In this document: positions 1 to 20,000 of the stretch, piece after piece
Layout: each line of letters begins with the position of its first letter
How positions within the stretch are numbered: position 1 is the stretch's first letter
From: an uncultured virus (IMG/VR IMGVR_UViG_3300027974_001778)
Lineage: Duplodnaviria; Heunggongvirae; Uroviricota; Caudoviricetes
Reading direction: 5' to 3' (one strand)
IMG/VR virus record: IMGVR_UViG_3300027974_001778
Location: 107,476-127,475 of that record
DNA: 20,000 nucleotides
The notes under the pieces: generated by a model
Databases searched by the model: none
What the model was told of the DNA's origin: nothing
Seen by the model: the letters and a program-made list of their open reading frames with translations, nothing else
Program-made: the position numbers and the translations under genes

Positions 1-8
1 TTCCATTG

Positions 9-82
9 TTGGAATAGATGGACTCGAACCATCGACATTCACCGTATCAGGATGACGCTCTAACCAACTGAGCTATATTCCA
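9..82 (-). tRNA. tRNA-Ile(GAT)
   Basis: Reverse complement folds as a cloverleaf: TGGAATA/TATTCCA acceptor, TCATC-CT GAT AC-GGTGA anticodon arm, GGTTCGAGTCC T arm. Confidence 0.93.
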
Positions 83-94
83 TTGTTGTTGGTA

Positions 95-102
95 CAAAGA
101 TA
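95..102 (-). promoter_or_regulatory. Bacteroidetes-type -7 promoter element TATCTTTG upstream of tRNA-Ile
   Basis: Matches TAnnTTTG; the same motif recurs upstream of other transcription units in this window. Confidence 0.6.
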
Positions 103-117
103 CTAATTTTATTTTAT

Positions 118-152
118 AAAAAAAATCCCCCTGACTTTTAATCAGAGGGATT
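118..152 (-). terminator. Intrinsic terminator after ORF 176-625
   Basis: AATCCCTCTGA/TCAGGGGGATT hairpin followed by a long T run on the minus strand. Confidence 0.75.
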
Positions 153-175
153 CAATATTAAATTTAAAAAATATA

Positions 176-625
176 CTACTTTAAAAATCTTAATTTGTAT
201 ATTGTTGAATAAATTAATTCTTGAACCGTATCTATTTGGTTTTGAATAAACGATTCTTTAACTCCTTTTCTTACTTTTTCAATCATGTAGTCTAATGATT
301 TAAAATAATTAATTACTTGGTCAACACTTTTATAATCCTCAGTTTTTGCTGAGTCATAATTTTTAACAAGGTCGTACTTACCTTGGTAACTTTCGATAAT
401 ACCGTCCACTAATTTGTCTATACCCTCATAATATCCTTGTAATGCTTTATGTTCTGAATATGATTTGGTTTGTAAATGAAAAATATGAACTTGAGTTTGA
501 GAATGTAATAGTGTTGATACCATATTCTTAAATCCTGAGTTACTTTTAGTTTCAGACTTATTTTCCTGCTCATTCAAATGCATCACTTTGAATAGTTGTT
601 CTTTTGTTAATGTTAATTTATCCAT
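176..625 (-). CDS. Ferritin/Dps-like four-helix-bundle phage protein (DUF5856-like)
   Basis: HIFHLQTKSYSEHKALQGYYEGIDKLVDGIIESYQG resembles the Dps H..H/D..E helix pattern; TATTTAT motif just upstream. Confidence 0.7.
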   Translation of the reverse strand: MDKLTLTKEQLFKVMHLNEQENKSETKSNSGFKNMVSTLLHSQTQVHIFHLQTKSYSEHKALQGYYEGIDKLVDGIIESYQGKYDLVKNYDSAKTEDYKSVDQVINYFKSLDYMIEKVRKGVKESFIQNQIDTVQELIYSTIYKLRFLK

Positions 626-660
626 ACAGATAAATAGTCAACATATTCAAAAAATATTTG

Positions 661-732
661 GGTCAACGGACGGTATCGAACCGTCTTCCCGAGCTCCACA
701 AACTCGTGCTTCACCTTAAAGCTTCAAAGACC
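661..732 (-). tRNA. tRNA-His(GTG), acceptor stem with mismatches
   Basis: CGAGT-TT GTG GA-GCTCG anticodon arm, GACGG TTCGATA CCGTC T arm, G-1:C73 extended stem GGTCTTTG/CGTTGACC. Confidence 0.8.
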
Positions 733-737
733 ATATG

Positions 738-811
738 TTGCGAGAGGCAGATTTGAACTGCCCACCTCAGGGTTATGAATCCTGCGCTCTCACCAAATGA
801 GCTACCTCGCA
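738..811 (-). tRNA. tRNA-Met(CAT), possibly initiator-like
   Basis: TGCGAGG/TCTCGCA acceptor, CAGGA-TT CAT AA-CCCTG anticodon arm. Confidence 0.85.
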
Positions 812-817
812 GTTTAG

Positions 818-889
818 AGGTTCTATTAGGATTCGAACCTAAACTCCAAAATCCGTAGTTTTGTGTGCTATCCGTTACACCATAAAACC
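818..889 (-). tRNA. tRNA-Arg(ACG)
   Basis: GGTTTTA/TAGAACC acceptor, CAAAA-CT ACG GA-TTTTG anticodon arm, GGTTCGAATCC. Confidence 0.92.
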
Positions 890-967
890 TTAGTCACGGT
901 CATTGTCCCATTTTACAACAAGCATCAAAATAACCCATAATAATAATAACCACATATTTTTTTCCAT
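890..967 (-). CDS. Putative 25-aa single-TM micropeptide MEKNMWLLLLWVILMLVVKWDNDRD
   Basis: Hand translation; fills the tRNA-Gln/tRNA-Arg spacer almost exactly; hydrophobic core with charged tail. Confidence 0.45.
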   Translation of the reverse strand: MEKNMWLLLLWVILMLVVKWDNDRD

Positions 968-971
968 TTTG

Positions 972-1042
972 TTATCCGACCTGGATTCGAACCAGAAATG
1001 ACAGTACCAAAAACTGTAGTGTTACCGTTACACCATCGGACA
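972..1042 (-). tRNA. tRNA-Gln(TTG)
   Basis: TGTCCGA/TCGGATA acceptor, ACAGT-TT TTG GT-ACTGT anticodon arm. Confidence 0.93.
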
Positions 1043-1047
1043 ATATG

Positions 1048-1121
1048 TGGACCAGATAGGAATCGAACCTATTACCTTCACATTATGAGTGTGCCGCTCT
1101 AACCGAATGAGCTACAAGTCC
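1048..1121 (-). tRNA. tRNA(CAT), probably Ile2 (lysidine-modified) rather than Met
   Basis: GGACTTG...GCACA-CT CAT AA-TGTGA...CTGGTCCA; second CAT tRNA in the array. The Ile2 assignment is inference. Confidence 0.8.
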
Positions 1122-1124
1122 ATG

Positions 1125-1211
1125 AAGCTAAACATTGCTTTCAGGGTTGAAATGGCTCACAGATAAATCCGAATCACCACCTACTGATTTTACAGTATCT
1201 TAGTTTAACTT
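1125..1211 (-). ncRNA. Candidate structured spacer RNA
   Basis: Closing stem AAGTTAAAC/GTTTAGCTT plus TACTG/CAGTA hairpin, flush between two tRNAs. Confidence 0.35.
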
Positions 1212-1214
1212 TTG

Positions 1215-1296
1215 TGGGAGTAGCTGGACTCGAACCAACGAACTCGAAAGAGGGAAGATTTACAGTCTTCTGCCATTGCCACTAGGCGATACTCCC
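1215..1296 (-). tRNA. tRNA-Tyr(GTA)
   Basis: GGGAGTA/TACTCCC acceptor, GAAGA-CT GTA AA-TCTTC anticodon arm, long variable arm. Confidence 0.95.
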
Positions 1297-1301
1297 AAAA
1301 A

Positions 1302-1430
1302 TCAGGAAAGAGGAAGATGGTTCAGTGGACATCCTCTTTTACGATTGGCATTACTAATGGTAGTTTAAACTCCGACGATGTCTTATTCCAACCACTACCA
1401 GGTATTTACATCATCATTCCCCAATCAACC
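1302..1430 (-). ncRNA. Candidate pseudoknotted ncRNA
   Basis: Stems GATTGG/CCAATC and TGGTAGT/ACTACCA, crossing GATGATGT/ACATCGTC, 3' hairpin AAAGAGGA/TCCTCTTT. Confidence 0.5.
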
Positions 1431-1435
1431 TTTAG

Positions 1436-1508
1436 CACGCACGAAAGGGGTCGAACCTCTGACACATAGTTTTGGAGACTACTGCTCTACCATCTGAGCT
1501 ACGCACGT
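1436..1508 (-). tRNA. tRNA-Trp(CCA)
   Basis: GTAGT-CT CCA AA-ACTAT anticodon arm; ACGTGCG/CGTGCGT acceptor; G73. Confidence 0.92.
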
Positions 1509-1514
1509 GTTTAC

Positions 1515-1760
1515 TTAATTAATAAATTCTTCTGTGTTTATGTTATGTTCGTCTAATATTTCGTATATCTTTCCAAACACTAACTCTAAAGTTTCGTACT
1601 TATCAACATCTTTACCTTCTAAAGACCACTCTAAAGACTTTTTAGTATTATGGGTAATTTCCCATAATGCCATAGCCATATCAAAAGACTTAACCGCTCT
1701 TTTATGAGCAATTACTTCATCTTGGTCATTTAAATCAAATTCTAATATTCCTTTTGCCAT
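1515..1760 (-). CDS. Hypothetical phage protein (81 aa)
   Basis: ATG ORF filling the Cys-Trp tRNA spacer, protein-like composition. Confidence 0.8.
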   Translation of the reverse strand: MAKGILEFDLNDQDEVIAHKRAVKSFDMAMALWEITHNTKKSLEWSLEGKDVDKYETLELVFGKIYEILDEHNINTEEFIN

Positions 1761-1774
1761 AATATATATTTTTG

Positions 1775-1846
1775 AGGTCGATACAGGATTCGAACCTGTG
1801 TAAATAGTTTTGCAGACTACCGCCTAATCCACTCGGCCAATCGACC
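1775..1846 (-). tRNA. tRNA-Cys(GCA)
   Basis: GGTCGAT/ATCGACC acceptor, GTAGT-CT GCA AA-ACTAT anticodon arm, U73. Confidence 0.94.
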
Positions 1847-2032
1847 ATTTAACGTTTCTTTAATTTTATATTTTTTACATCTTTTTTTAGGTATCTCAAC
1901 ATAATATGAACCAAATACAGAAATAAAAAGTCCAACATAGTTTTCTCCTTGTTCACTAACTTCTTGTAAAACGGTTCCTTCATATAAATGAGGAAAAATA
2001 TCCGCGCTATCTTTTTTTACAACTACTTTCAT
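1817..2032 (-). CDS. Hypothetical protein (71 aa); 3' end overlaps tRNA-Cys
   Basis: ATG ORF with A-rich upstream region; its stop TAG lies inside the tRNA. Confidence 0.6.
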   Translation of the reverse strand: MKVVVKKDSADIFPHLYEGTVLQEVSEQGENYVGLFISVFGSYYVEIPKKRCKKYKIKETLNGRLAEWIRR

Positions 2033-2044
2033 TTTAATTTATTT

Positions 2045-2263
2045 TTAATGTGTTCCGTTTGTTAATGAAATCCCATGCCTTACTCCTGTAATGAAATCTT
2101 CAATTTCTTCTTCGGTCATATTGTTATATCTCTTACCGACAGTATGTCCAATCTCATTACCACAATCACTTAAATCTCCTTCGTATATTGTTACATCTGA
2201 TTTTCCTTTCAAAGATACAGAAATCCAAGATAAATCACTACTGTTAAATGTTCTTTTTTCCAT
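2045..2263 (-). CDS. Hypothetical protein (72 aa)
   Basis: ATG ORF tightly packed with its neighbours. Confidence 0.7.
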   Translation of the reverse strand: MEKRTFNSSDLSWISVSLKGKSDVTIYEGDLSDCGNEIGHTVGKRYNNMTEEEIEDFITGVRHGISLTNGTH

Positions 2264-2268
2264 ATTTT

Positions 2269-2892
2269 TTAATTTAATGAATTTGGGTAATACAATAATG
2301 TCGGGTTCTTTTTTTGGATATCAACCTCGGGATATCTTTCCTTAAATTTCATCACATTAAAAGGTTGAGTTATAATATGGAACCCACTTCTTGTTTTAAT
2401 AAAAGTCATTCCTTGTTCTTTTCCCGCCTCTTTCTGTAACTCGTTTATATATTCTCTCATTTTAATTTGACTTGGAGAATGGTTAAATCCATCAATGGAT
2501 ACATTATCAATATCAATAATCCATCTTTTCTCTTGAGTCTTTATCTGTCCCACAACCGAGTCAAATAACCCCTTTTGGTTCTGAACTCCATTCTTAATTC
2601 TCTCAGCCAAACTTGCCAACATATCCAAAGACACATCTCTGTGATTTTGTTTCTGAACATGAATGTAAGCTCTTGCCTTGAACATCTCACATAATTGCAT
2701 CACCTCATCATATCTCCTTTCCAAATGGTCAACTGATTCAATGCAATATGTTTTAATAGTTCTAACCGACTGATGGTTATCTCTTTCTCCTTCAGGTTGG
2801 TCTTTCTTACGTTTGAAAACATACAGCATATAGAAGTCACCCTTCTCCTCAAAGTTCAATAATGGTTTTATTATGTCTATATTGTTTATCAT
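2269..2892 (-). CDS. Phage protein with AEP (primase-polymerase)-like motifs
   Basis: WIIDID and KTRSGFHII resemble AEP motifs I (hhhDhD) and II (S/TxxGhH). Start reassigned to ATG 2892 because the longer ORF start lies in a T-arm. Confidence 0.55.
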   Translation of the reverse strand: MINNIDIIKPLLNFEEKGDFYMLYVFKRKKDQPEGERDNHQSVRTIKTYCIESVDHLERRYDEVMQLCEMFKARAYIHVQKQNHRDVSLDMLASLAERIKNGVQNQKGLFDSVVGQIKTQEKRWIIDIDNVSIDGFNHSPSQIKMREYINELQKEAGKEQGMTFIKTRSGFHIITQPFNVMKFKERYPEVDIQKKNPTLLYYPNSLN

Positions 2893-2906
2893 ATCATTTT
2901 TTTTTG

Positions 2907-3009
2907 TTGTTAAGGTGGGATTCGAACCCACAACGTAGTCTCGTAAAGAGAATCATCACCGTTTCGACTTACCGAGCCCTGTGCTCGTTTACATATCTAC
3001 TACTTAACT
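2907..3009 (-). ncRNA. tRNA-like RNA lacking canonical D and anticodon arms
   Basis: GTTAAG/CTTAAC acceptor-like stem and perfect GTGGG TTCGAAT CCCAC T arm; interior has other hairpins. Confidence 0.55.
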
Positions 3010-3010
3010 T

Positions 3011-3345
3011 CCTACCCCACTTCACCAGCTTAACGGACTGGCTGCCATATGGGAGTGGGGGTTTCCCGTTAATTCGGGACTCCGCGATGTTGCGGGAATC
3101 GAACCCACTCGATGAACTACTTGTGATATGCACCAACCATTTGCTCCAATCCTAGTATTAAGGAGTGTTACCTACAAATCACCATCATTCAACCCTTTAA
3201 CACCAAATTTGACTACTGACTGACTCCTTTCGAACTTTGAGGGTTTGTATCATTCAATATCAGTAGTCCAAGGCTGTAGGAGCTCATCTTTACACTTAGG
3301 CTCTTTGTCTTCTCATGTTGCAACATTTACGACCGTAGCGTCACC
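3011..3345 (-). ncRNA. Candidate large structured ncRNA (~335 nt) with internal T-arm
   Basis: No credible ORF, higher GC, many complementary segments, a predicted pseudoknot, GTGGG TTCGATT CCCGC. Confidence 0.55.
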
Positions 3346-3352
3346 TTGTTTG

Positions 3353-3425
3353 TGGTACGAGGTGGGTTCGAACCACCGACAACTTGTTCTTCAGACAAGC
3401 ACTCTACCAACTGAGTTATCGCACC
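3353..3425 (-). tRNA. tRNA-Phe(GAA)
   Basis: GGTGCGA/TCGTACC acceptor, CTTGT-CT GAA GA-ACAAG anticodon arm. Confidence 0.94.
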
Positions 3426-3430
3426 AAGTT

Positions 3431-3500
3431 TAAAGTTAAAGTCGCCCACACTTGTTCGGGGCGGGACCTTTCGGTCACCTTCGACATCCCCTCAACTTTA
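3431..3500 (-). ncRNA. Candidate 70-nt multi-stem RNA
   Basis: TAAAGTTGAGG/CTTTAACTTTA closing stem, GACC-GAAA-GGTC GNRA hairpin, CGCCC/GGGCG stem. Confidence 0.45.
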
Positions 3501-3713
3501 ATTCACTTCAATATCTTCCAAAGGTACATCTTCTCCCTGAGTATGTTTATAAACTGTATTAAAAAACTCTCCTAACAATCTATAGTCCTCAGGAATCATA
3601 TGACAAAAATCAAATGCAGGAATTGCACCATGAATTTGACCTTGTACTACCTTATCAAACTTATCATCTGGTTTGTACTCAAACACAGTATGTCCTCTAA
3701 AAATATATTTCAT
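3498..3713 (-). CDS. Hypothetical protein (71 aa)
   Basis: ATG ORF, co-oriented with the operon. Confidence 0.7.
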   Translation of the reverse strand: MKYIFRGHTVFEYKPDDKFDKVVQGQIHGAIPAFDFCHMIPEDYRLLGEFFNTVYKHTQGEDVPLEDIEVN

Positions 3714-3714
3714 A

Positions 3715-3814
3715 ACTTCCGATTTTGTCTTGTTTTTACTTCCGAATTTGGACGGGTTTTACTTCCGACTTTGTCACTGCTCACATTTGAGGAAGTTTAC
3801 TGCTCAAATTTGAG
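3715..3814. repeat. 23-bp periodic imperfect repeats
   Basis: ACTTCCGA..TTG at 3715, 3738 and 3761; ACTGCTCA.ATTTGAG at 3776 and 3799. Confidence 0.7.
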
Positions 3815-3821
3815 ATTTATG

Positions 3822-3894
3822 TAGTCCCTGTAGGAATCGAACCTACGACAACTTGCATGTAAGGCAAGTGCTCTTCCAACTGAGCTAAGAGACT
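3822..3894 (-). tRNA. tRNA-Val(TAC)
   Basis: AGTCTCT/AGGGACT acceptor, CTTGC-CT TAC AT-GCAAG anticodon arm. Confidence 0.93.
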
Positions 3895-3899
3895 AAATG

Positions 3900-3973
3900 T
3901 ATCGCGTACGGGGCTCGAACCCGTAATCTTCATCGTGAAAGGATGACGACTTAACCAATTTGTCCAACGCGAC
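3900..3973 (-). tRNA. tRNA-Glu(TTC)
   Basis: GTCGCGT/ACGCGAT acceptor, TCATC-CT TTC AC-GATGA anticodon arm. Confidence 0.94.
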
Positions 3974-3983
3974 ATTTGTTTCA

Positions 3984-4015
3984 CAAAGATACAACCAATA
4001 TTTCAAAGAGCCAAA
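3984..4015 (-). promoter_or_regulatory. Bacteroidetes-type promoter TTTG-N20-TATCTTTG directly upstream of tRNA-Glu
   Basis: -33 element at 4012-4015, -7 element at 3984-3991. Confidence 0.6.
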
Positions 4016-4018
4016 AAC

Positions 4019-4053
4019 AAAAAACCCTGAACTTCATTTCTGTAGTTCAGGGT
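4019..4053 (-). terminator. Attenuator terminator 1
   Basis: 10-bp stem ACCCTGAACT/AGTTCAGGGT plus T tract; 5' arm is complementary to leader segment 4105-4114. Confidence 0.85.
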
Positions 4054-4075
4054 ATATAAAAAATTTGGTTTATTT

Positions 4076-4186
4076 TTAGTTTAAAAAATTATTCAAAATT
4101 ATATCCGAACTACATGACTGCATACGCTCATACCAACAAGTTTCTTGTTGTTGACTAAAGACTGTATGTTTTATTGTAGTTCTCAT
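4076..4186 (-). CDS. Putative attenuation leader peptide 1 (36 aa, MRTTIKHTVFSQQQETCWYERMQSCSSDIILNNFLN)
   Basis: ATG 18 nt after a consensus promoter; codons match the downstream tRNA set; contains the antiterminator strand. Confidence 0.75.
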   Translation of the reverse strand: MRTTIKHTVFSQQQETCWYERMQSCSSDIILNNFLN

Positions 4187-4204
4187 TGTTTCTAATATAT
4201 AGTT

Positions 4205-4235
4205 CAAAGATATGAAAAAATCTTTGAGTGTCAAA
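4205..4235 (-). promoter_or_regulatory. Bacteroidetes-type promoter TTTG-N19-TATCTTTG for leader 1
   Basis: -33 element at 4232-4235, -7 element at 4205-4212. Confidence 0.75.
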
Positions 4236-4260
4236 TATTTTTCCAAGTATTTATAAAAAG

Positions 4261-4680
4261 ATGAAGACATTAAGAGAAATTATTAAAGAAAATTTATTAG
4301 TTGAGAAAAGAATAACTCAAGTTAACTCATCTTTAGAAGTTTTATTTGTATTTGATGTGAATAGAACCAGTCATGCGTTCGATAGAGATACTAGAGATGA
4401 TATTGAAGGATATAACATAAGAGCGATTGAGAATGATGAAATCAGAGAAATTATCAGTAAGGTAAAAAAAGAAATCTCCGAAAAAATAGTAACAAGAGAA
4501 ATTGTACCTGAAGAAGATTTTGTCGTAAAATCTTTAAAGTGGGAATTGGCAATGGCGATAACTCCTGTTCATATGGGAGGAACCTATTGGCAACTAATCA
4601 TCAAAACAGTATTTAGAGAATCCAATCATAACCCTTTTAGAGTTGGTAAAAATCAATTGGTTATTTATTCTGACATCTAA
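4261..4680 (+). CDS. Hypothetical phage protein (139 aa)
   Basis: ATG 4261 follows TATTTAT (4248-4254); N-terminus LREIIKENLLVE. Confidence 0.8.
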   Translation: MKTLREIIKENLLVEKRITQVNSSLEVLFVFDVNRTSHAFDRDTRDDIEGYNIRAIENDEIREIISKVKKEISEKIVTREIVPEEDFVVKSLKWELAMAITPVHMGGTYWQLIIKTVFRESNHNPFRVGKNQLVIYSDI

Positions 4681-4681
4681 T

Positions 4682-4770
4682 AAAAAAGGGTAACACTAGT
4701 ATCTGAATCGTTCCCGTGTTACCCAGTTTGTAATTGAGCTTGTGTATCTAAATCGTGCTCCTCAATCACA
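4682..4770 (-). ncRNA. Candidate two-hairpin sRNA with repeated loop motif ACGATT(T/C)AGATAC
   Basis: Own TATCTTTG promoter (4774-4781); hairpins TGTGATTGAG/CTCAATTACA and GGGTAACAC/GTGTTACCC followed by T6. Confidence 0.65.
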
Positions 4771-4833
4771 ATACAAAGATACAAAAATATTTTGGTTTAC
4801 AAAATCTATTGTATTTTTTTTTTATAAATATTG

Positions 4834-4914
4834 TACCCCAAGTCGGACTCGAACCGACACGACTTACGTCACAAGTTCCTAAAACTTGAGTGTCTACCAT
4901 TCCACCATCGGGGT
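4834..4914 (-). tRNA. tRNA-Leu(TAG)
   Basis: CAAGT-TT TAG GA-ACTTG anticodon arm, long variable arm, ACCCCGA/TTGGGGT acceptor. Confidence 0.94.
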
Positions 4915-4920
4915 ATACAT

Positions 4921-5010
4921 TATCATCGCTCCAGCCACATCGAGGAACACGCCGCCCCCGCGTTGTTTAAGTGTATGAATTGCGCCGTATCTCACTGAGT
5001 TACGATGATA
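4921..5010 (-). ncRNA. Candidate 90-nt stem-closed RNA
   Basis: Perfect 8-bp terminal stem TATCATCG/CGATGATA, GC-rich interior, flush between tRNAs. Confidence 0.5.
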
Positions 5011-5014
5011 ATTG

Positions 5015-5088
5015 TGATTCGGAAAGGATTCGAACCTTTGACCCCAAACTTAGAAGGTTTGTGCTCTATCCAGCTGAGCTACCGAACC
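5015..5088 (-). tRNA. tRNA-Arg(TCT)
   Basis: GGTTCGG/CCGAATC acceptor, CAAAC-CT TCT AA-GTTTG anticodon arm. Confidence 0.94.
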
Positions 5089-5094
5089 AAATTT

Positions 5095-5190
5095 CCCCAC
5101 CTGAAATCCCAGTGAGTAGATATTCGCAGTTTTTCGTATTGAAAAACCCAACGCGTCTTACCGCTTAAAAAGTCAAACATACTCGGTGGC
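5095..5190 (-). ncRNA. Candidate structured RNA
   Basis: CCACC/GGTGG, GAGTA/TACTC and GTTTTTC/GAAAAAC nested stems. Confidence 0.45.
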
Positions 5191-5296
5191 GTTGTTACGA
5201 CCATTCTCCGAGACCCCCTCTTAAGGCCGTGGTAGGAAACAACCATAACATCTTTAAAGAACGTTACCAAACTTGATGAGTACTTCTAACTCATTG

Positions 5297-5378
5297 TATC
5301 AGAGGTGGGACTCGAACCCACACGAGCAAAGCTCAACAGATTTTAAGTCTGTCTTGTATACCATTCCAACACTCTGAC
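5297..5378 (-). tRNA. tRNA-Leu(TAA)
   Basis: ACAGA-CT TAA AA-TCTGT anticodon arm, long variable arm. Confidence 0.94.
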
Positions 5379-5387
5379 ATTGTTTTA

Positions 5388-5395
5388 CAAAGATA
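5388..5395 (-). promoter_or_regulatory. TATCTTTG -7 element upstream of the tRNA-Leu/Arg/Leu unit
   Basis: Matches TAnnTTTG, 9 nt upstream of the tRNA. Confidence 0.6.
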
Positions 5396-5418
5396 GTGAA
5401 TATCTTTAATAAAGTCAT

Positions 5419-5451
5419 AAAAAAACCCCGAACTTTTTTAGTCGGGGTTTT
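5419..5451 (-). terminator. Intrinsic terminator after ORF 5469-6188
   Basis: AAAACCCCGA/TCGGGGTTTT hairpin plus T tract. Confidence 0.8.
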
Positions 5452-5468
5452 AATTATAATAATTATTA

Positions 5469-6188
5469 TTAATCATTAAAACTTTCCTCGTAATAAGTAT
5501 CGCTTGCGTTATCTTCTATATTTTCTGTATGAACCAATTCGATTGTCATATCATGAAAATTGAATATAAATTGTCCATCAGAACCTTCATTAATTTCCCA
5601 ACCACTATAGTTATCACTAAGCTCTCTGTAACACCAATCTTCAATTGCAGCTGGAACTCCATCACCTGTTTCATTAAAACTACTTTCAAGATATCCCGAA
5701 TCACCAGAACCATTATATGTTACTATTAAAATCCCATCGTCAGGAATTGTAAGGTCTTCTAATACTCCACTTTCTTCCCATTCTTCAAATAGCTCCTTTC
5801 CTTGTTCATCCTCCCAAGTAACTGAACTACCTTCTCCTCTAGTATAAAAAGACCACCAACGAGTAAAACTAATTTTTTTAGAATCTACGTCAATGTCGTA
5901 TTCAAGTCTTTGATAATTCGTATCATCATTATCAGGTTCTCTAATTAAATTATTATCATCGCAATATTTCATAATTTTTTGAAGTATTGGAATCAATCCT
6001 GATGGAATATCTGCATTGTAGTTATTAGTGAAATGGGTTACATAATCCCAATCAACATTGTCATAATCAAATTCCTCTTGATTATCCATATCAATTTCAA
6101 TGTTGCCGTCTTGCATTCCCATTGAACCTAAGTAATTGGATATTCTTCTTAAATATTGTTTTTCTTCTGGTGTTAAAATTCCTTTCAT
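5469..6188 (-). CDS. Acidic protein with C-terminal DUF6878-like domain
   Basis: YNGSGDSG...SGWEINEGSDGQF motif, recalled as DUF6878-like; sits next to a DUF6915-like gene. Confidence 0.6.
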   Translation of the reverse strand: MKGILTPEEKQYLRRISNYLGSMGMQDGNIEIDMDNQEEFDYDNVDWDYVTHFTNNYNADIPSGLIPILQKIMKYCDDNNLIREPDNDDTNYQRLEYDIDVDSKKISFTRWWSFYTRGEGSSVTWEDEQGKELFEEWEESGVLEDLTIPDDGILIVTYNGSGDSGYLESSFNETGDGVPAAIEDWCYRELSDNYSGWEINEGSDGQFIFNFHDMTIELVHTENIEDNASDTYYEESFND

Positions 6189-6199
6189 ACTTATAAATA

Positions 6200-6553
6200 T
6201 CAGTCGTTGAACTCTAGTTTAATTGTTTTTAACATCCATTGAGGACGTTGATTTGTTGATACGTTATTTATCCATTCTTTGGCAGATGGAATGTAGTTAT
6301 TACAATCTTCTTTAACATGTTGTTCTCCAACATATCTGGTGTAGACTGTAGTCCCGTCGCTATTCTTAAATTCGGCCCCAAATCTTTTTTCCATTTCAAA
6401 AATACCCTCACTATGATGTCTAAACATTCTATGAAGTGAATCTCCAAACCATCCTTTAGTCTCATCTAACCATTCATGTAGATGAATATAGTCTTCAGGT
6501 TTTCCACCAAATTTTTTGGCGGATGATTTTGCATGTAAGTTAGGGTGTGCCAT
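6200..6553 (-). CDS. DUF6915-like His-rich protein
   Basis: HAKSSAKKFGG..EDY..HEW.D..K...HR..RHH.EG...EQHVKED pattern. Confidence 0.7.
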   Translation of the reverse strand: MAHPNLHAKSSAKKFGGKPEDYIHLHEWLDETKGWFGDSLHRMFRHHSEGIFEMEKRFGAEFKNSDGTTVYTRYVGEQHVKEDCNNYIPSAKEWINNVSTNQRPQWMLKTIKLEFND

Positions 6554-7118
6554 TTTTCCAAGAGTCTTTATTGTAGTTAAAATATACGAAATCTTCTTCT
6601 AAATAAGAATAAACATAATCAGCCAAATCTTGGTCATAATATTCTTTATAATCATATCCTGATGAATAACCGTTGTTTAAAATGTTATCATACACAATAT
6701 CAAAAAGTTCATGTGAATCATCCATAAAAAATGGAAGTTTTAATATGTCTGAGTATAAATTCTCAACTCTAATTAATAAATCAGGAGTTTTGGTAATCCT
6801 TTTTTTTAAAAAAAATTCATAATCCAAAGTTTTGCCAGGAAATTTTATTTCTTCATGCAATTTTTGTCTAATCCAACTATTAAAGTCATTAGGAATTAAA
6901 TTAGAGTGTATACAAAAAAGATGATATATTGAAATCATTCTGATATATGGATTTCTTGTATTTAAAACAAAAAAATATTCTTCTTTACCTTTTGGAATTT
7001 GCAAACCATGTAGTCCAATAACGTCAAATTCAAAGTATGTTTGAATAGGCATGCATGACCTTGCTGCCGTTCTAATAGGTGTTGCCCACAATACTTTATA
7101 TTTGTCAGAATAATTCAT
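6540..7118 (-). CDS. Sulfotransferase family 2-like protein
   Basis: RNPYIRMISIY (3'-PB motif), IRVENL and YKEYYD...EDFVYFNY; the 5'-PSB motif (PIRTAARS) is divergent. Confidence 0.7.
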   Translation of the reverse strand: MNYSDKYKVLWATPIRTAARSCMPIQTYFEFDVIGLHGLQIPKGKEEYFFVLNTRNPYIRMISIYHLFCIHSNLIPNDFNSWIRQKLHEEIKFPGKTLDYEFFLKKRITKTPDLLIRVENLYSDILKLPFFMDDSHELFDIVYDNILNNGYSSGYDYKEYYDQDLADYVYSYLEEDFVYFNYNKDSWKNGTP

Positions 7119-7351
7119 TATAAAATCTTTTCTTGTCTTCTTCTTGCCATTTCAGCGTCTTTGTACCATCTAATCCAAGTTAAAGACACATCAATTGGTG
7201 CTAACACCCAAGCCATAACCATAACCATAATAGTATCTAATTCAGGAGACCCACCTGTTGGGTCATCACTATACCTTTTACTAAGGTTTTTAAATAACTG
7301 ATAGAAACAATATATTACACATACAAGGTAATATCCAATAAACATACTCAT
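7118..7351 (-). CDS. Small two-TM membrane protein
   Basis: Two hydrophobic segments; start moved to ATG 7351, downstream of tRNA-Thr. Confidence 0.7.
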   Translation of the reverse strand: MSMFIGYYLVCVIYCFYQLFKNLSKRYSDDPTGGSPELDTIMVMVMAWVLAPIDVSLTWIRWYKDAEMARRRQEKIL

Positions 7352-7366
7352 AAATAAAAATTTTTG

Positions 7367-7439
7367 AGCCTCCTGTCGGACTCGAACCAACGACCACTTG
7401 TTTACAAAACAAGAGCTCTACCAACTGAGCTAAGGAGGC
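7367..7439 (-). tRNA. tRNA-Thr(TGT)
   Basis: GCCTCCT/AGGAGGC acceptor, CTTGT-TT TGT AA-ACAAG anticodon arm. Confidence 0.95.
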
Positions 7440-7442
7440 TTA

Positions 7443-7517
7443 TGGAGCAGATGAGAGGAATCGAACCTCCGTCTCCTACTTGGAAGGAAGGAGTAATGAC
7501 CATTATACGACATCTGC
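7443..7517 (-). tRNA. tRNA-Gly(TCC) with encoded CCA
   Basis: GCAGATG/CATCTGC-T-CCA; CCTTC-CT TCC AA-GTAGG anticodon arm. Confidence 0.93.
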
Positions 7518-7573
7518 GTGGAGTGCAGTGGGAGGTACCTTCCCTGTGGTTACTACACATTTTATCCACTTTG

Positions 7574-7646
7574 CGGTCCCGACGGGATTCGAACCCGTAT
7601 CTCGCACCGTGACAGGGTGGAATTGTAACCATTCAACCACGGAACC
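7574..7646 (-). tRNA. tRNA-Asp(GTC)
   Basis: GGTTCCG/CGGGACC-G acceptor, CACC-CT GTC AC-GGTG anticodon arm. Confidence 0.93.
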
Positions 7647-7674
7647 GTGTATGGGGAGTTTCACCCCAAACTTT

Positions 7675-8163
7675 TTACTCAACAAAGATATGATTATATT
7701 CCAATATTCTTCGTTTTAATTTATTAACATATTGTGGGTCCTCGGCATAAACTTTACCGAGTAATGCAAAATATTGTTTTTTTGTCATATCATTACGTGA
7801 TTTTAACATGTGGTCTTGCCACAATGAGTAATCATACACGCTATACCCCCAATCTTCGTATTTTGAGTAACCACTTTGGGTTTCCCCAATCTTTGCGGAT
7901 TCTCTTTTACTTGGAACTTTCATTCCAAAAAGATTATTAGCTGATTTGAACAACTTTGATGTAAACTCTCCTGATTCTAATATAGCTTGTGCAAACACAA
8001 TATCAGGAAATTTTATACCATACTTAATTATCTGCTCATACAAACTTTCTTTTGAGATACTCTCTTGAGTATTTGATTCAATCTGTACTTGCTTCTCTTG
8101 TGCTTTGGTTGCCATTGTTCCTAACAATAACATCCCAGTCAATAAGAATGTTTTTAACTTCAT
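7675..8163 (-). CDS. Secreted GH73 glucosaminidase/muramidase (FlgJ-like peptidoglycan hydrolase)
   Basis: Signal peptide; AQAILESG, NNLFGMK and YAEDPQY motifs. Confidence 0.88.
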   Translation of the reverse strand: MKLKTFLLTGMLLLGTMATKAQEKQVQIESNTQESISKESLYEQIIKYGIKFPDIVFAQAILESGEFTSKLFKSANNLFGMKVPSKRESAKIGETQSGYSKYEDWGYSVYDYSLWQDHMLKSRNDMTKKQYFALLGKVYAEDPQYVNKLKRRILEYNHIFVE

Positions 8164-8243
8164 TTCTTTCTTTTTGTCTGTTTATGCTTCAGGATTGCTC
8201 CATCCACGATACTACAACATTGGAATTTTTCCACCTACCGCAG

Positions 8244-8315
8244 AGGCCCCTGTAGGATTTGAACCTACGACCAGTTGATTAACAGTCAACTGCTCTACCA
8301 CTGAGCTAAAGGGCC
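8244..8315 (-). tRNA. tRNA-Asn(GTT)
   Basis: GGCCCTT/AGGGGCC acceptor, GTTGA-CT GTT AA-TCAAC anticodon arm. Confidence 0.94.
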
Positions 8316-8355
8316 TTATAATAATAAATAAAATTTCCAATAAAGGAAACTTTTG

Positions 8356-8429
8356 TCGGGATGGCTGGATTCGAACCAACGGCCTCCACGTCCCAAACGT
8401 GGCGCGATACCTGACTACGCTACATCCCG
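8356..8429 (-). tRNA. tRNA-Pro(TGG)
   Basis: CGGGATG/CATCCCG-A acceptor, CCACG-TT TGG GA-CGTGG anticodon arm. Confidence 0.95.
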
Positions 8430-8434
8430 TAAAT

Positions 8435-8465
8435 AAAAAAACCCTGAAGGATAAGTTCAGGGTTT
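8435..8465 (-). terminator. Attenuator terminator 2
   Basis: AAACCCTGAA/TTCAGGGTTT stem plus T tract ending 5 nt before tRNA-Pro; CTGAACTTA is complementary to leader segment 8504-8512. Confidence 0.85.
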
Positions 8466-8486
8466 AAATAATTGGCTATAATATTG

Positions 8487-8585
8487 TTACCAACCACTCG
8501 CTTCTGAACTTACGCATATAGTGCCCCCATCTCCATTAGGAGTTGTCGGCGTGTCTAAATTTGTATTTGTGTTCATAGTTTTCAT
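8487..8585 (-). CDS. Putative attenuation leader peptide 2 (32 aa, MKTMNTNTNLDTPTTPNGDGGTICVSSEASGW)
   Basis: Hand translation (below the ORF-track cutoff); 17 of codons 5-22 are N/T/D/P/G, matching the downstream tRNAs; contains the antiterminator strand. Confidence 0.8.
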   Translation of the reverse strand: MKTMNTNTNLDTPTTPNGDGGTICVSSEASGW

Positions 8586-8640
8586 AGTACAATATTACAA
8601 TAAATATATTCAAAATCAAATAAATCCCTATTTTAGTTTT

Positions 8641-9360
8641 TTAAGGTAATGTGTTACTACCTTTCAGGTAAAAGTCACCTACAACTTTTGGTCTTAATTC
8701 TGTACCTGAGTACGTACTATAAACTCTGTATTCCCCAACAGGAATACGAGTTCCCGTGTAATTTAAAACATAATCAGATAATGTAGAATTAGTATTGAAA
8801 GGAGTTCTATATATCATATTGGTATGCGCACTAGACATTCTTGATTGTCTCCAATTTGGGTTAGGTGTTGCATTCACAGGAATTAATACCATAATCCACA
8901 CAAATTGATTATTAACTAAAGGACCATTAATTTTAACCGTTCCAAAATTATACACACCTGCCGAAGTTTGTGTAATATTTGATTGAATGACTGTAGGTAA
9001 TGTTCCATTATACCAATACGGCATATCAATATAATTTAACAAATCAGTATAATTTGTTGATTTGATTGGTGACCCAGTAAAAAAACCATAAAATGGAGTG
9101 TTTGTCGGGGTTTGTGTACTACGAGGTCTTGTCTTTAAATAACTCACAATCATATTGAGTTTTGACTGAGGCTCAACAAAAATATAAACCTTTGGTCCAA
9201 CTGATGAAACAGTCGGAGATGTTGACATTGTTCTTAAGTCTTCTCCTTGAGTTGATTCAATTGAAGTTTGTTTAACTGGGTCATACACGTCGTCTTTTGT
9301 ACAAGATACAAATAATACCGATGTTGCGAAAATTGCAAGAAATAATTGTTTTAGTTTCAT
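8641..9360 (-). CDS. Predicted lipoprotein
   Basis: MKLKQLFLAIFATSVLFVSC lipobox; TATCTTTG promoter at 9376-9383. Confidence 0.8.
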   Translation of the reverse strand: MKLKQLFLAIFATSVLFVSCTKDDVYDPVKQTSIESTQGEDLRTMSTSPTVSSVGPKVYIFVEPQSKLNMIVSYLKTRPRSTQTPTNTPFYGFFTGSPIKSTNYTDLLNYIDMPYWYNGTLPTVIQSNITQTSAGVYNFGTVKINGPLVNNQFVWIMVLIPVNATPNPNWRQSRMSSAHTNMIYRTPFNTNSTLSDYVLNYTGTRIPVGEYRVYSTYSGTELRPKVVGDFYLKGSNTLP

Positions 9361-9429
9361 AGTTGTCTTTTTTTACAAAGATAATAAAATAATTTGATTT
9401 TGAAAATTATTTACAGATATTTATTCTTG

Positions 9430-9531
9430 ATGATAGACAATAATATTACGTGTCTTTTGGGAATTAACCAAAAATATGAGAACTCGGGAACGTTGAGATG
9501 TGGAAAACCTCGAACCATAAACTATTGCTAA
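9430..9531 (+). CDS. Possible leader peptide 3 (33 aa, MIDNNITCLLGINQKYENSGTLRCGKPRTINYC)
   Basis: Follows TATTTAT (9418-9424) and precedes terminator 9548-9575. Confidence 0.4.
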   Translation: MIDNNITCLLGINQKYENSGTLRCGKPRTINYC

Positions 9532-9547
9532 ATCATTGGGATATTTT

Positions 9548-9575
9548 AAAGGGGTCGAAGTTCGTCCCCTTTTTT
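9548..9575 (+). terminator. Intrinsic terminator
   Basis: AAAGGGGTCGA/TCGTCCCCTTT hairpin plus T tract. Confidence 0.7.
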
Positions 9576-9678
9576 GTTTTTATCATCCAAATAAACTATG
9601 TTTGTAAAAATTGGATAAAATGTTTAGTAGACTAAATCCAAATATATATAAAAACATTACCGTCTAAACAATTACAGA

Positions 9679-12420
9679 ATGAGAGAAATTAAATCTTTTG
9701 ATATTTTTGATACTTTAATATCAAGAACTGTTGAAAATCCGATTGATATTTTTGACATTGTTGAAAAACAATTCCCGTATAATAATTTTAAAAATTTACG
9801 AATTCAGTCACAAAATCAATCAAACCACACAATGGATTCAATTTATAATGAATTTAAAAATATCACAAATGAATCTGATGAAACCATAAATAAGTTAAGA
9901 GAATTTGAACTAATTACGGAAATGGAAAATACCATACCAATTTTTAGTAATATTTCAAAAATAAAAGACGGTGATATATTTGTTTCTGATATGTACCTGT
10001 CTTCAAATGAAATACGTAAATTACTTGATTATCATAATATAAATAAAAATACGGAGTTATTTGTTTCATCTGGAGGTAAATCAGATGGTACAATGTGGGA
10101 GGCTCTTACACAAACATATAAAATTAATTCTCATTATGGTGACAATTATCATTCTGATATAATGATGGCCTCAAGATATGGAATAAAAGGGGTTTACACA
10201 GAAGCCTATAAATTCACAGTTTTAGAATCATATCTTATTCGAAATAATGAATTTGAGTTATGTCAACAAATAAGAAAATTTAGACTTGCAAATCCATATG
10301 ATGAAAATACTATAGAATACAAAATATACGAACAACAAATTTCTTATAATATACCAATACTATTATTTATTTGTAATAAACTAGATGAAATTTTAATAAA
10401 TGAAAATCGTAATACTGTATTATTTCATTCAAGAGATGGGTGCTTATTAATAAAATTATTTTCTTACTTATACCCACAATATAAATCAATATATTTACAT
10501 TCTAGCAGAATTATTAATAATGATTATACCGATGACTATATTTCATATTTAAAAGAAAATTATGATAAAGATAGTTGTGTTTTATTTGATTTACATGGTT
10601 CATTAAACAGTGGGAAAAAACTTTTTACATCACTTTTTGAACATTTGCCTAGAATATTTATTTTTGACCTTTCTTATATTGAAAATTATATTAGTGAAAT
10701 AACATATATCACAAATTACTCAAGTAAAATAGAGGAGTTTAATCATGATTATAAAGGAACATTAGTTCAATTTATAAAGAATGAAGATATACGTACCCCA
10801 ACTGAGCATCCTCTAAAATATATTGATATAATTCATAGTATTTTTGATTCTTTTATAAAATATTTTGATGTAAATTTGAAAAAAAATCCAATATTGAACA
10901 ATAATGATTTTTTTAAAAAATATTATGTAGAAACTGTATGTAAATCTGAAACTATTTTAAAAAACCAATTTGAATTTTTGAATCTTACCAAATTAGCAAA
11001 CAAATATAACTCAGACAAAGGAAACCTTTTTTTGTGTGCTCACCATTACTCTATAAAGTACGAACAAATATTCAATGATATATTAAATTTTAAATTAGGA
11101 AGAAAAGATTTTTCTACATTTGATTTATTAGAAATTGGATTAAATATATCAACCACAGAAGAATCAATCCCATCATTAATGATATGGAATGATTATTTTA
11201 ATAAAAATATAAATATTACAGGATTTGATATAGATAATCGTTTTTCAAAATTAAATATAGACCAAAATATAGATATTAAAATTGGTGACCAATCAAGTGA
11301 AAAGGACTTATTACAATTAAAAAATAAAAACTATGACATGATAATTGATGATGGTTATCATGCGTCAAAACATCAACAAATTACATTTAAAACATTGTGG
11401 CAAAACGTAAAACCAGGAGGATATTTTATTATTGAGGATTTACATTACCAACCAGAGCCAGAAACGTGCATAAAAACAAAAGAGTTATTTGAAAATTGGA
11501 AGAGCGATAATTGGATAGAAACTGAGTATATTAACTCAGATGAAATACAAATCATCAAAAAGGATATTGAAAGTATTGAATTTTATGACTCAAGCTCAAA
11601 AAATTGGGGGGATTCCGTAAAAAACGCGTTTGTGTATATTAAAAAAAAAGAAAGAATGAATATTATAAATGAAAACACTATGAATGAAATTATACAATAT
11701 GAATTTCCAGTACCATCACAGGCGGAAGAAAAATATTATTACACAGATAAATCAGCGATTTTGAATATCAGAAACATTTTAAGTAAAAATGGTAAGTATA
11801 ATTATTGTGAAATTGGTTCTTATTTAGGAGGTTCATTAGTCCCCTTTTTAAGAGACCCTCAATGTGAGTATATACTATCAGTTGATGATAGAGGTAATAT
11901 ACAACCAGATGAAAGGGGTATTAGTTATGATTACAGGCATATTTCAACCCAAACTATGTTAGATACATTATCAAAGCATAGTTTAGATTTAACAAAATTA
12001 GAAACATTTGATGGTTCTGTACATGAATTAAATAAAAACATCAATAAATTTGATTTAGTTTTTATAGATGGTGAACATACCGATTATGCATGTTTTAGAG
12101 ACTTTATGTATTCTCAAAAATACCTAAAAGAAAATTCAGTTGTTATGTTTCATGATAGTACTTTAGTATATAAATCATTAAAAATAATACAAGAATATCT
12201 GACATGTAATAATATAGTTCATAAATTTATTAAAATTCCAAATTCATCAGTAACGTTTATTTTTTTTGGTGATTATATTTCTTTGTGTACTGAATTTGAA
12301 TCAGAAGATGTTGAAATTTTTTATAATAAGTCAGAAGAAGAGGTTCTTTACCATGTTATACAAAATAGAGTAGAGGGAAGTTTTATTATTAAAAATAAAA
12401 CATACACAATAGGTGGGTAA
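9679..12420 (+). CDS. Multidomain HAD-like hydrolase plus two class I SAM methyltransferase domains
   Basis: HAD: SFDIFDTL, VSDMYL, HYGDNYHSD. MTase 1: SDKG..LLEIG..DMIIDDGYH..KPGGYFIIEDL. Methyltransf_24-like: EIGSYLGGS..FIDGEH..FHDS. Confidence 0.8.
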   Translation: MREIKSFDIFDTLISRTVENPIDIFDIVEKQFPYNNFKNLRIQSQNQSNHTMDSIYNEFKNITNESDETINKLREFELITEMENTIPIFSNISKIKDGDIFVSDMYLSSNEIRKLLDYHNINKNTELFVSSGGKSDGTMWEALTQTYKINSHYGDNYHSDIMMASRYGIKGVYTEAYKFTVLESYLIRNNEFELCQQIRKFRLANPYDENTIEYKIYEQQISYNIPILLFICNKLDEILINENRNTVLFHSRDGCLLIKLFSYLYPQYKSIYLHSSRIINNDYTDDYISYLKENYDKDSCVLFDLHGSLNSGKKLFTSLFEHLPRIFIFDLSYIENYISEITYITNYSSKIEEFNHDYKGTLVQFIKNEDIRTPTEHPLKYIDIIHSIFDSFIKYFDVNLKKNPILNNNDFFKKYYVETVCKSETILKNQFEFLNLTKLANKYNSDKGNLFLCAHHYSIKYEQIFNDILNFKLGRKDFSTFDLLEIGLNISTTEESIPSLMIWNDYFNKNINITGFDIDNRFSKLNIDQNIDIKIGDQSSEKDLLQLKNKNYDMIIDDGYHASKHQQITFKTLWQNVKPGGYFIIEDLHYQPEPETCIKTKELFENWKSDNWIETEYINSDEIQIIKKDIESIEFYDSSSKNWGDSVKNAFVYIKKKERMNIINENTMNEIIQYEFPVPSQAEEKYYYTDKSAILNIRNILSKNGKYNYCEIGSYLGGSLVPFLRDPQCEYILSVDDRGNIQPDERGISYDYRHISTQTMLDTLSKHSLDLTKLETFDGSVHELNKNINKFDLVFIDGEHTDYACFRDFMYSQKYLKENSVVMFHDSTLVYKSLKIIQEYLTCNNIVHKFIKIPNSSVTFIFFGDYISLCTEFESEDVEIFYNKSEEEVLYHVIQNRVEGSFIIKNKTYTIGG

Positions 12421-12483
12421 CATCTAAAAAAGATTCAATAAAATTTATATAAAAATTTCTTATCTTTGATAAAAGCGGATAAA

Positions 12484-12972
12484 ATGAGTACGGTATTGGT
12501 ATTAAATTATGATTACACCCCCCTAAATGTTACAACTATAAGGAGAGGGTTTGTATTGGTAGATAAGGGTAAGGCAGAGGTTGTTAAATCAGATGAATCA
12601 CCTATTATGACTAGTTATAAGATATACATACGCCCTGTAATCATCCGACTTTTAAAATACATCAAATATCAAACAAGAGGATTAAGAGCCAATAGAACAA
12701 GAATATATAAAAGAGATAGTTATGAATGTGTTTATTGTGGTTCAAAAAAAGATTTGACATTAGACCATGTTTTACCTAAATCAAGAGGTGGTGGAAACGA
12801 ATGGACCAATCTTGTAACATCTTGTTTTAAATGTAATCTTAAAAAAGGTAGTAAAACACCTGATGAAGCCAAGATGACGATGAAACATAGACCTTTCGCT
12901 CCAACATTAATTAATGAGAACGTAGGAATGCAAAAGATTTGGAATGATTATCAAAAATCATTTGTTTATTAG
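12484..12972 (+). CDS. HNH endonuclease (McrA/HNH_5-like)
   Basis: VLVLN..Y.PL, CVYCG, LTLDHVLPKSRGG...W.NLVTSC..CN; TATCTTTG at 12461-12468 favours ATG 12484. Confidence 0.9.
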   Translation: MSTVLVLNYDYTPLNVTTIRRGFVLVDKGKAEVVKSDESPIMTSYKIYIRPVIIRLLKYIKYQTRGLRANRTRIYKRDSYECVYCGSKKDLTLDHVLPKSRGGGNEWTNLVTSCFKCNLKKGSKTPDEAKMTMKHRPFAPTLINENVGMQKIWNDYQKSFVY

Positions 12973-13001
12973 AATTTTTTACTAAAATTAAAAATACAGT
13001 T

Positions 13002-13274
13002 ATGTCAATAGAAACTAAATTAAGGGGATTTTTGGTGTTATCAATTTTAATACTATTATGGGAAATGGTTATGTGGAATAATAGTATCATAACCGTGAAA
13101 GAACAAAAAAGTAAAATTGATAGTTTAACAAATATATCTGATAGTCTCCGTGATGAATCATTTGTCAATTCTATTGAAGCCAGTAGATATGAAATTGCCT
13201 TAGAAATTTATAAAGAAAAAAATCCTAAAGCAGTTGAAGAAATTGAATTAATAAAAACAACACAAACAGAATAA
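13002..13274 (+). CDS. Membrane-anchored hypothetical protein
   Basis: N-terminal TM segment followed by a helical tail. Confidence 0.75.
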   Translation: MSIETKLRGFLVLSILILLWEMVMWNNSIITVKEQKSKIDSLTNISDSLRDESFVNSIEASRYEIALEIYKEKNPKAVEEIELIKTTQTE

Positions 13275-13275
13275 A

Positions 13276-13581
13276 ATGCAAGAAGTAAATTACACAAATC
13301 CAGAAAAAGCAGGTGTAGGACAAAATCCTCAAGACCTAATGAACGCATCTTTAATTTTCGCAAGAGCTTTAGGATTAATCTTAAAGGATGGCGAAGGTAT
13401 TGTAGTTGATGTCGTAGGTGATATCAATTTAGGTGAAGAAGTTAAAAAAGTGATTGTATTTGAACACAAAGACCAAGTACACATTTATAAATGTGAAGAA
13501 GATTTGGTTGAGGGGACTGCAGTAAACATGGACACAAATGAAAAAGGTCCTGAAACGACTGAAGTAGCTGAGGAGGCATAA
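13276..13581 (+). CDS. Hypothetical protein (101 aa)
   Basis: ATG ORF directly after the upstream stop. Confidence 0.75.
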   Translation: MQEVNYTNPEKAGVGQNPQDLMNASLIFARALGLILKDGEGIVVDVVGDINLGEEVKKVIVFEHKDQVHIYKCEEDLVEGTAVNMDTNEKGPETTEVAEEA

Positions 13582-13602
13582 TCTTTTTTAAAAATATATA
13601 AA

Positions 13603-15270
13603 ATGAGGGTACTAGGATTTTCGGTAGGCCATGATAAAGGCGCGGTTATTATTGAGAACGGAAAAGTTGTTGTTGGGATAACCCAAGAAAGACTTTCCAG
13701 AATAAAGCATGATGGTGCATATCAAGGTGGCGTAATACCATTTGAATCAATAAATTATTGTCTAAGCTCTATGGGTATTACACATAGAGATATTGACTAT
13801 TATGTTTATAGTACAACAGAAGTTGAAGATACTGTTTTTAGGCAGTTTTTTGCCAAGTATAGCGACCTTAGAAAAGAAATCTTATATTTCATTCCTCACC
13901 ATTTAGCTCACGCATATTCAGCATTTTTTAGTTCAGGTCTTGAAGAATCTGCAGTTGTTGTTGCGGACGCCTCAGGAAGTATTTTAACCTTTAAAAACAA
14001 ATTAAATCTTTGGTATGAAAAAACCAGAGATGGGTTAGATACCAATGAAGATTGGGCTGAAGGTATATCTATTTTTAAATTTAATAAAACGGAGCATAAT
14101 GAAGTTTATAAAAAATGGATAAAATACCCCGTTCCTCTTGAAACCGATGAATCAACCTCTTTAGGTACAATGTATTCAACAGGTTCATTACAGTTAATTT
14201 ATGAACCTAATAGTCAGACTTGGCCAGCAGGTAAATTAATGGGATTAGCATCTTATGCCGATATGGATATTGTTAATGAAGCTCCTCAATTTGTTCAAGA
14301 ATTAGAAGATGATATTTTTATTTCAAATCATAAAATTTATCCAAAAGTTTCTTGGAAATCTGATTTCTTCTCAAGAGCTTGTGTTGCAGGAATTTACCAA
14401 AGGGAACAAGAAAGAGCCTCAATGATTTTAGCTAAAATGGCTAAAAAGTTCACTGATTCAAAAAATATTTGTGTTGTTGGTGGTTCTTTTTTAAACTGTA
14501 ATTCAAATGAATTAATTTTAAACTCAGGATTATTTGAGAATTGTTACTTCATACCTCCTAGTGATGATAGTGGTATACCATTAGGATGTGCGTGGTACGC
14601 ATATCAAAAAATAACCGATATTGAATCTACAGAACAATTAATCCCATATTTTGGTAAATCTTACGATAAAGAAGATATTTTTACGGCATTAAATCAATTT
14701 CCAAATTTAAAGTACACTGAGTATCAGAACTTTGAAGATTTAACTGAAGAAATTTCATATTCTTTAACTCAAAATAGAGTAGTTGGATGGTTCCAAGGAG
14801 GGTCTGAAATTGGCCCAAGAGCATTAGGTAATCGTTCAATATTAGCGTCACCAATACAATCTTGGATGACAGGCCATATCAATAGTGATATTAAAAAAAG
14901 AGAGTGGTATCGACCATTTGCACCTGCTGTAATGTTTGAACACCAATCTGAAATTTTTGAGTCTTCAGATTATTCTCCTTATATGTTAGTAACAACAACA
15001 GTTAAAGAAGAATGGAGAAATAAAATTCCTGCAGTTACTCACATCGATAATTCCGCAAGACACCAATCAGTTACTGAACAAAATAATCTAAAGTTTTATT
15101 CTTTAATTAATAAATTTTATGATAAGACAGGAGTACCTGTATTACTTAATACAAGTTTTAATGGGCCATCGGAACCTATTGTTGAAACGCCTTTAGACGC
15201 TATTAATACATTTTTGGAAACAAATTTAGACATCTTAGTTATTAATAATATTGTTATTATCCGTGAGTAA
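13603..15270 (+). CDS. O-carbamoyltransferase (NodU/CmcH/TobZ family)
   Basis: GHD..A, QERLSRIKHD, HHLAHAYSAFF, GKLMGLASY, GPRALGNRSILA, KKREWYRPFAP and LLNTSFN motifs. Confidence 0.93.
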   Translation: MRVLGFSVGHDKGAVIIENGKVVVGITQERLSRIKHDGAYQGGVIPFESINYCLSSMGITHRDIDYYVYSTTEVEDTVFRQFFAKYSDLRKEILYFIPHHLAHAYSAFFSSGLEESAVVVADASGSILTFKNKLNLWYEKTRDGLDTNEDWAEGISIFKFNKTEHNEVYKKWIKYPVPLETDESTSLGTMYSTGSLQLIYEPNSQTWPAGKLMGLASYADMDIVNEAPQFVQELEDDIFISNHKIYPKVSWKSDFFSRACVAGIYQREQERASMILAKMAKKFTDSKNICVVGGSFLNCNSNELILNSGLFENCYFIPPSDDSGIPLGCAWYAYQKITDIESTEQLIPYFGKSYDKEDIFTALNQFPNLKYTEYQNFEDLTEEISYSLTQNRVVGWFQGGSEIGPRALGNRSILASPIQSWMTGHINSDIKKREWYRPFAPAVMFEHQSEIFESSDYSPYMLVTTTVKEEWRNKIPAVTHIDNSARHQSVTEQNNLKFYSLINKFYDKTGVPVLLNTSFNGPSEPIVETPLDAINTFLETNLDILVINNIVIIRE

Positions 15271-15333
15271 TATTTTTTTAGTAAATGTTGTGGGTTTAAA
15301 TTAAAATTACTACATTTGTAAAAAATAAAATAC

Positions 15334-16014
15334 ATGAATATAGGACAAGATTTTCAAAACTACTACGTAAAACATTTAGGTAAGTCTTCATTAGACATAC
15401 ACAACTTTTCAAACCATATTGAGTCTTCTATGACTCCGTATATTCTTGAAGAAAGAGAATTAAGAGCAACTCAAATTGACATCTTTTCAAGATTAATGAG
15501 AGATAGAATTTTATGGGTTGCAGGTCCTGTTAATGACCACATGTCCACCATTGTTCAAGCTCAATTAATGTTCTTGGATTCAAACGACAAAGCCGATATC
15601 ACAATGCATATCGATTCTCCTGGTGGAAGTGTTAAATCAGGGTTATCTATGGTTGATGTAATGAATTATATCGCTTGTGATATTAAAACAATTAATACAG
15701 GTATGGCGGCTTCTATGGGTTCTGTATTATTAGGAGCAGGGACTAAAGGTAAAAGAAGTTCATTGAAATTCTCAAGGACTATGTTACACCAATCTTCTGG
15801 TGGAGCTGGAGGTAATATTCAGGACGCAAGAGTTTCATTTAAAGAGTGGGAGAAAATAAACGACACTTTATTTGACTTATTAGGAGAATATTGTGGTAAG
15901 ACAGCTGAACAAGTTAAACTTGACGCAACTCGTGATTTATGGTTGGATAGTCAAGAGGCTTTAGATTATGGTATTATTGACGAAATCGTTAAAACAAAAA
16001 AGAAGGGTATTTAA
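15334..16014 (+). CDS. clpP: ATP-dependent Clp protease proteolytic subunit
   Basis: DIFSRLMRDRI, DSPGGSV, GMAASMGS (catalytic Ser), MLHQ (His), RD..EALDYGIID; TACATTTG promoter at 15311-15318. Confidence 0.96.
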   Translation: MNIGQDFQNYYVKHLGKSSLDIHNFSNHIESSMTPYILEERELRATQIDIFSRLMRDRILWVAGPVNDHMSTIVQAQLMFLDSNDKADITMHIDSPGGSVKSGLSMVDVMNYIACDIKTINTGMAASMGSVLLGAGTKGKRSSLKFSRTMLHQSSGGAGGNIQDARVSFKEWEKINDTLFDLLGEYCGKTAEQVKLDATRDLWLDSQEALDYGIIDEIVKTKKKGI

Positions 16015-16027
16015 CCCTTCTTTTTTT
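15997..16027. terminator. Bidirectional intrinsic terminator between convergent genes
   Basis: AAAAAGAAGGGT/ACCCTTCTTTTT with A and T tracts on both sides. Confidence 0.75.
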
Positions 16028-16100
16028 AGACTTTAGAACACCCCCTTTTTTCTTTTTGTTCACCAGTTTATGAAAATAACTTTTTAATGTTATTTTGGCA

Positions 16101-16820
16101 TTAAGATGTAGCGACTGCAGGTGTTAATGCTTTTTTACCAGCATCTAATAATCCACCAAGTCCACCTCCACTAGAAATATCAGTTTTTAACTTACCATAA
16201 ACATCTGAAGCCTTATCGTTAATTTTTCCAAAAAGACTACAAACAGTAGAACTAAGTTGTTTTTCTAAACTTTCAATAAATTTATAATCTTTAACCGCTC
16301 CACCTAAAGCATTTCTAATAAAAGTATAACCTTGACCCGATAATCCTTTTTCTCTTTGAATCATCATGGCAACAGCCTCAGTTAATGATTCAGCAATTAA
16401 TTTAGTTAACTCTTCACAACTTTTAAGTGCTTTTGCAAGTCTTAACGGATTTGAAGTTATAAATGAAACTAAGAAATCTTTAAAATATCCACCAAGTCCT
16501 ATTGAACTTAAAAGTGAATTAACTAAAGGTTCAACAATTGTTTGAGCAATGCCTCCTAATGAATTTCCAAAGATTTTACCTAAAAAATCCCATACTTGTT
16601 CATTCATTAAACCTTGTTCTTCAAGATAACCAATTTCTTCAAAAAGAGCATAAGCCATTTTTTGTTGCTTTTCTTCAGATAATCTTTTGAATTTTTTGAT
16701 ATTATCTTTTGATTCAATAATCATCATGATTCTACTTTCAACTAATTTTTGCTCAATTAAAAGTTTCTCTTTTCTTTCTTTGGTCTCTAAAATAGACTTC
16801 TTTATTTCTTTTTTTAACAT
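16101..16820 (-). CDS. Hypothetical, probable virion/internal protein
   Basis: Start reassigned to ATG 16820; charged N-terminus with I/L-x-E motifs, amphipathic helices. Confidence 0.7.
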   Translation of the reverse strand: MLKKEIKKSILETKERKEKLLIEQKLVESRIMMIIESKDNIKKFKRLSEEKQQKMAYALFEEIGYLEEQGLMNEQVWDFLGKIFGNSLGGIAQTIVEPLVNSLLSSIGLGGYFKDFLVSFITSNPLRLAKALKSCEELTKLIAESLTEAVAMMIQREKGLSGQGYTFIRNALGGAVKDYKFIESLEKQLSSTVCSLFGKINDKASDVYGKLKTDISSGGGLGGLLDAGKKALTPAVATS

Positions 16821-16830
16821 TGTCTTTTTT

Positions 16831-17832
16831 TTACTGTATTCTCCATTTAGAATCATCACCGTATGACGTTGGGCCACCTTCTTTAACTCCTCTAAGAATG
16901 TCAACGTAATTGTCAATCTTACTTAAAACTCCTCCCCACTTACCATTAAACTCATTCGCACATGCCTGAACTTTTTCTTTCATCGGTTCAAATGCGTTAG
17001 GTTGAATTCTTTTTTTAGTGATGTAAGCTTGGTAATACGCTTCAATAGTATTTTTACAATCTCCTTTACTTGATGGAGTTTGACTTGATACTGCGAGATT
17101 AAATTGTTGTTCAATACTTGAACCGTTTGCACCCACGACATTTTCAGGTGGGAAATACATTACTAAATCTTGAGAGAAATATCCTTCACTTGCAGGACTA
17201 ACGACTCTTGAACTCCATGTCTTTGCCTCTTCAGGGTCTAATTCTTTTCTTAATTTAGCTCCTTTGCCTTTCCATTTTTCAATTACTTTAGTTTGGTCAG
17301 GAGTTAATCCTCCCGTAATTCCACTGCCAGGAACACTTCTATATAATGTCACACCATTAACAACTTTCTTTTCAAACATTAATGGGTTTTCTAAATTTTC
17401 ACGAGTTGTTTTAATGTCTTTAGCTTCTTGCCATCCACCTTCTTGTTGTATTAAAGAAGTATCCGCAGCATTTGCAGCTGCTGTCGCAGCATTTGCTGCT
17501 GCTGCAGTTGCTTGTTGAACTTCTGAACAATCTAATTTACCTGGAAGGAATTGAAATTTGCCACTTCCGTCAAAAATACCTGCTCTTCCGTCTGCAAAGA
17601 AATATCTAACTTTTCCTGGTGTTTTAGTACTCTCTTGTTTAATTGCAAACTGTAATGCAGGATTCTTAGTTTGCATTGTCACAATTTTACCATTCTTTAC
17701 ACATCCATCTGATATTATTTTATTTAATTTACTTTTTAAATCAGAGTCAACTTGTTCTGAAATTAAAGATTTTTTCATTTTGGAATGCATTTCCAAAATT
17801 GATTCTTTATCTATTTGAGTGATATTATACAT
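16831..17832 (-). CDS. Hypothetical, probable virion/internal protein with Ala-rich linker
   Basis: N-terminal KESILEMH...LISEQ; ATAAAANAATAAANAA linker. Confidence 0.75.
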   Translation of the reverse strand: MYNITQIDKESILEMHSKMKKSLISEQVDSDLKSKLNKIISDGCVKNGKIVTMQTKNPALQFAIKQESTKTPGKVRYFFADGRAGIFDGSGKFQFLPGKLDCSEVQQATAAAANAATAAANAADTSLIQQEGGWQEAKDIKTTRENLENPLMFEKKVVNGVTLYRSVPGSGITGGLTPDQTKVIEKWKGKGAKLRKELDPEEAKTWSSRVVSPASEGYFSQDLVMYFPPENVVGANGSSIEQQFNLAVSSQTPSSKGDCKNTIEAYYQAYITKKRIQPNAFEPMKEKVQACANEFNGKWGGVLSKIDNYVDILRGVKEGGPTSYGDDSKWRIQ

Positions 17833-17850
17833 TTTTATATTTTTTTTAAT

Positions 17851-18804
17851 TTAGAAATCATTGCCGTTGATACGTTCTTCTTCCCCTGAAATCTCAGGTT
17901 CAACTACAGCCTTTTCACATATTTTAGTTACGTCAGCATCTGTAAATGTTGTAAATCCTTTACCACTTAATGCCGCTTGAGTTTTTGGACCAAATTTACC
18001 ATCAGTAACTAACCCTAAACATCCTTGTACTTTAGCAATTACATCAGACTTACATCCTTTTGAGTAAGTTCCTGAACAAGATTTATATCCACCTCCTGAG
18101 TTACCACCATCAGTTTTTTTCTGTTCTTCAGGAGTTAATACTATTTCAGTATCTTCAATCATTCCCGCTAAAGGTCTTGTAAACATTTTCCATTCATCAG
18201 GACTATCAGTTAAATCATCTAAAAATTTTAAAAGTCCGCCAGTCACTTTTTTATCTAAAGCACATAAGTCAGGAATTGATTCAACTTTTTGTAATGTAGA
18301 CACAATAGCATCTTCATCATCATTCCAGTTACCTTTGGCGTCTTCAATTTGAAAAGCTAAAGTTCGTATCTCACTTTTTGACATTTTAGGGACCAATTTA
18401 GATACTCCAGGTGCTTGACAAACACTTATTACTTGAGCAAATCCATCTTTACCCTTATCTCCATTTACCATCCAATCAACAAGTTTATATAATCCATAAG
18501 CAGCGACTGCACCTACAGCCGCGGGACCTAAGATACCTACGCTCAATAAAGCACCTCCACCAGCACTAAGTCCAGCTAAAGTTCCTGCACCTCCAGCGAG
18601 ACCAGCTGCATTTGCCGCTGCTGCCGCTCCACCTGCCAAAGCTCCACCTGTCAAAGCTCCTCCTGTTACCGCTCCAACTTCACCTGGTGAAGGTTGTTCG
18701 GAAATTATTTGTCTATTTTCATTCAAAGTTTTTGATGAATCATATTTCATCATTAACTTCATTTTCTCTAAAGCCTCTTCAGGGCTATATTTTGGTTGTA
18801 CCAT
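17851..18804 (-). CDS. Gly/Ala-zipper protein with C-terminal peptidoglycan-binding-like domain
   Basis: TGGALTGGALAGGA repeats and a hydrophobic segment; VQGCLGLVTDGKFGPKTQAAL resembles the PG_binding_1 DGxfGpxT motif. Confidence 0.7.
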   Translation of the reverse strand: MVQPKYSPEEALEKMKLMMKYDSSKTLNENRQIISEQPSPGEVGAVTGGALTGGALAGGAAAAANAAGLAGGAGTLAGLSAGGGALLSVGILGPAAVGAVAAYGLYKLVDWMVNGDKGKDGFAQVISVCQAPGVSKLVPKMSKSEIRTLAFQIEDAKGNWNDDEDAIVSTLQKVESIPDLCALDKKVTGGLLKFLDDLTDSPDEWKMFTRPLAGMIEDTEIVLTPEEQKKTDGGNSGGGYKSCSGTYSKGCKSDVIAKVQGCLGLVTDGKFGPKTQAALSGKGFTTFTDADVTKICEKAVVEPEISGEEERINGNDF

Positions 18805-18836
18805 GTGATGTATTTTATATTATAAATATGTTAATT

Positions 18837-19085
18837 CTACCAAATTTTATTTGCGGCTCCTCTATTAAGGCCAGTTTCCCATTTTTCACCTGCAAGTCCT
18901 AATTTGTTTGCTTTACCTCTTGTTAGAGTGTAAGTGTCAGCCCACTTTGGAATTGAGCCTCCTCCACCTCCTGTTGAGGGTGCTGGTGAGGACGCCGCAG
19001 CGTCTTGTTCTCCCATTTCTCCTTTACTATCTTCGTTAGTGTGCTTCTTAAAAAAATCAATAAGGAAATCTACGTCTAATATCAT
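18837..19085 (-). CDS. Hypothetical protein (82 aa)
   Basis: ATG follows TATTTAT; internal repeat W...LTRGKAN / W...LNRGAAN. Confidence 0.7.
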   Translation of the reverse strand: MILDVDFLIDFFKKHTNEDSKGEMGEQDAAASSPAPSTGGGGGSIPKWADTYTLTRGKANKLGLAGEKWETGLNRGAANKIW

Positions 19086-19133
19086 AGTTATAAATATTTT
19101 GTAGTTTGTAAAAAAAAATATTATATTTGCGAT

Positions 19134-19667
19134 ATGAAAAAACTCTTTTTATTATTGCTCGTTTTAGTTCTAACCTCTTGTGAAAGATATGTTACAGAGA
19201 TTAGAGATTTATCCTTAAGCGGAAAATATGTTGTCTCAAAATTGGAGATTACAAATGTTGACCAAAACGAAACAAGAGATTCGTTGTACCTTCTTGGTAC
19301 AACCTATAATAATACTTTATTACCAAAACCATTTGATAATATTAGAATTAATAATTTTTATGTTCATATGGATTATTCAACCATTAGAATGAAACTATTA
19401 GGTGTAACCCAATCAGGACAAGACATTTGGAAATACGGTTCAAATAATGACCCAATTTTTTACAACACATTTGGAGCAACACCATTTAGTTTTGGGTATA
19501 TGCAATTCAACTACATCACTGATGATGGCTCATCAAGAACAGTAACATTTTTAATTGAAGACGACGGTTTTGAGACTCTTCAATTGAAAAGTTCTGGCGC
19601 ATGGTTTAATGGAAAATTTGGTCAAAAACAAGTTATGACTTTATCCTTAACAAGAGTGGGTCCTTAA
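19134..19667 (+). CDS. Predicted lipoprotein (possibly lipocalin-like beta barrel)
   Basis: MKKLFLLLLVLVLTSC lipobox; LSGKYVV resembles the lipocalin N-terminal G-x-W/Y strand; TATATTTG promoter at 19122-19129. Confidence 0.75.
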   Translation: MKKLFLLLLVLVLTSCERYVTEIRDLSLSGKYVVSKLEITNVDQNETRDSLYLLGTTYNNTLLPKPFDNIRINNFYVHMDYSTIRMKLLGVTQSGQDIWKYGSNNDPIFYNTFGATPFSFGYMQFNYITDDGSSRTVTFLIEDDGFETLQLKSSGAWFNGKFGQKQVMTLSLTRVGP

Positions 19668-19969
19668 TAGAACTCACTCTTTGGTAATGCGTCTGGATTA
19701 ATAGTATAATATTCGTTCAAGAATATAATCAACTCTTCCTCATCTAACTCAATTTTATCTTCCCCTTCCAAGATTTCATCATCTGCGAAATCGTCGTCAA
19801 AAAAATCAAAGGATTCTGACACAAGGTCAAAACCATAATCTTCAACATGAGTATAATCAATGTTGTCAGTTCTCAATACTTCTTCACTATCTTCAATCGT
19901 TCTAAACGAAACATCCAAAACATTGGTGCTAGGGTTTAAGAAGTAGGATATAATTTCTTTAATTTCCAT
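19664..19969 (-). CDS. Acidic hypothetical protein
   Basis: ATG ORF, D/E-rich, convergent with the neighbouring lipoprotein. Confidence 0.75.
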   Translation of the reverse strand: MEIKEIISYFLNPSTNVLDVSFRTIEDSEEVLRTDNIDYTHVEDYGFDLVSESFDFFDDDFADDEILEGEDKIELDEEELIIFLNEYYTINPDALPKSEFY

Positions 19970-20000
19970 AATAAGTTAATTTATAAACAAATATGCTTAA

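Follow-up and report, generated by a model that had tools for sequence, protein, structure and literature searches.

Enterobacterial attenuators, such as trpL, hisL, leuL, pheL, and the pheST leader, comprise a translated short leader with regulatory codons, a downstream intrinsic terminator, and an antiterminator that is exclusive with this terminator, and the multivalent leaders thrL (Thr and Ile), ilvL, and ivbL (both Ile, Leu, and Val) each sense several amino acids. The classical trp and his attenuators respond to tRNA charging levels. T-box riboswitches also sense the status of tRNA, with a terminator/antiterminator switch that precedes translation-related genes, but they bind one uncharged tRNA directly and are not translated. 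Phage tRNAs have been reported to rescue infection from tRNA-targeting defenses (PMC10264068, PMC11555353, PMC12409363), and both the T5-type tRNAs that act against retron or PARIS effectors and the hypothesis of PMC10264068 involve the replacement of a depleted host pool by phage-encoded tRNAs. The available parts of these reports concern the tRNAs themselves and do not describe leader-peptide control of tRNA transcription, and our literature search returned no published account of leader-peptide attenuators before phage tRNA genes.

The window, i.e., the whole 20,000-nt stretch of DNA that was analyzed, derives from an uncultured lake phage and is part of a 127-kb contig that is 41% complete. 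All 20 tRNA genes in the window are located on the minus strand, with five behind a first short leader (leader A) and 11 behind a second (leader B; Table 1). Both units are likely ribosome-mediated (leader-peptide) transcription attenuators. They resemble the enterobacterial systems in their short leader with regulatory codons, subsequent intrinsic terminator, mutually exclusive antiterminator, and the apparent sensing of several amino acids by one leader. In contrast to these systems, the phage units would regulate tRNA genes rather than biosynthesis or synthetase genes, and their output would thus act back directly on the sensed molecule. The phage leaders request up to 13 amino-acid types, each once or a few times, instead of runs of a single codon; region 2 is situated inside the ORF; and the terminator of unit B is followed by a promoter-like box. 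No covariance-model match to the Rfam Thr, His, Trp, or Leu leaders was found at E<=1. As in T-box riboswitches, tRNA status would be sensed by a terminator/antiterminator switch, but the phage units contain an ORF that is conserved at the amino-acid level and gave no Rfam T-box match. As proposed for the phage tRNAs that counter host defenses, the tRNAs produced would replenish a depleted host pool.

Table 1. Features of the two leader units and of the remaining tRNA units, in the direction of transcription.
Feature	Position	Strand	Remarks
Candidate promoter of leader A	8590..8620	-	TTTG, 19 nt, TAATATTG; 3' end 4 nt from ATG; putative promoter function
Leader A ORF	8487..8585	-	32 codons + stop; Thr/Asn/Asp/Pro/Gly-rich sensor at codons 2-22
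Region 2 of attenuator A	8504..8511	-	AAGTTCAG; complementary to CTGAACTT in terminator 5' arm and loop
Inner hairpin of attenuator A	8466..8499	-	contains leader A stop codon and juxtaposes regions 2 and 3 in predicted folds
Terminator A	8434..8465	-	AAACCCTGAA, loop cttatcc, TTCAGGGTTT, T-run; -12.3 kcal/mol
tRNA-Pro(TGG), tRNA-Asn(GTT)	8243..8429	-	immediately after terminator A; no space for a promoter
Glucosaminidase (endolysin-like) gene	7675..8163	-	between tRNA-Asn and tRNA-Asp; PF01832, E 3.3e-19; endolysin PHROGs
TATCTTTG box	7683..7690	-	36 nt upstream of tRNA-Asp; not present there in the A-type relatives checked
tRNA-Asp(GTC), tRNA-Gly(TCC), tRNA-Thr(TGT)	7366..7646	-	tRNA calls
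Closing terminator of unit A	5419..5450	-	hairpin and T-run 3' of ORF 6188..5469; read from sequence
Leaderless Leu/Arg/Leu unit	4833..5395	-	TATCTTTG box (5395..5388), tRNA-Leu(TAA), 207-nt spacer, tRNA-Arg(TCT), tRNA-Leu(TAG)
Promoter-like element of leader B	4205..4235	-	TTTG-N19-TATCTTTG; motif
Leader B ORF	4076..4186	-	36 codons + stop from inner ATG; peptide MRTTIKHTVFSQQQETCWYERMQSC...
Region 1 of attenuator B	4175..4182	-	GAACTACA, codons 2-4; 8-mer identical to one in terminator 5' arm
Region 2 of attenuator B	4105..4114	-	TGTAGTTCGG; complementary to CCTGAACTACA of terminator 5' arm
Terminator B	4019..4053	-	ACCCTGAACTACA, gaaa, TGAAGTTCAGGGT, T-run; -17.1 kcal/mol
Promoter-like element after terminator B	3984..4015	-	TTTG-N20-TATCTTTG; motif; 3' end 10 nt from tRNA-Glu
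tRNA-Glu, Val, Phe, Cys, Trp, Tyr, Met, Gln, Arg(ACG), Met, His	660..3973	-	six interspersed ORFs; no clear terminator downstream before 153..123
Leaderless Ile unit	8..153	-	terminator (153..123), TATCTTTG box (102..95), tRNA-Ile(GAT)

Each unit contains, in order, a short ORF, a spacer of 21-22 nt, a G+C hairpin with a T-run, and the tRNA genes. The ORFs, the hairpins, and a CCCTGAAC..TTCAGGG core common to both terminators were all recovered, in agreement with the two leader operons with related terminators that had been proposed by the sequence-only reading. The motif ACCCTGAA, which is common to both hairpins, occurs six times in the window (0.66 expected; six copies reached in 0 of 200 shuffles), and the hairpin pattern was found at two sites only, terminators A and B, in a search of the 127-kb contig. 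Rfam matches at E<=1 within positions 1-9000 of the window were limited to the tRNAs and to weak unrelated hits, with none at 8430-8600 or 4010-4200.

Leader A begins with MKTMNTNTNLDTPTTPNGDGGT..., and 18 of the 21 residues at codons 2-22 are P, N, D, G, or T, i.e., the amino acids of its five tRNAs (binomial, 3.4e-7); the sensor residues without a matching tRNA are K, M, and L. The matching fraction of the whole ORF was reached by none of 328 other small ORFs in the contig. Upstream of it, TAATATTG matches the Bacteroidota -7 box, a motif type described in PMC7641319, at seven of eight positions. The most likely start of leader B is the inner ATG at 4186, and not that of the 64-codon ORF, because a promoter-like element lies at 4235..4205. 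It contains all ten amino-acid types served by the 11 tRNAs behind it (simulated P=0.003; 1 of 328 small ORFs), and the residues T (four), I, K, and S (two) of its sensor lack a match. Its matching-residue fraction of 0.57 is not higher than those of other reading frames (0.60 and 0.64), and the evidence for leader B is therefore type coverage, without enrichment. The earlier proposal that each leader is matched to its own tRNAs thus holds as enrichment for leader A and as coverage for leader B. Several sensor codons (ACT, CCT, GGC, and GTC) require U34 to decode U or C.

The same correspondence was detected among IMG/VR relatives, in which the same hairpin follows at least eight further leader families, each with a composition that follows the tRNA set behind it. 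In a first scan, 33 of 38 loci with the hairpin pattern had tRNAs. A second scan, of 64 loci, yielded 84 instances of hairpin and T-run, and in 38 of them a tRNA lies on the same strand no more than 300 nt away; 35 of these 38, as read from the listing, have an upstream leader ORF of 27-36 codons (the leader of L059 being counted from an inner ATG within a 43-codon ORF). The MKNMNLHIAVIKPMAVCQWYPR leader precedes Pro Pro Lys Cys Trp Leu Val Tyr Ala Gln Met His Arg Ile and covers 13 of 13 types, the MKNTNKNMTRVAKATTKGG leader precedes Thr Lys Lys Asn Arg Val Ala Met Gly Gly and covers eight of eight, and the B-like leader of L103 has more Ser, Ile, and Lys, with Ser, Ile, and Lys tRNAs in its operon. 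When leaders were permuted against tRNA sets, 24 of 40,320 arrangements scored as well as the true pairing (1 of 120 in a subset of five families), in keeping with the correlation across genomes expected by the sequence-only reading; the families are not fully independent, because one hairpin scaffold is common to all. In-frame recall was top or tied against the five other frames in 12 of 12 units. Exceptions were four loci (L041, L058, L084, and L089) that keep a K/R/N/H/F-rich leader, yet show no tRNAs within 4 kb other than those for Gln, Pro, and Met. The sole sensor replacement in the A-type leaders, Gly/Ala at codon 20, accompanies tRNA-Ala, which is present in 11 of 13 loci with Ala (exceptions L021 and L040, with no tRNA-Ala within range) and in 0 of 3 contigs with Gly.

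The variation in the A-type leaders points to a translated sensor followed by an RNA element. Five of the six variable codons among codons 2-22 vary only synonymously, and six of the seven among codons 23-32 alter the amino acid while GTTCAG is retained. In 11 of 12 units, the leader pairs best with the terminator 5' arm through codons 23-27 (-8.5 to -16.9 kcal/mol), and region 2 lies within the ORF, 12-53 nt upstream of the stop. The region 2 duplex of unit A (-13.7 kcal/mol) was equalled by 12 of 500 shuffles and that of unit B (-15.1 kcal/mol) by none of 500; such single-unit tests were weak in some relatives (A2, 168 of 500; A3, 63 of 500; H, 44 of 500). In alignment A1, the antiterminator helix is 75.4% paired, and its covariation of 0.179 exceeds that of shuffles (0.114 +/- 0.017; 0 of 500 as high) and that of all slid registers (at most 0.059), with the leader word covarying with terminator loop bases; the signal comes from only two of the 11 helix pairs, with four double changes each. 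In unit B, region 1 pairs with region 2 in the predicted fold of the untranslated leader.

From the arrangement of the units, the statistics, and the covariation among relatives, we infer that the leaders are translated, that ribosomes stall on them, and that stalling controls read-through, such that the phage probably makes more tRNA when leader codons are read slowly. After transcription of the leader, its translation would demand, over the first ~22-25 codons, the amino acids served by the downstream phage tRNAs and, for the most part, the codons that these tRNAs serve. An unhindered ribosome would cover or melt region 2, the GTTCAG word located close to the ORF's end; the terminator with the CCCTGAAC..TTCAGGG core would form, and transcription would end ahead of the tRNAs. 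If a decodable tRNA were short, the ribosome would stall at any sensor codon, region 2 would capture the terminator 5' arm once this is transcribed, and the polymerase would continue past the blocked terminator into the tRNA genes. Fresh tRNAs would lift the stall, and the circuit would therefore regulate tRNA supply by negative feedback, with each leader receiving several inputs. Such a feedback role, already suggested by the sequence-only reading, is supported by the tracking of tRNA sets by leader composition, the conservation of the sensor at the amino-acid level, and the covarying antiterminator.

The purpose that this feedback might serve is more doubtful. It may be that the multi-input sensors provide tRNA surveillance as a counter-defense, detecting the loss of any sensed host tRNA (to anticodon nucleases, for instance) within one round of translation and switching on replacements, with tRNAs for dominant codons made constitutively and a one-hairpin cassette that is re-coded when the tRNA block changes; we regard this as unlikely. 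That the circuit evolved specifically against tRNA-cleaving defenses (PrrC, RloC, PARIS AriB, and retron/VapC-type effectors), with cleavage causing the stall and nuclease-insensitive phage tRNAs being the response, appears quite unlikely. Judging from its anatomy, the sensor would answer tRNA cleavage like any other shortage, and the reported rescue of infection by phage tRNAs is in keeping with this origin. However, any shortage of decodable tRNA would trigger the sensor, no specific support for a role of nucleases was found, and the leaders together request ~16 amino acids as compared with the few usual targets of such nucleases. In addition, tRNA-Lys is absent from the 41%-complete contig, and no defense or counter-defense gene was identified beside the tRNA array. 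No tRNA-repair genes of the RNA-ligase or RtcB families were found in the contig, an absence that is uninformative at 41% completeness.

It is very unlikely that no sensing takes place. In this reading, the tRNAs would be transcribed from their own promoters, the short ORFs would be small genes or would have arisen by chance, and each hairpin would be an ordinary terminator or would insulate against upstream transcription. In 46 of the 84 instances among the relatives, the hairpin has no tRNA within 300 nt and acts there as an ordinary, often two-way, terminator. The terminator is also favored in full-length equilibrium folds, at every simulated stall position of unit B and, in unit A, at all except stalls on codons 10-14. 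As the antiterminator of unit B is no stabler than its terminator (-15.1 vs. -17.1 kcal/mol), the attenuation model needs a kinetic argument, namely that the 2:3 pairing forms before region 4 exists; the predicted pairing and the terminator exclude each other, and a stalled ribosome would leave the former free, with kinetic control assumed. Finally, the promoter-like boxes after terminator B and before tRNA-Asp would allow some tRNAs to bypass the gate; the layout after terminator B is matched in L103, and families E and I likewise have a TATCTTTG box with an upstream TTTG ahead of their first tRNA. Transcription from such boxes alone would leave unexplained the agreement between leader composition and tRNA sets, the synonymous-only change in the sensor while the tail retains its RNA word, and the covariation of that word with terminator loop bases. 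It would likewise not account for unit A, in which the T-run and tRNA-Pro are only 5 nt apart, with no space for a promoter.

Under the attenuator model, the predicted gating of tRNA-Pro and tRNA-Asn is direct, because terminator A abuts tRNA-Pro, and the attenuator of unit B is probably not the sole gate but a supplement to a basal supply, because a promoter-like motif follows its terminator. The earlier count of 16 of the 20 tRNAs behind the two leaders was correct, but their gating was overstated, given the boxes after terminator B and before tRNA-Asp. Contig X3 record 18 of an RNA library (217 nt, one difference) covers positions 3963-4179, running from leader B through the terminator into the beginning of tRNA-Glu; being an assembled contig, it is uninformative on ends, levels, and termination, and may reflect DNA carry-over.

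An amino-acid starvation sensor, by which, in nutrient-poor hosts, the leaders would signal the presence of uncharged tRNA and tune the infection programme, agrees with the charging response of the trp and his attenuators and with the last gene of unit B, which belongs to a Dps-like "starvation-inducible regulator" family (phrog_858, E 2.1e-23), but is highly improbable, as extra tRNA cannot remedy a missing amino acid and the controlled genes are tRNAs that mirror the sensor, a logic of supply control and not of starvation signaling.

The Leu/Arg(TCT)/Leu and Ile units are leaderless with an adjoining candidate promoter, as had been noted from the sequence, the TATCTTTG box being located 9 and 12 nt upstream, respectively. 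The tRNAs of the former decode TTA and AGA, which make up 61% of Leu and 75% of Arg codons, respectively, and the two units together serve the dominant Leu, Arg, and Ile codons of the phage. This arrangement fits a constant supply from the leaderless units and an on-demand supply of the remaining tRNAs from the leader units.

Leader A and leader B, two short open reading frames on the minus strand, both stopped 21–22 nt upstream of a hairpin with a T-run (terminators A and B), beyond which the tRNA blocks of units A and B were located (table). The inner ATG was preferred as the start of leader B because of a promoter-like TTTG-N19-TATCTTTG. Both hairpins shared ACCCTGAA, which occurred six times in the window vs. 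0.66 expected, and the full hairpin pattern was found within the contig only at these two sites. An Rfam search returned no leader or T-box family match. In the putative sensor part of leader A (codons 2–22), which would read decoding supply, P, N, D, G, and T accounted for 18 of the 21 residues (binomial P = 3.4e-7, with a background of 31% for these five residues in the long ORFs of the contig), and among 328 further ORFs of 25–45 codons with an ATG start in the contig, not one reached the fraction seen over the whole of leader A. Each of the 10 amino-acid types served by the 11 tRNAs of unit B was present in leader B, even the rare C, W, H, and M (simulated P = 0.003 for 35 residues), and this coverage was matched by one of the 328 ORFs. 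Its fraction of matching residues (0.57) was no better than in other frames (0.60 and 0.64); therefore, the evidence for leader B consists of coverage and not enrichment. The sensor codons mostly fit the anticodons, such as CGT in leader B with tRNA-Arg(ACG), and decoding of ACT, CCT, GGC, and GTC would need U34 to read U or C. AGA, codon 2 of leader B, is part of the RNA pairing word.

Positions of the leader units and neighboring features in the window
Feature	Position	Strand	Content
Leader A	8585..8487	-	peptide MKTMNTNTNLDTPTTPNGDGGTICVSSEASGW
Terminator A	8465..8439	-	tRNA-Pro starts 5 nt past T-run
Unit A after terminator A			tRNA-Pro, tRNA-Asn, glucosaminidase gene (PF01832), tRNA-Asp, Gly, Thr
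Glucosaminidase (endolysin-like) gene	7675-8163	-	between tRNA-Asn and tRNA-Asp; N-terminal hydrophobic segment
Box before tRNA-Asp	7690..7683		TATCTTTG, 36 nt upstream
Terminator before Leu/Arg/Leu unit	5450..5419
tRNA-Leu(TAA)/tRNA-Arg(TCT) spacer	5089-5295	-	207 nt
Promoter-like site	4803..4774	-	TTTG-N18-TATCTTTG
Plus-strand ORF	4228-4680	+	150 aa, no family match
Promoter-like site of leader B	4235..4205		TTTG-N19-TATCTTTG
Leader B	inner ATG at 4186	-	peptide MRTTIKHTVFSQQQETCWYERMQSCSSDIILNNFLN
Terminator B	4053..4024	-	hairpin and T-run
Box before tRNA-Glu	3991..3984		TATCTTTG, immediately past terminator B
Unit B after terminator B			tRNA-Glu, Val, Phe, Cys, Trp, Tyr, Met, Gln, Arg(ACG), Met, His; six ORFs interspersed
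DUF5856 / phrog_858 gene	176-625	-	"starvation-inducible transcriptional regulator" (Dps-like); last in leader B unit, just upstream of next terminator
Next terminator	153..123
Methyltransferase ORF	9679-12420	+	913 aa; PF13578 and PF13847; adjoins tRNA island

The correlation between leader composition and downstream tRNAs, which the sequence-only reading had proposed as its check, was borne out across relatives that share one hairpin family. Searching IMG/VR for the hairpin yielded 38 loci, 33 of which contained tRNAs, and a second, wider pattern identified 64 loci with 84 instances of the hairpin and T-run, including 38 with a same-strand tRNA within 300 nt. By our own reading of the listing, a leader ORF of 27–36 codons was situated upstream in 35 of these 38 (L059 being counted via the inner ATG of a 43-codon ORF), and the remaining three (L071, L093, and L104) were preceded by a 68-codon ORF. 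Most leaders started with MKN or MKT. At least eight leader families were distinguished, and their composition tracked the downstream tRNAs: leader MKNMNLHIAVIKPMAVCQWYPR... covered 13 of 13 types (Pro Pro Lys Cys Trp Leu Val Tyr Ala Gln Met His Arg Ile), leader MKNTNKNMTRVAKATTKGG... covered eight of eight (Thr Lys Lys Asn Arg Val Ala Met Gly Gly), leader MKNFIKHINISVQPQFSNCW... preceded Gln Phe His Asn Arg Ser Pro Ile Ile Lys Val Cys Trp, and leader MTTLNTLNRLALAPTNDGTGN... preceded Pro Asn Gly Asp Thr. When leaders and tRNA sets were permuted, 24 of 40,320 arrangements scored at least as high as the true pairing (1 of 120 for a five-family subset), and in all 12 units in-frame recall equalled or exceeded that of the five other reading frames. 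The diverged B-type leader of locus L103 (MRTTMVHISSFKQQEICSWYRYVENCSS...) was richer in Ser, Ile, and Lys, and was followed by Val Glu Phe His Ser Ile Lys Cys Trp Tyr. Exceptions were also found: L021 and L040 contained a sensor Ala codon, yet no tRNA-Ala in range, and L041, L058, L084, and L089 kept a K/R/N/H/F-rich leader, yet the tRNAs present within 4 kb were limited to Gln, Pro, and Met. An assignment of the Leu and Arg codons in the leaders of families E and I to a contiguous Leu-Arg-Leu block was dropped, as this block was 1.1–1.8 kb away with its own box. Flanked by T-runs on either side, the CCCTGAAC..GTTCAGGG hairpin was shared by at least eight leader families and doubled as a two-way terminator (L041–L104). 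It looks like a modular cassette, in which the leader is re-coded when the tRNA block changes. In the phage of L103 (8666-9106), the leader (MRTTMVHISSFKQQEICSWYRYVENCSSENMVK) was accompanied by a hairpin with CCCCGAAC replacing CCCTGAAC, and by a TATCTTTG box 49 nt upstream of tRNA-Val.

The window sequence was compared with five DNA variants of leader A. Six of codons 2–22 were variable, five of them synonymously only; the sixth, codon 20, encoded Gly or Ala. A tRNA-Ala was located at the operon end in 11 of 13 loci with Ala at this codon and in none of three contigs with Gly. In codons 23–32, the amino acid was altered in six of seven variable codons and the RNA word GTTCAG was kept, so this pattern indicates that the front of leader A is under protein-coding constraint and its tail under RNA constraint. 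The best duplex of the leader (region 2) with the 5' arm (region 3) and loop of the terminator was situated at codons 23–27 in 11 of 12 representative units, with a GTTCAG-like core word and energies of -8.5 to -16.9 kcal/mol. Those in the window reached -13.7 kcal/mol for A (12 of 500 shuffles as good) and -15.1 kcal/mol for B (0 of 500). Bases beside the GTTCAG-like word changed jointly with the loop bases by CTGAAC (AA/TT, GT/AC, AG/CT, TA/TA, and TG/CA). In alignment A1, the helix was 75.4% paired with a covariation of 0.179 vs. 0.114 +/- 0.017 (0 of 500 shuffles as high); slid registers were all at or below 0.059, and two pairs showed four double changes each. Folding placed an inner hairpin of leader A, which contains the stop codon, stacked beneath the 2:3 helix. 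Region 1 of leader B (GAACTACA, codons 2–4) was identical to the terminator arm and, in the fold without translation, paired with region 2; across families, no region 1 aligned consistently, and only in leader B was it clear. Equilibrium folding of the full RNA gave no clean switch, with the terminator favored for most of the stall positions simulated. The model therefore requires a kinetic argument, in which the 2:3 antiterminator would form before region 4, the 3' arm of the terminator, is transcribed. The same argument is needed for E. coli trp.

The TATCTTTG box fits the Bacteroidota -7 consensus TAnnTTTG described in PMC7641319, which occurred 53 times in the window vs. 31 expected. Exact boxes were located 9–12 nt upstream of tRNA-Leu(TAA), tRNA-Ile, and tRNA-Glu, 18 nt before the start of leader B, and 15 nt before ORF 9360. 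With boxes at tRNA-Leu(TAA) and tRNA-Ile, the earlier claim of units without a leader was upheld, and the Leu/Arg/Leu unit was also preceded by a terminator. These leaderless units decode TTA (61% of Leu codons), AGA (75% of Arg codons), and ATT/ATC, which fits a constant supply where demand would always be high. The box before tRNA-Asp was missing in three A-type relatives checked. Only 5 nt separate the T-run of terminator A from tRNA-Pro, whereas terminator B is followed by a box; thus, unit A is predicted to gate at least tRNA-Pro and tRNA-Asn cleanly, and terminator B would not be the sole gate of its unit. Unit B looks like an on-demand addition on top of a basal promoter predicted from the motif. 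No clear terminator was found in unit B between terminator B and 153..123. The layout with a box after the terminator was also found in L103 and, for families E and I, ahead of the first tRNA; families A, C, J, D, H, H2, and G lacked it.

Parts of the stretch were present in eight lake-water metatranscriptome runs. The four examined were all assembled contigs, which carry no ends, strand, or levels, and uncovered bins are uninformative. Record 18 of X3 (217 nt, one difference) spanned 3963-4179, running from leader B across its terminator and the box into 11 nt of tRNA-Glu. It is compatible with read-through RNA and supports it weakly, with DNA carry-over as another possible source. The tRNA-Leu(TAA)/tRNA-Arg(TCT) spacer was matched over 5089-5277 with six differences by contigs of depth 72 and 533 (two runs, one study), with flanking sequence that differs from the window. 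A relative may produce a stable small RNA from this spacer; the spacer had no Rfam match, and its fold was no better than shuffles (z -0.78).

According to PMC10264068, the role of tRNA genes in phages is a matter of long debate. Proposals include codon compensation, host tRNA decay, and escape from tRNA-cleaving defences. The anatomy of the units supports feedback on decoding capacity, and is silent on the cause of tRNA depletion. The purpose suggested by the sequence-only reading, namely that the leaders switch on phage tRNAs after anticodon nucleases have cleaved those of the host, draws on the literature, in which phage tRNAs are described as able to rescue infection from tRNA-targeting defences (PMC10264068, PMC11555353, PMC12409363). 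No feature of the window points specifically to nucleases. A search of the contig for RNA_ligase, RNA_lig_T4_1, and RtcB gave no match; this search for tRNA-repair genes was uninformative because the contig is only 41% complete (CheckV estimate), and the T4 Rnl1 family matched no control genome. Sensing of amino-acid starvation is a poor fit, because a lack of amino acids is not cured by more tRNA. If feedback on decoding capacity is correct, the phage would gauge this capacity itself and make tRNA on demand, and the debate on roles would become the testable question of what condition opens the gate. Leader-peptide attenuation would gain a new class of target, whose product feeds back directly on the signal, and "checklist" leaders, which call for as many as 13 amino-acid types, would act as compact, naturally occurring multi-input sensors. 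No published account of leader-peptide attenuation of tRNA genes was found in full-text searches of papers outside subscription-only journals.

The window forms the final 20 kb of a 127,475-bp IMG/VR virus contig with a G+C content of 32.7%. All 20 tRNA genes in the window were on the minus strand and confirmed by Rfam, and a 21st, tRNA-Ser(GCT), was located immediately beyond its edge. A search of GenBank phages for near-identical records returned only a 54-nt likeness of tRNA-Asn (~8255-8308) to T4-like phages. Where the window has the glucosaminidase gene, A-type relatives retained a gap of 600–1280 nt. Between tRNA-Phe and ORF 2931..2269, ~420 nt (2932-3351, minus strand) lacked a convincing ORF; G+C was 43.5% in 2881-3360 vs. 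32.7% contig-wide. This segment contained two tRNA-like T-arm sequences and gave no tRNA or tmRNA call at default thresholds and no Rfam match. An interrupted tRNA-Lys at 2900-3045, called by ARAGORN with introns, was rejected as dubious, since it appeared at a relaxed threshold only and was non-homologous to the tRNA-Lys of a relative; the tRNA-Lys(TTT) of L009 occupies the equivalent position with non-homologous sequence. An RNA-library contig covered 2957-3738 with no differences. The plus-strand ORF 4228-4680 was the only one on that strand within 1-9400; its 5' end overlapped the leader B promoter region, and transcription from the TTTG-N18-TATCTTTG site would run antisense through it.

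Follow-up and report, generated by a model that had tools for sequence, protein, structure and literature searches.

Ahead of an operon of eleven tRNA genes in an uncultured phage lies a short leader that, judging from its sequence, probably acts as a ribosome-mediated transcription attenuator of the trp/his type. The leader holds codons for the amino acids carried by the operon tRNAs, and the phage would probably make more of these tRNAs when ribosomes read the listed codons slowly. Directly established are the sequence anatomy of the locus, the predicted energies, a correspondence, seen across the family, between the codons of the leader and the tRNAs that follow it, and the covariation of the helix between segments 2 and 3 (2:3). 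The locus was analysed within a 20,000-nucleotide stretch of the viral genome, hereafter the window, and the elements described below lie on its minus strand unless stated otherwise.

Anatomy of the leader and its tRNA operon

The promoter of the leader, P1 (4205-4235), comprises a -33 TTTG element (4235-4232), a 19-nt spacer and a -7 box TATCTTTG (4212-4205). This TTTG / TAnnTTTG layout is of the Bacteroidota type; a sigma-70 scan lists the same site as TTGACA-N16-TATCTT. The box TATCTTTG occurs 24 times in the 127-kb genome, compared with about 10 copies expected, with nine copies within window positions 1-12500, and most copies stand 10-30 nt upstream of a start codon or a tRNA. Among 49 unique relatives, 27 have a TAnnTTTG box 97-127 nt upstream of segment 2. 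P1 is followed by a leader ORF (4076-4186) that runs for 36 codons from the ATG at 4186 to a TAA at 4078-4076 and encodes the peptide MRTTIKHTVFSQQQETCWYERMQSCSSDIILNNFLN; its frame is retained in relatives, including through an in-frame 3-nt indel. A 64-codon version of the ORF, starting at ATG 4270, was dropped, as it overlaps P1 and the start of a conserved gene on the opposite strand (4261-4680).

Segment 1 (GAACTACA, 4175-4182) coincides with codons 2-4 and can pair with segment 2 (TGTAGTTCGG, 4105-4114), which spans codons 25-28 and contains the conserved core xGUUCRG. Segment 2 can alternatively pair with segment 3 (CTGAACTACA, 4041-4050), which joins the terminator's 5' arm to three bases of the loop, to give the putative antiterminator; in the window's lineage this 2:3 helix is extended by AUAUAA (4104-4099) opposite UUAUAU (4059-4054). 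The intrinsic terminator (4012-4053) has a 10-bp stem (4053-4044 / 4033-4024), a 10-nt loop and a U-tract at 4024-4012 (T6-G-T5). All of this, from the promoter TTTG-N19-TATCTTTG and the 36-codon ORF through segments 1-3 and the terminator to a second box beyond it, agreed base for base with the original prediction when re-read on the minus strand.

Duplex energies were calculated as -10.8 kcal/mol for 1:2 (8 bp), -15.1 kcal/mol for 2:3 and -16.6 kcal/mol for 3:4. The 189-nt leader has a predicted fold of -44.6 kcal/mol, compared with -27.5 ± 3.7 kcal/mol for shuffled sequences (z = -4.56), and none of 200 shuffles reached it. The 2:3 helix forms in predicted folding when segment 1 is masked and segment 4 has not yet been made. 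Once all four segments are available, the terminator form has the lowest predicted energy; the switch is kinetic by assumption. A search of window positions 1-10000 against Rfam, at E values up to 1, returned only tRNAs and sub-threshold noise, with no T-box family.

The regulated unit (660-3973) holds tRNAs Glu, Val, Phe, Cys, Trp, Tyr, Met(CAT), Gln, Arg(ACG), Met(CAT) and His with small ORFs interspersed, and the next strong terminator beyond it lies at 153-123. The cloverleaves of the two CAT tRNAs do not tell Met from Ile2, and the proposed match of the leader's ATA codon to an Ile2 tRNA is not supported. Between the terminator of the leader and the first tRNA gene is a second promoter, P2 (3984-4015), with TTTG at 4015-4012, a 20-nt spacer and the box TATCTTTG at 3991-3984, which ends 10 nt upstream of tRNA-Glu (3973-3899). 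P2 encloses a strongly conserved motif, TCTTTGAAATATTGG (4009-3995). A TAnnTTTG box is present in every spacer of the Glu-first family and in 31 of 45 unique spacers overall. The caveat that a second promoter follows the terminator was therefore well placed: P2 would allow the tRNAs to be made independently of the leader, and its conservation means that attenuation could only add to tRNA transcription and not gate the operon. A 217-nt metatranscriptome contig (X2, depth 2.6, one mismatch) covers 4179-3963, that is, leader, terminator and P2 into tRNA-Glu. It is weak evidence of RNA across the junction and could be DNA carry-over, since the ends, strand and level of transcripts cannot be read from contigs.

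A paralogous module lies at 8439-8585, with an ORF at 8585-8487 and a terminator at 8465-8439, and the two leaders (4186-4076 and 8585-8487) are homologous at the nucleotide level. Its tRNA genes are Pro, Asn, Asp, Gly and Thr, and tRNA-Pro begins 9 nt past the terminator with no promoter between. A promoter would not fit there, so that the tRNAs of this Pro-first module can, as far as the sequence shows, be transcribed only by read-through.

The same architecture recurs in uncultured phages

Relatives were collected with a pattern built from segment 2 and the terminator only, with no criterion on ORF or tRNA (GTTCRGA-N35-60-CCCYGAAC-N4-16-TTCRGGGTTTT). It matched 94 viral stretches and at least 123 metagenomic stretches, 80 of each being fetched, and the same architecture was found in the loci of the 160 fetched relatives. 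All 80 fetched viral loci have tRNA genes downstream on the same strand, and tRNA genes likewise follow in every metagenomic module that leaves more than 27 nt for them. The pattern matched eight times in 596 Gb of cellular genomes, never with a tRNA within 2.5 kb, which shows that the pattern by itself does not bring tRNAs with it. In 47 of the 49 viral modules and 75 of the 78 metagenomic ones, an in-frame ATG lies 23-27 codons upstream of segment 2, and across 99 unique leaders 70-82 nt separate the ATG from the core of segment 2.

The phage itself is a T4-like myovirus by its T4-type portal and terminase. A terminase search gave identities of at most about 30%, with a Flavobacterium phage as the nearest named match, and in a DNA search of cultured phages only tRNA genes matched and none shared the leader. 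Distant relatives differ in terminator sequence: one such module (L129) has the stem ACCCACCC/GGGUGGGU, the segment 2 AGGUGGGU and the leader MRNLDIILLGTTEAIGLTQVGMV, followed by tRNAs Ala, Asp, Met, Gly, Gly, Leu, Thr, Ile, Leu, Glu and Met. This module and two others (L128 and L126) have unlike terminator stems, yet in each of them segment 2 fits and so does the list of leader codons.

Leader codons match the downstream tRNAs

The sensor region, codons 2-25 (4112-4183), includes at least one codon each for E, V, F, C, W, Y, M, Q, R (CGT) and H. The occurrence of all ten amino acids within these 24 codons has a simulated P of 1.3e-4, and the same coverage was seen in one of 23,158 24-residue windows from long ORFs of the same phage. 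Codons 5-25 read as originally described, with 16 of the 21 encoding E, V, F, C, W, Y, I/M, Q, R or H, and N, D, P and G are indeed missing from the first 27 leader codons. The match does not extend to every codon of the leader: five of the 24 sensor codons have no operon tRNA, namely four Thr codons, two of which belong to segment 1, and one Lys codon, and the phage genome has no tRNA-Lys at all. The leader has one to three codons for each listed amino acid, dispersed and not in runs as in hisL or trpL, so that sensitivity to any single tRNA should be low.

Across the family, the sensor covers every downstream amino acid in 38 of 39 unique viral modules with a full 2.5 kb downstream, and in 44 of 45 when all are counted. 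At the amino-acid level, viral coverage is 276/277, and its mean of 0.996 compares with 0.665 ± 0.045 when tRNA sets are permuted; none of 5000 permutations reached the observed mean. The metagenomic modules gave the same picture as a replicate, with full coverage in 66 of 68 unique modules and 359/362 at the amino-acid level. The match reaches the anticodon, because the cognate codon is present for all 17 Arg and all 17 Gly tRNAs, seven of eight Ser tRNAs and eight of nine Leu tRNAs (for example, ACG with CGT, UCU with AGA, UCC with GGA/GGG and GCC with GGT/GGC).

Leader and cargo also change together. In the Glu-first family, the four leaders without a Val codon all lack tRNA-Val (co-change table 19/4/0/4), and the Lys table reads 19/5/0/3; in the Pro-first family the tables are 20/1/0/3 for Asp and 9/8/0/7 for Ala. 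The class 'tRNA but no codon' is zero in all twelve tables. The converse, residues in the leader with no matching tRNA seen downstream, is common across the family, where 60% of sensor residues match tRNAs within 2.5 kb versus 36% after permutation. Taken together, the module counts, the permutations, the anticodon match and the co-change with cargo support the proposal that the leader lists the amino acids of the downstream tRNAs.

The order of the list is a different matter. V-F and C-W-Y do follow tRNA gene order in the window, as had been pointed out, but collinearity is weak as a design feature, with a longest common subsequence (LCS) of 7 versus 5.3 and 175 of 2000 shuffles reaching it. 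As a general rule it was rejected (summed LCS 99 versus 92.8 ± 3.6, reached by 108 of 2000 shuffles): the Glu-first family has a modest degree of collinearity, and other leader types have none or the reverse.

Conservation of the putative antiterminator and of the terminator helix

Covariation across homologues, proposed at the outset as a check, is found in the 2:3 helix. The R of segment 2 and the Y of segment 3 form A:U in 29, G:C in 14 and G:U in one of 44 cases, with no mismatch. The next pair outward, which the search pattern does not force, is paired in 33 of 44 cases compared with 19.3 ± 2.6 after shuffling (0/2000 shuffles), and among 27 Glu-first leaders the covariation score of the helix exceeds all 500 shuffles. 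Beyond 7 bp, positions 2-5 pair no better than shuffles, and the 10 + 6 bp version is specific to the lineage. In the terminator stem, 94.8% of cells pair among 27 family members, and a compensatory U-A to C-G change is present in relatives. The covariation of 2:3, together with a matching segment 2 in modules with unrelated stems, supports the four-segment reading of terminator and antiterminator.

The 1:2 helix gave a quieter signal. The best partner of segment 2 lies within codons 1-4 in 37 of 47 unique modules, and 81% of the 1:2 cells pair in the Glu-first family; no double-sided changes were found in that family because its pairs are invariant. In the Pro-first leader (8585-8439) the helix is weak. 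Close relatives conserve the peptide parts CWYERM and CSSD, and also the nucleotides of the untranslated stretch that separates the stop codon from the terminator. Segment 2 encodes the conserved CSS[DE], in which the first residue (S, G or C) varies with the opposing base of segment 3.

In most leaders the stop codon would place a terminating ribosome on segment 2

Of the 99 unique leaders, 97 have their stop codon no more than 17 nt past the core of segment 2, most often at 14 nt, where a terminating ribosome would cover segment 2. The window's copy is the extreme of the 99, with its stop 26 nt past the core. The alignment attributes this to a 1-nt deletion in the window's lineage that shifted the stop codon. 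At this distance a terminating ribosome would leave segment 2 uncovered, and the window's copy may be leakier or work differently. Across the leaders the stop lies 24-40 nt upstream of segment 3, which means that the ribosome cannot melt the terminator directly. Codons 22-25 are so near segment 2 that a stall at them should favour termination.

A model of tRNA supply and its alternatives

In the model that we favour, transcription from P1 would begin about 10-13 nt upstream of the AUG, and a ribosome would translate the 36-codon leader, in which codons 2-25 hold at least one codon per operon tRNA species. If a tRNA were scarce, uncharged or cleaved, decoding would slow at any listed codon and the ribosome would lag; segment 2 would then be free to pair with segment 3, no terminator would form and the polymerase would continue into tRNA-Glu and the rest of the operon. 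With fluent decoding, the ribosome would be on or past segment 2 before segment 3 emerges, the 3:4 hairpin would form and transcription would stop at about 4020. With no ribosome, 1:2 and 3:4 would both form and transcription would stop as well. P2 would supply a basal level, on top of which the attenuator would add demand-dependent transcription. The product of read-through would be the very tRNAs that relieve the stall, which would amount to direct negative feedback on tRNA supply. We infer leader translation, stalling, conditional termination, the relative strengths of P1 and P2, and a Bacteroidota host.

An unlikely but not negligible alternative is that the leader senses decoding as proposed, but that its output is not simple structure-switch attenuation: it could act by interference with P2 or by termination dependent on Rho or a phage protein, or the terminated RNA or the peptide could be the product, with 2:3 complementarity of minor importance. 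The position of P2 and the motif TCTTTGAAATATTGG directly after the terminator in most modules, the displaced stop codon of the window's copy and a conserved antiterminator of only 7 bp would all suit such an output. It sits poorly with segments 2 and 3 that covary even in modules with unrelated terminator stems, with fixed distances from ATG to segment 2 and from segment 2 to the stop, and with Pro-first modules that have no promoter between terminator and tRNA; these observations fit the classical switch. We give very little credence to a switch of opposite logic, in which fluent translation would lead to read-through and stalling to termination, so that tRNA synthesis would rise when decoding works. 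Stalls at codons 22-25 would mask segment 2, and in the window's copy the terminating ribosome would leave it exposed; but the stop codon puts the ribosome on segment 2 in nearly all leaders, its distance from segment 3 precludes direct melting of the terminator, and it is hard to see what a positive feedback on tRNA supply would be good for.

The remaining explanations do away with sensing altogether. The leader could be a conventional small gene of the phage, equipped with a promoter and a terminator of its own, the tRNA operon being driven solely by P2 and the match between peptide and tRNAs having no function. Gene, terminator, TATCTTTG promoter and tRNAs are in fact the general layout of the region, as at the terminator 153-123 with a box at 102-95 upstream of tRNA-Ile and at the terminator near 5420 with a box at 5395-5388 upstream of tRNA-Leu, and CWYERM and CSSD are conserved in close relatives. 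What makes this explanation highly improbable is the codon list, which is present in 38/39 and 66/68 modules and also at the anticodon level, shifts with the tRNA cargo and recurs with unrelated peptides and terminators, its probability for the window's leader alone being about 1e-4. In addition, segment 2 encodes CSS[DE], the first residue of which keeps step with the base opposite in segment 3. Hardly credible at all is a structured small RNA that is not translated and has a promoter and a terminator of its own, in which the ORF would be incidental: the fold is strong (z = -4.56) and close relatives strongly conserve the nucleotides from stop codon to terminator, but the frame, the start-codon distance and in-frame indels are conserved in the family, no Rfam family matches, and the tie to the tRNAs runs only through the genetic code.

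Relation to known systems and significance

Leader-peptide attenuators of enterobacteria include trpL, hisL, leuL and pheL (for pheL, PMC3082878), as well as the multivalent thrL (Thr, Ile) and ilvL (Ile, Leu, Val). The phage leader has in common with these elements a short ORF with presumed regulatory codons, the predicted choice between 1:2 plus 3:4 and 2:3, a terminator with a U-tract and, in the family at large, a stop near segment 2; the stalled ribosome is likewise proposed as the signal of shortage. Unlike them, it precedes tRNA genes rather than genes for biosynthetic enzymes, so that its output would repair the decoding defect that is sensed, and it carries a checklist of 5 to 13 amino acids with few codons each in place of a run of one or three. 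It is also phage-borne, has promoter boxes of the presumed Bacteroidota type and, in the window's copy, a second promoter after the terminator, and Rfam revealed no sequence relation to the enterobacterial attenuators. Set against the textbook attenuator, the window's copy contains a codon-bearing leader ORF, an intrinsic terminator and a covarying 2:3 antiterminator. Two textbook features are lacking here: a stop that masks segment 2, which at 26 nt the window's copy does not have and the family does, and the absence of a promoter after the terminator, where P2 stands and the paralogous leader (8585-8439) has none.

In Gram-positive bacteria, the T-box riboswitch directly binds one uncharged tRNA through a specifier codon and the acceptor end, with no ribosome involved, and controls synthetase and amino-acid genes. 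Sensing of the tRNA state and a terminator/antiterminator switch in the 5' leader, as proposed for the phage, are common to both. The phage leader differs in that it would sense by translation and many tRNAs at once, and the Rfam search of window positions 1-10000 recognized no T-box family.

Clusters of tRNA genes are carried by T4, T5 and other large lytic phages. The present phage, a T4-like myovirus, shares with them tRNA blocks with interspersed small ORFs. We know of no leader-peptide control of tRNA clusters of the T4/T5 type, and a literature search found no published account of such control of phage tRNA clusters. Leader-peptide attenuation is textbook knowledge for amino-acid genes; here the same logic appears to act on tRNA genes, and in a virus.

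On balance, we lean towards the view that widespread uncultured T4-like phages of fresh and marine waters run a closed-loop controller of tRNA supply: a rewritable mini-gene before each tRNA block, serving as a checklist and releasing the block when any listed codon is slow, duplicated within genomes (the window's two leaders being paralogues) and re-spelled with each change of cargo. Since the leader holds a codon for nearly every downstream tRNA and is re-spelled along with the cargo, the idea is directly testable. If true, phage tRNA sets would be expressed on demand and not constitutively, which would help to account for the presence of tRNA genes in phages and for the timing of their use. 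The leader would be a natural multi-input sensor of decoding speed for up to 13 tRNA species together, and could be used as a compact reporter of tRNA shortage. If host defences or phage-induced shut-off deplete tRNAs, the device would provide the phage with a built-in sensor and counter-measure.

Layout of the leader module and its relatives

The virus record comprises 127,475 bp (32.7% G+C), of which the window is the final 20 kb, and encodes a T4-type portal and a large terminase. No close cultured relative of the record was found; the top terminase matches, a Flavobacterium phage among them, share less than 31% identity. All 21 tRNA genes of the record lie on the minus strand in a single region. 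Re-reading the flagged stretch on that strand, we found the coordinates and sequence statements of the original prediction to be correct throughout. A putative promoter P1 (TTTG at 4235-4232, 19 nt, TATCTTTG at 4212-4205) precedes the leader ORF (ATG at 4186, TAA at 4078-4076), which is followed by a 10-bp terminator hairpin (4053-4044 with 4033-4024, then T6-G-T5), a second putative promoter P2 (TTTG at 4015-4012, N20, TATCTTTG at 3991-3984) and, 10 nt past the P2 box, a tRNA-Glu gene called from 3973. A longer, 64-codon version of the leader ORF was rejected as not credible, since a conserved gene of 139 codons (4261-4680, plus strand, 81-100% identity in relatives) occupies the opposite strand upstream.

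Close relatives, gathered via neighbouring proteins and via the leader peptide, retain the ORF, with an in-frame 3-nt indel, as well as P2, and their terminator carries a compensatory U-A to C-G change. The second leader of the window (ORF 8585-8487, terminator 8465-8439, minus strand) aligns with the studied one at the nucleotide level. The start (ATGAAAACTA) is common to both, as are segment 2, the spacer and the terminator. Their middle parts differ, the second leader having many N, T, D, P and G residues there and tRNAs Pro, Asn, Asp, Gly and Thr behind it; by this alignment, the two are paralogous modules. The paralogous leader MKTMNTNTNLDTPTTPNGDGGTICVSSEASGW and its terminator span 8585-8439, and the 9 nt from the U-tract to tRNA-Pro contain no promoter box. 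Where relatives have tRNA-Ala as well, they often show GDAGT in place of GDGGT.

A pattern defined by segment 2 and the terminator alone, with no ORF or tRNA criterion, was then used as a search query. The viral collection yielded 94 matching stretches and the metagenome collection at least 123, and 80 of each were fetched. Same-strand tRNA genes lay downstream in 80/80 fetched viral loci and likewise followed all fetched metagenomic modules but three, those with ≤27 nt of sequence left. In a control search of the cellular-genome collection, none of the 8 matches had a tRNA within 2.5 kb; these were the ends of long genes, or unrelated leaders. Three chance matches in Chloroflexota MAG contigs (L255, L259, L260) are short Arg-codon-rich ORFs with a terminator before a gene starting MVNRVPVKKVVLAY; the arrangement resembles an ordinary arginine leader-peptide attenuator.

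Leader codons match the downstream tRNA genes

The claim that the leader covers every amino acid of the operon was borne out: the eleven tRNAs (3973-660) serve ten amino acids, and each of these occurs in codons 2-25. Such coverage has a probability of 1.3e-4 among random 24-mers of phage composition and occurs in 1 of 23,158 real 24-residue windows of this phage; listed residues make up 16/24 of the sensor region, against a background of 0.34 (p = 1.2e-3).

For each unique leader/tRNA-list pair, the downstream tRNA amino acids were then sought in the leader from codon 2 to segment 2. Among viral modules with a full 2.5 kb downstream, 38/39 were fully covered (276/277 at the amino-acid level), as were 66/68 metagenome modules (359/362). 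Mean coverage was 0.996, compared to 0.665 ± 0.045 when tRNA sets were permuted among modules (0/5000 permutations reached 0.996), and the mean share of leader residues on the tRNA list was 0.60, compared to 0.36. The leaders come in several unrelated spellings, each fitting its own tRNA block: Pro-Asn-Asp-Gly-Thr(-Ala), Glu-Val-Phe(-Lys)-Cys-Trp-Tyr-Met-Gln-Arg-His, a 13-amino-acid block beginning with two tRNA-Pro, an Arg/Leu block whose leader (locus L060) has seven Leu and three Arg codons, and a Gln-Val-Phe-His-Ser-Arg block. The cognate codon of the anticodon was present for 17/17 Arg, 17/17 Gly, 7/8 Ser and 8/9 Leu tRNAs; for Arg, anticodon ACG goes with CGT/CGC and UCU with AGA.

Within families, the leader changes together with its tRNA cargo. 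Among 27 Glu-first modules, Val was found in both leader and tRNA list in 19, in the leader only in 4, in the tRNA list only in none and in neither in 4; none of the four leaders lacking a Val codon has tRNA-Val in view. The corresponding counts are 19/5/0/3 for Lys and, in 24 Pro-first modules, 20/1/0/3 for Asp and 9/8/0/7 for Ala. In the three modules where a tRNA-Asn has been inserted behind tRNA-Cys, the leader has acquired Asn codons. The class with a tRNA but no codon is empty in 12/12 tables, unlike that with a codon but no tRNA, which is due in part to the 2-3 kb horizon and in part, it appears, to relics or structural codons. Codon 6 of the studied leader encodes Lys; this phage has no tRNA-Lys, and most relatives carry one.

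Codons rare in this phage's genes (CCG, GGG, GGC, TCG, GTC, CGT, GAG, TGC) are favoured in the leaders, in 87 unique sensor regions uncorrected for kinship and RNA-structure needs. Usage, likewise uncorrected, is 0.48 in leaders vs 0.05 in this phage's genes for CCG, 0.34 vs 0.08 for GGG, 0.40 vs 0.11 for CGT and 0.52 vs 0.19 for GAG. Rare codons would sharpen a sensor, and the codon choice points toward attenuation.

Within the first ~400 nt past the L060 terminator, where ARAGORN called no tRNA, an apparent 5' half of tRNA-Leu stands right after the promoter boxes, with an ORF-bearing insert behind it; this may be a tRNA gene that is interrupted or contains an intron. At reverse-strand position 931, locus L128 (record G002) has a tRNA that ARAGORN labels Pyl (anticodon CUA), which suggests that amber codons are suppressed or recoded in this relative; the window's genome has no such tRNA.

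Predicted alternative RNA structures and their conservation

The 189-nt leader RNA has a predicted folding energy of -44.6 kcal/mol, compared to -27.5 ± 3.7 for shuffles, and predicted duplex energies are -10.8 (1:2), -15.1 (2:3) and -16.6 kcal/mol (3:4). The terminator form has the lowest predicted energy when all segments are present; with segment 1 masked and segment 4 absent, the 2:3 helix, lengthened by AUAUAA/UUAUAU, takes its place.

The search pattern fixes GUUCRG and CYGAAC, yet leaves the R-Y match free. The R of segment 2 pairs with the Y of segment 3 in 44/44 unique sequences (A:U 29, G:C 14, G:U 1). Segment 2 is not just segment 4 repeated, because in segment 4 a G frequently faces U (17 cases). 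The next outward position, also free of the pattern, is paired in 33/44 by A:U, G:C, U:A or G:U, compared to 19.3 ± 2.6 when shuffled (0/2000 reach this), and no pairing signal was found further outward in these 44 sequences. Because this position opens the codon preceding TCR, the residue encoded there varies between S, G and C. Segment covariation across homologs had been proposed as a check, and it was seen for 2:3. In 27 aligned Glu-first leaders, 89% of 2:3 cells are paired, one pair shows a double-sided change in 12 sequences, and the covariation score lies above 500/500 shuffles. The 1:2 helix (81% of cells paired) has invariant pairs and is hence uninformative; 95% of 3:4 cells are paired.

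The best upstream partner of segment 2 falls in codons 1-4 in 37/47 modules and differs by type (GAAC followed by UACA, ACAAU, CU or UAAUA, each matched opposite). In Glu-first leaders it is the Thr-Thr pair ACU-ACA, which accounts for two of the Thr codons that are not on the tRNA list.

For five larger records, whole tRNA regions were fetched, and the sequence ahead of each tRNA block was screened for a short ORF and for a terminator whose 5' arm has an upstream partner. In L129 the terminator ACCCACCC/GGGUGGGU has the upstream partner AGGUGGGU, and the leader MRNLDIILLGTTEAIGLTQVGMV, before tRNAs Ala, Asp, Met, Gly, Gly, Leu, Thr, Ile, Leu, Glu and Met, contains 8/8 amino acids; in L128 the terminator is ACCUCGGAAC/UUCCGAGGU, the partner UUGUUCCGA, and the leader covers 12/12; in the Glu-first module of L126, segment 3 GGACUACAG is matched by CUGUAGUCU. 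Since these partners match differing terminators, the architecture is retained where the sequence is not, and this is the strongest structural argument for the putative regulated switch.

The reading frame is constrained as well. Read as xGT-TCR-GAx, 47/49 unique viral modules have an ATG 23-27 codons 5' of segment 2, the exceptions being one frameshifted module and one cut by the contig end, and so do 75/78 metagenomic modules not cut by the contig start. Over 99 unique leaders, the ATG is 70-82 nt from the segment 2 core and the stop codon 24-40 nt 5' of segment 3; in 97 the stop falls ≤17 nt past the segment 2 core (mode 14 nt, in 59). The window copy, with its stop 26 nt past the core, is the extreme of the 99, so its stop is not placed for masking; the displacement stems from a 1-nt deletion common to its closest relatives. 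A terminating ribosome would here sit between segments 2 and 3, not on segment 2. The 2:3 helix also reaches its greatest length in this lineage.

A putative second promoter follows the terminator

The TATCTTTG boxes match the TTTG/TAnnTTTG layout of Bacteroidota promoters. The genome has 24 copies of TATCTTTG against ~10 expected, nine of them within window positions 1-12500, mostly 10-30 nt 5' of a start codon or tRNA. On the basis of this excess, placement and layout, the TTTG-TATCTTTG pairs at 4235-4205 and 4015-3984 are taken as putative promoters P1 and P2. A TAnnTTTG box is kept in every Glu-first spacer between terminator and first tRNA, and in 31/45 unique spacers overall. The caveat that a second promoter-like motif after the terminator may let attenuation boost rather than gate expression is thus upheld. 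With P2 downstream of the terminator, all that the attenuator can do in this copy is raise tRNA transcription above a basal level; the studied copy would boost tRNA transcription, not gate it.

Several further features accompany these boxes. A conserved motif, TCTTTGAAATATTGG (3995-4009, minus strand), lies between terminator and first tRNA, at the same place in most related loci, with GTTCTTTGA-N2-TAT as its counterpart in other modules; it resembles the P1 sequence TCTTTGAACTATAT (4210-4197), has no further copies in the genome beyond these two, and may serve as an operator, as part of a promoter or as the 5' end of the tRNA precursor. One group of relatives (L006 14352-14455, plus strand; L015-L021, L024, L025) has between the P2 box and tRNA-Glu a ~110-nt insert whose ends can pair (GAAATAC...GTATTTC) and which may be a small structured RNA. 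Another TATCTTTG box (4774-4781, minus strand) aims into the 3' end of the plus-strand gene 4261-4680, with no minus-strand ORF of any length after it; relatives have two minus-strand genes in its place (L006 12796-14093), and it may be a relic or drive an antisense RNA. The last gene of the Glu-to-His unit (176-625, minus strand) matches phrog_858, annotated as a starvation-inducible transcriptional regulator (E 2e-23); behind it come a strong terminator (153-123) and, ahead of tRNA-Ile, a further TATCTTTG box.

Proposed mechanism

The anatomy fits classical ribosome-mediated attenuation, and it is from this anatomy that we infer the whole mechanism. A ribosome stalled at about codons 3-20 would cover or have passed segment 1, leaving segment 2 free to form the antiterminator, and polymerase would continue into the tRNAs. 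In most family members, a ribosome reaching the stop codon would sit on segment 2 and let the terminator form; with no ribosome, 1:2 and 3:4 would form.

Parts of the region were found as assembled contigs in four metatranscriptome runs. One of them, the 217-nt contig X2 (depth 2.6), matches 4179-3963 with one mismatch and extends from leader codon 3 through the terminator and P2 into tRNA-Glu; it could reflect P1 read-through or DNA carry-over and is given little weight. Contigs of two RNA-library runs join 6550 to 7116, omitting 565 nt, which points to some circulating relative without ORF 6540-7118.

Rfam holds no family for the leader element, and a full-text literature search, whose coverage lies outside subscription journals, turned up no account of tRNA genes being controlled by a leader peptide. 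Strong comparative evidence, namely the checklist coverage, the 2:3 covariation and the distant relatives, supports the attenuator interpretation, and the leader element is probably a functional ribosome-mediated attenuator of tRNA transcription. Since read-through would yield the very tRNAs that relieve the stall, the switch would exert negative feedback on tRNA supply. The underlying mechanism is that of a textbook attenuator; what is new here are the tRNAs as the regulated product, the leader in the form of a checklist, and the phage setting.

What the first reader, a model, noticed from the sequence alone, without database searches (positions are those of the whole stretch)
8435..8606. Leader-peptide attenuator whose codons match the tRNAs it controls (Pro/Asn/Asp/Gly/Thr)
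Seen: an unannotated 32-codon minus-strand ORF (8585-8487), MKTMNTNTNLDTPTTPNGDGGTICVSSEASGW. Of codons 5-22, 17 of 18 encode N, T, D, P or G, using several synonymous codons for each. The next five tRNA genes downstream are exactly Pro, Asn, Asp, Gly and Thr. Just 3' of this codon block, TAAGTTCAG (8512-8504) is perfectly complementary to CTGAACTTA (8460-8452), the 5' arm and loop of an intrinsic terminator. That terminator ends 5 nt before tRNA-Pro, leaving no room for another promoter. Known: this is the layout of trp/his/thr/ilv ribosome-mediated attenuators. Inference: stalling on any of these codons frees the antiterminator and switches on the cognate phage tRNAs. I do not know of such control having been described for phage tRNA arrays.
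Basis: partly seen in the sequence, partly recalled or inferred. Interest (0 to 1): 0.95.

Follow-up and report, generated by a model that had tools for sequence, protein, structure and literature searches.

The report
Leader-peptide attenuator gating phage tRNA genes
This uncultured phage puts a tiny translated test gene, spelled in the amino acids of the tRNA genes behind it and wired to a switchable transcription stop, in front of those genes, so it probably makes more of these tRNAs when ribosomes read their codons slowly.

Summary

- **Layout:** the 32-codon ORF (8585-8487, minus strand) has its own conserved promoter. It overlaps an antiterminator that competes with the terminator, which ends 5 nt before tRNA-Pro.
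- **Translation:** in 10 distinct relatives, codons 1-22 change almost only synonymously, while the 3' end changes freely but keeps the RNA pairings.
- **Co-variation:** divergent leaders on the same RNA scaffold carry different amino-acid sets that track their own tRNA blocks. One 32-codon leader holds the 13 amino-acid types of its 14 downstream tRNAs.
- **Second leader:** the window holds another one (4186-4076). It contains all 12 amino-acid types of the remaining tRNAs.
- **Larger set:** across 30 further distinct leaders, re-pairing leaders with other blocks never reached the observed match (0 of 10,000).
- **Caveats:** nothing is tested experimentally. In about half of the family, and at the window's second leader, a promoter box lies between terminator and first tRNA, so read-through is not the only route. 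Some codons are unmatched.

Ten literature searches found no published account. This scan has flagged the same system before on other DNA. I class it as a new variant of leader-peptide attenuation.

The parts
8617..8620 (-). Leader 1 promoter, -33 TTTG, 19 nt before the -7 box
   Evidence: A TTG is kept at this spacing (19-20 nt) in relatives whose DNA further upstream is unrelated.
8590..8597 (-). Leader 1 promoter, -7 box TAATATTG (Bacteroidota sigma-A type, TAnnTTTG with one mismatch)
   Evidence: The stretch from this box to the ATG is identical in all 16 loci. The box lies at -12..-5 in Flavobacterium (PMC9723704, passages), which places the predicted start at the A of the ATG at 8585, giving a leaderless mRNA. 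This is inference.
8487..8585 (-). Leader ORF 1, 32 codons plus stop
   Evidence: Always 32 codons in 16 loci. Codons 1-24 show 13 synonymous against 4 non-synonymous steps (P=3e-6); codons 25-32 show 2 against 12.
8514..8582 (-). Sensor codons 2-24, upstream of the antiterminator
   Evidence: 18 of 23 encode P, N, D, G or T, the five tRNAs of the unit. 14 of 23 are read by those anticodons, or by Leu(taa), under strict wobble (read off).
8504..8513 (-). Antiterminator, 5' strand GTAAGTTCAG (codons 25-28)
   Evidence: The GTTCAG core is invariant in all variants and sits in a different reading frame in the C-type leader.
8466..8499 (-). Inner hairpin of the antiterminator, with the stop codon TAA (8489-8487) at its loop
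   Evidence: The arms differ but still pair in the most divergent A-type variant, L034.
8451..8460 (-). Antiterminator, 3' strand CTGAACTTAT: the last 5 nt of the terminator's 5' arm plus 5 nt of its loop
8435..8465 (-). Intrinsic terminator: arms 8465-8456 and 8448-8439, T-run to 8435
7366..8429 (-). Controlled unit, first part: tRNA-Pro 8429-8355, tRNA-Asn 8315-8243, 162-aa glucosaminidase gene 8163-7675, tRNA-Asp 7646-7573, tRNA-Gly 7517-7443, tRNA-Thr 7439-7366
5469..7118 (-). Controlled unit, second part: three protein genes (192 aa; 117 aa DUF6915; 239 aa DUF6878)
5419..5447 (-). Terminator that closes the unit, followed by promoter box TATCTTTG 5395-5388 and tRNA-Leu(taa)
4205..4212 (-). 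Leader 2 promoter, -7 box TATCTTTG
4076..4186 (-). Leader ORF 2, 36 codons plus stop (protein P0001)
   Evidence: Codons 2-24 contain all 12 amino-acid types of the tRNAs downstream.
4105..4114 (-). Leader 2 antiterminator, 5' strand TGTAGTTCGG
   Evidence: nascent fold -16.3 kcal/mol, z -3.3.
4041..4050 (-). Leader 2 antiterminator, 3' strand CTGAACTACA
4019..4053 (-). Leader 2 terminator: arms 4053-4044 and 4033-4024, then T-run
3984..3991 (-). Promoter box TATCTTTG between the leader 2 terminator and tRNA-Glu (3973). It gives block 2 a route independent of read-through
8..3973 (-). tRNA block 2: Glu, Val, Phe, Cys, Trp, Tyr, Met, Gln, Arg(acg), Met, His, Ile, with interspersed ORFs. tRNA-Ser(gct) lies just beyond the window start

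Best explanation
This is a ribosome-mediated (leader-peptide) transcription attenuator that gates a phage tRNA transcription unit. It is one of two in the window.

Proposed mechanism:
1. A promoter of its own starts an RNA at or next to the ATG of a 32-codon ORF.
2. As the RNA emerges, the segment at codons 25-28 pairs with the 5' arm and loop of the terminator, around a small hairpin that holds the stop codon. This antiterminator forms first and lets polymerase run on.
3. The run-on transcript covers tRNA-Pro, Asn, a glucosaminidase gene, tRNA-Asp, Gly, Thr and three further genes, up to the next terminator.
4. A ribosome that translates the leader without delay reaches codons 25-32 and the stop codon. 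It occupies the antiterminator's 5' half, so the terminator forms and transcription stops 5 nt before tRNA-Pro.
5. The preceding codons are drawn from the amino acids of the tRNAs in the unit. Slow decoding of any of them holds the ribosome upstream and favours read-through.

The unit would therefore be made when its own tRNAs are short and shut down when they suffice.

Shown by sequence analysis: the parts, their conservation, the competing folds, the signs of translation, and the match of codon sets to tRNA sets.
Inferred: the ribosome-polymerase race, the direction of control, and that tRNA supply rather than amino-acid supply is the signal.
For: 1. **Own promoter.** The 24-nt stretch holding the -7 box and the ATG is identical in all 16 loci, and a TTG keeps its 19-20-nt spacing upstream of the box although the DNA further upstream is unrelated between lineages. 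A promoter-anchored search, blind to the ORF, returned the same 15 contigs as the peptide-anchored one.
2. **Translation.** Among 10 distinct sequences, codon columns 3, 8, 10, 11, 12, 13, 17 and 18 vary only synonymously, and Leu goes TTA to CTT. Only column 20 of the first 22 changes the residue. Codons 1-24 show 13 synonymous against 4 non-synonymous steps (P=3e-6 against 22% expected); codons 25-32 show 2 against 12. ORF length is fixed at 32.
3. **Switch.** In 10 of 10 variants the nascent RNA folds into the antiterminator (-11.7 to -20.6 kcal/mol, terminator alone -11.9). The tool's fold gives -20.6 with 0 of 200 shuffles as good, against -21.9 once the 3' arm is added.
4. **Covariation of the switch.** The pair next to the core is A-T in 21, G-C in 14, T-A in 9 and G-U in 3 of 54 distinct elements (47 paired; slid controls 23-40% on the 77-element set). 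Where the search left the terminator base free, GTTCGG faces C in 27 and T in 4 of 31, never A or G. GTTCAG is kept in two reading frames.
5. **Geometry.** The stop codon lies 2-27 nt after the core word in 53 of 54 elements and 22-53 nt before the terminator arm in 54 of 54.
6. **Codon sets track tRNA sets.**
   - Window leader 1: 18 of 23 sensor codons in {P,N,D,G,T}, about 2 in a million by simulation.
   - Window leader 2: all 12 types of its block, P about 1e-5.
   - D-type leader: 21 of 23 in, and all of, the 13 types of its 14 tRNAs, which are the only tRNAs in the 15 kb behind it (0 of 2,000,000 draws).
   - C-type: 8 of 8 types. B-type: 7 of 7 types.
   - Thirty further distinct leaders: mean coverage of block types 0.95. 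F is the harmonic mean of that coverage and of the fraction of sensor residues whose amino acid is in the block. F is 0.842, against 0.717 +/- 0.014 when leaders and blocks are re-paired, 0 of 10,000.
7. **Codon level.** 529 of 771 sensor codons are cognate to a block anticodon under strict wobble. In leader types A-D the Arg codon matches its block's anticodon: AGA where the block has Arg(tct), CGT where it has Arg(acg). In the 30 GTTCGG-type leaders, 20 of 23 CGN codons fall in blocks holding Arg(acg). Ser TCN and AGY follow Ser(tga) and Ser(gct): gct only, 15 AGY against 2 TCN; tga only, 5 against 8.
8. **Unit boundaries matter.** A terminator splits off Leu-Arg-Leu in the window and G005, and their leaders have one Leu and no Arg codon among codons 1-22. 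No terminator intervenes in G003 and G004, and their leaders have 3-5 Leu and one Arg AGA.
9. **Host phylum.** Leader-peptide attenuation is reported as likely for amino-acid operons in Flavobacterium (PMC9723704, passage).
Against: - No experiment exists. The RNA-library contigs cannot show 3' ends or strand, and DNA carry-over is not excluded.
- A sigma-A-type box lies between terminator and first tRNA in 28 of 54 family members, and at 3991 after the window's leader 2. Another lies at 7690, 36 nt before tRNA-Asp. Read-through is therefore at most one of two routes for most of these tRNAs.
- Unmatched codons in the window: K2, M4, I23 and C24 in leader 1; four Thr and one Lys in leader 2.
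- Ala codons occur without a tRNA-Ala in the B-type leader and in L019 and L026.
- ACT x3, CCT and GGC in leader 1 are not read by the block's anticodons under strict wobble.
- Most tRNAs are represented by one or two codons, not by runs as in his or trp, so sensitivity per tRNA may be low.
- The outer helix is only 6-7 bp in most relatives. Positions further out pair no better than slid controls.
- A leaderless start is predicted for leader 1, and such mRNAs are a minority (5.5%) in Flavobacterium.
- The leaders and arrays are homologous, so the permutation test overstates independence.
Confidence: 0.78

Rival explanations
1. The attenuator is real, but it reads general translation capacity or amino-acid supply. 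Any slowing of ribosomes, including uncharged tRNA during starvation, would trigger it, rather than shortage of the particular tRNAs behind it.
For: Stalling cannot distinguish a missing tRNA from an uncharged one. Leaders sample 5-13 amino-acid types, mostly once or twice each, which looks like an integrator. The unit also carries protein genes.
Against: Within one genome the two leaders split the amino acids between them along the lines of their own tRNA blocks. Codon family follows the isoacceptor present. Leader content follows terminator-bounded units. A general sensor needs none of this. Making tRNA would not relieve amino-acid starvation.
Confidence: 0.15
2. The promoter-ORF-terminator unit is an autonomous small gene, encoding either a 32-aa peptide or a roughly 150-nt RNA that acts in trans. 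Its terminator simply ends it. The tRNAs are made from their own promoters or by incidental leak-through.
For: In 28 of 54 family members a TAnnTTTG box follows the terminator. The window's leader 2 is followed by such a box at 3991. The peptide's first 22 residues are strongly conserved. Attenuator RNAs and leader peptides with trans functions are reported for Sinorhizobium trpL (abstracts listed).
Against: This does not explain why the ORF's 3' end overlaps a conserved, covarying competitor of the terminator. It does not explain why peptides on one scaffold change composition with the tRNA block. It does not explain how tRNA-Pro and Asn are transcribed in this lineage, where 5 nt separate T-run and tRNA.
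Confidence: 0.06
3. The nascent peptide itself arrests the ribosome, as in TnaC or Erm leaders, in response to some ligand or state. The resemblance to the tRNA set is incidental.
For: Residues 1-22 are invariant at the amino-acid level in the close family and contain Pro-rich TPTTPNG.
Against: Across the wider family the peptides differ almost completely while keeping the RNA scaffold. What they keep is the match to their own tRNA block.
Confidence: 0.03
4. Chance: a low-complexity spurious ORF in the 3' UTR of the upstream 239-aa gene, with that gene's terminator.
For: Low-complexity windows are common: 62 of 575 ORFs. Five long ORFs are as rich in N, T, D, P and G. No terminator separates the 239-aa gene (promoter box at 9383) from the leader.
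Against: The module keeps its promoter, ORF and terminator behind unrelated upstream DNA. Substitutions are synonymous. Composition tracks tRNA content in independent leader types.
Confidence: 0.01

Closest known systems
Multivalent leader-peptide attenuators of enterobacterial amino-acid operons: thr leader (Thr and Ile codons) and ilvGMEDA leader (Ile, Leu, Val). Recalled, not looked up here
   Same: Short translated leader, regulatory codons for several amino acids, an antiterminator competing with an intrinsic terminator, and a ribosome at the stop codon that blocks the antiterminator.
   Different: Those control biosynthetic enzymes and use runs of 2-3 amino-acid types. Here the controlled genes are the tRNAs themselves, the leader samples 5-13 types mostly once or twice, the element is viral, and no clear 1:2 protector hairpin was identified.
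trp, his, leu and pheA leader attenuators. Recalled; pheL is described in PMC3082878 (abstract and one passage seen)
   Same: The same ribosome-mediated logic and terminator/antiterminator layout.
   Different: One amino acid each, in tandem runs, and the target is the pathway that makes that amino acid.
pheST (pheM leader) attenuator and T-box leaders, which couple tRNA charging to aminoacyl-tRNA synthetase genes (recalled)
   Same: The signal concerns the state of a tRNA pool, and the output acts on the decoding apparatus.
   Different: Those targets are synthetases, not tRNA genes. T-boxes bind the tRNA directly without a ribosome. No T-box or any other Rfam family matched here beyond tRNAs.
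Leader-peptide attenuation inferred upstream of amino-acid operons in Flavobacterium psychrophilum (PMC9723704, passages seen)
   Same: It shows that this mechanism is expected to work in the phylum whose promoter type (TAnnTTTG) this phage uses.
   Different: Host amino-acid operons, not phage tRNA genes.
The same kind of element flagged by this scan in other phage genomes (notes e1-5947548, e1-5836268, e1-5943215, e1-6150450, e1-5375453 and others)
   Same: Codon-matched leader, switchable terminator and tRNA block. Several are relatives of this window.
   Different: These are unpublished AI notes, not independent evidence. I tested one lead myself, phiCbK.

Membership tests
Ribosome-mediated (leader-peptide) transcription attenuator | Short ORF in the transcript between a promoter and a terminator that precedes the regulated genes | tested here: met
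   Promoter boxes 8620-8617 and 8597-8590, ORF 8585-8487, terminator 8465-8435, tRNA-Pro at 8429.
Ribosome-mediated (leader-peptide) transcription attenuator | The ORF is translated | tested here: inconclusive
   The substitution pattern argues for it: 13 synonymous against 4 non-synonymous steps in codons 1-24, P=3e-6, with fixed length. There is no ribosome profiling or peptide evidence.
Ribosome-mediated (leader-peptide) transcription attenuator | An antiterminator mutually exclusive with the terminator | tested here: met
   Predicted in 10 of 10 variants. Fold -20.6 kcal/mol, z -3.9. Covariation at the two informative pairs: 47 of 54 and 31 of 31 paired.
Ribosome-mediated (leader-peptide) transcription attenuator | The stop codon is placed so that a terminating ribosome blocks the antiterminator, with regulatory codons far enough upstream to leave it free | tested here: met
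   The stop codon sits in the inner hairpin, 15 nt after the core word. In the family it lies 2-27 nt after the word in 53 of 54 elements. Sensor codons end before 8513. Footprint sizes are recalled, not measured.
Ribosome-mediated (leader-peptide) transcription attenuator | Regulatory codons correspond to what the regulated genes supply | tested here: met
Ribosome-mediated (leader-peptide) transcription attenuator | Pause or protector hairpin (1:2) that synchronises polymerase and ribosome, as in trp | tested here: inconclusive
   A weak hairpin within codons 12-21 is predicted in all 10 variants, but I have no covariation for it.
Ribosome-mediated (leader-peptide) transcription attenuator | Read-through depends on leader translation and on supply of the cognate aminoacyl-tRNAs | not testable with these tools
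   RNA-library contigs only. One contig of a relative bridges leader, terminator and tRNA-Pro, which cannot show regulation.
T-box leader | Specifier loop and T-box sequence that bind tRNA; matches the Rfam model | tested here: not met
   No Rfam match other than tRNA at gathering score in the window. There were only sub-threshold chance-level hits at E up to 10 in 8300-8700.

The most novel reading that the evidence does not exclude
Phages carry a 'decoding checklist'. Each block of spare tRNA genes is preceded by a mini-gene containing roughly one codon for every tRNA in the block. This lets the phage detect, block by block, when the host's tRNAs for those codons fail, for instance after host shut-off or cleavage by anticodon nucleases of anti-phage defence, and replace exactly those. 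The design recurs on unrelated sequence scaffolds. In cultured Caulobacter phage phiCbK, a leader with Gln, Phe, Val and Ile codons and a 12-bp antiterminator precedes Phe-Val-Ile-Ile-Val-Gln-Gln. It would then be a general and so far undescribed layer of phage counter-defence and translation control.
Probability: 0.45. Interest if true: 0.95.

Novelty: new variant of a known kind. Interest (0 to 1): 0.88.

Why it matters
- **Open question.** Phage tRNA arrays are usually explained by codon usage or, more recently, as spares against host tRNA loss. How their expression is controlled is largely unknown.
- **What a matched attenuator would mean.** The phage would measure decoding of specific codons and respond by making the matching tRNAs. 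This is demand-driven feedback acting on tRNA genes themselves, which I could not find described.
- **Bearing on tRNA depletion.** It would turn the idea that phage tRNAs answer host tRNA depletion into something directly testable.
- **Practical uses.** It gives a compact natural sensor of tRNA supply for up to 13 amino acids. It also gives annotators a rule for finding unannotated regulatory mini-ORFs next to tRNA arrays.
- **Tractable system.** A cultured system with a similar layout, phiCbK on Caulobacter, appears to exist.

Tried and rejected
- **Rfam.** The whole window at gathering score gave only 20 tRNAs. 8300-8700 at E up to 10 and 2850-5400 at E up to 0.5 gave nothing meaningful.
- **GenBank phages by BLAST.** The 2.1-kb region matched only through its tRNAs, with no record covering 80%. 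Leader 2 had no match. A 555-aa carbamoyltransferase-like protein matched cyanophages at about 32%, which says nothing about the host.
- **Sigma-70 consensus scan.** 55 sites against 41 expected, so uninformative. This phage uses TAnnTTTG-type boxes.
- **tRNA-Ala co-variation.** Gly at codon 20 goes with no tRNA-Ala (3 loci) and Ala with tRNA-Ala (11 loci). Two loci (L019, L026) have the Ala codon without the tRNA, and the whole pattern may be one event. This is a weak hint only.
- **Extension of the antiterminator beyond 7 bp.** Positions further out pair in 34-42% of elements, no better than slid controls. The 9-10 bp seen in the window are lineage-specific.
- **RNA-library contigs (X1-X4).** The run with the closest strain (X1) has no listed piece over the leader. 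Pieces elsewhere cannot rank expression. One contig of a relative bridges 8318-8631. No conclusion on termination is drawn.
- **Leader before the third terminator (153-123).** It is preceded by a 149-aa ORF, not by a mini-ORF.
- **Double-glycine bacteriocin-type precursor.** Rejected: the GG is not conserved (GDAG in most relatives).
- **Per-genome own-block against other-block table.** I did not repeat it, so no such test is reported. By eye: leader 1 has 19 sensor residues of block-1-only types against 3 of block-2-only types; leader 2 has 4 against 16.
Full report
**What is there.** The window is the last 20 kb of a 127,475-base IMG/VR virus record (32.7% G+C, CheckV 41% complete). Its minus strand carries 20 tRNA genes, and a 21st lies just upstream of the window.

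Under the genome's amino-acid usage, 17 of 18 codons in {N,T,D,P,G} has P=2.4e-8. I do not lean on that figure:
- 62 of 575 ATG-ORFs have an 18-residue window dominated by five amino acids.
- Five long ORFs are about as rich in this set.
- A 9-nt complement arose in 41 of 5000 shuffles.

**The module has its own promoter.** This genome uses a strongly recurring box, TATCTTTG.
- It lies 9-12 nt before tRNA-Leu(taa), tRNA-Glu and tRNA-Ile, each time just after an intrinsic terminator, and before protein genes.
- It fits TAnnTTTG, the sigma-A -7 box of Flavobacteria, which lies at -12 to -5 (PMC9723704, passages).
- The leader has TTTG-N19-TAATATTG, ending 4 nt before its ATG. The predicted start is therefore the A of the ATG (inference).

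A search for the back-translated peptide found 15 IMG/VR stretches. A search anchored only on the promoter box and the ATG found the same 15 contigs. DNA further upstream is unrelated between lineages, while the box, a TTG at 19-20 nt, the ORF and the terminator are kept.

**The ORF behaves as a translated sequence.** The 16 loci give 10 distinct leader sequences, all of 32 codons.
- Columns 3, 8, 10, 11, 12, 13, 17 and 18 vary only synonymously, including TTA to CTT for Leu.
- Only column 20 (Gly or Ala) of the first 22 changes the residue.
- Codons 1-24 show 13 synonymous against 4 non-synonymous steps (P=3e-6 against the 22% expected); codons 25-32 show 2 against 12.

The variable 3' end keeps the word GTTCAG and a hairpin around the stop codon. 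The arms of that hairpin differ in the most divergent variant but still pair.

**The switch.**
- In all 10 variants, the RNA that exists before the terminator's 3' arm is made folds into an antiterminator. The GTTCAG region pairs with CTGAAC of the terminator's 5' arm, enclosing the stop-codon hairpin. Energies are -11.7 to -20.6 kcal/mol, against -11.9 for the terminator alone.
- For the window, the tool gives -20.6 (z -3.9, 0 of 200 shuffles) without the 3' arm. With it, the fold is hairpin plus terminator at -21.9. The outcome should therefore be decided kinetically.
- A ribosome on codons 25-32 or at the stop codon sits on the antiterminator's 5' half. A ribosome held on codons 5-19 does not reach it (coordinates; footprint sizes recalled).

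**Relatives with other leaders.** A pattern that fixed only GTTCAG, the terminator arms and the T-run found 33 stretches: the 15 known ones and 18 new ones in three groups. The table gives their leaders, translated from stored loci, and their tRNAs.

| Group | Leader length | tRNAs behind it | Match |
|---|---|---|---|
| B | 29 codons | Pro Asn Gly Asp Thr ... Leu(taa) Arg(tct) Leu(tag) | all 7 amino-acid types present; two Ala codons unmatched |
| C | 27 codons | Pro Asn Gly Gly Asp Thr Ala ... Leu Arg Leu | all 8 types present; Arg codon AGA |
| D | 32 codons | Pro Pro Lys Cys Trp Leu(tag) Val Tyr Ala Gln Met His Arg(acg) Ile | 21 of 23 sensor codons fall in, and cover all of, these 13 types; Arg codon CGT |

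For group D, these are the only tRNAs in the 15 kb behind the leader. Two others lie upstream.

In simulations with this genome's amino-acid usage, results this good occurred at these rates:
- D-type: 0 of 2,000,000 draws.
- B-type: about 1e-5.
- C-type: about 2e-4.
- Window leader: about 2e-6.

The helix next to the core word covaries between groups: A-type AAG/CTT, B- and C-type GTG/CAC, D-type G/C.

**A second leader in the window.**
- Promoter box 4212-4205.
- A 36-codon ORF at 4186-4076.
- The word TGTAGTTCGG at 4114-4105, complementary with one G-U pair to CTGAACTACA at 4050-4041.
- A terminator at 4053-4019.

Its nascent fold is the antiterminator (-16.3 kcal/mol, z -3.3), and with the 3' arm the terminator forms (-23.5). 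Codons 2-24 contain all 12 amino-acid types of the tRNAs behind it: Glu, Val, Phe, Cys, Trp, Tyr, Met, Gln, Arg(acg), His, Ile, Ser. Full coverage has P about 7e-5, and with 18 or more of 23 in the set, about 1e-5. Four Thr and one Lys codon are extra.

Relatives carry homologous second leaders whose terminator arm reads CCCCGAAC opposite GTTCGG.

**A larger set.** A pattern with GTTCGG and a free base in the terminator arm found 90 stretches, of which 80 were fetched.
- By my ORF rule, 16 of the 80 had no leader ORF.
- After also dropping duplicates and loci with fewer than five downstream tRNAs, 30 distinct leaders remained.
- On average 77% of their sensor residues belong to the block's amino acids, and 95% of the block's amino-acid types occur in the leader.
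- F, the harmonic mean of these two fractions, is 0.842, against 0.717 +/- 0.014 when leaders and blocks are re-paired (0 of 10,000). These leaders are related to one another, so this is not a count of independent events.
- 529 of 771 sensor codons are strictly cognate to a block anticodon. Ser and Arg codon families follow the isoacceptor present.

Of 71 distinct elements with enough flank, 54 have a leader ORF and a tRNA within 400 nt. The 17 others are listed and were left out. Among the 54:
- The free base pairs in 31 of 31 GTTCGG elements (27 G-C, 4 G-U).
- The neighbouring pair is kept in 47 of 54, with three Watson-Crick types.
- The stop codon lies 2-27 nt after the word in 53 of 54.

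**Unit boundaries.** In the window and in G005, a terminator and a promoter box split Leu-Arg-Leu off from the first unit. Their leaders have one Leu and no Arg codon among codons 1-22. In G003 and G004 no terminator intervenes, and the leaders have 3-5 Leu and one Arg (AGA) codon.

**Against a simple gate.**
- The gap between T-run and first tRNA is 12 nt or less in only 6 of 54 elements. In 28 of 54 it holds a TAnnTTTG box.
- The window's leader 2 is followed by such a box at 3991. A TATCTTTG at 7690 lies 36 nt before tRNA-Asp.
- Read-through would then add to promoter-driven transcription rather than be the sole source.
- Several codons are unmatched, as listed under evidence against.
- RNA-library contigs gave nothing decisive. 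One contig of a relative (1497 nt, depth 39) runs through tRNA-Pro, terminator and leader (8318-8631), but DNA carry-over cannot be excluded.

**Beyond this family.**
- Annotated terminators stand directly before tRNA blocks.
- Before Phe-Val-Ile-Ile-Val-Gln-Gln, a TTGACA-N17-TAGGGT promoter-like site is followed by the ORF MSKTYRQFVRQIQVVRNIRAGRSRMADEGFRD.
- Eight of its 16 sensor codons are Gln, Phe, Val or Ile. Its codons 18-22 can pair over 12 bp with the terminator's 5' arm.
- Its nascent fold is -53.6 kcal/mol (z -4.6); with the 3' arm added the terminator forms.
- The match is looser than in the window's family, with three Arg codons extra.
- The genome paper does not contain 'attenuat' or 'leader'. 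It reports that Rfam found no RNA elements other than tRNAs (PMC3556154, term search and passages).

**Novelty.** Ten searches of the held library found no account of leader-peptide or attenuator control of tRNA genes. The library lacks most subscription journals. I recall older E. coli work on tRNA-Phe genes only vaguely, and one search for it returned only unrelated papers. This scan has flagged the same system repeatedly on other DNA, including relatives of this window.

The mechanism is the classical one. New here are:
- the target, which is tRNA genes;
- the checklist composition of the leader;
- the block-wise partition of codons between leaders;
- the viral setting.

Noticed in passing
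window 4690-4790 (-): A third small unit. Promoter box TATCTTTG at 4781 is followed by about 90 nt holding a 16-codon GTG-ORF and a terminator-like hairpin (GGGTAACAC..GTGTTACCC plus T-run). It faces the end of a plus-strand 150-aa ORF (4228-4680). No tRNA follows it directly, and its function is unknown. In the relative G005 this insert is absent, and leader 2's promoter follows tRNA-Leu(tag) directly.
   Followed up: partly
L007/L016 about 3120-3920; B-, C- and D-type loci (e.g. L045, L050, L049) just after the terminator: A conserved word, GTTCTTTGAC (GTTCTTTGG in the B-type loci), lies between the terminator (or the promoter box) and the first tRNA in several lineages. It is absent from the window's leader 1. 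It may be part of a promoter or of the tRNA precursor leader.
   Followed up: no
L007 3159-3915: In a relative with an identical leader and terminator, tRNA-Pro and tRNA-Asn are replaced by different Pro and Asn genes, followed by an HNH-endonuclease-like ORF. The junction lies at the 5' end of tRNA-Pro. This looks like homing-endonuclease-driven replacement of tRNA genes.
   Followed up: no
L075 2233-2390 (record G001): Upstream of the D-type leader lie a tRNA-Cys and a tRNA with anticodon CTA, called 'Pyl' by ARAGORN. The latter is a possible amber suppressor in this phage group.
   Followed up: no
window 2931-3350 (-): A 420-nt stretch without an ORF between tRNA-Phe and the next gene holds two T-arm-like words (GGGTTCGATTCCC, GTGGGTTCGAATCCCAC). 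ARAGORN and Rfam call nothing there except a 17-nt tmRNA-like fragment (E 0.015). It may hold degraded or unusual tRNA-like elements.
   Followed up: partly
window 7683-7690 (-): A perfect TATCTTTG box lies inside the last codons of the 162-aa glucosaminidase gene, 36 nt before tRNA-Asp. It is followed by a hairpin without a T-run (7668-7652). It is a possible internal promoter for Asp-Gly-Thr.
   Followed up: partly
L172 (phiCbK JX100813 46800-53000): Cultured phage phiCbK has a similar layout before its Phe-Val-Ile-Ile-Val-Gln-Gln block. Annotated gp083 (45 aa, rich in Ser, Leu, Pro and Lys but also Ala and Thr) lies before the terminator that precedes Pro-Pro-Lys-Lys-Leu-Leu-Leu-Ser-Ser.
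   Followed up: partly
window 9679-12420 (+), 13603-15270 (+): A 913-aa protein with two methyltransferase domains, and a 555-aa protein about 32% identical to cyanophage carbamoyltransferases. These are auxiliary-looking genes next to the tRNA region.
   Followed up: no
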